Below the pieces are notes generated by a model. The model worked only from the letters and a program-made list of their open reading frames with translations. It searched no databases and was not told the DNA's origin. From NCBI GenBank assembly GCA_946403545.1, contig CAMJAG010000001.1, forward strand, positions 872 through 64,871: a stretch of DNA of 64,000 nucleotides, written 5' to 3'. Positions within the stretch are counted from its first letter, which is position 1. Each line of letters begins with the position of its first letter. The position numbers and the translations under genes are program-made. Shown in pieces: positions 1 to 64,000 of this stretch. This DNA is from an uncultured Bacillales bacterium. GTDB lineage: Bacteria; Bacillota_I; Bacilli_A; RFN20; CAG-826.

Positions 1-608
1 GGATTACCAAACTTATCTACACGGTTATAATCATAGAGTCTATAAGTAAGATTGGAGTTTTGTTGGATTTCAATTAATCTAACTCCTTTTCCAATCGCAT
101 GGATTGTTCCTGGATCAATAATAAAAGTATCTCCAGGTTTAACAGGGAAAAAGTTTAGATAATCTAAGATATTTCCGTTTTCTAAAGCTTGTTTAATTTC
201 TTCTTTAGAGCACTTTTTATTTAACCCAACATATAGTCCACTACCCTTATCAGCAGAGATAATATGCCACATCTCACTTTTGCCAAATGAGTTTTCATTT
301 TTTAAAGCATAATCATCACTTGGATGAACTTGTACAGAAAGGTTTTCTTTCGCGTCTATTAATTTGATTAATATAGGAAAGTATTTGAATCTATCTTGAA
401 TAGGTCCAACATCTTCTTTGCTGATAACATCCACTAAAAGTTTTCCTTTATCTTTTCCACTAGCGATAATAGATGAATCTACATCTCTAACAGATAGTTC
501 CCAACATTCACTAACTCTTTCTAAAGAAACGCCTTTATTGAATGCTTTAAAATATGTTCCACCCCAGATGTAATCTTTAACAGCTGGTGCAAGTTTAACT
601 AATTCCAT
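1..608 (-). CDS. manA: mannose-6-phosphate isomerase, class I (C-terminus cut by window edge)
   Basis: Not in the ORF track. My reverse-strand translation from the ATG at 606-608 reads MELVKLAPAVKDYIWGGTYF...SVQVHPSDDYA...LTYRLYDYNRVDKFGN. The frame stays open to position 1. The WGG, QVHP and YRLYDYNR motifs are typical of type I PMI. Confidence 0.8.
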   Translation of the reverse strand, partial: MELVKLAPAVKDYIWGGTYFKAFNKGVSLERVSECWELSVRDVDSSIIASGKDKGKLLVDVISKEDVGPIQDRFKYFPILIKLIDAKENLSVQVHPSDDYALKNENSFGKSEMWHIISADKGSGLYVGLNKKCSKEEIKQALENGNILDYLNFFPVKPGDTFIIDPGTIHAIGKGVRLIEIQQNSNLTYRLYDYNRVDKFGN

Positions 609-620
609 AAATTATTCTTT

Positions 621-2303
621 CTATTTAACGAATGAATTGAATAAGTCCTTTAATTCGTTAACTCTCTTTTCGCCATTAGCAAGAACATAAATTTTTAATT
701 TAGGTTCTGTTCCACTAGGTCTTACTGTAATTGTGGAGTTATCTTCAAAGAAAAACTTCACAACATCACTACTTGGTAAGTTAGTAGGTACTTCTTTGTC
801 TTTATAAGAAATAACACCCTTCTTATAATCTCCAATATGATCTACTCCCTTAATAGAAGCTACAACTTTAGGATCTCTAAACTTAAGCATTAAGTCTTTA
901 ATCTTTTGCATACCTTCTAAACCAGGGAATTCATATGTTAATAATGCAGTTTTGAAATCACCATATTTCTTATATAAGAAATTGAGTCTATCTAATAAAG
1001 TAATTCCTTGTAATTTGTAGTGGTTAGCGATTTCACACACTAGCATAACTGCATTAACTGCATCTTTATCTCTAATATCAGTATTTGTTAAGTAACCACA
1101 GGATTCTTCAAATCCTAATAAATAGTCACTAGTTTTACCTTCTCTTTCTAAGAAGAGAATTTGTTCACCAATATATTTAAATCCAGTTAAAACATCTCTA
1201 ACTTCTACACCGAAGTCTTTAGCCATAACATTTGCCATATCACTTGAAACAATTGTTTTAACTAAAACTGGTCTATCTGTTAATGTTCCATTTTCTTTTC
1301 TAGCATGATAAATAGCATCAAATAAAACGATACCAACTTCGTTACCAGTTAAGATATGTGGATTACCATTATCATTAACAACAACACCACATCTATCACT
1401 ATCAGGGTCAGTAGCGACTAAGATATCAGCGTTTTCCGCTAACATTTGTTCGATACCTAATTTAAGTGCTTCATGAATTTCAGGATTTGGATATGGACAT
1501 GTTGGGAAGTTACCATTTGGCCATTCTTGTTCTTTAACTACATGAACAGATTCAAATCCATCTTCCTTTAAGATTGTTGTAACGCATTTTCTACCAGCAC
1601 CATATAAAGGAGTATAAATCACATTTAAAACTCTCTTTTCGTTATAAATTGATTGCTTTTTAGTGCTTGCGATAAATGCGTTGAAACAATCATCTCCGAT
1701 AATGTTAATCATTCCTGCTTTGACGAGTTCATCAAAATTACCGACTTTAACATCAGCGAATGTATCTAGAGTATTAATTTCATTTAAAACAGCATCTGCT
1801 AATTCATTAGTGCATTGGCAACCATCATCACCATATGCTTTATAGCCGTTATAAATCTTTGGGTTATGGCTAGCTGTAACAACTACACCAGATTGGCATT
1901 TGAAATATCTAATAGCAAAGCTAATTGTTGGAGTAGGCATAAGTTCTGGATATAAATGAACTTTAATGCCATTAGCAGCGAGAGTTGCTGCTGTTTCTCT
2001 AGCGTATTCTTCACTATGATTACGAGAATCATATCCTACTGCTACTGAGCTATTTTTGTATTTTTTATTTAAATAATTAGCTAAACCTTGAGTGGCTTTT
2101 CTAATCATAAATCTATTCATTCTATTAGTGCCTAATTCCATGACACCACGAAGACCACCTGTACCAAAAGCTAAATCTTGGAAGAATCTATCTTCAATTG
2201 CTTTAGGATCATCCTTAATAGAAAGGAGTTCTTCTTTCTCTTGTTTGTTTAATAACGATGAGTTTAACCATTCGTTATATACTTTCATGAAATCTCTTGC
2301 CAT
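621..2303 (-). CDS. phosphohexomutase (phosphomannomutase/phosphoglucomutase)
   Basis: 560 aa. Active-site loop TASHNP, metal loop DPDSDR, sugar loop GFEESCG. SD AGGTGAGG lies upstream of the ATG. Confidence 0.85.
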   Translation of the reverse strand: MARDFMKVYNEWLNSSLLNKQEKEELLSIKDDPKAIEDRFFQDLAFGTGGLRGVMELGTNRMNRFMIRKATQGLANYLNKKYKNSSVAVGYDSRNHSEEYARETAATLAANGIKVHLYPELMPTPTISFAIRYFKCQSGVVVTASHNPKIYNGYKAYGDDGCQCTNELADAVLNEINTLDTFADVKVGNFDELVKAGMINIIGDDCFNAFIASTKKQSIYNEKRVLNVIYTPLYGAGRKCVTTILKEDGFESVHVVKEQEWPNGNFPTCPYPNPEIHEALKLGIEQMLAENADILVATDPDSDRCGVVVNDNGNPHILTGNEVGIVLFDAIYHARKENGTLTDRPVLVKTIVSSDMANVMAKDFGVEVRDVLTGFKYIGEQILFLEREGKTSDYLLGFEESCGYLTNTDIRDKDAVNAVMLVCEIANHYKLQGITLLDRLNFLYKKYGDFKTALLTYEFPGLEGMQKIKDLMLKFRDPKVVASIKGVDHIGDYKKGVISYKDKEVPTNLPSSDVVKFFFEDNSTITVRPSGTEPKLKIYVLANGEKRVNELKDLFNSFVK

Positions 2304-2340
2304 ATAAATTACCTCACCTATTCATTTTACTTGTTTTACA

Positions 2341-2381
2341 TGAAAAAAGGTATTCAACATTAATTAATGATTGAAAACCTT
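2341..2381 (-). terminator. intrinsic terminator after the ABC ATPase gene
   Basis: Minus-strand hairpin AAGGTTTTCAA...TTGAATACCTT (plus-strand arms 2347-2357 and 2371-2381, one mismatch) followed by a U-run. Confidence 0.5.
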
Positions 2382-2394
2382 TAATCAGATTATT

Positions 2395-4275
2395 CTATCT
2401 TCTAGTCAATTTGAATGCGTCCGCTGGGACATACATATCAAATTTTGGCATCTTGTAGACTGAGAAATTGTTATCTACTACGAATGAGGAGTAGTTAATA
2501 AATCCTTTGACTGCCACATAGACTAATAATTTATCTCCAAGAACGTCCTCATCATAAGCAAACACTCTAATTCTATTTTTTGGATTTTCCATCTCAGGAT
2601 TAACAAGTCCTGCTTTTTTAATCATCTTATTGGAGTAAATTGGCATTAATCTATCTTGATAGAAGTCAATATCGTATTCGCCATCTTCGTATCCTAAATC
2701 ATCATATACGAGAGTAGAACCACCTACTGTAACTTTTGTCTTGCCACCAGCGTTTTTAACCATTGCGATGCCATGATTAGCGAAGAGTTCTTCTCTAGAA
2801 TTGATTTTGTTATGGTCAAGGTTATAAAGTTTAATTCTTTGGTATGGAAGATATAAATCAACTTCTTTACCTAAGTTAACCTTTTCATCATTTCTCATCT
2901 TCATAGCGAAGTAACCTTCCACTCCTTTGAGTGAGAAATAGACTGCTTGATAATCTGTCTTTTGTTCAACAAACTCGAGTTTTGCAGTGATTTTGAGTGA
3001 ATTTGCTACTTCTTCTAATGAAATGTAATCAGGTTTAATTGCAAGATTGATGTCCGTGTTGAATGCTTCATCTAATAAATGAGAGACAAAGTCTGGATCT
3101 AAGACAACGGCTTGTTCACCAACATGAATTACGCCATCTTTAACCATTGCAGGAATTTCATCTTCTGCAGGGATACCCATGATTGCTTTATGAGTTTCGT
3201 AGTCAAATAAGTAAACATGTTCCATGTTGAATTCAACATTAACAGCTTCGTTAGAGTGAATCTTGGAATTAAATGGAATCTTAATGATGAATTGTTCTTT
3301 TCTATTTTCCATCTTGGTGTAAAGAATTGATTCATCACCTAAGTGTTCCACAACTTCAATGAAGGCGTTTAAGTTACCTTGGTTAGGAATAACATGTTCT
3401 GGTCTAATACCTAATAAGACTTTTTGACCGATATATTTCTTGTTTGCTAATTGTTTTGCTTTAACTTCTGGGAATGTTACTACCATGCCATCAACATCAT
3501 TAAGCTTTGCTTTAAGTGTTTTACCATCCATAAAGAGTTCGGCATCAACAATGTTCATTTGTGGAGAACCTAAGAATGTCGCAACGAAGAGGTTTGATGG
3601 ATCTTCAAATAATGTAATTGGAGTGTCAACTTGTTGGACAAATCCATCTTTCATAACGACAATTCTATTACCCATTGTCATAGCTTCTGTTTGGTCGTGT
3701 GTAACATAAATAAATGTTGTTTGGAGTTTATCATGTAACTTAGTAATTTCACTTCTCATCGCAACACGAAGTTTAGCGTCTAAGTTAGATAATGGTTCAT
3801 CAAGTAAGAAGACCTTTGGATCTCTAACAATTGTTCTACCTAAAGCAACACGTTGTCTTTGACCACCGGAAAGTGCTTTTGGTTTACGAGATAAAAGTTC
3901 TGAGATCTCTAAGATTTCTGCTGCGGCTTTAACTCTTTGATCAATTTCATCTTTAGGTACATGTCTAAGTTTTAAACCAAATGCCATATTTTCATAAACT
4001 GTCATATGTGGATATAAAGCATATGATTGGAAAACCATTGCAATATCCCTGTTTTTTGGTTCAACTTCGTTCATTAGTTCACCATCAATATAGAGTTGAC
4101 CAGCAGTAATTTCTTCTAGACCTGCAATCATTCTTAATGTAGTGGATTTACCACATCCAGAAGGACCGACGAAAACAACGAATTCTTTATCTTTAATTTC
4201 AAGATCGAAATCGCTAACTGCTCTTACTCCTCCATCGTAAACTTTAAATACGTGCTTAAGTGTTACATCTGCCAT
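2395..4275 (-). CDS. sugar ABC transporter ATP-binding protein (MsmK/MalK-like) with a roughly 260-aa C-terminal extension
   Basis: Walker A GPSGCGKST, signature LSGGQRQR, Walker B FLLDEPLS, H-loop VTHD. The usual MalK-type end (VYLFDYETHKAI) falls near aa 366, but the ORF runs to aa 626. Confidence 0.85.
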   Translation of the reverse strand: MADVTLKHVFKVYDGGVRAVSDFDLEIKDKEFVVFVGPSGCGKSTTLRMIAGLEEITAGQLYIDGELMNEVEPKNRDIAMVFQSYALYPHMTVYENMAFGLKLRHVPKDEIDQRVKAAAEILEISELLSRKPKALSGGQRQRVALGRTIVRDPKVFLLDEPLSNLDAKLRVAMRSEITKLHDKLQTTFIYVTHDQTEAMTMGNRIVVMKDGFVQQVDTPITLFEDPSNLFVATFLGSPQMNIVDAELFMDGKTLKAKLNDVDGMVVTFPEVKAKQLANKKYIGQKVLLGIRPEHVIPNQGNLNAFIEVVEHLGDESILYTKMENRKEQFIIKIPFNSKIHSNEAVNVEFNMEHVYLFDYETHKAIMGIPAEDEIPAMVKDGVIHVGEQAVVLDPDFVSHLLDEAFNTDINLAIKPDYISLEEVANSLKITAKLEFVEQKTDYQAVYFSLKGVEGYFAMKMRNDEKVNLGKEVDLYLPYQRIKLYNLDHNKINSREELFANHGIAMVKNAGGKTKVTVGGSTLVYDDLGYEDGEYDIDFYQDRLMPIYSNKMIKKAGLVNPEMENPKNRIRVFAYDEDVLGDKLLVYVAVKGFINYSSFVVDNNFSVYKMPKFDMYVPADAFKLTRR

Positions 4276-4278
4276 AAA

Positions 4279-5130
4279 TTAGGCCTCCTTGTTAACTTTA
4301 TATAGACCCTTACCGACCATGTCAGGGTAATATTCTTTGTTAATATATTTATCAAACATTTCGTGAGACATAAGTGTGTATAAAACTATAACCACACTAT
4401 TAGTGATAGCAAATAGGACAAGTCCTATTGCTAAAGTAAGATAATTGATACAACCGAGTCCCACGACTACACCAGTTGTAAGTAGGAAAGTTAATAATAC
4501 TTTCCAATTTAATAATCCTAAGAAACAGAATGCATTTTTAACTGTTACTCCATAGCCATTTGAATAATAGACATCTTGAGTAAAAGTTAGAGCATTAACT
4601 ATTCCTAAAGTAATGAAGAAGACGATAAGTGCACCAACACCAATGCCACACCATACAGGGGAAGTAGGAGAATAGATTAATAAATAACTTCCTCCAACAA
4701 TAAGACCAAATAGTGTCAGTCCAAATATTGCTCCATTCACTATTGCGTGTTTCCAGTTTTCTTTAATTCCAAAGAAGAAATCAATAGAGAATGTTGTGGA
4801 TTCTTGCCAAACTAGCTTCTTAACAGCGTAGAAACCGCCTGCTAATCCAAGGAATCCGATAATCATACATGGAAGCATAATAAGCATTGAATAGAAAACT
4901 AGAGAGAATAAATATTCAAACTTATCATTTGCCATTGCAGCAGCTTCTAAAAATCCAAAGTAGAATAGATCAACCGCTAACGGAATAAAGAACATAAATA
5001 CAAAGCAAGAAAGAGAGAATAAGGTCATCTTTCTGTGAGCAAGTAAATCAAAGAAGACTTCCTTTCTAGTAGTAGGAAGAGCACTTATTGCTTGAGAATC
5101 TGAAATTTGTTTTTCTTTTCTTTTAAACAT
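4279..5130 (-). CDS. polytopic membrane protein (possibly YesL/DUF624-like, sugar-ABC associated)
   Basis: 283 aa with at least six hydrophobic segments. Translationally coupled within the transporter operon. Confidence 0.4.
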   Translation of the reverse strand: MFKRKEKQISDSQAISALPTTRKEVFFDLLAHRKMTLFSLSCFVFMFFIPLAVDLFYFGFLEAAAMANDKFEYLFSLVFYSMLIMLPCMIIGFLGLAGGFYAVKKLVWQESTTFSIDFFFGIKENWKHAIVNGAIFGLTLFGLIVGGSYLLIYSPTSPVWCGIGVGALIVFFITLGIVNALTFTQDVYYSNGYGVTVKNAFCFLGLLNWKVLLTFLLTTGVVVGLGCINYLTLAIGLVLFAITNSVVIVLYTLMSHEMFDKYINKEYYPDMVGKGLYKVNKEA

Positions 5131-5725
5131 TGCTTGCCCAATCTTTTACTAAAGTAAGAGCGTTATCATGCTCTTTGATTTTATCTTTGGAGTACTCCCC
5201 AAGATTCTCACTAATTGCATTAAGAACCATATAACATTCTTCACCTGGAAGAGTCATATATTTGCTAACTTTTTCTTTATCAATCTTCACTCCATAATTA
5301 ACTCCTTTTTGAGAGTAAAAAGTACATGAAGAATAATAATTAGTTAAAGTTTCATCTAGTTCTAATCCAAAAGCAGAAATGTTAATGCTAGAAAGTTTAG
5401 TACTTGGAATAATTAACACATCAGCAGAGTTATATCCTGTTACAGATAACTTAGTGTCATAGTTGAAACTATTTGGCATTGAATCAATACAAGAGAATAG
5501 CTTTAAATCTTTTTGTTTGTATTTCTCCAACAAATCTTTTTCCAATGAATCTCTATTAGTAACTTCTCCTGATACAAACAATGTAAGAGTTTGGTATTTT
5601 GGAGTCTTGTTATTCAATCTAAAAATGAAATCCATTAAAAACACTGTTAGAATTGCGGAGATTATATAAAATGGCCAAGTATATTTGAAAACGGCCTTAA
5701 CTCTAGACTTTTTTAACTCATTCAT
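5123..5725 (-). CDS. hypothetical membrane-anchored protein
   Basis: 200 aa with a single N-terminal TM (WPFYIISAILTVFLMDFIF). Overlaps both neighbours by 4-8 nt. Confidence 0.45.
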   Translation of the reverse strand: MNELKKSRVKAVFKYTWPFYIISAILTVFLMDFIFRLNNKTPKYQTLTLFVSGEVTNRDSLEKDLLEKYKQKDLKLFSCIDSMPNSFNYDTKLSVTGYNSADVLIIPSTKLSSINISAFGLELDETLTNYYSSCTFYSQKGVNYGVKIDKEKVSKYMTLPGEECYMVLNAISENLGEYSKDKIKEHDNALTLVKDWASNV

Positions 5726-6210
5726 AGATGTTTCTCCGCCTTAATGAGAATACGTTGATAAGTCTCAATAGTGAGTTTATCTCCCATCTCGTAGTCTAGT
5801 TCGTTTGTGAAAGCAAATATTACTTTGTCTTGGCAATTAATACCAATGAAATATCTTACATATACTGGATAGACATAAAGTCCATTCATGTAGCACATTT
5901 CATCACTTTTCTTTAGAAATTCCACTTCTTCTACAGGTTTAAGTCCACTACTATATCCTTTAAAATATCTATATCTTTGATTAATATCGTTATAAACGTT
6001 CATAAAGAAGAAGATAGCAAACCAAACAAATAAAACAGTGATAACAATTGCAATAATAAGTGTTGGGTAATATGCTTTCTTAGAGAAAATTACTAATAAT
6101 ACATCTGCAATAAGAACGATAGCGAAGACGCAAGAGAATGCTAAAGAGCATCTAAGGAGGTTAGATTTTGCTAATTTATATTCAGAATTTACGTCTACGC
6201 TATATTTCAT
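5722..6210 (-). CDS. hypothetical membrane protein
   Basis: 162 aa with two TM segments. Operonic. Confidence 0.45.
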   Translation of the reverse strand: MKYSVDVNSEYKLAKSNLLRCSLAFSCVFAIVLIADVLLVIFSKKAYYPTLIIAIVITVLFVWFAIFFFMNVYNDINQRYRYFKGYSSGLKPVEEVEFLKKSDEMCYMNGLYVYPVYVRYFIGINCQDKVIFAFTNELDYEMGDKLTIETYQRILIKAEKHL

Positions 6211-6211
6211 A

Positions 6212-7513
6212 TTAATAATTTTCTAATCCTTCGAGGATTGATTGTTTGATGATGCCACCCCATACTACATATCCATAGTAAGAAAGATGTAATCCATCGG
6301 TTCTAAAATATGCAGCATTTGGTTCGCCATTTTCTTTGATTAATGCTTCGCCTGGATTAATAAGAGTTAACCAAGAAGCATTTGATTTTTGATATTGGAC
6401 AACATTTGCATTAACCGAGTTAATAACATCATAGTAGCCTTTATAACCAGGAATTAAGTTCATCATAATGTATTGAACTTTTGTATTTGGCATAGCTGCA
6501 TGAGTGTCATTTAAGAACTTTGATAAGTTATTCCAAATTGTGCCAGCATCTTGTTTGGAGTTAATTACGTTATTAATACCTACGTAATACACTACCATTT
6601 TTGGTTTATATGGGAATACTAATCTTTGATTTAAGCATTCATCCCATTCTTCAATTGTAGTACCACCAATACCATGATTATAACTTACTATTGGTGCTAA
6701 GTCTTCTTTAGAAGATGTCCAGAATTCAATTGATGAGCTACCAGCAAGCATTACATGATGACTTTCTTCTTCTAAAGCTTTGTTTTCATAGTTCTTTGCT
6801 TTAGTTTCGTAGTTAGAATTATTTACTCTATAGTCTTCTGAAGCATCTTTAACATTAATGACTTTGTTAGTGCCATTACAAGTAAGAGTAATCTTGTTAT
6901 CAGCGAATGTAGCTGTTAATGGTTTACTATTTTTAGCCTTATATTCCATAAGTGGTAAAACATTATCTTTGCTATCTTCAAGTTTTAAAAGCGCTGCTTT
7001 AGAAACTTTAATTTCATCGTTTGAAATCTTAAAGTTCATCACACTATCAACTTGATAATCAACTGAAGCAGATTCTTCTAATACTGTTGAAGGAGGTGTG
7101 TAAGGAGGTTCTGTAATTTCTTCAGCGCTTGCGACAGACCATTTAGCGTATAGTCTTGTGTCTTTAAGCACGACATCTGTAGTGAAATTCCATTCGTTTT
7201 TGCAACTCTCTTCCTTATACCAACCATCAAATTCATAGTTCTTTCTAGTTGGATCTTCTGGTTTTGTAATTTGATGTTCACCAGAGATTGTGACAGTTTT
7301 GTAAAGCAAATTATTGCCTTTACCTTTAGTGCCATTAGAAAGAGTGAATTCTTGTCTTAAATAGTTGTAATAGAAGTCAATACGATGTTCGATAGTACCT
7401 GGTTCTTCTCTAGAATCAGCACCCACTCTTACTAATGAATTATTAGCAAGACCTAGTGCCATAGAAGAAACCGCTAAACCCACAATACCTAAAATTTTAA
7501 TTTTGTTATACAT
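6212..7513 (-). CDS. secreted SGNH/GDSL-type esterase with a Listeria-Bacteroides-type repeat
   Basis: Has a signal peptide. Repeat YEFDGWYKEESCKNEWNFTTDVVLKDTRLYAKW. C-terminal SGNH blocks GSSSIEFW, GIGGTT, GINN and DGLHLS. Confidence 0.65.
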   Translation of the reverse strand: MYNKIKILGIVGLAVSSMALGLANNSLVRVGADSREEPGTIEHRIDFYYNYLRQEFTLSNGTKGKGNNLLYKTVTISGEHQITKPEDPTRKNYEFDGWYKEESCKNEWNFTTDVVLKDTRLYAKWSVASAEEITEPPYTPPSTVLEESASVDYQVDSVMNFKISNDEIKVSKAALLKLEDSKDNVLPLMEYKAKNSKPLTATFADNKITLTCNGTNKVINVKDASEDYRVNNSNYETKAKNYENKALEEESHHVMLAGSSSIEFWTSSKEDLAPIVSYNHGIGGTTIEEWDECLNQRLVFPYKPKMVVYYVGINNVINSKQDAGTIWNNLSKFLNDTHAAMPNTKVQYIMMNLIPGYKGYYDVINSVNANVVQYQKSNASWLTLINPGEALIKENGEPNAAYFRTDGLHLSYYGYVVWGGIIKQSILEGLENY

Positions 7514-8522
7514 GGCATTCCTCCTTTAAATATTTAAGAAGTTCATCTTCCTTAACAGTAGCAAGGCAAATTACTTTGTCTCCTGCTCCATAGTAGATGT
7601 ATAAAAGACCATCTTTATTAACTACTGCTGTTGGGAATACGCAACCATTGTAATAACCATTAGTTTCATATTCTTCTTCAGGTTCCATAAAGAAATCTTT
7701 TGTTCTAGCAATAATCTTTGTTGGATCATTTAAGTCAAGAAGGATAGCGCCTACTCTATAAGCATCATCTTTTGTAGCGACACCATGATAAAGCACTAAC
7801 CAACCATCTTTAGTTTTAATAGGTGGAGTTCCTGCACCGATTTTCTTATCTTCCCAATCAGTTTCGCCTTGCATTAATAAGGAGTAATTGTCCCAGTGGA
7901 GTAAGTCATCACTACTAGAAATCCAAATCGCAGGATTCTTATTAGGATAGCCTTCACCACATCTTTCCATAGCTCTAGAAAGCATATAGAACTTACCATT
8001 AATTGGTTCAGGGAATAAAATTACATCTCTATCATCGAAATGGCTATCGGTGATAGGTCCTAGTTTTTTCCAATGTCTTAAATCTTTTGAAATGGCTAAG
8101 TGAGTTAAGGTGTTGTTATAAACTAGAACCTTAGGACCGAATTCTGGTTGAAAACCGAAATATTCCTTATCTTCTCTCCAATATTGTCCTGGAGGGAATG
8201 GACGAGAAGCATAAGTGAGGTAGAAGTATTCCCCCATCTTAATTAATCTTGGGTCTTCACATCCACCTGCATCTAAGCCATTAGGATCACCACTTAATAA
8301 TGTAGAATCACTTTCTCTAACAAAGTTAATTCCATCTTTAGAAGTAGCTAAACCTAAATGGATTAAGTGAGTTTTGTCATTTCCTGCAGCACGATAAACC
8401 ATATAGAATTTATCTTCTTCAGGAACATAAACACAAGCTGGGTTAAGAACACAAAGTTCTTCCCATTGGTTCTTTGGGTTTGGTTTTAAAATTGGATTAT
8501 TTTTATATTTATTTAATTTCAT
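7506..8522 (-). CDS. GH130 beta-mannoside phosphorylase
   Basis: 338 aa. NPILKP...VLNPA, CEDPRL, DRDVILFPE, IGAGTPPI and LYHG, which are typical GH130 blocks. Confidence 0.8.
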   Translation of the reverse strand: MKLNKYKNNPILKPNPKNQWEELCVLNPACVYVPEEDKFYMVYRAAGNDKTHLIHLGLATSKDGINFVRESDSTLLSGDPNGLDAGGCEDPRLIKMGEYFYLTYASRPFPPGQYWREDKEYFGFQPEFGPKVLVYNNTLTHLAISKDLRHWKKLGPITDSHFDDRDVILFPEPINGKFYMLSRAMERCGEGYPNKNPAIWISSSDDLLHWDNYSLLMQGETDWEDKKIGAGTPPIKTKDGWLVLYHGVATKDDAYRVGAILLDLNDPTKIIARTKDFFMEPEEEYETNGYYNGCVFPTAVVNKDGLLYIYYGAGDKVICLATVKEDELLKYLKEECHV

Positions 8523-8534
8523 AATTTGATACCT

Positions 8535-11204
8535 CTAAAGAGCAGTTCTTGTGTTTGTTGTGTAACCGATATCTACTAAGAGTCTTAAGTTATCGACATA
8601 GATATCACTTGCTGTGTAATCGTTATTAACGATACCGAAGGACACTGATTCAATATTCTTTGCGTAGTTAGCGGAAATTGTCTTACTACTACCATTAACG
8701 TCCTTGAATAAAGAGAATCCTATTTCATAATGTGTCCAAACAGTTGGAAGATCGCCTAAAGTTACTCTCATCTTGAATAAAGTAGAACCACTTCTCCAGT
8801 TAAGATTGAGATAAACTGTAGCTTTACCATCACCTTTAATATCGATTGCAAAGCCTTTTGCAGTAACTGTATTTGCAAATTGCGTAATTCTACCATAAGA
8901 GACTGATTCATAACTCTTGTAGTGCATTCTTAAGGATTTAGCACCACCAACACTAGAAACATCATTCGCTAATGCCATCTCGTTATAGTCTCTTTCTGTT
9001 AAATAACTCCAATTATCAAAGATTTCATCACTATTTGCATAGCTTTCCATTGTTTCAAATGTAATTCTATTTGGATTATCAGTATCAGGTTTAATTGTGC
9101 CACTGATTTCTGTAACAGAAGTTTCTGTAGCATTTACAAAGTAAAGTTCATCTAGATAGACTGGGTTAGCAATAGCGTATGTTGGATGGTGATTACCTTG
9201 TTGATCATAGTAAAGGTATTTAAATCCAAGAGCCATGTGAACGATATGTTCACTACTAAGTGGTTTTGGTTCATCGAATAAGTCGGCTTCGTTATTTAGT
9301 TCAAAGTCAGAGAACTTAATTGTGTAGTTATGCCATTCTTTCTTAACCTTTGGAATAACATATCTATACCATTCACCTGAATCCATAGTGAGTTGAATTG
9401 TGAGTTCTGCAGCAATATCGTTTTCATCAAGATATGCAACTGCAGGATCATCAAACTTAACAGAAGCATCTTTTAACCAGATTTGGAATGCGTTCTTATT
9501 CTTAACTGCACTTGAATCCATATAGAGTTGGTAAACAGCCATTTCCATATCTGCTTTATAGTCAAATTCGCCACAATATGGATTTCTACTACCACCAGAT
9601 TTATGTGTATTATCGAGTTTCATAGCTTCGTCTTTATTGACTACACTTTGATCCCAATAATAGTAAAGTTGTGTATAAACATCGTAGTTATTGAAGTCTT
9701 CGATACAACCGTTTTCACTAACTACTCTTGTTCTTGAATCGACAATATCATCAATCTTAATAACTTCTAAATCTTTAATAGAAATAGAACCTGTGGAATA
9801 GTTATCTGCTAAACCAATGTTGAACTTTTGAATGAAGTAGAATTGTTTAGCACCATCACCAGTCATATAGTCTGTTCTTTGGAACGCTTTTAGTGGGATA
9901 ACTAATTCTTTATATTCATCTCTTCCAAAGTATGTGAAGGAGATCTTGAATTGCCATCTATCGTTATCTTCTTCTAAGATTCTGAAATAAAACATTGCAT
10001 TAGTAGCGGAGCCAGTGATTTTGACTTTCATTCTAACAGCGTCGCCTTGTACAAAGTACTTATAGACATTAACGTTTTGGAAACCATAGCCATTGAAACC
10101 ATTTGGATTTGTTTCAGCGTTTTTCGCTACGTATCCTAAAGTTAATTCAGTTCCATCTTCAGAAATAGTTTTATCGAAGTTGAAGTTTTCATAAGTCCAA
10201 TCTTTCATATCTGTACTTCTGAAATCCATCTTCTTCATAAACATATGTTCATAGTTTTCGTATTTAACCGCTTTGATATTGGAGAATAAGCAAATTCCAT
10301 CCCCAAATGTTCTTTCGAAAACTATTTCAAAATATCTAATATGTTCCCAGTCAAATCTTCTATTAAAGACGTTTCCACCAGCAGTTCTAAGTTCAAATTC
10401 ATCATATTTCATTAAGATAGTTTGTTTTGCGTTATTTGAAATTTGAACTTGTTTATGCCAATATTCACCATCATAGTCTAAAACACGAACTAGAACAGTT
10501 GCGTCATGACCTGAATAATAGAAATTGAAATAGAAACTATCTGTACCATAAAGTTCTCTATCTTCTGTCTTTGTAATAACAATCCAACCATCACTCTTAG
10601 CGATGCCTTGGCTTGTATGTTCTTTATCAAAAACAATTGCTAAAGAATCTTTACCATTACCAAAGAAGTTACTTCTATCAATAGAGATATTTGCATAACT
10701 TCCTTCTTTATGTAATACCCAGTCTTGTTCATCTTCAATTGTGATTGGGATTTCATCAATCTTAGCGGATTCATAGAAGAAATTTCTATCCGTTTTAGAT
10801 TTTTTAGTGTGATCTTTATTAACCGCAGTTACTCTCCAATAGTAAAGAATATCTTTCTTTGGAAGAACATAAGTTAAATCAAATTTGTTGTTACTTAAAT
10901 TAGATTCTCTAACATAAACTTCATCAGGATCATCTGATAAGAAGTTAAGTGTGCTAGCGATTTCTAATTGATAATAATCTGCATTTGGACAAGCTTCCCA
11001 AGTAAAGGAAAATCCTTCGCCTGTAGAGAAACCATTTTCAGGTCCAACAAGATTAAAGTCTGCAATTTCCCCTGTTTTTCTTGGGTGAACTGCACTGTGA
11101 GTTGGATATGAAGTGTTATCAATAGATACTGATTCACTAGGCTCAGCTCCACATCCAGTAAGCAATAAAGGTAAAAGTAAGAAGCCTAAAAATCTCTTTT
11201 TCAT
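8535..11204 (-). CDS. large surface lipoprotein with CBM-like beta-sandwich modules
   Basis: Lipobox LLTGC. 889 aa with no catalytic motif visible. Repeated pattern of FE/FN...W...G..SL..., as in carbohydrate-binding modules. Confidence 0.55.
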   Translation of the reverse strand: MKKRFLGFLLLPLLLTGCGAEPSESVSIDNTSYPTHSAVHPRKTGEIADFNLVGPENGFSTGEGFSFTWEACPNADYYQLEIASTLNFLSDDPDEVYVRESNLSNNKFDLTYVLPKKDILYYWRVTAVNKDHTKKSKTDRNFFYESAKIDEIPITIEDEQDWVLHKEGSYANISIDRSNFFGNGKDSLAIVFDKEHTSQGIAKSDGWIVITKTEDRELYGTDSFYFNFYYSGHDATVLVRVLDYDGEYWHKQVQISNNAKQTILMKYDEFELRTAGGNVFNRRFDWEHIRYFEIVFERTFGDGICLFSNIKAVKYENYEHMFMKKMDFRSTDMKDWTYENFNFDKTISEDGTELTLGYVAKNAETNPNGFNGYGFQNVNVYKYFVQGDAVRMKVKITGSATNAMFYFRILEEDNDRWQFKISFTYFGRDEYKELVIPLKAFQRTDYMTGDGAKQFYFIQKFNIGLADNYSTGSISIKDLEVIKIDDIVDSRTRVVSENGCIEDFNNYDVYTQLYYYWDQSVVNKDEAMKLDNTHKSGGSRNPYCGEFDYKADMEMAVYQLYMDSSAVKNKNAFQIWLKDASVKFDDPAVAYLDENDIAAELTIQLTMDSGEWYRYVIPKVKKEWHNYTIKFSDFELNNEADLFDEPKPLSSEHIVHMALGFKYLYYDQQGNHHPTYAIANPVYLDELYFVNATETSVTEISGTIKPDTDNPNRITFETMESYANSDEIFDNWSYLTERDYNEMALANDVSSVGGAKSLRMHYKSYESVSYGRITQFANTVTAKGFAIDIKGDGKATVYLNLNWRSGSTLFKMRVTLGDLPTVWTHYEIGFSLFKDVNGSSKTISANYAKNIESVSFGIVNNDYTASDIYVDNLRLLVDIGYTTNTRTAL

Positions 11205-11205
11205 A

Positions 11206-12753
11206 TTAAAGCTCCTTACTAGAGAGAATTACCATTGTAGAAGTTGGTACTTCGATTTCAATCTTATCGTTTAAGGATGCATCTAAGACCATATTTTCTC
11301 TCACGAAACCATCATCGCCGAGTTTTAATTCGTTTTCGTTATAAATGTAGACGTAGACTTTTCCAGAATCTTGGAATTCTTCTCCAATTCTAAACGTCTT
11401 AGTAACAGTGAACATGCTTCTATTAATAGCAACAACACCTGCATAAGAATTACTTGGTCCAATAATGCCCATACTTCTAAAGTCTTTTGAAATACTTGGA
11501 TCATTTAATCCAGAATCAATAACTTTAGAACCTGCTCGCATTAAGTTAGTTAATAAGACAGAGCTATGATACCAAGGTCTAAGTCTTTGTTTTGCAGCAC
11601 TATCACTTCCTAAAGAGGAGAACATACCCCAACCTTTAGATGTCATTGTGCCATCATCGTTATAAATAAAGTGCATACCATCATCAAAGTCCCAGTAAAC
11701 AACACTAGAAACTCCAGAGATAACACTTTGAAGTGTATAATCTGCCATTCTTAAGCCATATGAGAAGTTAGCAATAAATGCGTTAGAGTCAGTTGCGGCA
11801 TCTTTACCATCATATAAACCTGCTTCCCAGATGTGTGGCATTCTTGAAACACCTAATTCACTATCGATACCTTTGATCTTTGTGAAGACTTGTTTTGTTC
11901 TTGTGATTAAGTCTCCTGTATCAATAATGATGTTTGGACAATATAAGTGATATCCATAGTCACCTACTTTTGCTTTGAGTTCCTCACTGTTAGCGATACC
12001 AGAGAAGTATTCATCTGTACCTTCAAAACCAGTGGTGTCACCACCAACGATTTTGATGTAGTTAAATCCTCTAGCGTCTAATTCAGCGCGAACATTCTTA
12101 ACACCTTTAGACCATACTTCAAAAGTGTTTTTGAAGTTTTTACTTCTACCTTCAACACCTTTATAGTTAGGTTCGTTTGAATTAACGAAATATTTAATAC
12201 ATCTAATTCCTTGGAATTTGATGAGATATTCAAGCACATCAGCGGTCATTTTAGCCCATCTAGGATCACTTGTAACATCCCCAAACATGTTATATTCATC
12301 TTTTCCTAAACTACCAGGAACATTCCAACATCCAAACGCTACTGTTATGTTATGATCATCACAATATTTAAGGACATCTATTGTGTTGTTCATAAGTTTA
12401 TTTGAGAAGTTATATTCCCAAGTATCATCTGATTTGTCAGAGTTGTTTTTATCATCAAAATTGGTGATAAACCAGTCATAGTTAAGCATGCATCTAGATA
12501 CTTGAGGATTTAATCTGTCCATAATCTTTAATGAACGTTCCCAAGAACCAGATGAGAGTTTATCAGGGTCTTCATAAGTACCCCATTCAACACCTAAACC
12601 TTCGAAGTTATTCAAAACAATGTTTTCCTTTGTAAAGGTAACATCATCTAGATTTACTTCCTTAGATTTCACGTCGTTTTTTTGACAACCCATAATAGTG
12701 AAAAGACAAGAAGATAATATTCCAAAACTTAAAATTTTCTTTGTCTTTGTCAT
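11206..12753 (-). CDS. lipoprotein, clan GH-A (GH5/GH30-like) glycoside hydrolase
   Basis: Lipobox IMGC. Candidate acid/base in VNSNEPNY, HLY motif, candidate nucleophile in IWEAG. Confidence 0.5.
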   Translation of the reverse strand: MTKTKKILSFGILSSCLFTIMGCQKNDVKSKEVNLDDVTFTKENIVLNNFEGLGVEWGTYEDPDKLSSGSWERSLKIMDRLNPQVSRCMLNYDWFITNFDDKNNSDKSDDTWEYNFSNKLMNNTIDVLKYCDDHNITVAFGCWNVPGSLGKDEYNMFGDVTSDPRWAKMTADVLEYLIKFQGIRCIKYFVNSNEPNYKGVEGRSKNFKNTFEVWSKGVKNVRAELDARGFNYIKIVGGDTTGFEGTDEYFSGIANSEELKAKVGDYGYHLYCPNIIIDTGDLITRTKQVFTKIKGIDSELGVSRMPHIWEAGLYDGKDAATDSNAFIANFSYGLRMADYTLQSVISGVSSVVYWDFDDGMHFIYNDDGTMTSKGWGMFSSLGSDSAAKQRLRPWYHSSVLLTNLMRAGSKVIDSGLNDPSISKDFRSMGIIGPSNSYAGVVAINRSMFTVTKTFRIGEEFQDSGKVYVYIYNENELKLGDDGFVRENMVLDASLNDKIEIEVPTSTMVILSSKEL

Positions 12754-12757
12754 AAAA

Positions 12758-14383
12758 TTATTTTCCTAACTTTTCGTTAATTTCTGCTAAAATCTTTGTC
12801 CAATTTGTGTTATTGAATTTTGCTTTATAAGCATCAATTGTAGAGTATTGACCGAATGCATATTTCATAGCATCAACGTTAGCGTCTGCTAAGATTGATT
12901 CTGTTTTGTCATTCTTTGTCTTTGTGGACATCCAAGAAATATCGCTTGGTTCTTTAACCACTCTTAATTGATTTGCGGCTTTAACTGTCTTCATTTCTTC
13001 AATCCAAGCGTTATGAAGATTGAATGTTTCCATATCTGTGAATGGGTCATATGCTTTTGTGTCATTACCTAATGTAGCCATATATCTTAGATATTTACCA
13101 CCATTTGGTTTAGAACCATATTTACCATCTGAGCCTTTTTCCCAAGACATTGGATTGAGTTCGACTTTTCCATCGACCATGTTCCAGTCATATCCTTCGA
13201 TACCATAGATAGCAAACTTAGTGCCTTCATCAGAAAGTAAGTAATCAAGGATATCTAAGATTTTTTCCATCTTTGTATCAGAGATGTTGTAGTTAAATAA
13301 TGTAATTGAGAACCAGTTTTCAGTTCCTTCTAAAGCGAATTTACCATCCGGTCCTTTAACTTTAAGGAATGCAGTACCATCGTCTAAATTGACGTATTTG
13401 TTACTTGTTTTGAATTCTTTTCTTAAAGTTAAGTAGTTTGCAAGAGAGAAGTTATCGTATAAAATTGCTGCTCTACCTGCTAAATATTCTTTATTAGCTT
13501 TACCATCATCAAAGTTGAATTGGTCTTGTGAGTAGTAATGGCTACTAACGAATTCTTTAGCAACTTCTAAGCCAGCGATATAGCCATCAGATGTGAATGC
13601 GTTGATTGCTCTACCATTAGCGTCTTTTGTATAGCAGTGAGGAGCGTCTTTATAGAAGTTAGTAACAGAAGGGAATCCCCATCTTTCATCCACCATTGCG
13701 CATGCTTTATCAGTATTTGCAAAGTCTTTCTTTGTGATGTTTGTGGAAAATGCTGCTACTAATCTTTTGAATTCATCCCATGTGTACACGTCTCCTTCTT
13801 TATATACAGGTGTGTATCCAGCGGTATTCTTATTAGCTTCATCAATTGCTTTAGCCCAGTCTCTACGATAGACATAAGTGAAGTTTGAGAAGTCTTTTGT
13901 AGGATTAGAAATATCGTTAGCGATTGGAATACCATATAGTTTTCCATTAACTTTTAATGCATCAAGGTTAGAGATGTTATCTAACATGGATTTTAAGTTA
14001 GGCCATTTAGATAAGTTATCAGGAAGTGCCTTAAACATTAAATTATCAACCCACTTTTCATAAGTTGAGCCGAAGTTATACGCTTTTAAGTTGAATTGGA
14101 TTGTATCTGCTAAGTTATTACCATTGATAGATGTGTTAACTTCTTGATCCCAATCTGTGTAACTGTAGTTACTTGCTTCAATCTTTACGTTAAATTTCTC
14201 ATTAATCTTTTCTGTATAAACGTCTTCACCTTCCCAGTTATCGAAGTAGACGTTTTTTAGTTGTAAACGAAGACGACCTTCATTATCGTATTTATCTTCT
14301 CCGTTTTTTCCTCCACATGCAGTCATTCCTAATGTAAGGAACGCTACCATAGAACTTGCAAATATTAATTTAGTGTTTTTCAT
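12758..14383 (-). CDS. ABC transporter extracellular sugar-binding lipoprotein (LplA-like, large family 1 SBP)
   Basis: Lipobox MTAC. 541 aa. Lies directly upstream of the two permease genes. Confidence 0.75.
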   Translation of the reverse strand: MKNTKLIFASSMVAFLTLGMTACGGKNGEDKYDNEGRLRLQLKNVYFDNWEGEDVYTEKINEKFNVKIEASNYSYTDWDQEVNTSINGNNLADTIQFNLKAYNFGSTYEKWVDNLMFKALPDNLSKWPNLKSMLDNISNLDALKVNGKLYGIPIANDISNPTKDFSNFTYVYRRDWAKAIDEANKNTAGYTPVYKEGDVYTWDEFKRLVAAFSTNITKKDFANTDKACAMVDERWGFPSVTNFYKDAPHCYTKDANGRAINAFTSDGYIAGLEVAKEFVSSHYYSQDQFNFDDGKANKEYLAGRAAILYDNFSLANYLTLRKEFKTSNKYVNLDDGTAFLKVKGPDGKFALEGTENWFSITLFNYNISDTKMEKILDILDYLLSDEGTKFAIYGIEGYDWNMVDGKVELNPMSWEKGSDGKYGSKPNGGKYLRYMATLGNDTKAYDPFTDMETFNLHNAWIEEMKTVKAANQLRVVKEPSDISWMSTKTKNDKTESILADANVDAMKYAFGQYSTIDAYKAKFNNTNWTKILAEINEKLGK

Positions 14384-14400
14384 AAAATAACCTCCTTTTG

Positions 14401-15312
14401 TTATCCTTTAATAGCACCAACAACTATGCCTTTTACAAAGAATCTTTGTAAGAAAGGATAGAAACTCATCATAGGTACAATAGTGAAGAAGATACTCGCC
14501 ATTGTAAGACCTTCTGAATACCCTTCTCTTGCTTCAGGGTTTTCAATGTTCGATGAGACCTTTGCAATCATAGTTCGTAATACTTGTTGTAATGGCCATA
14601 TCTTTCTATTGTCTGGAATGAATAACATAGCGTTATACCATGAGTTCCAGTTACCAACAGCGAAGAATAAGCCAATTGTTGCTAGCATTGGAAGTGAGAG
14701 TGGTAAGAAGATCTTAACGAAGATGATAATGTCATTAGCACCATCAATCTTTGCGGATTCTTCCATTTCCACTGGTAAGCTAGCAAAATAGTTACGCATT
14801 AATAACATATTAAATGTATCAATTGCGCCAGGAATGATCATAACCCAAATAGTGTTCATCATTCCTAAATCCCTAATTAAGTAATAGTAAGGAATCATTC
14901 CACCACCAAAGAACATAGTGACAAGAATCATATTCATTACTAAGTTTTTACCTGTCCAGTTATGTCTTGATAAAGCATAGCCTGTAATAACGGTAAAGAA
15001 TAATTGATATAAGGTACCACCAATAAGAAGAATCATTGTGATACCAAAGCCACTCCATAAGTTCTTATCAGCGAAAACCTGTTTATAGCTAGATAAGTCT
15101 AATTGAGTAGGCCAGAGTAATAAGTCTGAATGTAAATATGCATCTTCAGTAGAAATAGAAATAACGAAAGCATTCCAGAATGGGAAGATAATTAATAATG
15201 CGTAAATACAAAGGATAACGCAGATAATTACATCTAAACCTTGAATCTTTCTATCTCTTGAAGAGCCTCTTGGTCTAAGAGGAAGACGCGCTAATTGTTG
15301 ATATTTTTTCAT
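14401..15312 (-). CDS. carbohydrate ABC transporter permease
   Basis: Six TM segments. EAA-type loop ESAKIDGANDIIIFVKIFLPLSLP. Confidence 0.85.
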   Translation of the reverse strand: MKKYQQLARLPLRPRGSSRDRKIQGLDVIICVILCIYALLIIFPFWNAFVISISTEDAYLHSDLLLWPTQLDLSSYKQVFADKNLWSGFGITMILLIGGTLYQLFFTVITGYALSRHNWTGKNLVMNMILVTMFFGGGMIPYYYLIRDLGMMNTIWVMIIPGAIDTFNMLLMRNYFASLPVEMEESAKIDGANDIIIFVKIFLPLSLPMLATIGLFFAVGNWNSWYNAMLFIPDNRKIWPLQQVLRTMIAKVSSNIENPEAREGYSEGLTMASIFFTIVPMMSFYPFLQRFFVKGIVVGAIKG

Positions 15313-15314
15313 AA

Positions 15315-16256
15315 TTAGATAATTCCCCTTTCACCACAAGCTTTAGCAATTCTATCGACAGTGATAACAAGTGCAAAACCAATTACTGATTTAAATAAAC
15401 CAATAGCGGTACCTACACCAGCGGAATCACTACCAACAATTGCATGATAATAAATATAAGTGTCAATAATATTGACATCTTCTCTAATAAGTGGGTTTCC
15501 TAAGTTAAGGATTTGGTCAAAACCAGCAGAAAGGACACCACCAACAGACATGATAAGTAGGAGAATCGCTGTTGGTTTGATTCCTGGCAAAGTAATGTGC
15601 CAAATCTTTTGTAAACGAGTCGCACCATCGATATCTGCGGCTTCGTATTGGTCTTGCGGGATACCCGCCATAGTGGCTAAGTAAATAATGCTTCCCCAGC
15701 CAGCTTCTTTCCAAATATCACTAGCGAAAACTAGTCCAAAGAAGAAGTTTTTATTCGCTAGGAAGTTCGTTCGGTCTCCTCCCATCGCCTTTATCAGCGA
15801 GTTAATCGCACCATTATATGCGAATAATGAGAAGACGAAACCTGAGACGACAACCCATGAAAGGAAGTGAGGGAAAGTAACGATTGTTTGAATTGTCTTC
15901 TTAGTCTTAATCATTCTTAATTCATTAAGTAATAAAGCAGTTGTAACTGCGCCTAAGAAACCAATAACAATCTTAACGGAACCAATGATGAGTGTATTTC
16001 TAAATGCTAACCAGAATTTTGGTTCTTCGAAGACTCTAACAAAGTTATCAAAGCCATTCCATGGCGAATTCCAAACACCTAACCTAGGTTTAAAGTCTTT
16101 AAATGCCATTAAGACACCATACATTGGAACATAACAGAAGATGATATAGAAAACGATGGCAGGCAAAATCATGAGGAGTAAATATTTACTTCTCCAGAAT
16201 TTGTTGCCGAATTTGACAAACACGTTATTTCTTCTTGAAATTGTCGTAAGTTCCAT
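15315..16256 (-). CDS. carbohydrate ABC transporter permease (LplB-like)
   Basis: EAA-type loop YEAADIDGATRLQKIWHITLPGIKP. Six TM segments. Confidence 0.85.
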   Translation of the reverse strand: MELTTISRRNNVFVKFGNKFWRSKYLLLMILPAIVFYIIFCYVPMYGVLMAFKDFKPRLGVWNSPWNGFDNFVRVFEEPKFWLAFRNTLIIGSVKIVIGFLGAVTTALLLNELRMIKTKKTIQTIVTFPHFLSWVVVSGFVFSLFAYNGAINSLIKAMGGDRTNFLANKNFFFGLVFASDIWKEAGWGSIIYLATMAGIPQDQYEAADIDGATRLQKIWHITLPGIKPTAILLLIMSVGGVLSAGFDQILNLGNPLIREDVNIIDTYIYYHAIVGSDSAGVGTAIGLFKSVIGFALVITVDRIAKACGERGII

Positions 16257-16261
16257 AAATC

Positions 16262-17245
16262 TTATCTTTCGTATTTAAGAATGTAATCGATGACTGTATC
16301 TATATCAGTGAATAATAATTCTGTAACTGTATCCGCCCCACCAGCGTAAATAGCAATTCTTCCTGTTTTAGCATCGGCTAAACATGAAACTGGGAACAAA
16401 ACATTTGGTACATATCCACTAGTTTCATAGATTTTTTCAGGAGCTAATAGGAAATTGCCACATCTATGAAGTACTTTACTTGGATCATCTCTATCTACGA
16501 TTGCAGCACCGATAGAATAGACAAGACCAGAGCAAGTTAAGTTAGCACCATGGAAGAATACTAACCAACCTAAGTCACATTCAATAGGAGTTGGTCCAGC
16601 ACCAATTTTAGTGCCACACCACCATTCCCATCCTTTTTCCATAACATGTCTATGATGTCCCCAATATTCCAAATCTTTAGAATAGCTAAGGAAGATATCA
16701 CCGAATAATGTATGTCCTGAGTCACTTGGACGTGAGAACATAGCGTATTCTCCATTAATCTTTCTTGGGAATAAGACACCATTTCTATTAAATGGAAGGA
16801 ATGGATTATCAATTAATTCGAAGTTTTTGAAATCTTTAGTTTTGCCAATACCTAATGTTGGTCCATGATTTGCAGTGCAGAAGACAATATAATATGTGCC
16901 TTCAATTTCTACTAAACGAGGGTCGTATGCATATTCTAATTTGACTGGATTTCCATTTTTATCCTTGAAGACGATTGGGTCAACTTCAAAGTCAAAATGA
17001 ATACCATCTTTAGAATGTCCAACAAAAAGGAATGGAATGCCATTTTTTGTGTCTGCTCTAAAAACACCAATGAATTCACCCTTATATGCCATGACTGCAC
17101 TGTTAAATACACGTGAAGCATTTGGGAATGGATTCATTTTAATAATAGGATTTTCAGAATATCTCCATATTGGACCATCGTATCCTTCAGGACGAGGTTG
17201 ATATGGCATGTTATTCAATTCATTTCCATAAATTTTGTGTTTCAT
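16262..17245 (-). CDS. GH130 beta-mannoside phosphorylase (second paralog)
   Basis: 327 aa. YDPRLV, NRNGVLFPRKI, KIGAGPTPI and FFHG blocks. Confidence 0.8.
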   Translation of the reverse strand: MKHKIYGNELNNMPYQPRPEGYDGPIWRYSENPIIKMNPFPNASRVFNSAVMAYKGEFIGVFRADTKNGIPFLFVGHSKDGIHFDFEVDPIVFKDKNGNPVKLEYAYDPRLVEIEGTYYIVFCTANHGPTLGIGKTKDFKNFELIDNPFLPFNRNGVLFPRKINGEYAMFSRPSDSGHTLFGDIFLSYSKDLEYWGHHRHVMEKGWEWWCGTKIGAGPTPIECDLGWLVFFHGANLTCSGLVYSIGAAIVDRDDPSKVLHRCGNFLLAPEKIYETSGYVPNVLFPVSCLADAKTGRIAIYAGGADTVTELLFTDIDTVIDYILKYER

Positions 17246-17255
17246 ATTTAACTAC

Positions 17256-18263
17256 CTACTTTACTATTTCTCTATTCGATTCTCTTTCAATAAAGTCACA
17301 ACGAATGACTATTTGAGAATACGCAATTTGATGTGATTTGATGGAATTTGCAATGTATTTTGCTACTTCTTCTCCAATTTCCTGTCTAGGAATATTGAAT
17401 GTTGATAGTTTAGGAGTTACAAATTCACCAGTCCTGATGTTATCGAATCCAATAACTGAAATATCATCAGGAACTTTTTTATTTAATCTATTAATTGTCT
17501 TAATAGCGTTTAACGCAATGATGTCATTAGCGCATACAATCGCAGTAATTGGATTATTATTTAAGGCATTTACAAGCATGTTTTCATCAGCGTAATCCTT
17601 TTTATCATTATTAAAAATAATGCTATAAGGAACTGCTTCATCTTTATGGGTTTCCATACAAGACATATATCCTTCGTGTCTTTCTCTGAAGGATGTACTA
17701 TGAGAGTCACTACCATAGAAAGCAATGTCTCTATGTCCTTGCCTAATTAGTCTTTGTGTAGCTAAATAAGCACTGTCGTAATTGGAGAATTTAAACTGTG
17801 TTGCTTCGGAATAGAATGTTTTAGGATCTACGACGACTGTTGGTTTATTCTTACTAATTACAACATCCATAATTGACTTAGGAGTAACATGCATAATGAT
17901 GTAAGCGCCACAAGAAGAGTCTTTAAGTTTTTTAAGAAGCGCATCATCAATCCTATCTTCTTCGAATACAAAATATTCCATGATGAGATTGTTTCTAGAA
18001 AGTGTGGAAGATATAGAGGTAATAATTGGTTGCCAGAAATCTTCTTTAAACAATATTCTTGATGAGCTAATCAAAAGAACATGGCTACTAGATACCTTAT
18101 AAGCTTTTAACTTAGAAGTGTCATAGCCTAACTCTGTAGCCTTCCTAATGATTTTCTCTCTAGTTTCATCAGAGACATTGTTTTTGCCTCCCAATGCTCT
18201 AGAAACCAAACCTTTAGTAACGTTACATTCTAATGCGATTTGTTCTAATGTCGTTTTTTTCAT
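17256..18263 (-). CDS. LacI-family transcriptional regulator
   Basis: N-terminal HTH TLEQIALECNVTKGLVSRAL followed by a periplasmic-binding-protein-like sugar-sensing core. Confidence 0.85.
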   Translation of the reverse strand: MKKTTLEQIALECNVTKGLVSRALGGKNNVSDETREKIIRKATELGYDTSKLKAYKVSSSHVLLISSSRILFKEDFWQPIITSISSTLSRNNLIMEYFVFEEDRIDDALLKKLKDSSCGAYIIMHVTPKSIMDVVISKNKPTVVVDPKTFYSEATQFKFSNYDSAYLATQRLIRQGHRDIAFYGSDSHSTSFRERHEGYMSCMETHKDEAVPYSIIFNNDKKDYADENMLVNALNNNPITAIVCANDIIALNAIKTINRLNKKVPDDISVIGFDNIRTGEFVTPKLSTFNIPRQEIGEEVAKYIANSIKSHQIAYSQIVIRCDFIERESNREIVK

Positions 18264-18304
18264 AATTTTTCTTTAATAATATTTAATAAAATAATACGAG
18301 TATA

Positions 18305-18327
18305 GGAGGGGTAATAAATACCCCTCC
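18305..18327 (-). terminator. intrinsic terminator after the 1062-aa lipoprotein gene
   Basis: Arms GGAGGGG (18305-18311) and CCCCTCC (18321-18327), with U-rich sequence downstream on the minus strand. Confidence 0.6.
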
Positions 18328-18354
18328 ATGAATGAGTGTATATATGTGCAAGGA

Positions 18355-21300
18355 TTACACGGATAATGTAGCAGTTAAAACTGTGTTAGCTGCGACATAA
18401 GCTGCGAGGTCACCAGTACATGAATTGACTGTCATTGTAAGTGTGTTACCACTACCTGGAGCCAATGTCATTTTAATAACACTTGCTGCGGATTGTAGTT
18501 TTGGAACATTAACTGTAACTTCGTTATTGAAGACGTTGTATGAACATTTAACTTCGCCACCTAATGCTGCGCATGAGAGATAGCAAGCACCGAGTTCATC
18601 AAATCTGATAGAAGCATCAACTGTACCACCAGCAATCTTACCATTGAAAGTTAAGCCTTTATATGGAGTGATTGCGGAGTAGATATTGTTGTCTTCGTTT
18701 AAGAACATCATGTCATCAACATAGAAGTATTCAGCTGAACCAGCACCACTCTTTGTTTGCGGAACGAATCCAACACCATAGTATGTCTTAGATGGGTCTA
18801 ATGTAACTGTAGCTCTTACCCAACCACTGTTTGCCTTAACAGTAATGTCGCTAGAGACACGTGCTGAACCGACGTTAGAGGATGTAATTGTTTGAGCTGT
18901 ATAGACTTGAGTTCTAAGAACCATATCATAATTTGTTGGGTTCTTAACATAGAATGAGAAGACGTTTGCTTTTGTATGAGCTTGAGCTGTTCCTTTAAAT
19001 AAGCCCCAAGTCATATATCTCATAGCGTTACTCTTGTTCCATTTGAGTTTGAGAGAGTTATTACCGCTATGGACATTTGCTGAACCTGTTTCAAGTGATA
19101 ATTGATCACCATTACCACCCATTAATGACCAGCCGTTGCCACCGATTGGGGAACCGCTACCACCTGAGTAGTAATCACAGTAATAAGCACCACGAGCACC
19201 AGAGATATTGGATTCATCTTTATTGCTTTGATAGTACATCTTACCACTTTCAGTATATGTTTCAGCGTTATCTAAGATATCAACCATTGTCATGTTAACG
19301 TTAGCTAAGATGTTAGAAATTGTACCTGTAGCGCTAACGTAAGTTAATGTCTTACCATCAGTGCTTAAGTTAGCAACGTATTTACCTGATGTAGCGAAAT
19401 CAAATGTAATCTTGTTACCAGAATAGCTATATGTACCTGCCACATCTTCCATTGAAGCTTGAGCAAAGTCGAATAAGCACTTGTTGTCTTTTTTGATTTC
19501 AATTGTTGCTGGGCATAAATTCATTGCTTTACCCATGAACATTTGACCAACTTCCACTAATTTGTCTGGTTCTGGTGGAACGAAGACTGCGTATGGATTT
19601 GCACCATAGACTTCAACGTCATCGATGTATAACCATGCTTCGTTTGCAGATAAGCTTGTGTTCTTTTCTGTGAAGATCATGTAGCCATAGTAAACGAGGT
19701 TTGGATTAAGATCGATTTCGAAATGTTTCCATTGACCGATAGCTGCTGTTTGTTCGAATGTTTGTGCTCTAACTTGTTGATCTCTTGTGCCGTTTGTTGG
19801 AGCACTTTGAGAATACATAGAGACTTTGAATGATTTAACTAAACCGTTTGTCTTAGCCCAGAAGGAGAGCTTGTTACCACGGAATGCTTGTTTTTCTGCT
19901 GTGCCATCGAATAAGCCCCATTGCATATATCTGAATGCGACTGATTTAGAGTGTTTTAAGCAAAGATAGTTGTTACCAGAGTGAGCGCCAGCTTTATCTT
20001 GTTTTAATTTAAGTTGTGAGCCATCGCCACCTAAGAGTGACCAACCACTTCCGCCCCAATCAGATGAAGCTGTTCCACCTGCGTAGTATTCGGAGTAGTA
20101 AGCACCACGGCAACCACTTCTATTGTTTTTATCTTTGTTGGATTGATAATATGCAGTGCCATCTTTATCGTAACTTTCGAAGTTATCAACGACTTGAACT
20201 GCATCAAGATCCATTTGACCAACTTCTTGTGCTAATTGACCTTCAGCACTGACGAATGTAACTTTTTGACCACCATTAGTGAAGTTACCAACGTATTTGA
20301 GTGTTGCGCCATTATCACTAGATGTGAATACTAATGAATCGTTATTAGCAACGACTTTACCAGGAACTTCGACTGGATCTTCTAAGTCAACAACCTTAGC
20401 TGTTGCAGCACCGTTAGCACCGATTTCGATTCTAACGATGTTACCAGTGGCTAACTTACCTGTGTAAACATTAGCAGCTTTATTAACTGTTGTTGTTTCT
20501 GCTCTTGCTTCTTTTAATGTAACGAAGCTGACAGAATCACAGAATGAAGCACATGGTTGACCACTTGTCTTATCGTCACCTTGTAAATAGAATTCGATTC
20601 TTGTTAAGTAGTTAACGATGTCATCTTGGTGAATACCTGTCCAACCAGCAACTGCTTTAATGGACTTGCCTGCTTCACCCCATAATGCCCAACCATCATC
20701 ATCTAGTGGAATTGTGTATTCTGCATATTCACTAGTTGTTGGTTTGAGTGTGTAAGTGAATGAAGGAGCTTGTAATTTACCTTCGATTTCAACTGAAGCG
20801 TGTAATAGGACTTTAACTGTCATGAAGCTTGGAGTCATGAGTCTGAATCTTAAAGCATTAACAGCGTTAGGGAATTCGCCACCATTGAAACGTTTAGCGA
20901 ACTTATAGCCAACGTTGTTTCCCCAAGAGTCAAATCTTAATGCCTTTTGGCCTTCAACTGACTTAACGCCTAATGAAACTGCTGCTTTAGTATCTTCTGT
21001 CCAGCCACCTTCATTCTTGTAGCCAAGTGCTACCCAACCAGCGTCTGTCATAGATGGAGAGTCAGCATAGTTTTCAAAGTCATCAACTACTACTAAGTCA
21101 TCATATGTAGTAAAGACTGCGTTGAATTGTGTGTCTGCTGTGATAGGAGTTTTAATATCTCTATCCCATTTTTTGAATCTGTAGAACTTAGATTCTTTAT
21201 CGCCTCTTCTTGTAGGTGTTTCACCTTCATAAACAGCGCATTGACCTTCTTCAACTTGGCTGATTTGAACTGGTAAACCATTGACTACGAATTGTACGAT

Positions 21301-21543
21301 GTATTTTTGCTTAGCTGGAGTATAAGATGGAGTTTCTTTACTCGATGAGGAAGTATTTCCGCCACCTTGTGAACTTGATGTTCCACCTTGAGAGCTAGAA
21401 CCACCTTGTTCTCTAGATGTTGGTTTTGGTCCCCAACCTTCGCCTGGATCAACACTAGGATTTAAAATTCCGTGACATGCGCCAAGCATTAATGCAGTTG
21501 CAAAAACGACCGGTAAAAAAGCGAATTTTCTCTTATTTCTCAT
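18355..21543 (-). CDS. giant surface lipoprotein built from three repeats of a CBM-like module plus a small beta unit
   Basis: The ORF-track start is 21570. I prefer the ATG at 21543 (MRNKRKF...), which is preceded by AAGGAAAGGA. Lipobox LGAC, then a Ser/Gly-rich linker. Shows internal triplication (see findings). Confidence 0.6.
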   Translation of the reverse strand: MRNKRKFAFLPVVFATALMLGACHGILNPSVDPGEGWGPKPTSREQGGSSSQGGTSSSQGGGNTSSSSKETPSYTPAKQKYIVQFVVNGLPVQISQVEEGQCAVYEGETPTRRGDKESKFYRFKKWDRDIKTPITADTQFNAVFTTYDDLVVVDDFENYADSPSMTDAGWVALGYKNEGGWTEDTKAAVSLGVKSVEGQKALRFDSWGNNVGYKFAKRFNGGEFPNAVNALRFRLMTPSFMTVKVLLHASVEIEGKLQAPSFTYTLKPTTSEYAEYTIPLDDDGWALWGEAGKSIKAVAGWTGIHQDDIVNYLTRIEFYLQGDDKTSGQPCASFCDSVSFVTLKEARAETTTVNKAANVYTGKLATGNIVRIEIGANGAATAKVVDLEDPVEVPGKVVANNDSLVFTSSDNGATLKYVGNFTNGGQKVTFVSAEGQLAQEVGQMDLDAVQVVDNFESYDKDGTAYYQSNKDKNNRSGCRGAYYSEYYAGGTASSDWGGSGWSLLGGDGSQLKLKQDKAGAHSGNNYLCLKHSKSVAFRYMQWGLFDGTAEKQAFRGNKLSFWAKTNGLVKSFKVSMYSQSAPTNGTRDQQVRAQTFEQTAAIGQWKHFEIDLNPNLVYYGYMIFTEKNTSLSANEAWLYIDDVEVYGANPYAVFVPPEPDKLVEVGQMFMGKAMNLCPATIEIKKDNKCLFDFAQASMEDVAGTYSYSGNKITFDFATSGKYVANLSTDGKTLTYVSATGTISNILANVNMTMVDILDNAETYTESGKMYYQSNKDESNISGARGAYYCDYYSGGSGSPIGGNGWSLMGGNGDQLSLETGSANVHSGNNSLKLKWNKSNAMRYMTWGLFKGTAQAHTKANVFSFYVKNPTNYDMVLRTQVYTAQTITSSNVGSARVSSDITVKANSGWVRATVTLDPSKTYYGVGFVPQTKSGAGSAEYFYVDDMMFLNEDNNIYSAITPYKGLTFNGKIAGGTVDASIRFDELGACYLSCAALGGEVKCSYNVFNNEVTVNVPKLQSAASVIKMTLAPGSGNTLTMTVNSCTGDLAAYVAANTVLTATLSV

Positions 21544-21662
21544 AAGAATTCCTTTCCTTGCATTATGCAATATGTAGAAAGAGTTGGACTCTTTAACGGA
21601 TTTATTATAGCCCGGAAATTAGTATATTTTATATATTAATTTAATAAACTTTACTAAAATTT

Positions 21663-21685
21663 TGTAAACATTTTAAAAAGTTTAC
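21663..21685. promoter_or_regulatory. inverted repeat TGTAAAC-N10-GTTTAC, candidate operator in the divergent promoter region
   Basis: GTAAAC (21664-21669) and GTTTAC (21680-21685) are reverse complements. The same hexamer recurs at 21798, 21818 and 21834. Confidence 0.3.
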
Positions 21686-21848
21686 GAAAACACTATTAAG
21701 TATATTCAAATATTTTTAATTTTAAATTTAGCGTGCGTTACGCGCAAAATTATTATTTATATATAAGGAATAAGAGTAGAGAATTTCAAAAATATTTGTT
21801 TACTAATTTTTATAAATGTTTACCAAAATAATGGTTTACAATATAAAC

Positions 21849-22763
21849 ATGAAAAAGTTTATTAAATATTTACTATTATCCCCGATGATGTTTTCAGTTA
21901 TCGGATGTGGAAATCAAACAAAATCAGAGGAAAAATCTATGGAACCAAAACCTGTTGATGTAGTAGTTATCTCTGGTCAATCTAACGCAGTAGGATGCAC
22001 GCACGCTAAATGTATTACAAGAAGTATAGGTGCTGAAGCTTACTCAACATATATGACTGGTTATAACGACATTAAGATTGCATATGATTGTTGGACGAAA
22101 GATGAAGGTCCAAGATTTTATTCTCAAAACAAATCTAAAGATGAAACATTTGTGAAAGTCATGTTAGGACAAGGAAATGGCCTTGGAACATTCGGTCCTG
22201 AAATTGGTATTGCAGAAGCATTACATGAAAAATACGCTGATAGATTGTTCTTAATAAAATATGCTTGTGGCGCTTCTAATCTAAAAGATGACTGGGCACA
22301 AAAGAATTCACCAATGTATCCTAGATTAATCGAATATGTTAAAAAACAAATGCAAAACTTAGTAAGTATGGGATATGTTCCTACTATTAAAGCATTCTGT
22401 TGGATGCAAGGTGAAGGTGATTCTTGGGATGGATATTATCAAGAATATAAAGATAATTTAAGTGGCTTTGCCGCTAATATTCGTGAAGATCTTAAAGAAT
22501 TATCAGGTAACAAAGATGTTCCATTTATCGATGCTGGTATTTCTAATTCAAAAGATTGGCAATACTATAGACAAGTAAATAACGCTAAACAAGAGTTTGC
22601 AGCAGAAAGCGAAAACAATATCTACATTGATACTATTGCTGCAGGAATGCACACTAACGTAGAACCATTTGACACTCCTGATACATGTCACTACGATACA
22701 GAAAGTGAAGTATTATTAGGTCACTTGTTCGCAGATGCATTCGAACCATTCTTAGCAAAGTAA
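21849..22763 (+). CDS. lipoprotein, SASA/DUF303-type carbohydrate (sialate/xylan-type) O-acetylesterase
   Basis: The ORF track starts at 21816. The ATG at 21849 gives MKKFIKYLLLSPMMFSVIGC with a lipobox. Motifs ISGQSNAVG, WMQGEGD and CHYD. Confidence 0.65.
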   Translation: MKKFIKYLLLSPMMFSVIGCGNQTKSEEKSMEPKPVDVVVISGQSNAVGCTHAKCITRSIGAEAYSTYMTGYNDIKIAYDCWTKDEGPRFYSQNKSKDETFVKVMLGQGNGLGTFGPEIGIAEALHEKYADRLFLIKYACGASNLKDDWAQKNSPMYPRLIEYVKKQMQNLVSMGYVPTIKAFCWMQGEGDSWDGYYQEYKDNLSGFAANIREDLKELSGNKDVPFIDAGISNSKDWQYYRQVNNAKQEFAAESENNIYIDTIAAGMHTNVEPFDTPDTCHYDTESEVLLGHLFADAFEPFLAK

Positions 22764-22770
22764 AAGAGGA

Positions 22771-23766
22771 TTAATCCTCTTTTTCTTTATCCATAATTTG
22801 ATTAATTACTTCAATTAATTCTTTTGCCATTATGTCATGTTTATCTACATAAGCATGATTGGATATTGCCGTATTGTCTCCATCAAATTTATGGATAAAT
22901 AGGTTTTTATATAATGGTTTTAGATATTCATATGTTGCCTCTATCATTGGGTAAACATCTTTTTCTTTTAAAGTGCCATACACCATTAAGATTTTTAGAT
23001 CAGGATTTTTGGATAGCTCACTATCGATAAGTTCCTTATAAGTCTTCTTAAAGATGTTTACACGATTTAAAGAGTCTTTAACTGCAACATATGAATAGTC
23101 GTTAGTGCCTAGGCTAACGATGAGTAGGTCTGCTTTTTTATCATCAACATAGTTGATATCAGAGCAAACTTTTACTTTATCTTTATAATTTATAATTCCT
23201 ATTTCTTTTGGATTTGTGTAATCAGAGAACACTAATCCCCATCCACTAGCGGAGAATATGTCATAGTCATAACCAAGTTCATATAATCCATGAAAGCAAA
23301 AATCTCTTATAGAATCGTTGACATGAATACTTGCGTCACCATCATGTGCTAAGATACCAAATCCTGCGATTGTGGAATCTCCATAAACTTTAACTTTGTA
23401 TTTATGGTTGAAGTCGTAATCTAATATCTCTCCATCAATATCTAGAGAAGAAATAACAAGAGCATTATCATTAGCTTCATTTGCTTTAAAAATATCTACA
23501 AAGTGTTCCTTATTATCATTAAAAGAATAATTAAATATAGGGTTTTTAACGAGGATTTTGGTTTTCTTGTCATAGTTTTTATCTAAGATTAAATAAATGT
23601 ATCCAGGAGCAGGAACTAGTTCTAATTTAATAGAAAAACTATTTCCTTTCATTTTGAAAGAAAGACCTGAGCCTCCGTTATAAAAGGTATAACTTCCATC
23701 ATTGATGGAATATCTACCAAATAATTTAAGTTTATTTAAACTATTGAGCATAGTTAGATTATACAC
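22771..23766 (-). CDS. SGNH hydrolase with N-terminal beta-sandwich (CE2-like acetyl esterase)
   Basis: A roughly 120-aa N-terminal domain, then VYGDSTIAG, SASGWG and LGTNDY blocks. Confidence 0.55.
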   Translation of the reverse strand: MYNLTMLNSLNKLKLFGRYSINDGSYTFYNGGSGLSFKMKGNSFSIKLELVPAPGYIYLILDKNYDKKTKILVKNPIFNYSFNDNKEHFVDIFKANEANDNALVISSLDIDGEILDYDFNHKYKVKVYGDSTIAGFGILAHDGDASIHVNDSIRDFCFHGLYELGYDYDIFSASGWGLVFSDYTNPKEIGIINYKDKVKVCSDINYVDDKKADLLIVSLGTNDYSYVAVKDSLNRVNIFKKTYKELIDSELSKNPDLKILMVYGTLKEKDVYPMIEATYEYLKPLYKNLFIHKFDGDNTAISNHAYVDKHDIMAKELIEVINQIMDKEKED

Positions 23767-25179
23767 TTATCTAAACATATGAGGATATCTTTCTAACATG
23801 TAATCCATGTCTTTATCCCCTCTACCACTTAAGTTAACTAAAATAGATCCACTCTTCATGTTTCTAGCACATTTAATTGCGTATGCCAAAGCATGACTTG
23901 ATTCAATAGCAGGAATAATACCTTCTAATCTAGATAGTAAGAAGAATGCTTCTGCGGCTTCATCATCAGTAATTGATTCGTATTTAACTCTACCAATTTC
24001 CTTTAGGAAAGCATGTTCCGGACCGACACCAGGATAATCAAGACCACTAGCAATACTATAAGCATCTCCAGCGGATCCATCAGGGTTTTGCAATACTAAT
24101 GAATTAAATCCATGTAAAACCATTTCTTTTCCAAGTGTCATAGTAGCACTGTTTTTACCTGGTTCTTTTCCTGTTCCCATAGCTTCAACGCCTACAATGT
24201 TAACCGGTTCTTCTAAGAAAGCTTCAAACATTCCAATAGCGTTACTACCACCACCAACGCATGCTGTTACGATATCAGGAAGTTCGCCCGTCATATCTAA
24301 AAATTGTTGTTTTGCTTCTCTACCGATGACTTCTTGGAAGTCTCTAACCATTAATGGATATGGATGAGGACCAACTGCACTACCAATCACATAGAAAGCG
24401 TTTTTATATTCTTTCATGTATGCTTCAAAAGCAGCATCAACTGCTTCTTTAAGTGTTCTTGTTCCAAACTTAACAGGAATAACATTAGCTCCTAAAACTT
24501 TAATTCTTGCAACATTTGGTGCTTGTTTTTCCATATCTACTTCACCCATATAAATGTCACATTCTAAACCAAAGTATGCTGCCGCCATTGCAACTGCAGA
24601 ACCATGACTTCCTGCGCCTGTTTCTGCGATAAGCTTTTTCTTACCTAAATACTTAGCAAGTAAAGCTTGACCCATTGCGTTATTAAGCTTATGAGCACCA
24701 CCATGGTTTAAATCCTCTCTCTTTAAATAGATTTGAACTCTACCTAAATAGTTAGATAAATTTTGGCAATGATAAATAGGAGTAGGTCTTCCTTGGTAGT
24801 TCTTTCTTATTTCTCTGAGTTCTGCGATAAACTTGCTAGATTTAGCAATTGTCTGATATCCATAATAGATTTCATCCATTGCCTTTTGTAAGTTTTTAGG
24901 TACGAAACTGCCTCCATAACGTCCAAAATATCCATCATCGGTTGGATACTTCTTTCTATAGTTTTTAAAATCAAATTCGATTCCTTTTAAAGGAGAATCT
25001 TCAAATAATCTTTGTCCTTTAACTCTTCTATCTAAAGGTTTATTTGCATTCTCAGGTATTAAATACCTATGTCCTTCTAAGATTGCTCCTTCAATGCGTC
25101 CTTCTTTGAGTAACGCTCTTACTCTTCTTTCATTAATGCCGAACTTTTCAGCGGCTTCTGTTACGGATATATATTTCAT
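23767..25179 (-). CDS. trpB: tryptophan synthase beta chain fused to an N-terminal helix-turn-helix domain
   Basis: aa 1-50 form the HTH ([26 protein letters not shown]). The rest is canonical TrpB ([14 protein letters not shown] with the PLP lysine, [16 protein letters not shown]). Confidence 0.85.
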
Positions 25180-25240
25180 ACCTTTTACTTCCTTTCGGTA
25201 TATTAGTCCTACCTATTATATAAAATATGAAATATAAAGA

Positions 25241-25261
25241 AAAGAAAAACCCTTCCGGGTT
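25241..25261 (-). terminator. intrinsic terminator after the alpha/beta hydrolase gene
   Basis: Short ACCC/GGGT hairpin (25249-25260) followed by a U-run on the minus strand. Confidence 0.4.
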
Positions 25262-26192
25262 ATTTCGTTTTAATGAATTCGTCTATTTGATCGAATATCT
25301 TTTCGTCCTGTTCCACTAGTCTGTCTAGTGATACATCTTTGAAGTAATCGATTCTTTGTTGTTTAGTTATAATCTTTTTCTTCTTAAGAAGATAATTATA
25401 TGTTCCAAAGACTTCATCCATATATTTAGTAGCAGCGTCAGTGTAGTTCGGATTATGTTTTCGACCCGTAACTTTCAAGCATGTAATATTTGGATTATTT
25501 AACTCTTCAACCTTTTCAAAAGAAGTAGAAATAGGCACCATTACATCATTATCTGAGTGGATAAAGAATAGCTTTTTGCTGGTGTTTTTGAGGAATTCTA
25601 AATTGTTTAAATCATAATATTCAGGAATTGTTTTCTTTTCATATTTAAGAATTCTACGAACAAAGAAGTTCTTCTTAAGCAAAGCTTTGATTTCTATCGG
25701 AATAGATAAAAAGCCAGATAAGATAACCGCTTGATCAATATCGTCTCTAATATGAATTAAGTTAAGAGCGGTATAGGCACCCATAGAATGTCCCACTAAC
25801 ACTATTGGTTGTTTAATCTTCAAAAGATCTAATAATTCCATAGTGTCTTTAGTAGGCATATTAACGCTTTCTAATCTTTCACCACCAGAATAATCACAAC
25901 CTGTATAGTCTAAAGTTAAGACTTTATATCCTCTTTTTGCCATTTGTTCTATTTCTGCTAGGTAGCAGCAATGTCCAGGTCCTAATCCATGTAAAAAGAG
26001 AATTAGTTTATCTTGGTTGTAGTTTTCATAGTAATAGTAAAAATAGCGGATATCCACTCCTCTTGAGTTGATGAAATGATATTCCTCTTGTTTCAGACCT
26101 TTAAAGTCGAAATGACTATGATAAGGAACCCCTATTTCTCTATCATAGCGGCATACAAATTTATTTCTATAAAGTGTAGATATTAATCCCAT
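25260..26192 (-). CDS. alpha/beta-fold hydrolase
   Basis: Nucleophile elbow GHSMGA. Oxyanion region LFLHGLG. Confidence 0.7.
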   Translation of the reverse strand: MGLISTLYRNKFVCRYDREIGVPYHSHFDFKGLKQEEYHFINSRGVDIRYFYYYYENYNQDKLILFLHGLGPGHCCYLAEIEQMAKRGYKVLTLDYTGCDYSGGERLESVNMPTKDTMELLDLLKIKQPIVLVGHSMGAYTALNLIHIRDDIDQAVILSGFLSIPIEIKALLKKNFFVRRILKYEKKTIPEYYDLNNLEFLKNTSKKLFFIHSDNDVMVPISTSFEKVEELNNPNITCLKVTGRKHNPNYTDAATKYMDEVFGTYNYLLKKKKIITKQQRIDYFKDVSLDRLVEQDEKIFDQIDEFIKTK

Positions 26193-26212
26193 ATTTGAAA
26201 TAATAACATCTA

Positions 26213-27805
26213 TTAGAATAAAGCCGAAATAATTTTAAACAATCCACAGATACTGCGTGGAATAAGTCTTAGTTTAAAGTTCTTATCAACCTTCTTAGAA
26301 ACACTAATCATTTCTTTGAAGTCATCACTGATTTGACTCATACACTTTACTTTGTAAAGAATTGTTCCACATTCAAAGTGATGGACAAGACTTCTAAAGT
26401 CAAAGTTAATAGTACCAACGAATGCTAATTCACCATCAGCAATTGCAGATTTCATATGGTTAAATCCAGGAGTGTATAAATAGATATTAACTCCAGCATC
26501 TAATAAATATCTGAAATTAGACTTTGCCAATAAATAAGCAAGTTTCTTATCTGGAATTCCTGGAACAATAAGATTTACTTCAACACCCCTTAAAGCAGCG
26601 TTCCGCAAAGCATCTATGAGTCCATATGTAGGAATTAGATAAGGAGTAGAAATATCCACTCTCTTCTTTGCGTAGTTAAGAATATTGATGTAATTTTGTT
26701 CACCAATAAGAGCGCTATCGATATCACCTGGAGAATCTCCAAATGGCATAACGAATCCATCATCATCGAATTCTTCATATTTGTGATTGAGATATTTATC
26801 AAAGTCAGTAGCTTTACCACTAGCTAACGAATAGTTCTCTAAGAAGATAGAAATTAAGTTATCAATTCCACTACCTTCGATTCTAACCATAGTGTCTTTC
26901 CAATAACCAAATCTCTTAATTTCATTAGCGTATTCATCTGCTAAGTTCATTCCGCCTGTATAACCAAATTGATGGTCAATAACCACTATCTTTCTGTGAT
27001 CTCTGTTATTGTACATACCTGAAAGAATAGGTCTAAATGGATGGAATTTGTAACATTTTATGCCATATTTACCAAGGATTTTAGGTGTTTTTGATGAGAT
27101 TGTGCCACCACAACCCATATCGTCATAAACGATTCTAATTTCAACACCTTCCTTAGCTTTATTAATTAATTCTTCTTTGATTAGGTTCCACCACTTACCA
27201 TCTGTAATGATGAAGAATTCCATAAAGATAAATTCTTTTGCTTTCTTAATGTCTTCATACATAGCAGGGAAAAATTCTTCACCTGACTTATAATAAGTAA
27301 CTCTATTATTAGTATGAACACTCAAGTTTGTAGTGTTTTTTAAATATCTAAAAGCACCTACGGATTGTTGTAAATCTTTTGAGATTTGTTTTTCTTCTTT
27401 TTTACTCTTTTCAAAATGAGGAGTAATTGCGTCTAAATATGCTTTAACAATTCTTTTATCTTTCTTTCTAAGACCATGATTACCAAAGATAAGGAACACT
27501 ATTGAGGTGAATAATGGAAGTAAGAGCATTCCAATAATCCAAGGAATCTTAAATTCTGGATCTTCTGCTTTATTAACAATTCTAAAGAAGATGAAGAACG
27601 CTATGAAGAAAATAATTAATCTACATAGTAAATAAACTAGGATAATTATTAATGCTGTATCTACACTTGGATTTGTTTTATCAATAATAAATAGAATGAT
27701 ATCATCTAAATAGAACTGCAAAACAATGAGTGCTGCAAACTCTATTAGTAGAATAAAAATAACTAACAAATAACCTGAAAGCAGGTTTCTAAAAAACTTT
27801 TTCAT
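26213..27805 (-). CDS. cls: cardiolipin synthase
   Basis: N-terminal TM segments. Two PLD HKD motifs (HRKIVVIDHQFGYTGGMN and HMKSAIADGELAFVGTINFD). Confidence 0.85.
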   Translation of the reverse strand: MKKFFRNLLSGYLLVIFILLIEFAALIVLQFYLDDIILFIIDKTNPSVDTALIIILVYLLCRLIIFFIAFFIFFRIVNKAEDPEFKIPWIIGMLLLPLFTSIVFLIFGNHGLRKKDKRIVKAYLDAITPHFEKSKKEEKQISKDLQQSVGAFRYLKNTTNLSVHTNNRVTYYKSGEEFFPAMYEDIKKAKEFIFMEFFIITDGKWWNLIKEELINKAKEGVEIRIVYDDMGCGGTISSKTPKILGKYGIKCYKFHPFRPILSGMYNNRDHRKIVVIDHQFGYTGGMNLADEYANEIKRFGYWKDTMVRIEGSGIDNLISIFLENYSLASGKATDFDKYLNHKYEEFDDDGFVMPFGDSPGDIDSALIGEQNYINILNYAKKRVDISTPYLIPTYGLIDALRNAALRGVEVNLIVPGIPDKKLAYLLAKSNFRYLLDAGVNIYLYTPGFNHMKSAIADGELAFVGTINFDFRSLVHHFECGTILYKVKCMSQISDDFKEMISVSKKVDKNFKLRLIPRSICGLFKIISALF

Positions 27806-27851
27806 ATTAATTCACCTTCATAGTTATTTTAGCATGTGTTTATTTATAAAC

Positions 27852-27889
27852 AAAAAGAAAAAATACCCCCACCACTGAGGTAGGGGTAT
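27852..27889 (-). terminator. intrinsic terminator after the flotillin gene
   Basis: Arms ATACCCC (27863-27869) and GGGGTAT (27883-27889), followed by a U-run on the minus strand. Confidence 0.65.
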
Positions 27890-27902
27890 CTAAGATAATC
27901 AA

Positions 27903-29393
27903 TTAGTCTTCGTCTTTCTTATCGTTTTTCTCTTTTACTTCTTTTAAGACCTTTGGGCCAAGATATCCAAGGAGGAGAGATTTTAGATCGATTCCAAGAG
28001 TTTTATTTAATCCAGCGAAGATTTGATCACCGTGTTGTTGAATTTCTTCTACGAGTTTTGTTTCATTACCAGAACCGTACATTGTAATTCCATCAATTTG
28101 AGATAATGCACTTGCGATTGGTTCTGCATATGCTCTTACTGTTTCTGGTAAGACACCAGAGTCGAGAATGAGTTTTAATGTAGCAGCGTCATTGAAGAGT
28201 TTCATAGCTTCTGCTTTTTCTTTTGTAGCTTTAGCTTCTGCGTTACCTTTTGCTTCAATACCAGCAGCTTCTGCTAAAGCAGCTTGTTTATTAGCTTCAG
28301 CTTCGAGTTTGACAGCTTCTGCTGCTTTTTCTCTAGCAATTCTTTGAGCTTCTGCTTCAACTTTGACTTTTTCAGCTTTTCTTTGAGCTTCAAGAAGTTC
28401 TGCTTCTGCAGCTTTTTGTCTTCTATAAAGAGTTGCTTCAGCTTCTTTTTCAGCAGCGTATTTTTCAGCATCTGCTTTCTTGTTAATTTCTGCTGTTAAT
28501 TTCTTTTCTGTAAGTTCAACTTCTTTATTTCCAAGTTCAACTTCTCTTTCTCTCTTAGAAATTTCAGCGTTAACTGTTGCAGTGTTGATTTCTTCTTGTC
28601 TCTTTTGTTCTTGAATCTTGTATGCTGCATCTGCGTCTGCTCTTGCAGTATCAGTTTTAATCTTTAATTCAGCTTCTTTTAATGCGTATTCAGTATTCTT
28701 TTCAACAATGATTGTCTTAGAATTGACTTCTGCTTCATTTGCTTCTTGAGCAGCTTTTGCTCTTGCAATACTTACATCTCTATCAGCGTTTGCTTTAGCA
28801 ATTGCAGCTTCTTTTGAGATTTGAGCGATGTTATCAATACCTAAGTTTTCAATAACATGATTGCCATCTGAGAAGTTTTGAATGTTGAAGTTAACTAATT
28901 CCAAACCTAATTTAGACATATCTGGAATAACATTTTCTTTAACAGCTTCTGCAACACCTTTTCTATCTTGTACTAATTGACGAATGCCAACTGTACCAAT
29001 AATTTCACGCATGTTACCTTCAAGAACTTGTTTGACTTGTTCAATTAAGTCAGCTTTATTCATTCCTAAAGTTGCTTCGAATGCTCTTTCTAGTAATGCT
29101 GGATCACTAGAGATTTTTAAGTTTGCGACACCATCAACATTGATGTTAATGAATTCGTTTGTTGGAATTGATTCACGTGTTTTAATGTCAACTTGGAAGA
29201 CTTTGAGGGATAATCTATCCTTTCTTTGCAAGAAAGGTAATTTCCATCCTGCTCTTCCTCTTAATATTTTTCTTTTGCCTAAACCAGAGATCATGACTGC
29301 TTCATCTGGTCCTGCTTTAGTGTATGAGCAGAGAATAAAGATAAGTAATAATACTGCTACAACTACACCAATTACAACGAATGCTACCCACAT
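27903..29393 (-). CDS. flotillin (SPFH domain, FloT/YuaG-like)
   Basis: TM anchor, SPFH core and a long Ala/Glu/Lys coiled coil. The ORF-track start is 29411. I prefer the ATG at 29393 (MWVAFVV...), which lies 8 nt after AAGGAGG. Confidence 0.8.
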   Translation of the reverse strand: MWVAFVVIGVVVAVLLLIFILCSYTKAGPDEAVMISGLGKRKILRGRAGWKLPFLQRKDRLSLKVFQVDIKTRESIPTNEFININVDGVANLKISSDPALLERAFEATLGMNKADLIEQVKQVLEGNMREIIGTVGIRQLVQDRKGVAEAVKENVIPDMSKLGLELVNFNIQNFSDGNHVIENLGIDNIAQISKEAAIAKANADRDVSIARAKAAQEANEAEVNSKTIIVEKNTEYALKEAELKIKTDTARADADAAYKIQEQKRQEEINTATVNAEISKREREVELGNKEVELTEKKLTAEINKKADAEKYAAEKEAEATLYRRQKAAEAELLEAQRKAEKVKVEAEAQRIAREKAAEAVKLEAEANKQAALAEAAGIEAKGNAEAKATKEKAEAMKLFNDAATLKLILDSGVLPETVRAYAEPIASALSQIDGITMYGSGNETKLVEEIQQHGDQIFAGLNKTLGIDLKSLLLGYLGPKVLKEVKEKNDKKDED

Positions 29394-29410
29394 AATACTG
29401 TCCTCCTTCA

Positions 29411-29776
29411 TTACTTATTAATGTGTATAGTTAGTATGTTCTCAGCATCATTCCAAGAAGTTGAGAACTTGACTGGCTTATCACTAAGCTCAATCTTTAA
29501 TGCTTCAGATATCTTTTTCATAAGTCCTGTTGAAGATATCCTTGCATATGTTTTTTTAACGGAGATTTGATAAATTGCGTATTCATCCAAGTCACCGCTT
29601 TGGACCTTTTCTTTCGTTAGTGGACGAATCACAACATTCTTATTAACATCTAATCCAACTTGTATTCTATATGCATACTCGAATGGAACAGACGCAATAG
29701 TATTCAATGTAATATTCGTATTATAGAAAGAAGCGGTACCAATTTTTTCTTCTGAACTAAACCATTGAATTTCCAT
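29411..29776 (-). CDS. hypothetical protein co-transcribed with flotillin
   Basis: 121 aa. Its stop overlaps the first in-frame ATG of the flotillin ORF (TAATG). No motif recognised. Confidence 0.5.
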   Translation of the reverse strand: MEIQWFSSEEKIGTASFYNTNITLNTIASVPFEYAYRIQVGLDVNKNVVIRPLTKEKVQSGDLDEYAIYQISVKKTYARISSTGLMKKISEALKIELSDKPVKFSTSWNDAENILTIHINK

Positions 29777-29942
29777 TTTTTCTACCTCCTAACATACATA
29801 TAATACAATCGAATTTTCATTAATTCAAGAAAATTCAAAAAAATTTTTACGTTTCCGAAATAGAACAAATAAATTCACATTATTGCGGTAGTTTTGGTTT
29901 GAATTACACACCTTAAAAATCATAACATTTTTTGAATATAGG

Positions 29943-29968
29943 AAAAAGAAAAAAGCCAACGAGTGGCT
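29943..29968 (-). terminator. intrinsic terminator after yoeB
   Basis: AGCCA (29954-29958) pairs with TGGCT (29964-29968), followed by a U-run on the minus strand. Confidence 0.55.
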
Positions 29969-29973
29969 ATTTC

Positions 29974-30231
29974 TTATTCATAATGGGTCCACATACGAAT
30001 TATAACTACTGTGTTTTCATCTTTTCTAACCTCATAAATCAGTCTGTGTTGGACATTGATTCTACGTGAATAGACATTTTCAAAACCTACTAGTTTTTCA
30101 TATGATGGTGGCGTTTCAAACGGATTTTTTGATAGAAGTTCGATTAAAGCTTTTACTTTCTCTATTAATTTAGGATATTGTTTTAGTTTTTCGTAATCTT
30201 TAAAACATTGTTTACTAAAAACTATTTCCAT
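29974..30231 (-). CDS. yoeB: type II toxin, YoeB/Txe family mRNA interferase
   Basis: 85 aa. RRINVQHRLIYEV...VVIIRMWTHYE at the C-terminus is typical of YoeB. Overlaps the antitoxin gene by 10 nt. Confidence 0.8.
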   Translation of the reverse strand: MEIVFSKQCFKDYEKLKQYPKLIEKVKALIELLSKNPFETPPSYEKLVGFENVYSRRINVQHRLIYEVRKDENTVVIIRMWTHYE

Positions 30232-30467
30232 GGAGGTTCTTTTGAAAAATCAGAAGTTGGAGTTTTAACAGCTTCCTCAATGTCTTCGTAAACACCTTTG
30301 ATACCCGCCAAATAGAGAGATTCAATTAAACTATTATATTCATCCGCACTGAGAAGAATAACACTACCTTCTTTTGTGCTGATATTAACTGTATCGTTAT
30401 ATCTAATGCACGAAGAAGCAAGCTTGTAAAGTTCATCTCTAGCTTTGCTAATATTTAAATTAATCAT
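30222..30467 (-). CDS. yefM: type II antitoxin, Phd/YefM family
   Basis: 81 aa. The N-terminus ISKARDELYKL...VILLSADEYNSLIESL is typical of YefM/Axe. Confidence 0.8.
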   Translation of the reverse strand: MINLNISKARDELYKLASSCIRYNDTVNISTKEGSVILLSADEYNSLIESLYLAGIKGVYEDIEEAVKTPTSDFSKEPPWK

Positions 30468-30494
30468 AGAATTCTCCTTTCGTTTATATTATAT

Positions 30495-30512
30495 CGTACG
30501 CAATTTCGTACG
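30495..30512. promoter_or_regulatory. candidate yefM-yoeB operator: two CGTACG palindromes 12 bp apart centre to centre
   Basis: CGTACG at 30495-30500 and 30507-30512, about 30 nt upstream of the antitoxin start. Confidence 0.45.
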
Positions 30513-30611
30513 TAAAGACTAAATCATTAAATAACTTAATAGTGTTGTTTTTTTCTTTTCTTTGTGTGATTATGGAGTTGTCTAAAAAACATAAATAAGG
30601 AGTTATTTATA

Positions 30612-31625
30612 ATGAAAAAAGGTTTAATTTTAACCACCACATTTGCTGCATTAGCATTAGTTTTAGCAGCGTGTGGTGAATCTGCATCAAAGCCTGCTGC
30701 TACATCTACTAAAGTAACAAGTGTTGCAACAAGCAAAGAATCTACACCTCAAAAGAGTGTTACAGTTACTTCTATCGCTTTAGGTAATGAAGGAAACAAA
30801 GCTTACATTACAGTTAGAGGTACACAAGAAAACTACACCGCTGAAGAATTCAAATGGGCGTGGGGTTTAATGGATCAAAATGGTACATTTGATGATGGTA
30901 AAGAAACTCCATCTAATGATGACTACAAGCCATTAACATTCAATGCTGCTAATAATCAATTCACAGCAAAATATTGTTTAACTGATATCACTACTTTAGT
31001 AGCAGGTAAACTTTATCGTATCTATGGTGGTACACCAGAATCATATGGAGATATCCAATTTGAATCTAACCAATTTGGTGCTCATGATGAAACTAGAAAC
31101 TACTACCTAAGGCAAGATCAAAACAATGCATTAACATTTGATAACATTCAACCAATTACTTACACAAAAGCAACAGTTGTTGAAGTTACTGCTCAAAATG
31201 CTCCTACAGGCGTAACACAAATGGGTGCATATGTTAAATTCGGTGGAGCAAATTCAAAGAATTTAACAATGGAAACAATTAATGGATGGCATGATGCAGG
31301 TCATATCGCAGGTAACTTCCAAAGAGTTATTGGTGGTGAATACTTATTACACGCTCATGTAGACACTGAAAGATTCTGGGCAATCGAAGGTAACGAAGTT
31401 TATTTCTACCTCTATGTTGGATTTATCGTTGAAGGCGAAGGTTGGATGACACACTTTGATGTCGTCAGTGGCAACGAAAGTGCTGGCTTGAATTTAGACG
31501 CTACAATCAATGGCGTTAGCTACACAGTTAATGGTGAAACATATCAAGTATTCGCAGATTCAAGTAAGTCTGGTGAAGAAAACTATTGGGGTTGTTTAGG
31601 CGTTAAACGCGTAGCAGCTGCATAG
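30612..31625 (+). CDS. lipoprotein, function unknown
   Basis: SD AAGGAG, lipobox LAAC, Thr/Ser-rich linker. 337 aa. Confidence 0.65.
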   Translation: MKKGLILTTTFAALALVLAACGESASKPAATSTKVTSVATSKESTPQKSVTVTSIALGNEGNKAYITVRGTQENYTAEEFKWAWGLMDQNGTFDDGKETPSNDDYKPLTFNAANNQFTAKYCLTDITTLVAGKLYRIYGGTPESYGDIQFESNQFGAHDETRNYYLRQDQNNALTFDNIQPITYTKATVVEVTAQNAPTGVTQMGAYVKFGGANSKNLTMETINGWHDAGHIAGNFQRVIGGEYLLHAHVDTERFWAIEGNEVYFYLYVGFIVEGEGWMTHFDVVSGNESAGLNLDATINGVSYTVNGETYQVFADSSKSGEENYWGCLGVKRVAAA

Positions 31626-31643
31626 TTGTTTACTCAAGAAAAC

Positions 31644-31675
31644 GAAGGCCATTTATTGGTCTTCTTTTCTTTTTG
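31644..31675 (+). terminator. intrinsic terminator after the lipoprotein gene
   Basis: 8-bp stem (31644-31651 with 31657-31664, one G-U pair) followed by TTTTCTTTTT. Confidence 0.6.
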
Positions 31676-31701
31676 CAAAACAAAAGGCCTAAAACGGCCT
31701 T
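31672..31701 (-). terminator. intrinsic terminator after tRNA-Ala
   Basis: AAGGCC (31684-31689) pairs with GGCCTT (31696-31701). A U-run follows on the minus strand. Confidence 0.5.
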
Positions 31702-31714
31702 AAGAAATATTTTT

Positions 31715-31790
31715 TGGTGGATCCGACGAGGATCGAACTCGCTACCTCATCGTTGCGAACGATGCGCTCTCCCAGATGAGCTACGGACCC
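31715..31790 (-). tRNA. tRNA-Ala, anticodon CGC, with encoded CCA
   Basis: Hand-folded 76-nt cloverleaf. Acceptor GGGTCCG/CGGATCC contains the G3:U70 Ala identity pair. Anticodon stem CATCG/CGATG with loop TTCGCAA. T-loop TTCGATC. 3' end ACCA. Confidence 0.9.
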
Positions 31791-31865
31791 ATTTATTTAG
31801 CAAATGTATTATAGACATTTTCTATAAAGAAAACCATCCAAGATTTTATTGGATGGCTTTTTCTT

Positions 31866-33113
31866 TTAGTCGTGTGGATTCGAATTAGGTTTATCAATAC
31901 CTTGAGCTTTCTTAAGCTCTGCTTTTCTTTCGTACATCAGTCTATCCGCACGAATGAATAAGTGAGTAATTGAGTTATCTTTATATTTCAAGAAATCTGC
32001 CATACCTGCAGCAATAACAGGTCCACCATTAACGACATTTTTATCAATAATATCATTGAATTTCCTTATTAAAACCTCTCTATTTGTGAAATCTTCACCT
32101 TCAAGAATTACTGCAAATTCGTCTCCACCTACTCTATAAATATCACTATATTTATAGATTCCTTTGATGATTGTAACAGCGGATTTGATATATTCATCAC
32201 CTTTATCATGGCCATAAGTATCATTTATAGTCTTAAGATCATTTAAGTCAAAAACAACTAAACTGAATTCTCTTTGATTTCCATATCCAATTCTTGCATC
32301 AAACATAGTTTCAATTTCAATATAAGCGTGCTTACTTTTAACTCCTGTTAGTGGATCAGTCATCGCTAATAATTGAGCGTATTCTAATTCTTCTCGGTGT
32401 TTTTTATCTGCTGCAATTAGTGATTCAAGTTCTCTTCTATAACTCTTCTTTCCTGCTTCAAGAACGAATGTATGTAATAGACATGTACCTGCTAGGAAGG
32501 CTAAAGAGTATAGAGGCTGCAATGGATAGAAGTATTGGAAGATAGTTAATATTGTTAAAGCGCTAGAACATAAAGCAATTGCTAAATATCTAGGTTTTCT
32601 TTCGTCTTCATGGTTTTTTATCATGAAGTAGAAAGTATATAAAGCAGTTCCTAAGAAAATAAACGCTTGAACAATAAGTGATATATTTCTGCCCATATCT
32701 GTTTGATATGCAACTGCATCATCAAAGTGGAAGAAAATAGGCACAATTAAGTTAATGACTAAAAGTATTAAATGAGCGGTCAAGAACATCCAACTGAATA
32801 TCACTAATAAATTAGTGAAATGGTTCTTCTCTTTTAGATATTCAACTATATATCTTGCCCACATAAATACAGTTAAGCCCATAGCAACAAAGTAGACATA
32901 TGTATCAATGTATAAGGCTATCTTTAAATGGTTCATGTTTAAAATGCCCCATATACCATCGGTTAAGTAATATAAAAGAGTGCTGAGTAAAAAGAGTCTG
33001 TATATATTTCTAGCAGGGATTAAATCTTTTTGCCCTGATGGTTTCATGAATACATCAATATTAACAATGATAGTTACGAAAAAAGCAATTATACCCGCCA
33101 TTGAATATGCCAT
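31866..33113 (-). CDS. membrane-bound diguanylate cyclase (GGDEF)
   Basis: About six N-terminal TM segments. C-terminal GGDEF domain with an intact RVGGDEF active site. The position of the RxxD I-site reads KYSD. Confidence 0.8.
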   Translation of the reverse strand: MAYSMAGIIAFFVTIIVNIDVFMKPSGQKDLIPARNIYRLFLLSTLLYYLTDGIWGILNMNHLKIALYIDTYVYFVAMGLTVFMWARYIVEYLKEKNHFTNLLVIFSWMFLTAHLILLVINLIVPIFFHFDDAVAYQTDMGRNISLIVQAFIFLGTALYTFYFMIKNHEDERKPRYLAIALCSSALTILTIFQYFYPLQPLYSLAFLAGTCLLHTFVLEAGKKSYRRELESLIAADKKHREELEYAQLLAMTDPLTGVKSKHAYIEIETMFDARIGYGNQREFSLVVFDLNDLKTINDTYGHDKGDEYIKSAVTIIKGIYKYSDIYRVGGDEFAVILEGEDFTNREVLIRKFNDIIDKNVVNGGPVIAAGMADFLKYKDNSITHLFIRADRLMYERKAELKKAQGIDKPNSNPHD

Positions 33114-33289
33114 ATAATCACTTAACTCCTTTCTTGTTCAAAATCTCCTAGTTTTAACAACTTAAATAATAAGTAATGTCGATTTAAAGAAACACTAAAA
33201 CAAAGACTATAAACACTTTGATAAAGCAATTCTTATATATATTCTTCTATGTAATTAGTATAAACCATATGCACGCATATTAAAGGAAA

Positions 33290-33330
33290 AATAAGAAAAA
33301 TTACTCCCTAATTGCATATTTGAGGAGTAA
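33290..33330 (-). terminator. intrinsic terminator after the MazG-like gene
   Basis: TTACTCC (33301-33307) pairs with GGAGTAA (33324-33330). A U-run follows on the minus strand. Confidence 0.5.
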
Positions 33331-33358
33331 TTTTACTTAGTTATACTATATATCTTAA

Positions 33359-33682
33359 TTACTTAAGTTTTGTGTATTTATCGGACTTTCCTTTAGATTT
33401 GCTTACTGGATATTTAGCCTCATTTTGATCCATCTTAGCATTTATAATTTCATCTTCATCAAGGTTTAATTTATCTAAAAGGTTTTGACAATAAGTTAAA
33501 ACATCCGCTAACTCTTCTTTGACTTCATTGATGTCAAAGTTTTCTTCATCCCATTGAAAACATTCTAATAATTCATTAGCTTCAATAGAGATAGATTTAG
33601 CTAGATTAGCAGGACTATGGAACTTGTCCCAATCTCTATCTTCTGTAAATTTTCTAATCCTATCTTTTGTTTCTTGTTTCAT
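33359..33682 (-). CDS. MazG-like nucleotide pyrophosphohydrolase
   Basis: 107 aa. All-alpha NTP-PPase pattern: RDWDKFHSP.NLAKSISIEANELLE...EELADVLTY. Confidence 0.7.
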   Translation of the reverse strand: MKQETKDRIRKFTEDRDWDKFHSPANLAKSISIEANELLECFQWDEENFDINEVKEELADVLTYCQNLLDKLNLDEDEIINAKMDQNEAKYPVSKSKGKSDKYTKLK

Positions 33683-33685
33683 AAT

Positions 33686-34234
33686 TCATCTTTCAATTTC
33701 GTAAATATCTTCAATTTCTCCTACAAACATATAAGAGAATTGATTAGGAGCGTTATAAACAGCATCTGCTACTGATTTATCTAAGAAATTATCTCTTTGT
33801 ATTTGCTGTTTATAAAGCACTTTACATACGATTACATATTTTCCTTCTTCAAATGTTACATCGTTATCATTCAATTCCAAAATATGTAATCCGGATTTTT
33901 CTATTTTATCAGGTACATCGTTAGCGGAAACTGTACCCAAATACATTAATTCTTTTTGATGTCCTTCAAAGAAGGTCATAGTGAATCTACCTGCTTTATC
34001 AATAATAGGTAATGTATGTCTTATTGGTCTAATGTATATAGTCATAGTTTTCTTTTTCCATACATTACCAAAAGCACCCCAAGCACATGTTAATGTACCT
34101 ATTTCGTTATCCGCTTTCGCAGTGCATAAGAAAGGAGTCTCTCTTTGCATCGCTACAACAGGATCTATAAGTTTAGATATATCCTTAGGGTCAATTCTAT
34201 TTAGTTTCATATTAGGATTCGTGAGTTTCCCCAA
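33686..34234 (-). CDS. flavin reductase-like (FMN-binding split-barrel) protein
   Basis: Pattern CAWGAFGNVW...TIYIRP...RFTMTFF...GTVSANDVPDKIEKSGL resembles flavin reductase-like domains. The ORF-track start at 34234 is a TTG. An ATG at 34210 is the alternative start. Confidence 0.5.
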   Translation of the reverse strand: MGKLTNPNMKLNRIDPKDISKLIDPVVAMQRETPFLCTAKADNEIGTLTCAWGAFGNVWKKKTMTIYIRPIRHTLPIIDKAGRFTMTFFEGHQKELMYLGTVSANDVPDKIEKSGLHILELNDNDVTFEEGKYVIVCKVLYKQQIQRDNFLDKSVADAVYNAPNQFSYMFVGEIEDIYEIER

Positions 34235-34964
34235 TTCTCTTTGATGGGTTTTTCATTATCTTTTTGGCAGTGATTACTTCTTTTTCTTTCTTAAGTTCAT
34301 TAATAAAGTAATCGAGAATTAATGGGTTTACGTTGTATGGGAAGTAAACCACTACTGTCATTTGTTTATCTCCAATTTGAGAGATATCAATATTCCTCAT
34401 ATTTAAAGAATTACGATCACAAACCTCTTTAATTTTTTCTAAAGCTGGATAGTCTTTTTGAACTTCCACGACTACATGAGGAGCGTGAGTATCAACAGTA
34501 ACAATGATTCTATTTCTAATAAAGACTAATAATAACGTAATTAATGTAGCGATAACTGCTTCTAATACAAATCCTGCACCAACTGCCAAACCAACGCCTG
34601 CACAAATCCATAAGGTAGTAGCGGTACTTAAACCCTTAACTGTAAATTTATCTTTGATAATAACGCCAGCGCCTAAGAAACCAATACCGGTAATAGTACC
34701 AGCAGCGATACGAGAAATATCATAATTTCCGCCAGGAACTGCAAGTTTTATTCCCCAGAGAGAAATAATCATAAATATTGAACATCCAATAGATAGTAAA
34801 GCGTGAGTACGCATACCAGCATTCTCACCTTTTCTATACCTTTCAAGTCCTATAAGAGCACTTAAAACTCCAGAAATTAGTAAGGCTATGGTAATAAAAA
34901 TTAAGATGCCCCAACCATCAAACTTCTCTGTTAATGATAAAAACCACTTATCTACGATATTCAT
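34212..34964 (-). CDS. mgtC: MgtC/SapB family membrane protein
   Basis: LIGLERYRKGENAGMRTHALLSIG plus four or five TM segments and a C-terminal ACT-like domain. Confidence 0.75.
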   Translation of the reverse strand: MNIVDKWFLSLTEKFDGWGILIFITIALLISGVLSALIGLERYRKGENAGMRTHALLSIGCSIFMIISLWGIKLAVPGGNYDISRIAAGTITGIGFLGAGVIIKDKFTVKGLSTATTLWICAGVGLAVGAGFVLEAVIATLITLLLVFIRNRIIVTVDTHAPHVVVEVQKDYPALEKIKEVCDRNSLNMRNIDISQIGDKQMTVVVYFPYNVNPLILDYFINELKKEKEVITAKKIMKNPSKRIGETHES

Positions 34965-35068
34965 ATGTAATGCCTCTTTATTACGTAATATAAAATTATC
35001 ATATTTTTAACATTTATAGATATAACTTTATTGGTTATTAAAAGAAAAACCATGCAAATCCTGCACGG

Positions 35069-36172
35069 TTATTCATTATCTTCATTGTTTTGGCTTTTCT
35101 TTTCTTGTTCAATTTCTTGTCTGATTATGTATTTTTGTTCTTGTCTTTTATTTCCTACAAAGACAGTATTTTGAAGCACTTTTGCAAATGCATAATGACA
35201 AACCATTAAGTTAACTACATAGATTGGAATAAATAAGAATATGAAAAGAACTGTATTTAGTTCCGCTAATTGGTTGAAGAATTGGAATTCTGGTCTTCCC
35301 CAAACAAGTTCTCCCGTTCTCATAAGTGCGATTAATATAAATGGCAAGATAAGAAGAACTGGGTAATACCATTTTTTAAAAGCTTTAGATGTAATTGAAA
35401 GAATTATAAAAACGATAAATGAAGCAAATACTGATCCCATCAAGAACCAGTTAATAATTTGTTTATCTGTTCCTGGATTAGCAATGAACATCAAGCAAGC
35501 GATTGGTAACCAAGCAACTGCTTCAAAGTATGAAATCATCATTGTTCTACTTCTTTTAATGTATTCTAATTCAAATAATTTTTCTTTATTAATAAAGTTT
35601 TCGAAGAAAAGCTTTTCTTGGACAGTATCGTCTTCTCTCATTCTGCTTAAATTAGAAAGGCACTTTAAATGTGTTGAAGTTGCAAAAGCAAGAAGAACTA
35701 AGAATATTGCAATGCTTGCAAGAGGCATATACAAGAATGTGTATCCCATTATTCCAAAAGATTCGGAATCATATACAAAAACCACGTTAAAATAGGCCCA
35801 AACCGCAATTCCTATTTCATATAAAAGGAATAAACCCGTGAAAATATAGACAATAATCATCGATTTCATAAATTGATGATATTCTTGCAAGAAGTGTGTT
35901 TTGATAAAGTAAAATATTTGACCTGCTACGCAAATCATTGCGATAACAAAAGCCACTATTCTTACTGGATGCTCGAATCCAATACCTAGAACTGAGAAAA
36001 TTAATGTAACAAAAAATGATAAGCCGTAAATATTAAAAATGCTGGTAACAAAACTCTTTCTAAGCTTTTGATTTTTAATACTTTGAATTTTATCTATATT
36101 AACATAGATGTTTTTGTTATCATTATCAGGAACAATCATATAATTTCTCTCTCTTTGGCAAAAATTATACAT
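35069..36172 (-). CDS. hypothetical polytopic membrane protein
   Basis: 367 aa with about nine hydrophobic segments and a charged C-terminal tail. Confidence 0.5.
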   Translation of the reverse strand: MYNFCQRERNYMIVPDNDNKNIYVNIDKIQSIKNQKLRKSFVTSIFNIYGLSFFVTLIFSVLGIGFEHPVRIVAFVIAMICVAGQIFYFIKTHFLQEYHQFMKSMIIVYIFTGLFLLYEIGIAVWAYFNVVFVYDSESFGIMGYTFLYMPLASIAIFLVLLAFATSTHLKCLSNLSRMREDDTVQEKLFFENFINKEKLFELEYIKRSRTMMISYFEAVAWLPIACLMFIANPGTDKQIINWFLMGSVFASFIVFIILSITSKAFKKWYYPVLLILPFILIALMRTGELVWGRPEFQFFNQLAELNTVLFIFLFIPIYVVNLMVCHYAFAKVLQNTVFVGNKRQEQKYIIRQEIEQEKKSQNNEDNE

Positions 36173-36204
36173 AAAAATACATAAATATACAAATATTATT
36201 TTTA

Positions 36205-36231
36205 CAAATTAAAACCATGCTCCCAGCATGG
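36205..36231 (-). terminator. intrinsic terminator
   Basis: CCATGCT (36215-36221) pairs with AGCATGG (36225-36231). A U-run follows on the minus strand. Confidence 0.55.
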
Positions 36232-36240
36232 TCAATTTTA

Positions 36241-36630
36241 TTAAATTTCAACAGGTGCTTTAGTAAAGCTATATCTAGTTGCTTTAACATCTGTTAATTT
36301 GAATGTTACAAATCTTCCATCTCCTGCTTCATACAATCCTTTAGGACCTGTTTCATCATCAAGCATAGCTTGTTGAAGTTCTTTTCTATCATCCTCAACT
36401 AATGTAGCGGTTACTCGTAACCAATCAAAGTCAGGATACATGCCACAGAGTTCTACTTTTGGATTTGCTTTTACTTGTTTATAGAATTCTTTAAAGTTTC
36501 CTGAACAAATATAAGCTTCTCCTTCATATTCTAGGATGCTTCCAAAAGGTCTAACTCTTGGTTGATCTCCATCAATAGTAGAGATGTAGAACACTTTAAC
36601 TTGTTTTAATTCACTTACTAGTTTGTTCAT
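36241..36630 (-). CDS. pyridoxamine 5'-phosphate oxidase-family (general stress protein 26-like) protein
   Basis: FYISTIDGDQPRVRPFG pattern. I prefer the ATG at 36630 (MNKLVSEL), which lies 8 nt after GGAGG. The ORF-track start is 36645. Confidence 0.6.
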   Translation of the reverse strand: MNKLVSELKQVKVFYISTIDGDQPRVRPFGSILEYEGEAYICSGNFKEFYKQVKANPKVELCGMYPDFDWLRVTATLVEDDRKELQQAMLDDETGPKGLYEAGDGRFVTFKLTDVKATRYSFTKAPVEI

Positions 36631-36631
36631 A

Positions 36632-38314
36632 TTAGTTGCCTCCATGAACTGCGTCCACTGCTGCTACAATTTTTGCATCATCGTAGAAGTCATCATATTC
36701 CACTTTATAATCTGGGTCTAAACCATCCTCAATCGGAAGATATAAGTTCTTTCCGTTTTCCTTTTTAACATATCTTAATGTCATAGTAGATGAGATGGTT
36801 AATGCTGTTCCGTCCGCTAAAACGGTAGGCATAACAGCGCACATTCCACCACCAGATTGTTTGCCAATAATCTTTGCAATTCCTTGCTCTTTTACAATAG
36901 AAACCGCTAAATTTGCTGCAGAGAATGTATTTTCTCCCGCTAATATTGTCCAAGTGTAATCGTTATAAGCATCACCTTCATATTTGCCATCTTCATCAGT
37001 GTCAATTAAGAATCCTGCTCTTTCATAAGTGTTATTTAAAGTATTGTAAATAGAATAGAAAACATCATCATCTGTCATAAAGCCTAAGAATCTAATTAAG
37101 GCGGCAAGATTACCACCACCATTAAGTGATAAGTCTACAACAATATCTTTAACTTCATCATGGGCTTTAATTCTAGTCATGCAATATTGCATCAATTTAT
37201 ATGTATCATATTGCCATGCTGAAGCACTATTGAGTTGATCTTTAGTGCCTGTAACAAAGCTATCAAATGTAATAATTGCAGTATCTCCAGAGAATCTTAC
37301 AGGATTTCTTTCAGGATTAATTTCTGCAATATTTCTTTTAGCAGTTAAATCATTTTTTAAATTGAAGTATGTATTCCACTTTGTTCCTCTTCTAGCTAAC
37401 GGAACGGTTGTGGAATCATCTCTATCCATATAATAAGTTCCAAAATCCACTCTTGAGTGGAGATCGTTTAATGTTTTAAATACAAAGTCAGTTATTCCTC
37501 TATAGTTATTTGCACCAACAGGAGATGTAATTAACGCTTTTGTGTTTGCGTCAATATAATCAATAGCCTTTGTATATCCTTTAATTTCTTTTAGACCATA
37601 GAAATAATCTAATAAGAATGCTAATGAACTCAAAGTAGCGTTACTAACATCTTCAGGAATCTCAGTTCCACACATAGGAGTGGTAAGTTTAATTAAAGTC
37701 GTTGCTTGAGCATCGCTTACTTCTCCAAACGCTCCATAAAGTTTATCTCCATTAAAGAAAACATTGTAATAATTTTGACTACAGAAAAGTATATTAGCGA
37801 TCACTAAAGGCAGTAAAACCTTATTATTTTCATATTTAATATCAAATCCATAATCACTTAATTTAAAGTTAAGTTGTCTAATTTGAGAAGCGTCAGATTC
37901 ATCTTTATTTTGTTTAAAATTAGCACTATAGTCAGTGGATAAAGATGTCATTGCAATTATGTTAAAGAATTGGCTATCTCCACGAATAACATCATTTTCC
38001 CAATCAATCTCAATAGCGCCATAGATTAAGAATGACATCATCATCTTCTTTTCATTAATATCTTTTTTAATACTAATATAATCAGAAATTAAATATCCTC
38101 TTAAATCTTTAACAAACTTTGCAATATCTACATAAGGAACATTACCTCCATCAGGAAAGAATAATTTCATCCTCTTTGTAGTTATTTGAAAATCAGGTGA
38201 AAGATTTTGAAAATAATATGTCTTTGCATTTTTGTCTAATAATGAACATCCAGTAGCCGCTAGACAAGACGCTACTAGAGGTAATAATGTAAATAATTTA
38301 ATTCTCTTTTTCAT
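36632..38314 (-). CDS. lipoprotein, S41-family (tail-specific-like) peptidase
   Basis: Lipobox ATGC. S41 blocks VVDLSLNGGGN, TFSAANLA and GKQSGGG. Confidence 0.65.
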   Translation of the reverse strand: MKKRIKLFTLLPLVASCLAATGCSLLDKNAKTYYFQNLSPDFQITTKRMKLFFPDGGNVPYVDIAKFVKDLRGYLISDYISIKKDINEKKMMMSFLIYGAIEIDWENDVIRGDSQFFNIIAMTSLSTDYSANFKQNKDESDASQIRQLNFKLSDYGFDIKYENNKVLLPLVIANILFCSQNYYNVFFNGDKLYGAFGEVSDAQATTLIKLTTPMCGTEIPEDVSNATLSSLAFLLDYFYGLKEIKGYTKAIDYIDANTKALITSPVGANNYRGITDFVFKTLNDLHSRVDFGTYYMDRDDSTTVPLARRGTKWNTYFNLKNDLTAKRNIAEINPERNPVRFSGDTAIITFDSFVTGTKDQLNSASAWQYDTYKLMQYCMTRIKAHDEVKDIVVDLSLNGGGNLAALIRFLGFMTDDDVFYSIYNTLNNTYERAGFLIDTDEDGKYEGDAYNDYTWTILAGENTFSAANLAVSIVKEQGIAKIIGKQSGGGMCAVMPTVLADGTALTISSTMTLRYVKKENGKNLYLPIEDGLDPDYKVEYDDFYDDAKIVAAVDAVHGGN

Positions 38315-38408
38315 ATTGAAATTATTATACGATATCTGTATTTATTTATAAATAAGTAAGAGGACAAATCATGTCCTCACACTACTTATTGACATATATA
38401 TAAAATGA

Positions 38409-38965
38409 AAGAGCATTGGAACCCAGTGAAGTCATCTTGCTGATGGCTGGGGCCCAACCAAAAGAGAAGGATATTCGGGATACTGAATATCTAACAAGAC
38501 CTGTTTATCAGGTATTCCGGGATTAAAATACCGCTTTGGTTGGTGGCGCATAATGCTCTTCGATGTAAGTAGACACCCGAGTAGGCACTACAAGAGGCTC
38601 TGTAGCAATACATCCCACGATAAGATGTTAGTCTGAGAAACTAATATCTACGTTCTCAAAGAAAGTGTTTGGCTTGATGGTAAGCAATTACCTATAACTA
38701 CTTTGGTGGGCACTAGTAGGAGAATGCCAGCGAGTTTTGGATCTACGACAAGATAAAAAATATAGCTGAAGCTCTCTGAAAGTTGGAAGATGATGTAACT
38801 CTTCCCATGGTACGGTAGCAATACCCATTCCAGAAGTATTAGGGTCGCTCCCTCTTACTCAGCCTGGCGTGCATGTGTACGAAAAACAAATTAGAGTAAG
38901 TTATGTATGGCGAAGGTCATCAATGTACAAAAAAGGTGGATTCTTATGACTCCACCATTTTTATT
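38409..38965 (+). ncRNA. candidate large structured ncRNA (class unassigned; ROOL/GOLLD/OLE-scale)
   Basis: 684-nt gap with no ORF of 60 aa or more. Hand-counted G+C is 38-48% per 60-nt line, against about 22% in the adjacent gene. There are many nested helices, including 38409-38417/38552-38560 and 38454-38462/38535-38543. Several G-U pairs work only on the plus strand. It ends in a strong plus-strand terminator. The 5' end and the strand are inferred. Confidence 0.5.
38931..38965 (+). repeat. 35-nt direct repeat, copy 1 (terminator hairpin GGTGGA...TCCACC plus a T-run)
   Basis: AAAAGGTGGATTCTTATGACTCCACCATTTTTATT. Matches copy 2 at 33 of 35 positions. Confidence 0.85.
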
Positions 38966-38998
38966 TGTAGTATGAATGACACATGATAAAATGAATTC
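38965..38998 (+). promoter_or_regulatory. candidate promoter for a leaderless tandem-TIR mRNA
   Basis: TTGTAG (38965-38970), then 16 nt, then TGaTAAAAT with its -10 at 38987-38992, then 6 nt, then the ATG at 38999. No SD is present. Confidence 0.35.
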
Positions 38999-39829
38999 AT
39001 GAATAATGAAACAAATAAAAATGAATTAGAGAATGAGAAAGTTTATATTTTCATTTCGCATTCTCATAAAGATATAGAAAAAGTAAGAAAAATTAGAAAT
39101 TATTTAGAGAGTCTTGATTGTGAACCAATTCTTTTCTTTTTAAAAAGCAAAGATGATGAAGATGAGATAATTCAACTTATCAAAGACGAGATTGATGCTA
39201 GAGTTTGGTTTATTTATTGTAGATCTATAAATGCATCTAAATCTAAATGGGTTAATGATGAAGTAACATATGTTGAGCAAACAGGTAAAAACAACATAGT
39301 TATAGATATCGATGGATGCCTAGATGAAAATGGAGAATTAAAAAATAGCGTTAAAAATAAACTTAATGTCATTATTAACGGATTTAGAAACTTACAACAA
39401 TTGTATATTTCTTATTCACACAAAGACTCTGTTGAAGTTCTTCGTATTGTCCAGTTTTTAAAAAGATATGGTGTTGATTTGTTTTATGATGACATGACAC
39501 ATTTTGGATCAGATTGGAAACATTCTATTCATAATCAAATTGTTAAATCGCCATATTTTCTGGTTTTTTTAAGCAAACAATCCATTAATTCACATTTCAT
39601 TTATGATGAAATAAAGCTAGCACAATACTTTAATAAAGAAATAATTCCCGTAATTCTTTATAACAATATTAACGATTATTATTCAGTCATTGAATCAGAT
39701 GTTTTCCAAAAGAATTTTGCATACTTTTTAGTCTGTGAATTCGATACTTCTAGTGATGTTCAATTCAAAGTGTCCTCATTTAGACTGCTAAACACATTAT
39801 TAGAGCATTTCTTTACGGATTTTGAATAA
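38999..39829 (+). CDS. tandem double-TIR domain protein
   Basis: Two TIR-like units: VYIFISHSHKD...SKWVNDEV and LYISYSHKDS...SHFIYDEI. Each keeps the conserved Glu position. Confidence 0.7.
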   Translation: MNNETNKNELENEKVYIFISHSHKDIEKVRKIRNYLESLDCEPILFFLKSKDDEDEIIQLIKDEIDARVWFIYCRSINASKSKWVNDEVTYVEQTGKNNIVIDIDGCLDENGELKNSVKNKLNVIINGFRNLQQLYISYSHKDSVEVLRIVQFLKRYGVDLFYDDMTHFGSDWKHSIHNQIVKSPYFLVFLSKQSINSHFIYDEIKLAQYFNKEIIPVILYNNINDYYSVIESDVFQKNFAYFLVCEFDTSSDVQFKVSSFRLLNTLLEHFFTDFE

Positions 39830-39832
39830 AAG

Positions 39833-39867
39833 AAAAGGTGGATTCTCATGAGTCCACCATTTTTATT
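39833..39867. repeat. 35-nt direct repeat, copy 2 (bidirectional terminator between convergent genes)
   Basis: AAAAGGTGGATTCTCATGAGTCCACCATTTTTATT. 9-bp stem with an A-run before it and a T-run after it. Confidence 0.85.
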
Positions 39868-41083
39868 ATGTTCGAGTAACTGAGAGGCTAACACTCCAAA
39901 CATAATAGAACATACTTGATGCATTCGCCGTAGGATGGTTTAGATTTAGCATAGCTTCTTCTATAAATAATGCATCTGATTTAGGTACTTTAATTGAGAA
40001 ACTATCCAAATCCGCACCATTGTTACTTTCTAAATGTATCGGGGTTTTATATTGGTTATTGAGTATAAACGACCCATTGATCCAATTACATAACAGCAAT
40101 AATTTTCTACCATAGTTATAGATATTAATCGTATATGTAATGTATTCAGTTGAAGATTCTGCGATCCATTCTTTTAAGTTAAATGGAAGTTTGTACTTCA
40201 ATGATGCATTTGAGGAATAAGTGCTATTTATGGTTGCACTGTTATCTTCAAATGTACTTGTTACACGTAGGCCTGCATAACTCTTATTAAGATTTATATA
40301 TTTATATTCTTCTAATAATGCTTCAGTTCCTAAATAAAGTTTCATTGAAATAGGACTTATTTTTGCAGGTGCAGTTGAGATACAACCTTTTGGTCTAGAA
40401 ACAGTGAATTTAATTCCTTTTAATATCTCTTCTTTATCTAATTTGTACATTCTATTGAAGACTGTGTAGTCATCATTTGAACGGAAGGTTCCACTATCAA
40501 TTAAAGATATTGCAGTATCTAACCTATAATCAACCCAATTAAATGTGTTAATTCCTACTACACCTTCTTCTTTTTCATAGTGGCTGAATTTTATAGTCAA
40601 ATAACCAACTGATTCAGTGTGTTGGAGATAGTATTGATAGTCTTCACTAAGCTTTAATTCATATGATTTTGACTTATTAGAACAAGAGATGTCTACACTA
40701 GGAAAATTGAAGTCTATAATCTGAGCTTCATTAGTGTCCAAATAGTTTGCGTAAATGTTTTCTGGAAGTTCCACATTGTCATAAATTGCTTTGCCAGAGC
40801 GATCCACTAATTTCTTTGAATTTAAGTTTGGCTTTTCGAAACAACCCATAAAGAGTTTGTCCTTCTTCTCTGTAGGTTGATATTCGAAAGTATTTATGTA
40901 TTGTATGGTATTTACTTCACCATCGTTTGCAATAACATTAACTTCCTTCCATGGAATTGGTTGTGGCTTATAATCCTCATCTAAAATCGGACAATTTGTT
41001 TCCCCTTTCATAGAAAAGGAACATGCACTGATAGATAATAACGAGACTGCTGTTATGAGTATTAAGCTAATTTTTCTTTTCAT
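39866..41083 (-). CDS. lipoprotein, function unknown
   Basis: The ORF-track start at 41101 is a TTG inside the SD. The ATG at 41083 (MKRKISLIL...SISAC lipobox) lies 9 nt after GGAGG. Confidence 0.55.
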   Translation of the reverse strand: MKRKISLILITAVSLLSISACSFSMKGETNCPILDEDYKPQPIPWKEVNVIANDGEVNTIQYINTFEYQPTEKKDKLFMGCFEKPNLNSKKLVDRSGKAIYDNVELPENIYANYLDTNEAQIIDFNFPSVDISCSNKSKSYELKLSEDYQYYLQHTESVGYLTIKFSHYEKEEGVVGINTFNWVDYRLDTAISLIDSGTFRSNDDYTVFNRMYKLDKEEILKGIKFTVSRPKGCISTAPAKISPISMKLYLGTEALLEEYKYINLNKSYAGLRVTSTFEDNSATINSTYSSNASLKYKLPFNLKEWIAESSTEYITYTINIYNYGRKLLLLCNWINGSFILNNQYKTPIHLESNNGADLDSFSIKVPKSDALFIEEAMLNLNHPTANASSMFYYVWSVSLSVTRT

Positions 41084-41124
41084 AATTGAGATCCTCCTCA
41101 ATTACAAAATATCACGAAAATAGG

Positions 41125-41370
41125 TTAAATACAATATCTATAGAATAAAAAGAAAGACACCCCGTCAAGGATGTCTATTGCGGATACCTCGAAGATATCA
41201 GCGAAAGTATTGACTGTATCAAGATTCACTGTTCCTTCGTTTTCAATTCTGCGTAAGTTTCTTACTGAATATCCAACGCGGTCTGCTAGCTCTTCTTGAG
41301 TCCAGTTTCTACTTTTTCTTAGGTTCTTGATGGATGTACCAATCAAGCGTGAATCAATTAATGTTCTCAT
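41125..41370 (-). CDS. XRE-family helix-turn-helix transcriptional regulator
   Basis: NLRKSRNWTQEELADRVGYSVRNLRRIENEG. I prefer the ATG at 41370, which lies 8 nt after GGGAGG. The ORF-track start is 41433. Confidence 0.75.
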   Translation of the reverse strand: MRTLIDSRLIGTSIKNLRKSRNWTQEELADRVGYSVRNLRRIENEGTVNLDTVNTFADIFEVSAIDILDGVSFFLFYRYCI

Positions 41371-41455
41371 AACTACTACCTCCCAAATTGATCTGCTACC
41401 TATATTGACAGGTTTTCCTGAGTTTTGATTCACTAAGTAGTTTATGAGCGTATAT

Positions 41456-41484
41456 ACTTTAAATTATCCTACGATTGTTGTCAA
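41456..41484 (-). promoter_or_regulatory. candidate sigma-70-type promoter of the XRE gene
   Basis: On the minus strand: TTGACA (41479-41484), a 17-nt spacer, then TAAAGT (41456-41461). Confidence 0.4.
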
Positions 41485-41486
41485 CA

Positions 41487-41738
41487 CTAATTGTCAGAAA
41501 TTGATTCTGCAAGTTCTAATATTTGTACAAATGTTAAAGATTGAAGGTGTAGATACGCTTGAACAACAGCCAACTTATATTCAGTTCTATCTGTTGACCT
41601 AATAGCAATATCTCTAAACCTTCTAAATTCTACTCTTGTTTCTTGCTCTGTATCACTAAGGCATGTCATTACCATTTTATTAGTTGCTTCTAAAGTAAGT
41701 TGCCTCAAATATTTTTTCTTAGCCTCAACATCAACCAT
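41487..41738 (-). CDS. hypothetical small protein downstream of the TIR-methyltransferase gene
   Basis: 83 aa, predicted helical. Starts 8 nt after the upstream stop. Confidence 0.45.
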   Translation of the reverse strand: MVDVEAKKKYLRQLTLEATNKMVMTCLSDTEQETRVEFRRFRDIAIRSTDRTEYKLAVVQAYLHLQSLTFVQILELAESISDN

Positions 41739-41746
41739 ATAAATAC

Positions 41747-43099
41747 CTATTTCTTAAATCCTACACAAACAAAGCGGTTAACTGCGTACCAAAAATCATT
41801 TCTAGAGAAACGATATTGGAGTTGCGTTAACAAATCTTCCATTTCATTGAACTCTGCTTTAGTTTGCTCATTTTCGTTTGCGATTAATTGAGCTTTAAAA
41901 TAATTCAATCTATAAGCAAAGCTTACTTTATAAAGACCTAATTTCTCTTCATAAGACATATGAGATGTTTCTGTAACAGTGCAATGCATTTTAACTTTGT
42001 TAAATCCTTCATGGACTAACCAAGAATAAAGTTTTCTACCATTGTTTCTATCAGACATTCCTTCAAGAGAATAAGATTTCTTTAAGACTTTTTCTATAAG
42101 CTCATCATCTCCATAAGAAATCTTACTGCCATCATCACTACCTCTAACAATAATCATTCCGCCTTTATTCATAAGAGCCTTTAAATTCTCTAATGCTTTT
42201 TCAGGATTTGTTAGATGATGGAGGACTAAGAAACAAGAAACAACATCAAAGCCTTTAATGCCCTTTTGCTTCATTATTCCCTGCATTTCCTCCATAAATG
42301 TTGGACTTTCAATATTTAATTGATAGAAAGAGAACTTACTATTTTTATTATTTTTATTTGCTTGTTCAATAGCACTTTCACTAATATCGATTCCCACTAC
42401 TTTAGTGTATTTTGCTTTTCTAAAAGCTTGTCTAGTTACATATCCTTGAGCGCAACCAACATCTAGAACTGTGTAATTGTTTTTGTCTAAATACATGTCT
42501 AAAATGCGTTGGTTTTCATCATCATATCTAGATCCTTGGCTTTTTAATCTTTCTGATTCATTAGTGAAATCAAATTCATAAATAGACCATCTTCCTTTGT
42601 AATCAATGCAATCTTTTGGTCTTGGTCTAGAAACTAAAAACCTATTAAACAATCTCTTTTGATAATCATTTACATCAAAAACATCACCAATTGGTTCACT
42701 ATGACAATCTCTAATTGCGTCAATTTCCTTTGGTAACTTTTTTGGATAATTAACTTTATCTAAGAATAAAACTAGAATATTTAATCCTTCAGTTTTTAAA
42801 GCGGTTTCTATTTCTTGTCTAACCCAGTCATCTTTTTTAAATATTCTCTTAGAAAATGTATCTGGAGTTACAAGAAGAATAAAGTCTTTGGAATTATGGA
42901 TTGCATTAGTTAACTGAGGTGGAAACATACCACCTTGAATTGATACCTTATCAAAGAAACTTAGATAACCATTATCCATCAAATTTCTATATAAAAGATA
43001 CGTTGGATATAATCCATCACTTCTTCTATATGAAATGAAAACATCATATATAAAATCTTTTCTCTTAATTTGAGTGTTTTTATTAATTTCTTCAGGCAT
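41747..43099 (-). CDS. TIR domain fused to a class I SAM-dependent methyltransferase
   Basis: N-terminal TIR (DVFISYRRSDG...DDWVRQEIE). Central methyltransferase motif I VLDVGCAQG, then FDVVSCFLVLHHL and MIIVRGSDDG. SD AGAGGA. Confidence 0.7.
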   Translation of the reverse strand: MPEEINKNTQIKRKDFIYDVFISYRRSDGLYPTYLLYRNLMDNGYLSFFDKVSIQGGMFPPQLTNAIHNSKDFILLVTPDTFSKRIFKKDDWVRQEIETALKTEGLNILVLFLDKVNYPKKLPKEIDAIRDCHSEPIGDVFDVNDYQKRLFNRFLVSRPRPKDCIDYKGRWSIYEFDFTNESERLKSQGSRYDDENQRILDMYLDKNNYTVLDVGCAQGYVTRQAFRKAKYTKVVGIDISESAIEQANKNNKNSKFSFYQLNIESPTFMEEMQGIMKQKGIKGFDVVSCFLVLHHLTNPEKALENLKALMNKGGMIIVRGSDDGSKISYGDDELIEKVLKKSYSLEGMSDRNNGRKLYSWLVHEGFNKVKMHCTVTETSHMSYEEKLGLYKVSFAYRLNYFKAQLIANENEQTKAEFNEMEDLLTQLQYRFSRNDFWYAVNRFVCVGFKK

Positions 43100-43198
43100 A
43101 TTCAGTCCTCTTATTTATTAATTTTATAATAAAATAAAGAAAAATACTTTAATATGATAATATAAGAGTGAAGTATATTTACGTGAGGTATTAAACAT

Positions 43199-45580
43199 AT
43201 GTATCCTGAATTACTTGCTATTTTCATTATTACTGGAGTTGTTGAACTCGTTTTAATAGGTGTATTTTTTTATAACCTAATCAGATATAGATATCTTGGT
43301 AATAAATATTTTTACGTAACTGTAAGTGTATTAGTTCTTTTGATGTATTCAACATTCGTCAATAGATCATCAGATCTTTCTATTTCTATGTTTGGAAACA
43401 TAGTGTTTGACACTATTGCGGCAGCAGTAGGTAAAGTTGATACTGAAAAGATTTCTTGGCTGTTTTTACCGGGCGAATGGAATAAATGGCTAGTAATTTT
43501 CTACTTTATCGCCTCATATACAACATTCGCATTCTTATCCATCACAGTTATTCTTAACTTTGCAAAACTCTTCTTAAATGCATTTATTTTCTATAAAAGA
43601 CGAATTATAAATGGAGCAAATGTGTACTATTTGTTCACAGATTCTAGAAATGAAACAGTAATTCCTTTAGCCACTAAACTATTAGATGAAACAAAAGGTC
43701 GTAAAAACTCAGTTAAAGTTTTCGTTTCTAGAGCATCTTTAAAAACTCAAGAAGGTAATGAATTTAGAGATATGTTAGTGGGCTTAGGCATTCCTGTTCA
43801 AGCTGAAAAATTCTCATACAGGATGGCTAGAAAGATCTTTAATTCTAGATACTTCAAACTACATCTTTTTGATAAGCAACAATCGTTTATTTACTTACTT
43901 TTCTCAAATGACGAAACCACTACAAAAGTGGCAACTGATTTCAAAACAGCGATTCAAAAGAATCGTAAGTTTAAAAAAATTAACGACTTTGTAACTCTTT
44001 TAAAGGAAACAAAAGACAAAGATAAATTAGAGAAATTAAAAGAGAACTTTAATGAGAAAGAATATGATTTATTACAAAAAATCCAAATCTTTGTCACTTA
44101 TCAAGAAACAGATTTAGATATTCTCCATAACTTCTCTGGAGAGACATTGCATATCATGAATACTCTTTCTAAGTACGACATGATTGCTTCTAGATTTGTA
44201 TTTGATAATCCAATCTCTCAATTAGTGGACTTAAACAACATCAAACTTAAAGAAGACAATAAACATTTAAATGTTACACTCCTTGGTTTTGGTGTTATTG
44301 ATAGAGCAATATTTGAAAGAATGACATTCTCTTATCAACTTTATGGAGATAATATTAACAAAGTTAATTACCATGTTTTAGATAGAGATGCTGATTCTTT
44401 AATTAAACCTTATGTAAACGAATATACAGATAGAAATAACAGTGTTTATCTATACTCTATCGACTCCGCTTTCGATGGAGAAGATTTAAGACACTACGAA
44501 ACAATTGATAGATATATCTCATCATTGCAAAACGATCCAAACCGTTTCCAAGATGATGGTTTTGAAATCTTTGTTATTTCAGTCATAAACTCAAATAACG
44601 ATTTAAATATCGCGCTTAACTTAAGAAGAGCTATCTTAAAATACTTCAATGATAGATGTGAACAAGTTGTTATTTACGTCAGAGTTGCAGAAAGACTCAT
44701 TGGAGAACAATTCAGAGGTTCAAATCTTTCATACACATACGAAACTCTCTCTCATATTCACGAAGTAAAAGACTTCAATAAGAAATCTGATGTAGAGAAA
44801 GAAGCATACTTCAACTCATTCAAGGACGAGGAAGAAAGAAAAGCAGCAGAGAAAAGATTAATTAAAGATTTAAAAGCACCTATCATTCTCTTTGGTAATG
44901 ATGCAATTATGTCCACATATCTTGCTAGAGAACATAAATACTTCATGGGATTCGCTGAAAACGCTTGGAAATCCTACCAATTAGAACAAGCTTATAACAA
45001 TTATTCTGAAACTCAACTTGATAGATTATGGTTAAGACAAAATAAACAAGAAGTTAAAAATAACACTGATTATGTTCTTTCACTTAGAACAAAGCTAAAC
45101 TTATTTGGCTACAAACTAAATCTAAATAAACAAGAAAACCAATACTTAATGGTTCCTGGTGATGATGTTTCAATTCTTACTTCAGGTGAAAATGAAGAAA
45201 CATTCCTTGAAAGAACAAAACTTAAAGATGAAACTGGTGATGTTGCAAAAGTTCTTAAGATTGCTGATATGGAACATAACCGCTGGTTACAATCCAATAA
45301 CCAAAGATTTAGATATTTATCTAAAGATTACACAAAGGTCGAGGATCAAGAACTATTTGGAGTGAATAAATACACCAATGAAAAAGAAATCACAAGGAAA
45401 TATAACGACAATACACAACACATTTGTATGGTCACTAATGAGGGATTAAGAGACTTCTACAATTATGTTGGAAAGAAAAATCCTGAATATAAAGATGTCG
45501 CTTTAAAACTTGTGTACACAAACGATATTGTTCAGTTAAGAACGATAATCAAAAATGGAACAGAACAAAAGAATAAATAA
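43199..45580 (+). CDS. large membrane protein with Rossmann-like (GxGxxD) segment and weak C-terminal RyR-like signature
   Basis: Four or five N-terminal TM segments. VTLLGFGVIDRAI. C-terminal IADMEHNRWLQSN. SD GAGG. Confidence 0.5.
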   Translation: MYPELLAIFIITGVVELVLIGVFFYNLIRYRYLGNKYFYVTVSVLVLLMYSTFVNRSSDLSISMFGNIVFDTIAAAVGKVDTEKISWLFLPGEWNKWLVIFYFIASYTTFAFLSITVILNFAKLFLNAFIFYKRRIINGANVYYLFTDSRNETVIPLATKLLDETKGRKNSVKVFVSRASLKTQEGNEFRDMLVGLGIPVQAEKFSYRMARKIFNSRYFKLHLFDKQQSFIYLLFSNDETTTKVATDFKTAIQKNRKFKKINDFVTLLKETKDKDKLEKLKENFNEKEYDLLQKIQIFVTYQETDLDILHNFSGETLHIMNTLSKYDMIASRFVFDNPISQLVDLNNIKLKEDNKHLNVTLLGFGVIDRAIFERMTFSYQLYGDNINKVNYHVLDRDADSLIKPYVNEYTDRNNSVYLYSIDSAFDGEDLRHYETIDRYISSLQNDPNRFQDDGFEIFVISVINSNNDLNIALNLRRAILKYFNDRCEQVVIYVRVAERLIGEQFRGSNLSYTYETLSHIHEVKDFNKKSDVEKEAYFNSFKDEEERKAAEKRLIKDLKAPIILFGNDAIMSTYLAREHKYFMGFAENAWKSYQLEQAYNNYSETQLDRLWLRQNKQEVKNNTDYVLSLRTKLNLFGYKLNLNKQENQYLMVPGDDVSILTSGENEETFLERTKLKDETGDVAKVLKIADMEHNRWLQSNNQRFRYLSKDYTKVEDQELFGVNKYTNEKEITRKYNDNTQHICMVTNEGLRDFYNYVGKKNPEYKDVALKLVYTNDIVQLRTIIKNGTEQKNK

Positions 45581-45588
45581 CCTATGAA

Positions 45589-45614
45589 AAGCCATAGAAC
45601 TGGCTTTTCTTTTT
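45589..45614 (+). terminator. intrinsic terminator after the 793-aa gene
   Basis: AAGCCA (45589-45594) pairs with TGGCTT (45601-45606), followed by TTCTTTTT. Confidence 0.6.
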
Positions 45615-45632
45615 ACTTTACACTACAAATAC

Positions 45633-45645
45633 ACGCATAATGCGT
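45633..45645. promoter_or_regulatory. perfect palindrome ACGCAT-A-ATGCGT abutting a TATAAT box (candidate operator)
   Basis: Palindrome at 45633-45645. TATAAT at 45648-45653. The operon starts at 45695. Confidence 0.3.
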
Positions 45646-45694
45646 TATATAATGGATTTGTAGAAATACAAATATAGCAATGGAGAATTAGATT

Positions 45695-46618
45695 ATGATT
45701 ACAGAAATTCATAAGAATTATTCTGCTTTTCGAGAAATGTTGTTAGCCACAACTGCTTTAAGCAACCGTTCTAGTAAGAAATATGATGACGATTGCAAAG
45801 CAATCATTGATTTCATCGGAGAAGCATATGGTCTAGAAAAAGACCTCGTAGAATATTGTAAAAAGGTCATTTTAGATGAACTAGTTACAATATCTACTGA
45901 CCAAGATATCCGCGCTTTCGTAAATTCACATACCGCTGACAGTGAATTAGAAGAATTAGACTCTTTATTAAGCGCTAAATGTGATGTTATTGGAGTTATT
46001 AGAAACTTTGGAGAAGTTAGAAGTCCTCAATTAAGTGAGACTTGGTTTGACTATAGTCATAGCAATCCATATTATCCAGAAATTAGATATCAACAATTAT
46101 CTATCGCTGCTTCCACAGGTAATGTAGTAGCAAATAAGATCGTTGGTATTCTTTCTGTTTTAGGTATTGGATGCGAAGCTACTAGAGAAAAGGTTCTTTC
46201 TGGAGTTTATAGACTTAGACAATGCGCTATTTGGGGAGACATTTCTTCTCTAATTATGATTAGACAAGTTTATAGAATCTTAGAAATGAAAGAACAAGTA
46301 AAACTCTATGATGAATTAGTGTCATTAGTACCTTTCATGAAAGAAGGAAGAACAGTAATTCCTCAAAGAATTGCAGAGAAAATCTCTAGAGAAGCAATAG
46401 AAACATTCGCAATTATCTGTTCTATTAAACAAGACATTATCTTAAATCAACATAAGTTCTACATAGATTATTCATTCGTTGAAGTTATGTTACTTAAAGA
46501 AGTTGATTACTATGATAAACTCCACTTCATTAATAAATATGACGCTCAAGAGTGGAAAGAAGTTACTAACTCATCATTTAATCCAAATAAGAAGATTGGA
46601 TTTAAGATTGGAGAATAG
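45695..46618 (+). CDS. helical repeat protein (Sel1/TPR-like?)
   Basis: 307 aa. The segment AASTGNVVANKIVGILSVLGIGCEATREKVLSGVYRLRQCAIWGD resembles Sel1-like repeats. SD GGAG. Confidence 0.35.
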   Translation: MITEIHKNYSAFREMLLATTALSNRSSKKYDDDCKAIIDFIGEAYGLEKDLVEYCKKVILDELVTISTDQDIRAFVNSHTADSELEELDSLLSAKCDVIGVIRNFGEVRSPQLSETWFDYSHSNPYYPEIRYQQLSIAASTGNVVANKIVGILSVLGIGCEATREKVLSGVYRLRQCAIWGDISSLIMIRQVYRILEMKEQVKLYDELVSLVPFMKEGRTVIPQRIAEKISREAIETFAIICSIKQDIILNQHKFYIDYSFVEVMLLKEVDYYDKLHFINKYDAQEWKEVTNSSFNPNKKIGFKIGE

Positions 46619-46621
46619 ATT

Positions 46622-48586
46622 ATGAAAAGAAGACCATATTCTGAACAAGTATCTCAAAAATACATTGATCAAAATCTTGAAAACACTCAAATAATGTCCT
46701 TCCTTGAATATAAAGGTAAAGGCTACGCTAAATACTTATTTGATGATTTAGCAAAAACTGATATCAAAGGATTCCCATTCTCTAGTGATTTTGTATCTTC
46801 TAAAGGGAAATCATATTCCTTTATTGATTTTGAAAATCTAAGTGATAAAGAAAAAGCGGATTGTAAACTTAGATTCTTCTATTTACCTAATTATCATGAG
46901 TTATATATCGGTACTACTGGTTCTGGTAAAACTACAGGATGTATTGAACCACAAATCAGAGCGATATCCACTCAAAAGAATAAAGCTAACTTATTTATTA
47001 CTGACCCTAAAGGTGAGTTATTTGAACATAATGGTAAATACTTAAAAGACCAAGGTTATAACGTATTTGTTCTTAACTTTAGAAACTTAGGTAGAACTCA
47101 TACATGGAATCCACTTAAAGAAATGTATGAAAAACAAATGGAATCTCTCACTATTGGAAAGAATAGTAAGAAATGTAATTGTCCAGTAGATAAGTCACTA
47201 GCGTTAATGTCTGAAAAGAGTAAATATCAAGGCACATATATTGCTTATAAACACATGGCATTTGCAACACAAGAAGACTTTGATAAATACGTGAATATTG
47301 AAACTTATTTAAATAAATCCAAAGTTTCTTCATTAGTTAACCAATTATGTGACTGTATCTTTAGTGAAGATAAATCCACTACAGATAGAACTTGGAGTGA
47401 TGGTGCTAGAGGATTATTCCATGGTATTTTATTGTCCATGTTAGAAGAAGCTGTTTTACCAGGAAGTAAGTTTAGCGAACAACATATGACATTAAAGACA
47501 GTTAACGATATCTTCAATTTAATTAGAGAAGGTAGCGAAACTCGCGATTCATATGGAGATCACTACACTAACGAAGAAATGCATGAGAAGATGGTAGACT
47601 TCTTGCATGGTAAATCATCTATTTGTATGAGCAAGTTAAATAATATTATTAAGACTGCTCAAACAACGAGAAAAGGGTTTTTATCAACATTCTTATCCAC
47701 TACTGAAAAATGGATGCAAGGTCACATCTATCAATTGACAAGTCATACATCTATTTCTCTAGAAGATAATGAACATCCTTGGGCGGTATTTGTATCCACT
47801 AGAGACTATGATAAATCAGATAATGTTATCGCTGGTTTATTCATTGACTGGGTATATAGACAATCTCTACAAGCTGTTGAAGAGAAACGTAAACTCGGTT
47901 TAGAACCTAGACCAATTCACTTCTTATTAGATGAATTCGCTAACATTCCAAGAATCCCTGACTTTGATAATAAGATTGCTACTGCTAGAAGTAGAAATAT
48001 GTGGTTCCACTTATTCGTTCAATCTTATGATCAATTAGATTTAATCTATGGAGAAGAAACAGCCTCTATTATCGTAGATAACTGTAACCAACAAACATTC
48101 TTAGGTTCTCAATCTCAAGAAACTAAAGAAAGATTCTCTAGAGAATGTGGTAAAAAGACTGTTACATCCTTAGAAGGTGTTATTCATGGTGAAGTTAACG
48201 ATGTTGTAGAAATCCCAGTTGTGCCTATCACAAGTCTAGATCAAATCAAACCTGGTGAAATGTACACTAAACGTATTTATTCTCCAATATTAAGATGTAG
48301 CTTTATCAGAAGCTATCAATGCGCTCAACAAGGTATCTTTAAAAACTTCTGGAATAATAAAGCGGAAGAAGAACTTATTCCACTTAACTATGTTATTCCT
48401 GATGATTTAGAACATTCTTATTTACCAGTATTAAGCGCTATTGAAGTAAGAAGATTATGTCCACCTAGACCAAGAAATCCTCGTAGTAGAGTTCAATACG
48501 AAGATGAAGACATGGAAGCAGAAGATCCTGAAGACTTTGAAGACTTCTTACATGAAGTTCAACTTAAGATGAAAGGAAAGAAGTAG
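46622..48586 (+). CDS. soluble VirD4/TraG/TraD-family (type IV coupling protein-like) P-loop ATPase
   Basis: Walker A GTTGSGKTTG. FITDPKGE. Walker B-like HFLLDEFANIP. Also FHLFVQSYDQL. No N-terminal TM segments. Acidic C-terminal tail. Confidence 0.7.
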   Translation: MKRRPYSEQVSQKYIDQNLENTQIMSFLEYKGKGYAKYLFDDLAKTDIKGFPFSSDFVSSKGKSYSFIDFENLSDKEKADCKLRFFYLPNYHELYIGTTGSGKTTGCIEPQIRAISTQKNKANLFITDPKGELFEHNGKYLKDQGYNVFVLNFRNLGRTHTWNPLKEMYEKQMESLTIGKNSKKCNCPVDKSLALMSEKSKYQGTYIAYKHMAFATQEDFDKYVNIETYLNKSKVSSLVNQLCDCIFSEDKSTTDRTWSDGARGLFHGILLSMLEEAVLPGSKFSEQHMTLKTVNDIFNLIREGSETRDSYGDHYTNEEMHEKMVDFLHGKSSICMSKLNNIIKTAQTTRKGFLSTFLSTTEKWMQGHIYQLTSHTSISLEDNEHPWAVFVSTRDYDKSDNVIAGLFIDWVYRQSLQAVEEKRKLGLEPRPIHFLLDEFANIPRIPDFDNKIATARSRNMWFHLFVQSYDQLDLIYGEETASIIVDNCNQQTFLGSQSQETKERFSRECGKKTVTSLEGVIHGEVNDVVEIPVVPITSLDQIKPGEMYTKRIYSPILRCSFIRSYQCAQQGIFKNFWNNKAEEELIPLNYVIPDDLEHSYLPVLSAIEVRRLCPPRPRNPRSRVQYEDEDMEAEDPEDFEDFLHEVQLKMKGKK

Positions 48587-48587
48587 T

Positions 48588-49133
48588 ATGGCTAACGATA
48601 ATTTTGAAGAATTATATAAACAAGGAATTATAGTCATCACTACTGGTATAGAAGATATGGATGTTACTAGTAACATCATCTTATCTCTTCTTAATTGGAA
48701 CAGAATTGATCCAAAGAAAGAATTACAACTCTATATCTCTTCAGTATCTGGAGACTACCTAAATGTCCTTTCTATTTATGACGCTATCCAATCAATTAGT
48801 AATCCAATTTCAGGATATTGTATTGGTTTAGTTGGTAGTTGCGCTGCACTACTTTTAGCGGCGTGTAACAAAGGTAAACGCTACATTTTAGAGCATAGTC
48901 AAATTGCTTTAAGAGAGATTTCTGGCATTATTCCTGGTGGAAGTAAACAACAAACAGAAATCGAAATTCTCGCAAACGAATTAGCGTCTCAAAGAGAAAC
49001 ATTTGAATCTCTTCTTTCAAAACATACAGGTCAATCCGTTGAAGAAATACACCACCTTTGCTATGAAAACACTTATTTAACTCCTGAAGAAGCTATTAAA
49101 AAAGGCTTCGTAGATAAGATTGTGAGGAAATAA
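48588..49133 (+). CDS. ClpP-like (S14) subunit, predicted catalytically inactive
   Basis: Aligns by eye with ClpP. Ser is kept (GLVGSCAA), but His is replaced (IALREI versus IHQP) and Asp is replaced (YENTYL versus ERDRFL). Confidence 0.6.
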   Translation: MANDNFEELYKQGIIVITTGIEDMDVTSNIILSLLNWNRIDPKKELQLYISSVSGDYLNVLSIYDAIQSISNPISGYCIGLVGSCAALLLAACNKGKRYILEHSQIALREISGIIPGGSKQQTEIEILANELASQRETFESLLSKHTGQSVEEIHHLCYENTYLTPEEAIKKGFVDKIVRK

Positions 49134-49135
49134 TT

Positions 49136-49648
49136 ATGGATAACAGAATTATTACTTTAAATGGTGAAATCAACGAAGGAAGCGCGATGAAAGTTATTCT
49201 TTCATTACTTCAAATGGATGCTGAAAATAGAAAACAACCAATATATCTATATATCAACTCTCCTGGTGGAAATATTGTTCATGGATTAGCAATATATGAT
49301 GTTATGAATAACATATCCGCTCCGGTATATACAGTATGTAATGGCATGGCAGCATCGATGGGTAGTTTCTTACTCTCTTGTGGTGCTAAAGGACATAGAT
49401 ATTGTTTAAAACACTCTCGTATTCTTATCCATCAACCACTTGTCTATAACAACTATGGAAGAATGATTGAAGAAAGCGAAGCTCAACAAATCGCCGCTAA
49501 TTTAAGAAAAGATAGAGATAAATTAGAACAAATCATGGCAGACAATTCTGGTAAAGACATTAAAGTCTTCCATAAGGATTGTGAAAGAGACCATTGGATG
49601 AGCGCTCAAGAAGCTCTAGACTATGGTCTAATAGATAAGATTATCTAA
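49136..49648 (+). CDS. ClpP-like (S14) serine protease subunit, catalytic triad intact, N-terminal axial region missing
   Basis: YINSPGG, GMAASMG (Ser), ILIHQP (His) and CERDHWMSAQEA (Asp). It starts at the position equivalent to RVIFLTG of canonical ClpP. Confidence 0.7.
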   Translation: MDNRIITLNGEINEGSAMKVILSLLQMDAENRKQPIYLYINSPGGNIVHGLAIYDVMNNISAPVYTVCNGMAASMGSFLLSCGAKGHRYCLKHSRILIHQPLVYNNYGRMIEESEAQQIAANLRKDRDKLEQIMADNSGKDIKVFHKDCERDHWMSAQEALDYGLIDKII

Positions 49649-49650
49649 GA

Positions 49651-49680
49651 AAAGAGGAAGTCCTAGACTTCCTTTTATTT
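49651..49680. terminator. bidirectional terminator shared by the convergent operons
   Basis: GGAAGTC (49656-49662) pairs with GACTTCC (49666-49672), flanked by an A-run and a T-run. Confidence 0.65.
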
Positions 49681-50433
49681 CACTCTATTAAGTATTAACT
49701 CAAGTGTTTCTTGGTTATTTGCAACCACTAATGAATCGCTACCAAATTCGTATTCTTTTTTATTGATGGTTTTATAAACCATTCCAGCTTCTTTTATCAA
49801 TAAAAGACCTGGTGCTATATCCCATATGTAATTGTAGTAGCAGATATATGCTTGTGCTTTTGATGTGGCTAATGTAGTAAAGTCTACACAAGCCGCTCCT
49901 AAAAGTCTCGTTTTAAGGAAATTCCCTTGTAAATCCTTCATTAATTCAAATTGTTTATCAAATGAAATGGTTTTGTTATCTTTATAAAAATCACTAGATA
50001 ATAAAACTCCATCTTCATGTTTAATATCTTTATTTACTTTAATAGGTTTTCCATTAAGGAAAGCTCCACCATCTTTCTTAGCAAGATATAACTCATCCTT
50101 ATATGGCAAATAGATTATTGATAACACTACTTCTTTCCTTTGGAAAACCGCTAGTTGAATACCACAAAGTTCTATGCCCATTGAATAGTTACAAGTGCCA
50201 TCAAGTGGATCGATAACAAAGGTTAGTTCATCTGTTAGTGGTTCGTTTTTACTTTCTTCTGCGATTATTTTTGCTTGAGGGAATTCTTTTTTAATAGCGT
50301 TAACAAAATAATCATTAAGTTCTAAATCCGCTTCTGAGAGTAAGTCATTAATAGATTTATGTTTAATTGATTTATGTTGCTTAAAGAATATGTCTTTTGA
50401 AGATAAAACTAGTTGTTTTAAATACTCTTCCAT
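49675..50433 (-). CDS. inositol monophosphatase / CysQ-family phosphatase
   Basis: Motifs IDPLDGTCNY and WDIAPG. Starts 4 nt after the TIR-STAND stop. Confidence 0.75.
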   Translation of the reverse strand: MEEYLKQLVLSSKDIFFKQHKSIKHKSINDLLSEADLELNDYFVNAIKKEFPQAKIIAEESKNEPLTDELTFVIDPLDGTCNYSMGIELCGIQLAVFQRKEVVLSIIYLPYKDELYLAKKDGGAFLNGKPIKVNKDIKHEDGVLLSSDFYKDNKTISFDKQFELMKDLQGNFLKTRLLGAACVDFTTLATSKAQAYICYYNYIWDIAPGLLLIKEAGMVYKTINKKEYEFGSDSLVVANNQETLELILNRVK

Positions 50434-50437
50434 GCGA

Positions 50438-53284
50438 TTATCCCTTCAAATCTCTAATAAATTTCTCAACATGTTTAATCCATGTTAATACTGATTCATT
50501 TTGTAAGTATTCGTATTTTCTTGTTACTTTTTGTGCTTCGCAAATCAAATTATATAAAGCTTGTGCTTCAGTTAATTCGATTGGAATATTTAGTTTTTCC
50601 GCAATTTCAATTGCTTCAGAACAAGGAGCTTCCGCTTTTGCAAGTAAGGAAGTATCTCCATTATAGTTTACTAAATAGTAAAGAGAAGTTAAGAAATAGA
50701 TTTGACCTTGGTCATATAAATCTTTATTCTCTTTAGCACATTTCATTGCTTCTTCTTTTAATTCCATGATCCTTGCTTCATTGCCACGATTAACAATTTC
50801 ATAGAACATAGATGTATATAAGAATCTTGTGTAATATCTATCATGTTGGTTATATAAGACATAGATTGCTTCCGCTTTATTAAGTTTATCTTTAGCTTTA
50901 GCTAAATCCATATGCCATATACATGCATCAGCGTATACACGATAGTCTTCCGCTAAGAAGAGGTGATCTCCAATTTGAGTGCCATCTTCCATTTCTTCTT
51001 TAACTCTTTTATCAAGAAGCGCGACAGCATTATCTGCTGCTTTATAGCAGTTTTCTAAATCAAGCCTTCTACAATAAACTTTTGATAAAGTTAAGTTAAT
51101 CAAAGATTCTTCGTATAAATCGCCTGCTTCTTTAGCGTCTTTGATCGCACCATCACTCATTCCTATGAGTTCGTCGAATAGCACCATCTTGCGATAAACA
51201 AGCATTGCCATTCTTTCAAATTCACTACGAATTTCTATGTCTAATTCGCCTAAATCATGTTCTTTGATGAATTCTTTAATGTCATTAAATGCTTCAGTAA
51301 ATGATAAGGAAATATAGTGGAATTGAATAACTCCCATATCATAGTTCACATCATCACTTGGATCTCTATTCTTTAAGAACTTACCAAATCCTGCTTCTTT
51401 AAGTTTGATAAATAAGCCAGCGTTATAGATTGCTTGTCTATATTTGATAAAGATTTTTGTAAAACATTCAGACTGATAGATTTCAAACGCTTCATAATCA
51501 TCATCCTTATAGATGTAATTGATGTTATCAATGTATTCAAATAATCCTTCATAAAGAGTGTAAAGTTTTGATTTAATACACACTCTTAAAAAGTCAAAAT
51601 TCTTTAATAGTTTACAAAGTTTTTCTGTCTTTTTAAGTGCTTTTAAGGCTTTTTGATAGTCTAAGATGACATAAGGATTGTTCTTCCATTCACCTAATTC
51701 AATTTGCTTTTCAATATATTCAAGCAAGATCTTATAACCATCTCTTCTAGAGACACAATATTTTGCAGGACATTCGTTAGATTCACTTAACCAGTCTAAA
51801 ATTGATTTATGTCTACTCTTAAGAGTGCCATCTTCAATAATTACAAAGTAATTAGATACTATATCGATATTCTTTCTAATTTCAGATTCTGATAGACCTG
51901 TTGCATCCGCTAAAAACTCCACTGTTGGAGGAACGCTTGTAGCGAGTAATAAAGATATAATCTTTCTAATATCTTCATAATCATCTGGTGCTTTAGGGAA
52001 AATTCTATCAAACCAGATTAAGTAGTATGAATAAATTCCGTCAGGGAATTCTCTAACGTTATCTAAAGAGTATTCACCACTCTTAATTAGACTAACAATA
52101 CTCTTAGCATATAAGAATGATCCATGTGTTTTTCCAAGCAAAATCCTCAGTGTTTCTGCATCGAATTTATAATTTGAGAGTGCTTGGTCATAATACTTTT
52201 TAATATCCGCAACGTTTTCTTCATTGTTTTCTAACATGCTGAAAACGTGACAACTTGAGAAGTAACTAACAACATTCTTTTGAGGTCTAGTTGAACATAA
52301 AATCTTTAACCAAGAAGGTAAAGTGTTTTGATAAGTCACTATCATCTCAGCAATTTCATTTTTATTATCCAAAACTGCTTCATCTAATGCATCGATAACA
52401 ATTATTTGAGGGTTCTTAAAAGTAACTTTGTTACCTACTTCAATAAAGAACAACTCAAATAATCTTTTAGCGTCTAAATTATCTATATTTGCTTCTCTAG
52501 TTAAAATCTTTTTAATTTCGAGATTATAATCTTCGTTACGACCAGCGATTTGTGCTGCTAAGTTTTTAATAATACTTCTAGCGTCAGTCTTAGTTCTATT
52601 ACCAAAGCTACAGAAATGGATACCTGCAACATTGTTATGGAAATTAATAGTTAACATAGCGCACATTGCAGTCTTTCCAATACCTGGAGCAGCTTGTAAT
52701 AAATAGATTGGTAAACTATCTGGTTTATTAATCCATTTTTCTACATCCGCGAAGAAAGAATCTCTACCAACAAAGTTGAGTGTATGATGAGTAATTTCAA
52801 AAGCGTCAATAGCTTGGACTTCTTTAGAAATATCAAAACCAGTATCGAAGTAGCCTACTTCTTCTTCGTTTCTAACGATCTTTAGTAATCTTTGATAGCA
52901 ACTTTCGTATACATCTTCAATGATTGAATTATCCGCTGCGACAGCGTTTTTAATCATGATTCTTTGTAAACGAACAATTGAAAGAGGAACATAAGAGTCA
53001 TCTAACATGATAGGAACAATTGTTTTCTTATATTCCACTGCTCTAGCGAGTTCATTTAAACAATATCCGTCTAGAGAAACAGACTTTTTAGATACAAAGA
53101 AAACAAAATGACTACATCTTTGAATCGCGTTATCAATTTTAGTTTCCCAATCACCTTGATATAGATAGTCCTTATCAAGGAAGACTTCATAAACTTCTTC
53201 TTTGCGTAAATCAGTAACAACTTTATTGACTACGTTTTCTAAAGTTTGATGTCCATAGGATATGAAAATAACTTGTTTATCCAT
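50438..53284 (-). CDS. TIR - STAND P-loop NTPase - TPR-like repeat protein (Avs/bNACHT-like architecture)
   Basis: TIR (VIFISYGHQ...GYCLNELA). Walker A APGIGKTA. Walker B IIVIDALDEA. The C-terminal roughly 400 aa is a helical repeat region. Confidence 0.75.
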   Translation of the reverse strand: MDKQVIFISYGHQTLENVVNKVVTDLRKEEVYEVFLDKDYLYQGDWETKIDNAIQRCSHFVFFVSKKSVSLDGYCLNELARAVEYKKTIVPIMLDDSYVPLSIVRLQRIMIKNAVAADNSIIEDVYESCYQRLLKIVRNEEEVGYFDTGFDISKEVQAIDAFEITHHTLNFVGRDSFFADVEKWINKPDSLPIYLLQAAPGIGKTAMCAMLTINFHNNVAGIHFCSFGNRTKTDARSIIKNLAAQIAGRNEDYNLEIKKILTREANIDNLDAKRLFELFFIEVGNKVTFKNPQIIVIDALDEAVLDNKNEIAEMIVTYQNTLPSWLKILCSTRPQKNVVSYFSSCHVFSMLENNEENVADIKKYYDQALSNYKFDAETLRILLGKTHGSFLYAKSIVSLIKSGEYSLDNVREFPDGIYSYYLIWFDRIFPKAPDDYEDIRKIISLLLATSVPPTVEFLADATGLSESEIRKNIDIVSNYFVIIEDGTLKSRHKSILDWLSESNECPAKYCVSRRDGYKILLEYIEKQIELGEWKNNPYVILDYQKALKALKKTEKLCKLLKNFDFLRVCIKSKLYTLYEGLFEYIDNINYIYKDDDYEAFEIYQSECFTKIFIKYRQAIYNAGLFIKLKEAGFGKFLKNRDPSDDVNYDMGVIQFHYISLSFTEAFNDIKEFIKEHDLGELDIEIRSEFERMAMLVYRKMVLFDELIGMSDGAIKDAKEAGDLYEESLINLTLSKVYCRRLDLENCYKAADNAVALLDKRVKEEMEDGTQIGDHLFLAEDYRVYADACIWHMDLAKAKDKLNKAEAIYVLYNQHDRYYTRFLYTSMFYEIVNRGNEARIMELKEEAMKCAKENKDLYDQGQIYFLTSLYYLVNYNGDTSLLAKAEAPCSEAIEIAEKLNIPIELTEAQALYNLICEAQKVTRKYEYLQNESVLTWIKHVEKFIRDLKG

Positions 53285-53966
53285 GTACTTTTTCCTCTAA
53301 AGCAATGTTATAACCCGCTTTCTTGCCTTCATTTAATGTTTCTTCATTTGCTAAATGCATAAGAGTAATTTTCTTTCTCTCTTCCATATTGAAGGCGTTA
53401 TTTAATACTGAAATATGAGTATGTATCATCGCATTAAGAGAAGTTGTAACTTCATGATACATTTCATCTATTTTTCCTGATTTAAGTTCTCTAACTGCTC
53501 TATCAAGTAGTTCAGATGTATCTCCTGAATAGTAGAAATTAATTTCTTTAGAATATACAAAATATGCATAACTACCAGGAATATGTGGAACTTCAACAGG
53601 TTCCACTTTTAAATCTTTGATTAAAGAGTAGTCATTATATATTTCAAAATCAAAATCTAAACCAGTTAATTGGAGTAGTTTTTTAAGATTATCTTTTAAA
53701 GGATAGAAGACTTTTACCGTCTTTTTTGAGAAGAAATGAATCCAATATAAGAATGGTTCAAGGCTTCCAATATGATCACTATGAAGATGGGTAATTAAAA
53801 CAACAATTTCATCAACATCATCTAAAAGATGAAGTGCTAAAATCTTGTCACAAATTTTCTCGCCCATATCAAAAATATACAATTTGCCATTTTGTTTAAA
53901 ATAAGCACAATTGTTATTTGTGAAATAGTTAAAAGCGGCTCCTACACCTAAAAATTTTAAATACAT
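53277..53966 (-). CDS. metallo-beta-lactamase-fold hydrolase
   Basis: HxHxDH motif as ITHLHSDHIG. Overlaps the TIR-STAND start by 8 nt. Confidence 0.75.
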   Translation of the reverse strand: MYLKFLGVGAAFNYFTNNNCAYFKQNGKLYIFDMGEKICDKILALHLLDDVDEIVVLITHLHSDHIGSLEPFLYWIHFFSKKTVKVFYPLKDNLKKLLQLTGLDFDFEIYNDYSLIKDLKVEPVEVPHIPGSYAYFVYSKEINFYYSGDTSELLDRAVRELKSGKIDEMYHEVTTSLNAMIHTHISVLNNAFNMEERKKITLMHLANEETLNEGKKAGYNIALEEKVHG

Positions 53967-53968
53967 AA

Positions 53969-54226
53969 TTATTTAATTATCTTATAGCCTTCTTTAAGAA
54001 TACATTTAATCGTAGCAAGAGCGGTATTCCTATCATATTCTTTTTCTTCTTCAGGAAGTTCATCATAAGGCACTAAACAAGGAGTTTGTTTTTTAGTGTC
54101 ATTTCTTTCTGGACCATAGGTCCATCCATCTTTGATTCTTCCTTCCATCCAAGTTATATGGACTTGTTCCGCTATTATTTCGATAAGTTGTTTTATATCT
54201 TCAGTGATAACAATATCTTTTTCCAT
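53969..54226 (-). CDS. stand-alone RyR (ryanodine-receptor repeat) domain protein
   Basis: AEQVHITWMEGRIKDGWTYGPERNDTKKQTPCLVPYDELPEEEKEYDR closely follows the bacterial RyR-domain consensus. Confidence 0.7.
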   Translation of the reverse strand: MEKDIVITEDIKQLIEIIAEQVHITWMEGRIKDGWTYGPERNDTKKQTPCLVPYDELPEEEKEYDRNTALATIKCILKEGYKIIK

Positions 54227-54228
54227 AA

Positions 54229-54666
54229 TTATTCGTCTTCTAGTATTTTTTGAAATAAGCTGTATTCATCTCTAGTTATTGTATCATCACTAGCAGTTAG
54301 AGCGATACCATATAAAACAACAGCAGTTTTAGTATCTTCATCAAATTCTTCTTTGATATTATTTACCATTGCTTTAACAAAAGCTTCTTTATCTCCAAAT
54401 TGAGTAGCATGGAAGAATTCTCTATAAGAAACATCTAATCCTGTTGCTTCTTTAAAGAATCCATATTCCTTAACAGCGCAATCTTTATCAGCAGAAACGT
54501 ACATTCTAGTTAAGTTAATAACAATATTAGCGATTCTATCTTTGTGATAATCTTGTTTTCTAAGATTACGATAAAGTCTTTCTAAAGCTTGTCTACCTAA
54601 CTTTGCTCTTTCAGCATCTTCTAAATTAACAACTTCATGCATGACTCGTTCTACTTCTTTATTCAT
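54229..54666 (-). CDS. TerB-like domain protein (paralog 2)
   Basis: Two half-motifs, YVSADKDCAVKEYGFF and LTASDDTITRDEYSLF, resemble TerB. Confidence 0.5.
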   Translation of the reverse strand: MNKEVERVMHEVVNLEDAERAKLGRQALERLYRNLRKQDYHKDRIANIVINLTRMYVSADKDCAVKEYGFFKEATGLDVSYREFFHATQFGDKEAFVKAMVNNIKEEFDEDTKTAVVLYGIALTASDDTITRDEYSLFQKILEDE

Positions 54667-54681
54667 AATATGTTCTTCCTA

Positions 54682-54903
54682 TTATTTTTTACTTTTTAGA
54701 TTACAAGCATTTGGGAAATTAATTTCCCACGCTGCTGCTCTTGCTATTTGAAGTAATTTATATTTCTTATCTTCATCAGTTATCTCTTTGATAACTTCTT
54801 TAGTATTTGGATTTAACAAAAATATTTTGGATTCTTTAACTCCAAATACTGAATCTCTTACTTCGTATAAGTGTCTTCCGTTACGAAATTGAAATGGTTT
54901 CAT
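54682..54903 (-). CDS. hypothetical small protein
   Basis: 73 aa. Its start overlaps the upstream stop (TAATG). Confidence 0.45.
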   Translation of the reverse strand: MKPFQFRNGRHLYEVRDSVFGVKESKIFLLNPNTKEVIKEITDEDKKYKLLQIARAAAWEINFPNACNLKSKK

Positions 54904-55331
54904 TATGCAAGCAATTTGTCGATTAAATCTTGTTCTGCAACTGTTAATGTGTGGTCACTTGCTAAGAAAGTAACTGCAAATAAGACCATACTTGTTCTTG
55001 TTTTGTTATCTGCTTTTTTCATTAAGTTAGCAAATTCATTAACATAATCATCATCTAAGCCACCATTGGTCATGTCATAGAATGTATCTGTATCCATATC
55101 AATACCAGTGACTGCTCTAAAGAAAGAATATTCTGCTCCACTACATTTGCCATCAGCAGAAACTAAAATTCTAACTAAGTGAATAATTAAGTTAGTAATT
55201 TCATCCTTATTACAACCGAGTTCTTTTAAACCTCCGATAAAGTCGTTTAAAGCATGTGCAGCAATATTAACTTTTTCTTGTGGTTCTTCGTTTAAAATGT
55301 TTTGGCACATTTTTCTTAATTCAGCATCCAT
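54903..55331 (-). CDS. TerB-like domain protein (paralog 1)
   Basis: LVSADGKCSGAEYSFF and FLASDHTLTVAEQDLI. I prefer the ATG at 55331 (MDAELRK), which lies 7 nt after GGGAGGA. The ORF-track start is 55349. Confidence 0.5.
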   Translation of the reverse strand: MDAELRKMCQNILNEEPQEKVNIAAHALNDFIGGLKELGCNKDEITNLIIHLVRILVSADGKCSGAEYSFFRAVTGIDMDTDTFYDMTNGGLDDDYVNEFANLMKKADNKTRTSMVLFAVTFLASDHTLTVAEQDLIDKLLA

Positions 55332-55427
55332 ATGAAATCCTCCCATCATTAATGAAAGACTTCAAACATATAGTTTTTGTCCATTCAATTACATATAAAT
55401 ATCTGTCTAAATTTATTTTATCATTTT

Positions 55428-55463
55428 TAAAGAACAAAAAGAACACGTTTTTAACGTGCTCTT
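55428..55463 (-). terminator. intrinsic terminator after cysK
   Basis: On the minus strand AAGAGCACG pairs with CGTGTTCTT (plus-strand arms 55439-55447 and 55455-55463, one G-U pair), followed by TTTGTTCTTT. Confidence 0.55.
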
Positions 55464-55513
55464 GTGGTGGGTTTATAGTCTCTAAATAGCCAGGGGGACT
55501 ACTTATTGCTTAA

Positions 55514-56443
55514 TTAATCTTGAAACATTGCAGTAGATAAGTATCTTTCACCAGTATCTGGGAATAAAACAACGATAGTTTTACCTGCATTTTCTTCTCT
55601 TTGCGCTAATGTGATAGCAGCTTTTAAAGCTGCACCTGAAGAAATACCAATTAATAATCCTTCTACTCTAGCGGATTCTCTACCCATTTCAAATGCATCT
55701 TCATTTGCGATAGGAAGGATTTCATCATAGATCTTTGTATCTAATGTATCAGGTACGAAACCTGCTCCGATACCTTGGATCTTATGAGGACCTGGAGTAC
55801 CTTTGGAAAGAACTGGAGAAGTTTCTGGTTCAACCGCTACTACTTTGATAGAAGGTTTCTTTTCTTTTAAGTATTTACCTGTACCTGAAATAGTGCCACC
55901 GGTACCAACACCTGCAACAAAATAATCTAAATTACCTTCTAAATCATTAAAGATTTCTGGTCCTGTTGTTAAGTAGTGAGCTTTAGGATTAGCAAAGTTA
56001 GTGAATTGAGAAGGAATAAAAGCATTAGGAATTTCTTTTGCTAATTCTTCTGCTTTTGCAATAGCACCTTTCATACCTTTGCTACCTTCAGTTAACACTA
56101 ATTCAGCGCCATAAGCTTTTAATAAGTTTCTTCTTTCAATAGACATTGTTTCTGGCATTGTAAGAATAATCTTCATACCAAATGATGCTGCAACCATGCT
56201 TAATCCAATACCAGTATTACCACTTGTAGGTTCTACTAATACTGTATCTTTATTAATTAATCCTTTATCAAAAGCATCTAAAATCATTGCTCTAGCAATT
56301 CTATCTTTAACACTACCTGCAGGGTTAAAAGATTCAACTTTTGCAATGATTTTTGCTTTTAAATTGTACTTTTTCTCAATGTTTTTAAGTTCCACTAATG
56401 GAGTGTTTCCAATTGTGTCCACTATTCTTTCATAGACTTTCAT
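55514..56443 (-). CDS. cysK: cysteine synthase A (O-acetylserine sulfhydrylase)
   Basis: 309 aa. PLP lysine in NPAGSVKDR. Also TSGNTGIGL and GTGGTISG. Confidence 0.9.
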
Positions 56444-56532
56444 AATTCTACCTCGTTTTTACTAATCCTATATGTTTAATAGGTTTACAATATAATAGCA
56501 CTGTGTTATACTTATGTCAACGAGGATGAATT

Positions 56533-56940
56533 ATGAAATTATCAAGTAAAAGTATTACCGCAATTAAAATGTTTATAGATCTAGGAGAACATTATGAAGA
56601 AGGATATATCTCACTTGTGGATATATCTAATAGAAAAGAAATATCTAAAAAGTTCCTAGAACAAATAGTGCCTTTATATAAAAAAGCAAAATTATTAGAT
56701 TGTAATAGAGGAAATAAAGGTGGATATAGGTTAGCAAAACCTGCTATTAAAATTACATTAAAAGATATCCTTTATATCTCTGAAACTAATCTTATTAATG
56801 ATGAGAAAGATAAATCTATTGTTATAAACAATATCATTGAAGGATTAGATACCACTATTGATAACTATCTAAGCTCAATCACTCTTGAATCATTAGTGGA
56901 TCAACAAAAAGAAAGCTACACTACTGATTATTTTATTTAA
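56533..56940 (+). CDS. Rrf2-family transcriptional regulator (CymR-like, divergent from cysK)
   Basis: N-terminal winged helix with the MKLSSKSITAIKMFIDL... pattern. SD GAGGA. Confidence 0.7.
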   Translation: MKLSSKSITAIKMFIDLGEHYEEGYISLVDISNRKEISKKFLEQIVPLYKKAKLLDCNRGNKGGYRLAKPAIKITLKDILYISETNLINDEKDKSIVINNIIEGLDTTIDNYLSSITLESLVDQQKESYTTDYFI

Positions 56941-57011
56941 TAAATTTTATTTTTATTAATTTAAATGTTCCTTTATAATCTATAAATAAATAGGTTAGGA
57001 GGAACTTTTTT

Positions 57012-59132
57012 ATGAAGACTAAACATTTATCAATTTTAGGAATATTACTAATTACTTTATCAATTGGAGCATGTAACAAAACTCCATCAAATAGCAATGT
57101 TAGTAGCAGTGATACACCTGTATCTTCATTTGAAAGTACTCATAATGTTTCCTCTGATAATCCTGGAGGAGGCACTCCTAAAAGAAAATATGGTAAATAC
57201 ACTATTAAAGATGAAGTAGAAGATATTAGTGATTTACAAGGTTCTCCTTGGTTAAATACTTCTATTGAAGGAATAATGAACAAGATTGAACAACCATCTA
57301 TTAAAGATGATTTCTTTGCTAATGTTAACTATGACTATTTAAGTCAATATACTCTTCCACAAGGAACTAAGGTTCATGGAGGTAAACTCTATGAATCTAG
57401 TGATTTAGTGGATCAAAGAAAAGTAAATATGCACTTCGATGATAATGATCCTCGCCTTAATACATTGTTTGGGATAATTTCATCAGGGGATTTAGATGCT
57501 GTTAGTGCTGGTTTGAATAGCATCATGAATATGTCTCATGAAGATCTTCTTAAAGCTTTTAGTAACGACTACTTATTTAAAGGTTTGCATAAATTAGCTA
57601 CAATTTATCGTTATCCCGGTGATCAATATCCATTAATTGATATTCAATTTTTAAGCAGTTATCTAACTCTCCCATATCTTGCATATCTAAATTTATATGG
57701 ACAACAAAGGGATTTTTATGGCGCTATTGATGGAATGCAACTATTTATGACAGGTGGACTTATGCTTTATCCTAGAAGAGACTATTTTGATGATTTAAAA
57801 GCTGCCATCGCATCATCTGTTAATGTAAGTTGGCAACCTACATTATATGAAGTTAAGGGTCTTCCAAAACTCTATACAAATCTTCTAGATTTAACAAGCA
57901 CACTCAAAAGTTTGGGTTTTAAAGATGATGATTACATTTATTGCACAGATGGAATTTTAGCATTCTTAAACGAGTTCTGTTCTGGTGTACTTCATGATCC
58001 TGATAAATTAAGAGGATATCTTTTAGATACATACACTCTAAATAATATGTATTTCCTTGGAGCGATTACCCTATATAGTTGGATTGAAGATCCTGAATGT
58101 GCCAATTATGCTCCATTCATTTTTGAAAGTATGAAAAAAGAAGGAATGGATTTTCAAGACTTAACTTATGCAATTATCGAAGAGTTATTTCCTGAAATAG
58201 TTAATAGAACATATATTGATAAATATGTCACCGCTTCTAGTAAAACAAGAGTCACTAACATTGTAGAAGATGTAATATCCACTTATAGTGAGATGTTAAA
58301 TAATTGTGATTGGATCTCCTCTCAAACAAAACAAAGAGCAGTTCAAAAAATCAATGAGATGACCTATACCGTTTTTTATAATGATGAAGAATTAGAAGTC
58401 GCTCCAATCGAATTTGAAAATATCGAAAATCTTTCAATCATGGATGCTTATAGTCAATATCAAACTTATTTCATGGATGGAATCATCGCTGGTGCGTTCA
58501 CTAACAGTGAGATATTCCAACAATTTAGACCATACACAGTTAACGCTGTTTATCAAAACGCGAATAATAGTTTCTATATTTGCCATGGAATTTTCTCTTC
58601 ATTCATAGACGAACCAAATTTAACAGATGAAGAGTTATATGGCTCTGTTGGTTTTGTTATTGGACATGAAATCTCTCATGCTTTCGATAATACAGGTAGT
58701 CAATATTGGCAAGGTAAATATCTCAACTGGTGGACAGATGAAGACAGAACTACTTTCAATACTAAAGTCGAAAACCTCATTAGCTACATAAATACAAACG
58801 TTAGAACATTAAAAGATGCTACTATTCATGGGGAAAATCTTGCTGGTGAAGTTATCGCAGATATGGGTAGTATGAGAGTATTACTTAAAATGATTGAATC
58901 AAAAGATGCAAGTTTTGATATGGATAAATTCTTTAAAGCGTATGCAAGATGGTGGTCTGTTATTTACTCTAACGAAGAAGCTCATAGACGTAATGAAATT
59001 GATGTTCACGCTGCTAGCTTTATTAGAGTTAACTTAACATTAGCGCAATTCGATGAATTCAAAACCTTCTACAACATTACTGGTAGAGATAATATGTATA
59101 TCGATGAAGAAGATGTTATCGCTATTTGGTAA
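57012..59132 (+). CDS. pepO: M13-family zinc metalloendopeptidase lipoprotein (PepO-like)
   Basis: Lipobox IGAC. Zinc motif VIGHEISHAF. Also GENLAGEVIADMG. Confidence 0.8.
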   Translation: MKTKHLSILGILLITLSIGACNKTPSNSNVSSSDTPVSSFESTHNVSSDNPGGGTPKRKYGKYTIKDEVEDISDLQGSPWLNTSIEGIMNKIEQPSIKDDFFANVNYDYLSQYTLPQGTKVHGGKLYESSDLVDQRKVNMHFDDNDPRLNTLFGIISSGDLDAVSAGLNSIMNMSHEDLLKAFSNDYLFKGLHKLATIYRYPGDQYPLIDIQFLSSYLTLPYLAYLNLYGQQRDFYGAIDGMQLFMTGGLMLYPRRDYFDDLKAAIASSVNVSWQPTLYEVKGLPKLYTNLLDLTSTLKSLGFKDDDYIYCTDGILAFLNEFCSGVLHDPDKLRGYLLDTYTLNNMYFLGAITLYSWIEDPECANYAPFIFESMKKEGMDFQDLTYAIIEELFPEIVNRTYIDKYVTASSKTRVTNIVEDVISTYSEMLNNCDWISSQTKQRAVQKINEMTYTVFYNDEELEVAPIEFENIENLSIMDAYSQYQTYFMDGIIAGAFTNSEIFQQFRPYTVNAVYQNANNSFYICHGIFSSFIDEPNLTDEELYGSVGFVIGHEISHAFDNTGSQYWQGKYLNWWTDEDRTTFNTKVENLISYINTNVRTLKDATIHGENLAGEVIADMGSMRVLLKMIESKDASFDMDKFFKAYARWWSVIYSNEEAHRRNEIDVHAASFIRVNLTLAQFDEFKTFYNITGRDNMYIDEEDVIAIW

Positions 59133-59140
59133 TTCTATTC

Positions 59141-59176
59141 TTGATAATTACTTCATTTCATCGTTATAATTTTGTC
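59141..59176 (+). promoter_or_regulatory. candidate promoter giving a leaderless mRNA for the next lipoprotein gene
   Basis: TTGATA (59141-59146), then 18 nt, then TATAAT (59165-59170), then 6 nt, then the ATG at 59177. No SD. Confidence 0.45.
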
Positions 59177-59794
59177 ATGAAAAACAAACTATTTATAATT
59201 CCACTATTATCATTAGTGACCTTAACTGCTTGTGGTGACACCATGAGTTTTAAACCTAAAATGCCAAAGTATTACTATGGTGTTTTAGAAGTTCTGAACA
59301 GTAGAAGCGAAACAACTACTTATTATTCCGTTAGTAGCCCTATCACTCCTATTGACGGCAAAGAATACGATGCAGTTTATACATGCTGTGTTAATGTTAA
59401 AAATGTTGGAACTCAACTAGAAAGCAGAACAAAAACAGAAGCTCTTTATGTTTGGTCAAAACAATCAAAAGCGTATAGAAGTTATTATTACGATTATTCA
59501 GTTGCGACATGGAAATATTCAGTAGACGTAGATTCAATTGATGATGAATTTGTGACCCAAGCTCTTAGAAGCAAAAAATTCCATCCAAAGAAAAGCGATG
59601 TAACCACATCTAAGGATTATTATGAATTCGTTGAAGATGTAGATGGAGTATCAACATCTATAAGAGTTTCTAAAGATCAATACCATTTATGTATGTATGA
59701 AGCAACGACCGGATACAATTCTCCTAAAGTATTATCTATTGACTATTCTGGAGACTTCTACGGAATTCCATATACTGATTACATGGAGATTTAA
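59177..59794 (+). CDS. lipoprotein, function unknown
   Basis: The ORF track starts at 59126. The ATG at 59177 gives MKNKLFIIPLLSLVTLTAC with a lipobox. Confidence 0.6.
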   Translation: MKNKLFIIPLLSLVTLTACGDTMSFKPKMPKYYYGVLEVLNSRSETTTYYSVSSPITPIDGKEYDAVYTCCVNVKNVGTQLESRTKTEALYVWSKQSKAYRSYYYDYSVATWKYSVDVDSIDDEFVTQALRSKKFHPKKSDVTTSKDYYEFVEDVDGVSTSIRVSKDQYHLCMYEATTGYNSPKVLSIDYSGDFYGIPYTDYMEI

Positions 59795-59795
59795 A

Positions 59796-59826
59796 AAAAT
59801 AACCACTGATAAATCAGTGGTTTTTA
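59796..59826. terminator. bidirectional terminator
   Basis: ACCACTGA (59802-59809) pairs with TCAGTGGT (59814-59821), flanked by an A-run and a T-run. Confidence 0.65.
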
Positions 59827-60240
59827 TTATGCATTTTCTACGTGTTTAAGTAATATTTCATCTAAATCAGGGAACGCTGTTTTAGGAATGATAATATGTC
59901 CTTTATCAGAAACGAAACAATGTTCGCTTTCACCAGTTAACACTACTTGATTATCTTTATTTTTCATCGTGTAGTTAAATATCAGTTTAATACCCGTAAA
60001 TTCTTTGATAGATACTTCGATAGATATCTCTTCACCAAAGTATGTTGGTTTTCTATATCTAACGTTGACTCCTATGACAGGAGAGATAACCCCTCTCTTC
60101 TCTAAGGTTGAATAATCTAATCCGATGCTCTCTAAAAAACTGATACGAGATTCTTCCATCCATCTAATATAGTTAGAGTGATGCACTATTCCCATTTTAT
60201 CAGTTTCGTAGTATTGAACTTTGTGATTATATAAATGCAT
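59827..60240 (-). CDS. acyl-CoA thioesterase, hotdog fold (YbgC/4HBT-like)
   Basis: VQYYETDKMGIVHHSNYIRWMEESR is typical of this family. Confidence 0.75.
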   Translation of the reverse strand: MHLYNHKVQYYETDKMGIVHHSNYIRWMEESRISFLESIGLDYSTLEKRGVISPVIGVNVRYRKPTYFGEEISIEVSIKEFTGIKLIFNYTMKNKDNQVVLTGESEHCFVSDKGHIIIPKTAFPDLDEILLKHVENA

Positions 60241-60315
60241 AAACTTTGTCTCCGGAAAAAGACCTTTTGTATTATATGATAAAAATCTAATGATTAATAG
60301 AGAAAATTTTATTTT

Positions 60316-60648
60316 TTATAAATTATCGTTATCTATGTGTTCCATAGTCTCGTAGAAGTCATCTTCATCTTCCTCATCTTCTTCTGATTGAGGTGAGTAT
60401 TTTCTTTTTGGTTTTCTTCTAGTATTAGACTTAGTGTCATATCTTTCTTTAACAAATTGTCTAAGGATATCAAGAGGGAACACTAGTATTCCAATAAATA
60501 GAATTCCTAATCCAATAAAGAATAAATACTTATTAAGAAAATCTATATTTGTATTAGCAAGATAAATAAATAGCCATGCGAAACATGTCATTATTCCTAA
60601 CGCTATTAAACTAACTGCAATAAATTTTCTAAACTTGTACCTACCCAT
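60316..60648 (-). CDS. small membrane protein with an acidic C-terminal tail
   Basis: 110 aa with two TM segments. Tail SEEDEEDEDDF. Confidence 0.45.
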   Translation of the reverse strand: MGRYKFRKFIAVSLIALGIMTCFAWLFIYLANTNIDFLNKYLFFIGLGILFIGILVFPLDILRQFVKERYDTKSNTRRKPKRKYSPQSEEDEEDEDDFYETMEHIDNDNL

Positions 60649-60729
60649 ATAATGTTTTAATTGTAGATTAAACTACAATAATAAACAAGAAGAGATGACT
60701 AATACTGAATTAATTATCTAGAAAACCCT

Positions 60730-60778
60730 GCAAAAACAAAGGATTAGGTTTTTCAATTGCCTAATCCTTGTGCTTTTT
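60730..60778 (-). terminator. intrinsic terminator after the DUF2130-like gene
   Basis: 9-bp stem AGGATTAGG (60740-60748) with CCTAATCCT (60760-60768). U-runs are present on both strands. Confidence 0.65.
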
Positions 60779-60797
60779 TGGTTATTTCACGAAATAA

Positions 60798-62021
60798 CTA
60801 TTTCTTATTTTTCTTAACCTCATCAAACTTCTCTTTCATAGTAGGATTACCATAGGTAAGTTTTCTGATAGTTAAGTCTTGTAGCTTGTCGTTAGCGAGT
60901 CTTAAGTTATTATCTGCGCCTAAGAGATTTTCTTTGATCTTTAAGAGTTTCTTAATTGTGTTATCGATCTCTTCAATAGCAGTGTTGAACTTATTACTTG
61001 CTTGATTGTAGTTGTACATAAACTTATTTTGGAAATCAGTAAGTTTATCTTCAAATGTAGTAATATCAATGTTTTGTTCTTTGATGACTTGTAATTCGTT
61101 TTTATAATTAGCAGCGTTCTTAGCAGCGTTATAAAGTAAACCGATAATTGCCATAAAGCTTTGAGGTCTTACCACAAACATCTTTGGGAATTTATGTGAC
61201 ACATCCACTATTCCAGCGTTATATAAGTCACTGTCTGGTTCTAAAGTAGAAACTAAGACTGCATATTCACAACCTTTCTTATTTCTATCTTCATCAAGTT
61301 TCTTAAAGAAGTCTTCGTTTTTATGTTTAGTAGCAGTTTCATCTGCTTCGTTTTTCATTTCAAACATAATGGAAATGAATTCCACTCCTTGATCAGTGAA
61401 ATCTCTAAAGATAAAGTCTCCTTTAGTGCCTTCATTAACTTCATTATCCTTTTCAAAGTAAGCATTTGGATAACAAACATTTCTATACATTTCAAAGGAG
61501 TTTTTACAATGTTGTTCTAAAGTTTCACCAAGCATTTTAGTGGATGATTTAGTCTTTAAATCCCTGTAAAACTCAATTGTTTCATCTTTCATCTTAATTT
61601 CAGCAGCGTGTTGATTCTTAAGATTTTGTTCTTTAATTTTATATTCGTTTTCTTTGGAATTAAGTTCACCTTTAAGCTCTACGATTTGGAGGTCTTTTTT
61701 ACTAACAGCTTCTTCCACTGCATGTTTTGTTTCATTCTTAGCAGCGTTTAATTCACCTTGTAATTTAGCGAGTTCAACTTCTTTTTGGCTCTTTAAAGAT
61801 TGAAGCTCACTATTAAGTTTATTAATCTTATCTTCAAGTTCTTTTTGACCTTCTTGCTTTGCAAGTTTAAGTTCTAATTCTTTTTGTCTTTTAGCTTCTT
61901 CAAGTCTTCTATTTAATTCTTTATTAAATTCATCATCTTTAATTTGAGATAGTAATTCTTTATAGACATTTTCATCTACAGTAAATACTTCTCCACATTT
62001 AGGACATGTAACTTTTGCCAT
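60798..62021 (-). CDS. DUF2130-like protein (N-terminal zinc ribbon, long coiled coil, C-terminal nuclease-like core)
   Basis: [20 protein letters not shown], then Lys/Glu-rich coiled coil, then GDFIFRD...FEMKNE. Confidence 0.6.
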
Positions 62022-62109
62022 ATATTAATCCTCCTTTTAAATAAGGTAACAGTATGTTTTTGTTTGTAATATTATTATACATTTTCCCGCTTAGTTTTTT
62101 AATTCTTTT

Positions 62110-62157
62110 CTAAAAGAAAACAACCCATTGTTAGACTAAATCTAATTCATGGGTTGT
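62110..62157 (-). terminator. intrinsic terminator after the amidase-like gene
   Basis: ACAACCCA (62120-62127) pairs with TGGGTTGT (62150-62157). A U-run follows on the minus strand. Confidence 0.55.
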
Positions 62158-62178
62158 TTTAATTAAATTACGACTTTA

Positions 62179-64000
62179 TTAGAGATCTAAAGTAACTGTG
62201 TTCCAAGTAAGAGTTCCACCATTGAGACCTTCTTGTTTGTCTTTTAAATTCTTAGCCCAGCTAATGTATCTCTTACCATCAATTTTATAACTGATGCCAA
62301 CAGCTGGATTGTTACCATTTACTTGAACATCAATGAACATACCTTCATAAGCGCTTAAGTATCTAGTTGTGCAAATTCCATTTAAACCTGTCCATGTTTT
62401 TGCGTTATTTTCTGTTGTCATTTTGTTTGTAAACGCGATTTGCTTTGAAACACCTTCGATATTGTGAATGTCAAGTCTCCACTTATTTCCTTGCTTACTA
62501 GATAAGCAGAATCTAATGTGTCTTGCGTTATTTGTAACTGTTGTAGGGTTTATGTCAAGAAGATTGTTATCTTTATCGTAATGCCATTTATAAATAGTGA
62601 AGTTTCCGTTACTATCACCCATACTTCTTACACCAAACCATGAACCGTAATAAGCAGCATTAGTGAATTTAACTTCCATTGGTTCACCAGAATATGTAGC
62701 AATATAATCAGCAGTTGCTCTTCTGAAATTCCATCTATTCAAATCGCTTTCAGGTACTAAGTTTGTAATCGCTCTTACATTCCAATATGCTGGACGGCTT
62801 AATTGAATTGTATATGTTTCATTACCATTTGGAGCAATCATGACATGTGTTCTATTTAAGAAAACAGCATAGTTATATTGATCAGGCCATGTATTAGGAC
62901 CCAAAACTCTGTTAACAATTGTGCAATAAGCTGTGTTGTTTTTGACATGATAAACATGCCAGCTTCTTACTAATTGTTCAAGATTTTGTTCATCATGAGA
63001 TTGTCTAACAGCAACTGTCACAAATGAATTAGCAGGAACTTTAACATGTTTGAATTGTACTTCTCGGAAGTGTGAAGCAATTGCTGAGAAGCCACATAAT
63101 TGTGGATAATATGCTGCAATAATGTCTTCATTAGTATTATTGTGGATTTCCATATTATAGTAACTGCCTTCTTTTGATCCAGCTTCTACTGTTAAATATT
63201 CTGTATAGTAATGGTTAGGTTGGACTTGTAAATCACCAACATAATCACCATTTGCAATCATATGTCCAATAACATTTCCACGTGCTACGCCATCTCCAGC
63301 AAAGTAATCACTTGAATAGCAATTAAATCTTCTACAAATATTTACACCTGCATGATAATAAGCAGCAAACACTAATTGTGTACAGTACCAAGTAGAATTG
63401 TTTTCACCCCAAACAGGTCCTTGATAGTCATCAAGTATTTTAAGTGTGTATGGTTTGCCTACTTGAGACACCATGAAACGTACAGCATTTATTCTTTCTG
63501 ATTGACTTGCATAAATTACTCTTAAGACTTTTGTACCAAAACGTAAAATTCTTTCATCATCTAAAACACCAAATCTTACGCCACTAGCGACTGCTTCAAC
63601 AGTTTCAATAAAGTTGAAATATTCGCTGTTTCCATTGGAATTAACAACTCTACCACATTTAAGTGTTTGGACAATCATACCCATATGAGTTACAGCGTTT
63701 ACCATATCCCATGTTTGAACGGTTTGCAAATTTGGACAATCTTCGGTTGTGAGTCCTGATATTGGGTCCCAGACCAAATCGCCAATTTGTAAATAATCAT
63801 AATAGTATTCGAAATTGTTTTCACTAGGATCAAGACTATTAGGATTTCCATAGTAAACTGGTTTTCTAGGTCCATGATTGTTTATATGGTTGTTTGCATC
63901 ATAAGTAGTGTCATAGAAATCAAAATCTCTTATGCTTGATTGCTCTGTTGCCCAATTCTTATCGTTGTTTGAATACCATGATGGTTTTGGTGTATAGCCA
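62179..64000 (-). CDS. permuted papain-like (YiiX/C92-type) amidase-like domain fused to a large beta-rich C-terminal region (N-terminus outside window)
   Basis: The ORF-track start at 63777 is a TTG. My translation shows the frame stays open to 64000. GDLVWD...THMGMIV...WYCTQLVFAAY resembles the YiiX/YebB family pattern. Confidence 0.55.
   Translation of the reverse strand, partial: GYTPKPSWYSNNDKNWATEQSSIRDFDFYDTTYDANNHINNHGPRKPVYYGNPNSLDPSENNFEYYYDYLQIGDLVWDPISGLTTEDCPNLQTVQTWDMVNAVTHMGMIVQTLKCGRVVNSNGNSEYFNFIETVEAVASGVRFGVLDDERILRFGTKVLRVIYASQSERINAVRFMVSQVGKPYTLKILDDYQGPVWGENNSTWYCTQLVFAAYYHAGVNICRRFNCYSSDYFAGDGVARGNVIGHMIANGDYVGDLQVQPNHYYTEYLTVEAGSKEGSYYNMEIHNNTNEDIIAAYYPQLCGFSAIASHFREVQFKHVKVPANSFVTVAVRQSHDEQNLEQLVRSWHVYHVKNNTAYCTIVNRVLGPNTWPDQYNYAVFLNRTHVMIAPNGNETYTIQLSRPAYWNVRAITNLVPESDLNRWNFRRATADYIATYSGEPMEVKFTNAAYYGSWFGVRSMGDSNGNFTIYKWHYDKDNNLLDINPTTVTNNARHIRFCLSSKQGNKWRLDIHNIEGVSKQIAFTNKMTTENNAKTWTGLNGICTTRYLSAYEGMFIDVQVNGNNPAVGISYKIDGKRYISWAKNLKDKQEGLNGGTLTWNTVTLDL

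Follow-up and report, generated by a model that had tools for sequence, protein, structure and literature searches.

Two adjacent genes, cpA and cpB, encode a pair of ClpP paralogues, one predicted to be active and one catalytically dead, both of which have lost the N-terminal gate, and they lie beside the genes for a repeat protein (MID), a VirD4-like ATPase and a large membrane protein (BIG). We propose, with about an even chance of being right, that the pair is an open-pored heteromeric peptidase resembling ClpP/ClpR, and that it is the proteolytic output of the MID, ATPase and BIG system. As far as is known, all ClpP proteases receive their substrates from an AAA+ unfoldase by way of gating loops at the N-terminus and hydrophobic docking sites. 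The conserved ClpP lineage described here has lost the gate, combines active with dead subunits outside cyanobacteria and plastids, and is tied genetically to a conjugation-type ATPase. The genes were found in the window, that is, the whole 64,000-nucleotide stretch of DNA that was analysed, which is chromosomal housekeeping DNA. They and the elements around them are:

43199–45580, plus strand: BIG, a 793-residue membrane protein with TM helices at the N-terminus, a tandem of RCK/KTN (TrkA-N-like) Rossmann domains and a helical domain at the C-terminus
45586–45609, plus strand: terminator-like hairpin with a T run after it, 3′ of BIG (consensus scan only)
45695–46618, plus strand: MID, a 307-residue, all-alpha Sel1/TPR-like repeat protein, the invariant partner of the ATPase
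46622–48586, plus strand: the ATPase, a soluble, 654-residue P-loop ATPase of the VirD4/TraG/TraD type (type IV coupling protein-like)
48588–49133, plus strand: cpA, a ClpP paralogue, predicted to be a catalytically dead, ClpR-like pseudo-protease, without the N-terminal beta-hairpin
49136–49648, plus strand: cpB, a ClpP paralogue, predicted to be catalytically intact, without the N-terminal hairpin and helix A
49655–49673, no strand assigned: GC-rich hairpin between cpB and a convergent gene of the inositol-monophosphatase family, in a gap of 26 nt

MID, ATPase, cpA and cpB probably form a tightly packed operon, in which the pair takes the last two places and which BIG adjoins. The GC-rich hairpin is likely a bidirectional terminator that closes it. 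At the other end, a promoter-like site (45612–45641, consensus scan only) comes after the terminator-like hairpin of BIG; given this site and the hairpin with its T run, BIG may be transcribed apart from the next four genes.

A sequence-only reading of the window had described the two proteins as ClpP-like, with one of them a pseudo-protease. Both are indeed true members of the ClpP family (MEROPS S14): Pfam CLP_protease (PF00574) is matched over the full length (1.4e-39 for cpA and 1.8e-58 for cpB), and the top matches among solved structures in the PDB are bacterial ClpPs, namely those of B. subtilis for cpA (7e-28) and H. pylori for cpB (3e-45). Residue-by-residue alignments, run as a check on the triads, found the triad intact in cpB only. 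Thus, the complete Ser/His/Asp set that had been read by eye in cpB is borne out, its members lying in the blocks MAASMG, ILIHQP and CERDHW, and G68, S97, M98, H122, D171, E169 and R170 are invariant in all 24 cpB sequences, E169 and R170 being the sensor residues for ring-ring contact (oligomerisation). In cpA of the window, His is replaced by Arg (IALREI) and Asp by Asn (CYENTY), as the same reading had recognised from the altered blocks, and Ser is kept (LVGSCA). The kept serine, however, is not a feature of the family. At the Ser97 position, the 24 cpA sequences have Gly (12), Asn (3), Ser (3), Gln (2) and others, and we regard the serine in the window as incidental, since its relatives vary there (G/Q/N/D/E/A). 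Furthermore, His122 is kept in none of the 24, the oxyanion Met98 is replaced in all of them, none carries the full triad, and none of the seven positions that are invariant in cpB is conserved in cpA. The cpA family nevertheless has its own near-invariant core of about 30 positions, including I76, Y77 and D78, K108, G109 and R111, and Q131, Q132, T133 and E134, and it is intact, with a steady length of 175–183 residues, in all pairs, those of Bacilli and of Clostridia alike. Judged by these 24 sequences, cpA has the ClpR-type pattern of lost catalytic residues and a kept fold, conserved across species.

The 24 non-redundant pair loci comprise five metagenomic loci, the window and 18 of the 80 genome loci, all from gut and rumen Firmicutes. 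The gene order is invariably cpA followed by cpB, at a spacing of −1 to 21 nt where the starts are unambiguous; larger apparent overlaps at three loci arise from the use of longest-ORF starts. Four arrangements occur, the pair always lying no more than one or two genes from MID, ATPase or BIG, and the spacing between genes is for the most part −4 to +21 nt. In the arrangement MID>ATP>cpA>cpB, and in the Bacilli-type loci, −4 to +11 nt separate the ATPase stop from the cpA start. In Clostridia, the pair sits in a single transcription unit with B7 and B4 (B7>cpA>cpB>B4 or B4<cpB<cpA<), which is sometimes divergent from MID>ATPase. The cpA family (P0001–P0014) was found solely beside the ATPase. 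Phylogenetically, the cpA and cpB clades are each monophyletic (bootstrap 100/100), and cpA falls into one group with cpB and the single-gene forms, jointly separated from the sampled canonical ClpPs with 75/100 support, in a tree that contains no cyanobacterial or plastid ClpR. cpA has evolved at about twice the rate of cpB, and the pairwise distances of the two families correlate (r=0.66). In the three lineages with a single gene, the one remaining is of the active type.

The sequence-only reading had proposed a dedicated heteromeric peptidase. The fixed adjacency and order, the fully supported clades, the correlated distances and the exclusive context support the dedicated pairing; heteromer formation, well supported by such indirect evidence, would follow known precedents. 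In cyanobacterial ClpP3/ClpR and plastid ClpP/ClpR, an active paralogue likewise stands alongside a triad-less one that is conserved as a structural component, the role that we propose for cpA. The ClpP/ClpR cores differ in that their N-terminal regions are retained and their partners are the AAA+ proteins ClpC and ClpX, whereas cpA and cpB have no gating hairpin and are linked to a VirD4-type ATPase. In addition, the present pair occurs in gut Firmicutes and, from its separate clades, probably stems from a duplication of its own.

The loss of the gate is shared by both proteins. In canonical ClpP, the N-terminal hairpin both plugs and gates the axial pore and the N-terminal loops contact the AAA+ partners. 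Counted along reference ClpPs, the start of cpA falls at about residue 16–19 (about 16 when B. subtilis ClpP is the reference) and that of cpB at about 26–28; the axial beta-hairpin is thus absent from cpA, and the hairpin together with helix A from cpB. The truncation is real and no artefact of annotation, since each start codon closely follows an in-frame stop, 6–7 codons upstream, and is preceded by a Shine-Dalgarno-like motif. It is conserved in the alignments of all cpA/cpB pairs. These features uphold the earlier observation that both proteins lack most of the N-terminal axial segment. With the hairpin missing from both, the chamber that they would form is predicted to have an open pore, on which the normal gating by AAA+ partners (ClpX, ClpA or ClpC) should not work. 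For canonical ClpP, what the N-terminal loops and the H sites do has been described (PMC9035409).

The ATPase matches Pfam T4SS-DNA_transf (1.6e-37), TraG-D_C (8e-28) and TrwB_AAD_bind (5e-20), and its Walker A (GTTGSGKT) and Walker B (HFLLDEF) motifs are intact and invariant in the alignment. It scores 240.4 bits against the NCBIfam model conju_CD1115, for which the cutoff is 250, and far below the cutoffs of the remaining models; no PDB sequence matches it at E≤0.01. By its sequence, it is an NTPase of the FtsK-HerA class, that is, a non-AAA+ enzyme. The first 90 residues are hydrophilic and conserved, as read off the alignment rather than from a TM predictor, and contain no N-terminal TM anchor. 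The C-terminus bears a conserved acidic/aromatic tail (DFEDF, IEDF, IEGW), which we considered as a docking motif for ClpP of the IGF/HbYX kind. Loci without ClpP have similar tails too (FDDFDF, WGVFDD), and we therefore rejected the motif as specific for ClpP. More likely, the tail binds MID, by analogy with TraD, which uses an acidic/aromatic C-terminal tail to bind TraM, and with TPR proteins, which bind EEVD tails. A search of the ATPase for an insertion or residue signature that follows the presence of ClpP found none. MID itself has a weak match to Tis1-immunity (4.9e-4), below the cutoff. The B4 family, a paralogue of BIG, has a genuine, statistically significant RyR domain at its C-terminus; in BIG of the window, only a short LEHNRW-type motif aligns with it, and the match is not significant.

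The pair is consistently found beside MID and ATPase, and BIG is usually present as well; two loci (L016 and L022) have the pair with MID and ATPase, and BIG is not within reach. A gene of the BIG family is present at nearly all ClpP loci, and BIG is also found without ClpP. The pair occurs in about 30% of the related genome loci, and about 70% of the genome loci that encode an ATPase of this family lack ClpP. MID and ATPase are the invariant core, and because of these fractions the ClpP pair is an optional accessory module of MID and ATPase, with or without BIG; an ATPase function independent of ClpP must therefore exist. The cluster as a whole, made up of a Sel1/TPR adaptor, a VirD4-like ATPase and an RCK/RyR membrane protein and in some cases the ClpP pair, is a rare and undescribed system, restricted to uncultured gut and rumen Firmicutes. 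No description of it was found in the literature, and a part of the Aravind-lab work on conflict systems makes no mention of ClpP, VirD4 or RyR.

We envisage that cpB is the catalytic subunit and that the dead, ClpR-like cpA has been retained as its structural partner, the two assembling into an open-pored chamber without normal AAA+ gating. The ring ATPase, together with MID as a repeat adaptor, would select a protein and hand or thread it to this chamber at the membrane. The substrate might be BIG or a client brought to BIG, whose RCK domains, with the RyR domains, could make the process responsive to adenine-nucleotide-type ligands. It is from gene order only that we infer the physical coupling of ATPase and protease. 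The sequence-only reading had also suggested a non-canonical gating partner, which is plausible in that a non-AAA+ ATPase adjoins cpA; against it stand the majority of ATPase loci without ClpP, the lack of a signature in the ATPase and the tail that is not specific for ClpP. VirD4-type proteins, moreover, are classically couplers of DNA and relaxase, not unfoldases, which counts against the coupling. The VirD4-like ATPase may nonetheless be the first non-AAA+ motor to be partnered with a ClpP protease. If it truly feeds the chamber, the rules for building compartmentalised proteases would be broadened, and coupling-protein-like motors would gain a new activity.

The alternative that survives best is that the pair is an always open peptidase that needs no ATP and processes or trims a co-encoded component, most plausibly BIG, B4 or B7, the ATPase being a mere neighbour in the pathway. 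We consider this possible, if on the unlikely side. The near-constant company of a BIG-family gene, which itself occurs without ClpP, would agree with it, as would the Clostridial units in which the pair is joined to B7 or B4 and sometimes diverges from MID>ATPase, and the ATPase devoid of a ClpP-specific signature. Working against it are the tight ATPase–cpA junction of the Bacilli-type loci, where BIG is perhaps on a separate transcript, and the two loci that have the pair with MID and ATPase and no BIG within reach. A parallel is offered by the NfeD/STOPP proteases, which cleave stomatin, their operon partner. Like the present pair, they are serine proteases of the ClpP fold with no ClpP-type gating, and they adjoin a membrane protein that may be their substrate. 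cpB has a weak match to NfeD1b_N (0.0018); however, this is far below the cutoff of the model, and NfeD proteases are membrane-anchored enzymes with a Ser-Lys dyad from a different subfamily, whereas cpA and cpB are soluble proteins descended from true ClpP. Gate loss also predicts that peptides and unfolded chains enter independently of an ATPase (PMC9035409).

Improbable, in our judgement, is a second set of ClpP isoforms, similar to ClpP1P2 in actinobacteria, Listeria or Chlamydia, that would use the host AAA+ proteins ClpX, ClpC or ClpE encoded elsewhere. Organisms with multiple ClpPs are common, and cpB, at 40–45% identity to canonical ClpP, shares with the ClpP of ClpXP and ClpAP the fold, the triad, the oxyanion residues and the E169/R170 sensor, all of its catalytic and ring-ring residues being intact. 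Nevertheless, the loops that contact AAA+ partners are missing in both proteins, and helix A too in cpB; Y60 and F82 of the canonical H site are conserved in neither; and both stay below every NCBIfam ClpP cutoff (best scores 198.5 bits for cpB and 134.8 bits for cpA, against 249). The strict linkage to MID, ATPase and BIG also speaks against this reading. A further difference from ClpXP and ClpAP is the lack of an AAA+ neighbour. No AAA+ Clp ATPase family is among the top 25 neighbour families of the Bacilli-type loci, and the AAA matches near Clostridial loci include Lon and RuvB. ClpP1P2 of Mycobacterium, Listeria and Chlamydia does resemble the pair, in that two adjacent or co-expressed paralogues build one hetero-oligomeric chamber, as cpA and cpB putatively do. 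There, however, both subunits keep the triad and the N-termini and the AAA+ partner docks on one face, whereas the present pair has one dead subunit, and docking and gating elements are missing from both.

We give very little credence to the notion that cpA is a functionless, decaying duplicate and cpB alone matters. Its doubled rate and the loss of every catalytic feature would fit decay, but not its intactness and steady length in every pair, its near-invariant core or its co-divergence with cpB; the three single-gene lineages, having retained the active type, indicate that loss is possible and yet cpA is maintained elsewhere.

Scarcely tenable, finally, is a cargo of a prophage or ICE, be it a ClpP-like pair of prohead proteases or part of a conjugation system with a real coupling protein, for although PHROGs head-maturation protease families are matched (cpB 5e-35) and the nearest named family of the ATPase is a conjugal VirD4-like protein, canonical ClpP models score 198 bits against 82 bits for the prohead model (Clp_rel_HeadMat), phage matches to cpA are ordinary ClpPs of at most 38% identity, the best plasmid match to the ATPase has 28% identity over the NTPase core only, and in many taxa the cluster is flanked by chromosomal housekeeping genes. 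The earlier remark that no capsid genes lie nearby holds: no capsid, portal, terminase, relaxase or VirB4 gene was found among the ORFs of 26–58 kb and the largest ORFs of 1–26 kb, nor any relaxase or T4SS gene in the sampled flanks of related loci. An origin from a prophage, plasmid or ICE has no support and is in effect refuted. The ATPase does share with VirD4, TrwB, TraD, TraG and conju_CD1115 the P-loop core, the all-alpha domain, the TraG-D_C match and the acidic/aromatic tail. It differs from these type IV coupling proteins in having no TM anchor, no relaxase or T4SS nearby and a score just under the cutoff, and in being always accompanied by a Sel1/TPR-like protein, in chromosomal housekeeping or TIR-rich contexts.

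Those TIR-rich contexts include the window, in which the following neighbours were found:

38999–39829, 41747–43099 and 50438–53284: TIR genes
53969–54226, minus strand: stand-alone RyR-domain protein of 85 residues (Pfam RyR 3.3e-26)
54229–55349, minus strand: two paralogues of about 146 residues (54229–54666 and 54903–55349) with a 73-residue ORF between them; weak TerB-like matches

Among 115 neighbours of the Bacilli-type loci, there were 8 TIR_2, 7 RyR and 3 STAND matches. The ClpP-bearing loci of Clostridia lie among ruvABC, queA, lon and engB and have no TIR genes, and the ClpP-less loci are in housekeeping neighbourhoods likewise; a defence role is therefore not general. A defence island was accordingly rejected as a universal feature, the TIR/RyR enrichment being confined to Bacilli-type loci. 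Within the window, the TIR/RyR genes and the ClpP operon are linked by co-location only, and this link is absent in Clostridia. Nor is a known defence system indicated: a search of PADLOC-DB v2 gave no match for cpA, cpB or MID and a chance-level Csm3 match for BIG, so that nothing meaningful was obtained for these proteins, and the ATPase had a weak mad8 match (2e-10).

In the Bacilli lineage, to judge from the TIR enzymes in the flanks and the free RyR protein, the ligand may be an ADP-ribose-derived signal made by TIR enzymes, and the setting one of conflict or defence. RyR domains are able to bind cADPR-type TIR signals or to cleave them (PMC13232231). The Bacilli-type loci resemble Thoeris-type TIR signalling and RyDEP in having multiple TIR genes beside proteins with RyR/R12 domains, which bind such signals. 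Unlike in Thoeris, no ThsA-type effector (SIR2-SLOG or Macro) lies beside the TIR genes of the window, and the Clostridial clusters have no TIR genes; the RyR (RyDEP) proteins that have so far been characterised serve phages in counter-defence, unlike the role proposed here. The fullest version of our proposal, a chamber driven by a VirD4/TraG ring ATPase in place of the gate, both anchored to the RCK/RyR membrane protein, a nucleotide sensor, and regulated by it, and acting in Bacilli as a TIR-switched immune effector, we hold to be doubtful. Were it true, a ClpP-family protease would for the first time be seen to run on a non-AAA+ translocase of the FtsK-HerA class, and the machine would be a new kind of immune effector. 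Even without a partnership with the ATPase, the cluster represents an undescribed system that in some lineages lies inside TIR/RyR nucleotide-signalling islands.

Two further families belong to this surrounding. The stand-alone RyR gene (cluster 5) occurs at 14 loci, every one of the Bacilli type, and its product tentatively shares a functional neighbourhood with the ClpP loci. The paralogues of about 146 residues, whose TerB matches (0.0025 and 0.031) are both below the cutoff, belong to a cluster (c6) that occurs at 12 loci and accompanies the RyR gene; they too are tentatively associated with the RyR/ClpP neighbourhood.

At the end of a packed array in the window stand two adjoining ClpP paralogues, cpA and cpB, with gaps of only 1-3 nt from MID through cpB and one terminator-like hairpin each after BIG and cpB:

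43199-45580, BIG, large membrane protein with tandem RCK/KTN domains, 793 aa, first gene of the array
45695-46618, MID, Sel1/TPR-like repeat protein, 307 aa, 5' of the ATPase gene
46622-48586, ATPase, VirD4/TraG/TraD-type P-loop NTPase, 654 aa
48588-49133, + strand, cpA, 181 aa, Pfam CLP_protease (1.4e-39) over nearly its whole length
49136-49648, + strand, cpB, 170 aa, Pfam CLP_protease (1.8e-58) over nearly its whole length

Both ClpP genes lie where the sequence-only reading had placed them. Their closest solved structures are ordinary bacterial ClpPs, and both fall under every NCBIfam ClpP cutoff. HMMER alignments, together with a MAFFT alignment including E. coli and B. subtilis ClpP, bear out that reading's description of one intact and one pseudo-protease. 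Thus, cpB has the complete triad, with Ser in MAASMG, His in ILIHQP and Asp in CERDHW, and cpA keeps Ser (LVGSCA) and carries Arg for His (IALREI) and Asn for Asp (CYENTY). Relative to the two reference enzymes, both have a 3-4-residue insertion just 3' of the His block (window about 48900-48915 in cpA, about 49440-49455 in cpB), where the handle strand of the ring-ring interface begins (IHQPLVYNNYG versus IHQPLGGYQG).

In canonical ClpP, the axial pore is plugged and gated by N-terminal loops, which are ordered once the IGF loops of AAA+ partners occupy the apical hydrophobic 'H sites' (PMC9035409). As had been noticed from the window, both proteins are short in this region: cpA corresponds to B. 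subtilis ClpP only from about residue 16 onwards, so that the axial beta-hairpin is missing, and cpB aligns with H. pylori ClpP from about residue 26-28 onwards and is missing helix A as well. The truncations are genuine, since an in-frame stop lies 6-7 codons 5' of each start and a Shine-Dalgarno-like motif precedes each. In addition, the positions of Y60 and F82, which we take from ClpP-ADEP and IGF work to be canonical H-site residues, are conserved in neither protein.

A search with cpA returned a small, specific family of 14 proteins (P0001-P0014; 40-100% identity, mostly 175-181 aa, with one call of 201 aa), past which the scores drop to the level of ordinary, roughly 200-aa ClpPs. Wherever a contig extends far enough to reveal the neighbours, a cpB-type gene lies directly 3' of cpA. 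Pooling the metagenome loci with 80 genome loci reached through the ATPase gave 24 pairs, all in the order cpA then cpB. Every cpB has Ser-His-Asp with a CERDNW-type signature and keeps both G68 and the ring-ring sensor E169/R170 (24/24). No cpA has a complete triad: His122 is retained in none, the oxyanion residue Met98 is replaced, and position 97 is variable (G12/N3/S3/Q2 and others), so the Ser in the window's cpA, real as it is there, is incidental in the family. G68 and E169/R170 are lost from cpA as well, yet about 30 positions of its core are near-invariant. Bootstrapping of an NJ tree recovered cpA and cpB as two monophyletic groups (100/100 each); in 75/100 replicates these group, together with three single-gene active forms, apart from the canonical ClpPs included. 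The evolutionary rate of cpA is about twice that of cpB, and their pairwise distances across loci are correlated (r=0.66).

We therefore reject the view of cpA as a decaying copy, because its conservation and co-divergence with cpB are the signature of a maintained partner. The pattern is that expected of an old duplication that yielded a pseudo-enzyme partner, as with ClpR. A dead-plus-live pair resembling ClpP/ClpR, whose gating region is consistently deleted, is confirmed and generalises beyond the window. The fixed order, the two clades and the correlated distances also lend good, if indirect, support to the earlier proposal that the two genes may encode a dedicated heteromeric peptidase.

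The three single-gene forms (L074, Acholeplasmatales; L079, Anaeroplasmataceae; L086, Izemoplasmatales-type) are intact, N-terminally short ClpPs adjoining MID and ATPase in place of the pair. They sit beside the cpB clade in an unbootstrapped NJ tree, the grouping having bootstrap support of 46/100.

The ATPase alignment, scanned against one genome per species, matched 382 stretches, and the 80 loci taken from these belong without exception to MAGs of gut or rumen origin, some few of them under non-Firmicutes bin labels. The hosts are Bacilli (Enteromonas, Erysipelotrichaceae, Acholeplasmatales and Izemoplasmatales-type) and Clostridia (Christensenellaceae, Pumilibacteraceae, Stercoripulliclostridium). 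ORF clustering shows a nested pattern: an invariant MID and ATPase core (MID in 79/92 ATPase loci), often joined by BIG-family proteins, which fall into three recurrent, mutually homologous clusters (BIG3, B4 and B7; hhalign 97-99%), and sometimes by the ClpP pair too (18/80 genome loci, with a single active gene in 3 more). The pair takes four arrangements: MID>ATP>cpA>cpB; cpA>cpB>MID>ATP; B4<cpB<cpA< divergent from MID>ATP>; and MID>ATP>B7>cpA>cpB>B4. It is thus an accessory module, and its linkage to the cluster through several rearrangements is good evidence of a functional connection; the many MID and ATPase loci without the pair show that the ATPase needs no ClpP. In one Enteromonas MAG (L015:49-5900), two ATPase copies flank the pair (ATP>cpA>cpB>MID>ATP). 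Distant ATPase relatives (L087-L092; 28-30% identity) in Anaerovoracaceae, Oscillospiraceae and Lachnospiraceae belong to a different, conserved cluster with ~1300-aa and ~650-aa proteins, no MID and no ClpP, probably either a separate system or a truly conjugative element.

The window's ATPase matches T4SS-DNA_transf (1.6e-37), TraG-D_C (8e-28) and TrwB_AAD_bind (5e-20) in Pfam, and scores 240 bits against NCBIfam conju_CD1115 (cutoff 250). Its Walker motifs are invariant and the N-terminal membrane anchor is absent. At the C terminus of nearly all family members, aromatic residues come after an acidic stretch (DFEDF, FDDFDF, WGVFDD; window 48500-48586). TraD-TraM and the TPR proteins that bind EEVD tails are precedents for tail binding; since the tail is equally present in ClpP-less loci, it is predicted to bind MID more probably than to dock ClpP. 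Residues 243-305 of MID give a sub-threshold match to the Pfam 'Tis1 immunity protein' (4.9e-4, 20.6 bits, cutoff 27).

Of the non-canonical gating partner proposed from the window, a candidate can now be named, namely the VirD4-type ATPase with its Sel1/TPR adaptor and an RCK/RyR membrane protein; its physical coupling to the protease we only infer. In its favor, the ATPase and cpA genes are near-contiguous in Bacilli-type loci, no AAA+ Clp ATPase family occurs among the 25 commonest neighbour families of those loci, and the ClpP elements lost are exactly those that AAA+ partners use. Against it, no ATPase insertion or residue signature tracks ClpP presence, the tail is not ClpP-specific, and the clostridial pair is, from gene arrangement, co-transcribed with B7/B4 and not with the ATPase. 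These same three observations keep alive a rival explanation, whereby an open-pored peptidase would process BIG-family membrane proteins, with NfeD/stomatin as the analogue.

Bacilli-type loci, including the window, have flanks rich in conflict-type genes; 115 neighbour proteins include 8 TIR_2, 7 RyR, 4 ThsB_TIR and 3 NACHT-like STAND matches. Those in the window, with their companions, are:

38999-39829, + strand, double-TIR gene (TIR_2 2e-26, ThsB_TIR 4e-10)
41125-41433, Xre-type HTH gene, between the two upstream TIR genes
41747-43099, - strand, TIR-SAM-dependent methyltransferase fusion
49675-55349, - strand, seven-gene packed operon convergent with the ClpP operon, comprising:
49675-50433, - strand, IMPase/CysQ-family phosphatase
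50438-53284, - strand, TIR-NACHT-like STAND protein, 948 aa
53277-53966, - strand, MBL-fold Apyc1-like hydrolase (6e-12, under cutoff)
53969-54226, - strand, RyR-domain protein
54229-55349, - strand, remaining three genes: TerB-like paralogues of 145 aa and 148 aa, 73-aa ORF between them

The convergent operon looks like a separate TIR/nucleotide-signalling system. Recent work found that RyR/R12 domains bind TIR-made 2'/3'cADPR or cleave it (PMC13232231). Among the paralogues of BIG, those of the B4 family end in a bona fide RyR domain (Pfam 1.3e-5; hhalign 95.8% to the small RyR family), whereas RyR similarity of the window's own BIG was not significant. Such B4 proteins occur in L021 (6960-9326), L023, L034, L039, L040, L045, L049, L054, L055, L058, L062-L064, L069 and L077; Bacilli-type loci have a free RyR gene nearby instead, a fusion-versus-separate-gene pattern. 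Clostridial loci without ClpP lie in housekeeping neighbourhoods, and those with ClpP have ruvABC, queA, lon and engB as neighbours and lack TIR genes. In Christensenellaceae (L040, L049, L063; L034, L039), the cluster sits between ruvC-ruvA-ruvB-queA and engB-lon, a stable housekeeping location rather than a defence island. No PADLOC model gave a meaningful match to the ClpP proteins, MID or BIG. Both contexts are compatible with a membrane-associated proteolytic system under nucleotide control; for the Bacilli variant alone, a role in defence is plausible but unproven.

Origins from mobile elements are effectively excluded: prohead-protease models score far below those of canonical ClpP, the phage proteins that match cpA are ordinary ClpPs (<=38% identity), and the ATPase's closest plasmid match is only 28% identical and covers the NTPase core only. 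The capsid genes that would have pointed to a phage protease are absent from the scanned ORFs of the window (those at 26-58 kb and the largest at 1-26 kb), as are portal, relaxase and T4SS genes. Full-text literature searches and a targeted look at individual papers found no description of a VirD4-like/ClpP cluster, and the gene cluster holding the pair is undescribed. The rest of the window encodes phosphoglucomutase, an ABC transporter, cardiolipin synthase, a flotillin-like protein, cysteine synthase and similar housekeeping functions. Ahead of the gene for the flotillin-like SPFH/Band 7 protein (502 aa) lies a 121-aa ORF, the stop of which overlaps the flotillin-like start (27903-29776, - strand); the two may be an NfeD-like/SPFH pair, which appears unrelated to the ClpP finding.

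Follow-up and report, generated by a model that had tools for sequence, protein, structure and literature searches.

Which genes act together with a TIR-STAND protein encoded by an uncultured Bacillales bacterium, and what might they do? The window analysed here, a stretch of 64,000 nucleotides (GCA_946403545.1 CAMJAG010000001.1:872-64871), contains a block of seven minus-strand genes that an earlier note, made from the sequence alone, took to be a single operon linking this protein to an MBL hydrolase, an IMPase-family phosphatase, a RyR-domain protein and two TerB-like paralogues. Here we ask whether the seven genes belong together and whether the block marks the limits of the system.

Layout of the minus-strand block

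All seven ORFs are present in the window sequence and, as first described, terminator-like hairpins (that of cysK and a bidirectional one) flank the block on both sides:

54903-55331, minus: TerB-like helical protein, paralogue 1, 142 aa from an ATG preceded by a Shine-Dalgarno sequence (Pfam TerB sub-threshold, E 0.03)
54682-54903, minus: 73-aa ORF, probable N-terminal remnant of a gene for a 192-aa protein
54229-54666, minus: TerB-like helical protein, paralogue 2, tightly coupled to the RyR gene (2-nt gap)
53969-54226, minus: stand-alone RyR (Repeat12-type) domain protein, 85 aa (Pfam RyR 3.3e-26)
53277-53966, minus: Apyc1-like MBL-fold phosphodiesterase, 229 aa (Pfam, PDB and PHROG matches)
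50438-53284, minus: TIR / NACHT-type STAND NTPase / winged helix / ~400 aa helical (TPR-like) sensor, 948 aa (Pfam and orthologue conservation)
49675-50433, minus: IMPase-superfamily phosphomonoesterase, 252 aa (Pfam Inositol_P 5.2e-48)
55439-55463, minus: cysK terminator-like hairpin, where the island described below ends on the right
49655-49673, both convergent operons: bidirectional terminator-like hairpin with an A-run on one side and a T-run on the other

The successive junctions are a 1-nt overlap, a 15-nt gap, two 2-nt gaps, an 8-nt overlap and a 4-nt gap, in keeping with the tight packing (overlaps or gaps of 15 nt or less) originally reported. The region holds eight terminator-like sites, against 2.3 ± 1.8 in shuffled sequences, and the bidirectional hairpin separates the IMPase stop codon from a convergent ClpP gene. 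Whilst the longest ORF for gene 1 begins at 55349, we prefer the earlier note's start at 55331 because a GGGAGGA Shine-Dalgarno sequence lies 7 nt upstream and homologues begin at the same methionine. The 73-aa ORF looks like what is left of a longer gene: BLASTP aligns it (3e-10) with residues 4-68 of the 192-aa protein, the gene for which lies two genes from the TerB-like/RyR pair at locus L067. Profile searches with the 73-aa sequence gave no family match and it has no counterpart in loci L062, L063 and L071.

The TIR-STAND protein and its phosphoesterase partners

The 948-aa protein matches Pfam TIR_2 (1.9e-15) and the NACHT-like NPHP3_N (6.4e-22) and has some 26 clusters of full-length homologues, at 27-99% identity. 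The TIR glutamate and P-loop motifs quoted previously are real: E78 in the TIR domain, G201, G203 and K204 in Walker A and D298, D301 and E302 in Walker B are invariant in 25 orthologues, and the proposed effector-NTPase-sensor layout of antiviral STAND proteins holds. Of the TPR-type sensor, the ~400 aa helical region stands but the TPR label is weak, with TPR models matching six of the 25 orthologues and giving no match in the window's own protein.

Both enzymes named in the earlier note are confirmed by Pfam, retain the quoted motifs and recur beside TIR-STAND genes. The IMPase motifs EE, DPxDGT and WDxxPG are kept in 34 orthologues, and the HxHxDH motif and distal His/Asp metal ligands of the MBL protein in 17. 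The MBL protein matches Pfam Lactamase_B above cut-off (1.6e-06), Anti-Pycsar_Apyc1 below it (6e-12; 46 bits against a cut-off of 50), PDB entries 7fct (6e-27), Apyc1 7u2r (3e-16) and 7u2s (2e-11), and PHROG 392 (3e-23); by these comparisons it is closest to the Apyc1 cyclic-nucleotide phosphodiesterases. Because active-site residues are kept and divergence tracks that of the STAND protein (pairwise identities, r = 0.82 for the IMPase and r = 0.85 for the MBL protein), the two are apparently active, conserved partners rather than chance neighbours.

Across 34 distinct assessable orthologous loci, an IMPase gene adjoins TIR-STAND in 24 and an MBL gene in 14 (~40%), whilst a phosphoesterase of some kind (IMPase, MBL, PHP or HAD, four unrelated folds) lies within 300 nt in 31. 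The housekeeping genes flanking TIR-STAND and IMPase vary from locus to locus, and the pair therefore moves as a unit. On this comparative evidence TIR-STAND and IMPase, with or without MBL, form one module (Module 1).

In the majority of loci (~24) TIR-STAND and IMPase stand alone amid housekeeping genes with no separate effector, and the TIR domain may therefore be a mere NAD+-depleting effector that makes no signal, which is how a Thoeris survey regards STAND-borne TIRs (10.64898/2025.12.03.692087). Module 1, with or without MBL, would then be a self-contained abortive-infection system that depletes NAD(P), as in Avs-type TIR-STAND proteins, and the RyR and ClpP genes unrelated neighbours. 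The phosphoesterases would deepen the depletion and have no signal to handle: by removing the 2'-phosphate of NADP(H), for example, the IMPase could supply the TIR domain with substrate, a suggestion in line with its weak NCBIfam matches to NADP phosphatase/NAD kinase and CysQ models. Both NADP phosphatases and 2'/3'-nucleotidases belong to the IMPase superfamily. Alternatively, ADP-ribose could be what IMPase and MBL destroy, leaving phage NAD+-reconstitution pathways such as NARP1, which rebuilds NAD+ from ADPR (PMC13232231), with nothing to work from. We consider this reading possible but doubtful; an Apyc1-like cyclic-nucleotide phosphodiesterase would be an odd choice for destroying linear ADPR, and further observations that it leaves unexplained are given below. 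None of the NCBIfam equivalogs reaches its cut-off for the IMPase (best, HisN, 1.5e-31), and its substrate cannot be read from sequence, which counts against the signalling mechanism that we set out later.

A second module spanning both strands

The stand-alone RyR-domain protein is upheld both by its Pfam match and by PDB matches to a B. thetaiotaomicron 'putative ryanodine receptor' (3nrt, E 3e-28) and to RyR R12 domains. Nine operon-linked homologues all share H23, W26, K62 and D65; the phosphate-contacting His of RyDEP/RyR Tad is T48 in the window protein, and Thr or Asn across its clade. The two TerB-like paralogues exist as ORFs but their TerB label is weak, both Pfam matches being sub-threshold (E 0.03 and 0.0025). 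Orthologues of paralogue 1 head the MBL/TIR-STAND/IMPase block in L001, L062 and L071.

The TerB-like/RyR pair co-varies with a convergent operon on the other strand that had been left out, and the system boundary drawn around the minus-strand block is therefore wrong. The operon comprises:

43199-45580, plus: membrane protein, 793 aa, with N-terminal transmembrane helices, tandem RCK/KTN-like Rossmann domains and a C-terminal helical domain
45695-46618, plus: 307-aa protein, conserved upstream of the VirD4-like gene (orthologues in L063, L067 and L071)
46622-48586, plus: VirD4/TraG-like P-loop ATPase, 654 aa (Pfam T4SS-DNA_transf 1.6e-37, TraG-D_C 8e-28)
48588-49133, plus: ClpP-like paralogue ClpPa, catalytic triad lost
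49136-49648, plus: ClpP-like protease ClpPb, Ser-His-Asp triad intact and retained in all orthologues

The ClpPa triad is lost in every orthologue, including those of the distant loci L009/L039. The VirD4-like gene is co-conserved with the ClpP pair in L062, L063, L066, L067, L071 and L037; its product scores 240 bits against NCBIfam conju_CD1115, under the cut-off of 250, and inspection by eye revealed no hydrophobic membrane anchor at its N-terminus. A Pfam search with the 307-aa protein gave just a weak, sub-threshold match (Tis1_ImmP, E 4.9e-4). The 793-aa membrane protein has no sequence family match and no recognisable selectivity filter. Its structural model contains tandem RCK/KTN folds (the membrane part is of low confidence), an EHNRW motif is invariant in its C-terminal helical domain and its relative at L045 matches Pfam Slo-like_RCK. 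The resemblance of its C-terminus to RyR, a proposed feature, is not significant in a profile comparison (E 0.24), and Pfam RyR matches 0 of 10 remote relatives. Further left of the island are tandem-TIR and TIR-methyltransferase genes.

The TerB-like/RyR pair, ClpPa, ClpPb and the membrane protein occur together in seven distinct loci, linked in each although their order varies, and by this grouping the pair and the plus-strand operon (43199-49648) form a second module (Module 2). Module 2 adjoins Module 1 in four of the seven (the window, L062, L063 and L071). It is also found in L067, where the neighbour is a DpnII restriction-modification system with no adjacent TIR-STAND, and in L069, where no TIR-STAND is seen before the contig ends. 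Judged by gene neighbourhoods, the seven-ORF block is thus two recurrent modules joined, also found apart, and not one indivisible system. Nor do the seven genes form one conserved unit: TIR-STAND and IMPase alone are widely conserved, MBL is an intermittent companion and the 73-aa ORF is probably a remnant. Recurrence beside TIR-STAND homologues, which the earlier note proposed to test for the neighbours, holds for IMPase and in part for MBL, whilst the RyR and TerB-like genes follow Module 2.

Are the modules merely neighbours? A defence island of independent, co-located systems (TIR-STAND/IMPase/MBL and TerB-like/RyR/ClpP/VirD4-like/membrane protein), with co-occurrence reflecting shared mobile ancestry and the RyR protein sensing ATP/ADP or another ligand, would account for Module 1 alone in ~24 loci and Module 2 in L067. 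The STAND proteins of L062, L063 and L071 are 53-64% identical to the window's, such that the joint loci could descend from one element; because part of the co-occurrence comes from closely related elements, it is not fully independent. RyR Repeat12 also binds ATP and adenine ligands, according to work cited in two 2026 preprints (PMC13232231; 10.64898/2026.06.04.730250). Yet each of the four joint loci arranges the genes of the two modules in a different order whilst keeping the modules adjacent, the RyR pair lies inside the window's TIR-STAND operon with 2-nt gaps, and ClpP pairs, VirD4-like genes or RyR genes turn up again near STAND relatives as distant as 27-28% identity (L009/L039, L037, L040, L045 and L046). 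We regard independence as unlikely.

The NAD(P)-depletion reading likewise leaves unexplained the recurrence of RyR genes near TIR-STAND relatives in three phyla (L040, Marinifilum; L045, Bacteroides cellulolyticus; L046, Sphaerochaetaceae; L062, L063 and L071, Bacillota) and the distant variant at L009/L039, in which a ClpP pair, a membrane RyR-domain protein, PHP, TIR-STAND and MBL follow one another closely in the same orientation, as they might in a single operon.

It is highly improbable that the RyR and MBL proteins are counter-defence cargo of a mobile element, RyDEP/RyR-Tad-like anti-Thoeris and Apyc1-like anti-Pycsar respectively. The first members of both families to be characterised were phage anti-defence proteins, RyR homologues are found in 245 phage records, and the neighbours include a VirD4-like gene and ClpP-like genes similar to head-maturation proteases. 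The MBL stop codon, however, overlaps the TIR-STAND start, and MBL sits beside TIR-STAND in chromosomal contexts where Pfam-labelled flanking genes are of housekeeping type. The island, L069 and L071 yielded no integrase, relaxase, capsid or T4SS genes, the plasmid collection searched lacks the system, and the closest phage-collection match (L072, an unverified metagenomic scaffold) has a RyR gene with no other island genes.

A proposed mechanism

We read 43199-55349 as a two-operon island of ~12 genes, the seven-ORF block being its minus-strand half, with a TIR-centred anti-phage role in which Module 1 would sense and cleave NAD+ and Module 2 respond. Taken as a whole, this reading seems to us evenly balanced between right and wrong: domain identities, catalytic-residue conservation and gene linkages are observed directly, and from them we infer the defence function itself, the identity of the signal and every biochemical step.

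The NACHT-type STAND ATPase probably recognises an invader via its C-terminal helical domain and would oligomerise with ATP, bringing together the N-terminal TIR domains, which would then cleave NAD+ to nicotinamide and ADP-ribose and/or cyclic ADP-ribose isomers. The IMPase and the frequent Apyc1-like MBL protein might hydrolyse NAD(P)-derived nucleotide products or precursors, thereby setting a threshold, ending the response or completing pool depletion. The RyR protein, made together with its TerB-like partner, would bind a cyclic ADP-ribose-type product and couple it to the convergent operon, that is, to the channel-like, RCK-gated membrane protein and to the active/inactive ClpP pair with its soluble VirD4-like ATPase. 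RCK/KTN folds of known channels bind NAD(H) or ATP/ADP.

For the earlier suggestion that a TIR-derived nucleotide is what the accessory genes process, quench or sense, the two 2026 preprints offer indirect support. They deal with phage proteins and TIR-made cyclic ADP-ribose isomers: RyR-domain proteins bind 3'cADPR, 2'cADPR and cADPR (nanomolar to sub-micromolar) or cleave the ribose-ribose bond (PMC13232231; 10.64898/2026.06.04.730250), and the window protein keeps the His/Trp/Asp positions that they find to be needed. The RyR genes of three phyla, the L009/L039 packing, the RCK folds and a TIR-HAD-PfkB fusion in L067, which places TIR and phosphatase in one polypeptide, support the signalling mechanism, as do the invariant TIR-STAND residues, the phosphoesterase linkage, the kinship of the MBL protein to Apyc1 and the recurrence of Module 2. 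Counting against it are Module 2 without an adjacent TIR-STAND in L067, the Thr/Asn in place of the phosphate-contacting His, the non-significant RyR-like C-terminus of the membrane protein and the ordinary adenine nucleotides that the RyR protein could sense instead.

Comparison with known systems

PADLOC named no system at the locus, giving TIR-domain and weak generic STAND matches only, and the databases and literature searched neither name the gene set nor describe the combination, as the earlier note had supposed. What appears undescribed in these searches is a TIR-STAND protein with a near-constant phosphatase, beside a RyR protein, a ClpP pair and a channel-like membrane protein.

Like Avs and bacterial NACHT proteins, the window protein is one large polypeptide found in variable genomic contexts, with a TIR bearing the catalytic Glu, a NACHT-type P-loop NTPase (Walker A/B) and, at its C-terminus, a helical domain that is partly TPR-like. 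The Avs and bNACHT models of PADLOC do not match it, however, and neither the near-obligate phosphoesterase nor the RyR/ClpP modules of some lineages are described for Avs/bNACHT in the literature searched. With Thoeris (types I-XI) it would share a logic in which a TIR converts NAD+ to a cyclic ADPR-type signal read by a dedicated domain. Here, though, TIR and STAND sensor make up one polypeptide, in contrast to the small ThsB; the named Ths effectors are absent, the part of reader would fall to a RyR domain and that of effector to the RCK-type membrane protein and the ClpP pair, which are not effectors of Thoeris. The systematic Thoeris survey explicitly excluded STAND-borne TIRs (10.64898/2025.12.03.692087).

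The RyR protein resembles RyDEP/RyR Tad in family (PF02026), size and His-x-x-Trp and Asp positions. It differs in the substituted His, in being host-encoded in or beside a TIR operon and always paired with a TerB-like protein, and in its role, which would be that of receptor, buffer or off-switch rather than immune evasion. The MBL protein is similar over its full length to Apyc1 structures and keeps the metal ligands, but is host-encoded, translationally coupled to the TIR-STAND gene and below the Pfam Apyc1 threshold. The 793-aa protein is built like RCK/KTN-gated ion channels and transporters (KtrA/TrkA, MthK, GsuK, CASTOR, Slo) in having transmembrane helices at the N-terminus and tandem RCK-like Rossmann domains after them; the extra C-terminal domain with EHNRW, and the filter and family matches already discussed, set it apart. 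Finally, the ring nucleases of type III CRISPR systems are host-encoded within an immune operon and degrade the system's own nucleotide signal. Whilst their folds and signals are unrelated to the window proteins, the IMPase, MBL and RyR proteins may, by functional analogy only, act likewise.

Organisation of the gene block

All seven minus-strand open reading frames (ORFs) described in the earlier note are present exactly where it had placed them. Their successive junctions comprise a 1-nt overlap, a 15-nt gap, two 2-nt gaps, an 8-nt overlap and a 4-nt gap. For the first gene, the start chosen in that note (55331) is to be preferred to the longest-ORF start (55349), because a GGGAGGA ribosome-binding site is found 7 nt upstream of it and homologues of the gene start at the same methionine. 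The G+C content is ~29-34% (1-kb windows, 40-64 kb), with no step across the block. PADLOC recognised no system in the block, where it returned TIR-domain matches and a STAND_TPR match (E-value 0.0049) only. The block, its boundaries and the convergent operon are as follows.

49675-55349 (−): block of seven genes, encoding TerB-like protein 1, a 73-aa ORF, TerB-like protein 2, RyR, MBL, TIR-STAND and IMPase
55463-55439: terminator-like hairpin after cysK, one boundary of the block
49655-49673: hairpin flanked by an A-run and a T-run, which ends both the block and the convergent operon
43199-49648 (+): operon encoding, in order, a 793-aa membrane protein, a 307-aa protein, a VirD4/TraG-like ATPase and two ClpP paralogues
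48588-49133 (+): ClpPa
49136-49648 (+): ClpPb

The TIR-STAND protein and its phosphoesterase partners

The 948 amino acid TIR-STAND protein matches Pfam TIR_2 (1.9e-15), the NACHT-like STAND NTPase model NPHP3_N (6.4e-22) and a TANC1-type winged helix; the Pfam NACHT model matches 8 of 25 full-length orthologues (27-64% identity). Across the alignment of these 25 proteins the TIR residue Glu78, Walker A residues G201, G203 and K204 and Walker B residues D298, D301 and E302 are invariant, in agreement with the proposal of a TIR catalytic glutamate and a P-loop NTPase of the STAND class. The helical C-terminal region also has many invariant residues. TPR_1, TPR_2 or TPR_12 match three to six of the 25 orthologues but not the window protein itself, which leaves 'TPR' as a plausible label, not an established one. 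An exact-sequence look-up of the window protein found no match.

The 252 amino acid protein belongs, as had been proposed, to the IMPase superfamily (PF00459; 5.2e-48, 164 bits against a cut-off of 27), with its metal-binding and catalytic EE, DPxDGT and WDxxPG motifs kept in 34 orthologues. The scores against the NCBIfam equivalogs for HisN, SuhB/IMPase, CysQ and NADP phosphatase all fall far short of the respective cut-offs, the best being HisN (109.8 bits against 275). The assignment of the 229 amino acid protein as an MBL hydrolase is similarly upheld by metal ligands (HxHxDH, H128, D149, H172, H182 and H204) kept in 17 homologues. Judged from its sequence, it is most like the Apyc1 cyclic-nucleotide phosphodiesterases: it scores 46.0 bits against the Pfam Apyc1 model (PF23023), below the cut-off of 50, and in phmmer searches it matches PDB entry 7fct (6e-27) and the Apyc1 structures 7u2r (3e-16) and 7u2s (2e-11). 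It also matches PHROG 392 (3e-23). The catalytic residues of IMPase and MBL are retained in all orthologues, and the pairwise identities of both proteins follow those of the STAND protein (r = 0.82 for IMPase, 0.85 for MBL).

For a census of gene neighbourhoods, STAND relatives were taken from the protein database, their contigs and one genome per species, and neighbours were scored with the window's proteins and by clustering. Of 37 distinct orthologues (90% identity clusters), 34 had enough flanking sequence to be judged.

Table. Genes near the TIR-STAND gene (neighbour; distance from STAND gene; loci)
IMPase; 300 nt or less, usually immediately downstream; 24/34
MBL; 300 nt or less; 14/34
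PHP phosphoesterase; 300 nt or less; 2/34
HAD phosphatase; 300 nt or less; 2/34
Any of IMPase, MBL, PHP and HAD; 300 nt or less; 31/34
RyR; 6 kb or less; 4/34
TerB-like; 6 kb or less; 4/34
ClpP genes; 9 kb or less; 5/34

The genes flanking the TIR-STAND/IMPase pair differ between loci (oxaloacetate decarboxylase, a PTS component, the asp23-nusB interval), and the pair therefore moves as a unit. Its hosts are mostly uncultured gut or rumen Bacilli, Clostridia, Lachnospiraceae and Anaeroplasma, with more distant STAND relatives in Bacteroidota, Spirochaetota and Actinomycetota.

Lineages without IMPase carry other phosphoesterase genes beside the STAND gene: PHP upstream (loci L009, L010, L039, L051 and L052) or a Cof-type HAD phosphatase downstream (L034 and L037). 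This looks like non-orthologous replacement. Each of the IMPase, PHP and HAD superfamilies has phosphomonoesterases among its members, and these act on the same types of small molecule. In a further relative (L063), a 71-aa ORF upstream of the STAND gene (7793-8008) matches MBL (4e-07) and appears to be a decayed MBL gene, suggesting that MBL is dispensable in that lineage.

TIR-STAND proteins are usually seen as self-contained NAD+-depleting effectors (10.64898/2025.12.03.692087). A self-contained NADase system with reinforcing enzymes would accord with that picture, and we rate it a possible, if rather unlikely, explanation of these loci. The near-obligate phosphatase partner implies an undescribed nucleotide-chemistry step in TIR-STAND immunity, as does the replacement of IMPase by PHP or HAD in other lineages.

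The RyR/TerB-like pair and the plus-strand operon

The 85 amino acid protein is a RyR Repeat12 domain (PF02026; 3.3e-26, 91.8 bits against a cut-off of 27.4) that matches the B. thetaiotaomicron structure PDB 3nrt with an E-value of 3e-28, confirming it as a stand-alone RyR domain. The earlier note had grouped all seven genes in one operon. The contigs of the closest relatives link the TerB-like/RyR pair to the convergent plus-strand operon; by this linkage the pair is assigned primarily to that operon and not to the TIR-STAND gene. The direction of the original interpretation was partly right, but its system boundaries were wrong and omitted the operon at 43199-49648.

The plus-strand genes, RyR and a TerB-like gene directly upstream of RyR recur in seven distinct loci (hereafter Module 2): the window (equivalent to L064 and L065), L062, L063, L066, L067/L068, L069/L070 and L071. 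In six of these loci the active ClpP gene is followed immediately by RyR in convergent orientation; in the window, the MBL, TIR-STAND and IMPase genes intervene between the two. The L069 locus is cut by a contig end. That independent systems are merely juxtaposed here is a reading we consider improbable. It would suit L067, where no TIR-STAND gene is found within 10 kb of Module 2 and the neighbours are DpnII restriction-modification genes, radical-SAM genes and, at the locus edge, a TIR-HAD-PfkB fusion; it sits less well with the four of seven loci in which TIR-STAND and IMPase adjoin Module 2, in a different gene order in each.

The L067 fusion gene (1-592, running off the locus) encodes a 974 amino acid protein with Pfam matches to TIR_2, HAD_2 and, faintly, PfkB, evidence of a TIR domain joined to a phosphatase and perhaps to a sugar kinase as well. 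A RyR/ClpP module lacking a TIR-STAND gene is ~10 kb away.

The Ser-His-Asp triad of ClpPb is intact in all orthologues; all three triad residues of ClpPa are lost in every orthologue (L009, L039, L062, L063, L066, L067, L069 and L071). The two paralogues look as if they form an obligate heteromer of one active and one inactive ClpP. They adjoin an apparently soluble VirD4-like ATPase rather than a Clp unfoldase. This ATPase has coupling-protein domains, lacks a hydrophobic N-terminus as read by eye, and falls below the cut-off of NCBIfam conju_CD1115. A metagenome scan with the protein found three loci only, of which two represent the window's own element.

The 793 amino acid protein has an invariant C-terminal EHNRW motif that resembles the RyR His-x-x-Trp motif. 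Its family aligns with the membrane RyR proteins of more distant variants over the central domain only (hhalign E 1.5e-5), profile-profile comparison of its C-terminus with the small RyR proteins is not significant (E 0.24), ten remote family members have no Pfam hit and, in BLASTP, the membrane RyR proteins from L039, L040 and L045 give marginal matches. The RyR-like C-terminus is therefore kept as a lead, not a finding.

The 73-aa ORF is read as a remnant, because it matches only the first 68 residues of a 192 amino acid protein near Module 2 in L067 (3e-10) and is absent from the closest related loci. For both TerB-like proteins the match to Pfam TerB (PF05099) falls below threshold (E 0.03 and 0.0025), so the label is tentative. 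A scheme of two fixed TerB-like paralogue types, one per module, was rejected: it applies only in the closest clade (window, L062 and L071) and the distinction blurs in L063, L067 and L069.

Distant variants and membrane RyR proteins

In L009 and L039, where the STAND protein is 28% identical to that of the window, all the genes share one strand with little space between them, in the order TIR-TPR protein, inactive ClpP, active ClpP, 874-aa membrane protein with a C-terminal RyR motif, 361-aa protein, PHP phosphoesterase, TIR-STAND and MBL. In Marinifilum breve (L040), the genes for a small RyR protein and for a membrane protein of 619 aa that ends in a RyR domain (Pfam 1e-9) are directly upstream of TIR-STAND, with MBL downstream. 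Bacteroides cellulolyticus (L045) has TIR-STAND, MBL and small RyR genes, and also encodes a membrane protein of 706 aa that matches Slo-like RCK and RyR. A Sphaerochaetaceae genome (L046) encodes a small RyR protein, a 74-aa gene product and a TIR-NACHT-TPR protein, and in Frisingicoccus caecimuris (L037) TIR-STAND and HAD are 4 kb away from ClpP, a VirD4-like gene and the gene for a polytopic membrane protein.

The membrane RyR proteins (619-874 amino acids) combine transmembrane helices at the N-terminus with an RCK-like domain and, at the C-terminus, a RyR domain. Their genes are found beside TIR-STAND genes in Bacteroidota and Clostridia, two of them right behind the gene for a small RyR protein, and the products appear to be candidates for ligand-gated channels:

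L040, 7538-9397: membrane RyR protein
L045, 14953-17073: membrane RyR protein
L039, 5109-7733: membrane RyR protein

Three isolates have relatives of the system, F. caecimuris DSM 28559 (L037), M. breve JC075 (L040) and B. cellulolyticus (L045), and could serve as native hosts for genetics if the strains are available.

RyR genes also occur on plasmids. On a Priestia aryabhattai plasmid (L073; NZ_CP128553.1, 55615-69857), a Pycsar-like operon holds an adenylate/guanylate cyclase gene, RyR immediately after it, and a 'Pycsar system effector family protein', and is convergent with the gene for a 743-aa TIR protein; ~4.5 kb upstream, the other strand carries an MBL hydrolase gene. No TerB-like partner was found beside the plasmid RyR genes of L073 and L074. 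In the phage collection, the closest RyR gene is on an unverified metagenomic 'phage' scaffold (L072). That the RyR and MBL genes of the window are mobile-element anti-defence genes is a reading we regard as highly improbable: the 'phage' scaffold has none of the other island genes, and the plasmid collection contains no relative of the STAND protein beyond domain-level matches.

Left part of the island and nearby genes

Two further TIR genes lie towards the left edge of the island, which is near 39 kb.

38999-39829 (+): 276-aa protein with two TIR-like domains
39866-41101 (−): 411-aa protein of no recognised family
41125-41433 (−): HTH_3 regulator
41747-43099 (−): 450-aa fusion of an N-terminal TIR and a SAM-dependent methyltransferase
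31715-31790 (−): tRNA-Ala (anticodon CGC)
31866-33113 (−): GGDEF diguanylate cyclase

The tandem-TIR gene, the second TIR gene of the island, matches ThsB models (PADLOC 1e-14), Pfam TIR_2 (2e-26) and ThsB_TIR (4e-10), and has no recognised effector beside it. The TIR-methyltransferase gene is the third TIR gene within 16 kb and is followed by the HTH_3 and 411-aa genes. The tRNA-Ala gene, the sole tRNA gene in the window, is ~7 kb left of the island, with the diguanylate cyclase gene beside it. A conjugative element or prophage was considered and rejected, since no relaxase, T4SS, integrase or capsid genes were found.

A proposed two-module model

What is new here is a predicted TIR-STAND defence system with undescribed, recurrent accessory modules. 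We favour a composite model in which TIR-STAND, IMPase and, in some lineages, MBL form one module and the RyR/TerB-like pair and plus-strand operon another, and would put its chances at about even. The STAND protein would sense an invader and oligomerise, and its TIR domains would then cleave NAD+. Unrelated phosphoesterase folds at the neighbouring position argue that a TIR-linked, phosphoester-bearing small molecule needs processing, and the TIR-HAD-PfkB fusion in L067 argues likewise. The phosphoesterase might clear a leaky signal in the manner of a ring nuclease, complete NAD(P) depletion or destroy ADPR, the last of which would stop phages rebuilding NAD+. A cyclic ADPR-type product is the probable ligand of the RyR/TerB-like pair, which could serve the channel-like membrane protein and the ClpP machine as receptor, buffer or off-switch.

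A more ambitious joint reading, which we advance as a long shot, is that host RyR-domain proteins are natural receptors of TIR-made cyclic ADP-ribose isomers, in a prokaryotic cADPR-to-RyR-domain axis. The STAND-borne TIR would make the signal, the small RyR/TerB-like pair would buffer or relay it, and the response itself would fall to an RCK-gated, channel-like membrane protein that ends in a RyR-type domain, joined by the active/inactive ClpP pair driven by the VirD4-like ATPase; IMPase and the Apyc1-like phosphoesterases would provide built-in signal clearance. If true, this would suggest a source for the phage RyDEP and RyR Tad proteins and a precedent for the animal cADPR/ryanodine-receptor link.

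That RyR-domain proteins can bind or cleave TIR signals is a very recent finding, made solely for phage weapons. One study shows that RyDEP, a RyR-domain protein of a mycobacteriophage, acts as a glycosidase, converting 2'cADPR and 3'cADPR to ADPR by ring opening, and that other phage RyR proteins are nanomolar sponges (PMC13232231); sequestration of 3'cADPR, 2'cADPR and cADPR by a phage RyR protein was shown independently (10.64898/2026.06.04.730250). In the sections examined, neither source discusses host-encoded RyR genes in TIR operons, and none of the terms RyR, ryanodine, inositol, IMPase, TerB and ClpP turned up in a term search of a survey of NAD+/ADPr systems in viruses. Literature searches on TIR-STAND with IMPase, ClpP or VirD4 in an anti-phage context found nothing relevant. 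Host RyR genes in or beside TIR operons in three phyla, paired with channel-like RyR membrane proteins, offer a testable idea of their bacterial role and of the origin of the phage versions; a newly discovered ligand-binding family is linked to host TIR immunity in a way that can itself be tested.

Comparison with known systems

A systematic survey of TIR signalling dropped STAND-borne TIRs at the outset, and its Thoeris types I-XI are without RyR, IMPase or ClpP components (10.64898/2025.12.03.692087). The window TIR is fused to a STAND NTPase, in contrast to the stand-alone ThsB-type TIR of Thoeris, and no Ths effector model matches any of the twelve island genes. MADS was rejected: the PADLOC matches to mad2 (the methyltransferase domain of 41747-43099, 1.9e-16) and mad8 (the ATPase at 46622-48586, 2.2e-10) reflect generic similarity, and the other genes of the mad1-mad8 operon, described as a proteobacterial eight-gene operon of unlike composition, are absent from the island. 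Protease-activated MBL nuclease effectors were likewise set aside: these are zymogens whose partner sensor bears a trypsin-, caspase- or subtilisin-like protease domain (PMC12642450), whereas the window MBL is a 229-aa Apyc1-like protein and the STAND protein has no protease domain.

The VirD4-like ATPase shares its domains with conjugative T4SS coupling proteins but shows, as read by eye, no N-terminal membrane anchor and has no T4SS or relaxase neighbours, no such families being found at 31.8-57 kb or in L067, L069 and L071. With Avs and bNACHT proteins the window STAND protein has in common the same effector domain and STAND NTPase motifs, but it matches no existing Avs or bNACHT family model in PADLOC. 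The window RyR retains the His, Trp and Asp on which binding and catalysis depend in phage RyR proteins: its H23, W26 and D65 are invariant and occupy the positions of RyDEP H75, W78 and D117, a correspondence drawn through RyR alignments rather than by direct alignment to RyDEP. The phosphate-contacting histidine of the phage proteins (RyDEP H100), by contrast, is Thr48 in the window protein and Thr or Asn in eight of nine operon-linked homologues, Thr being the residue in most.
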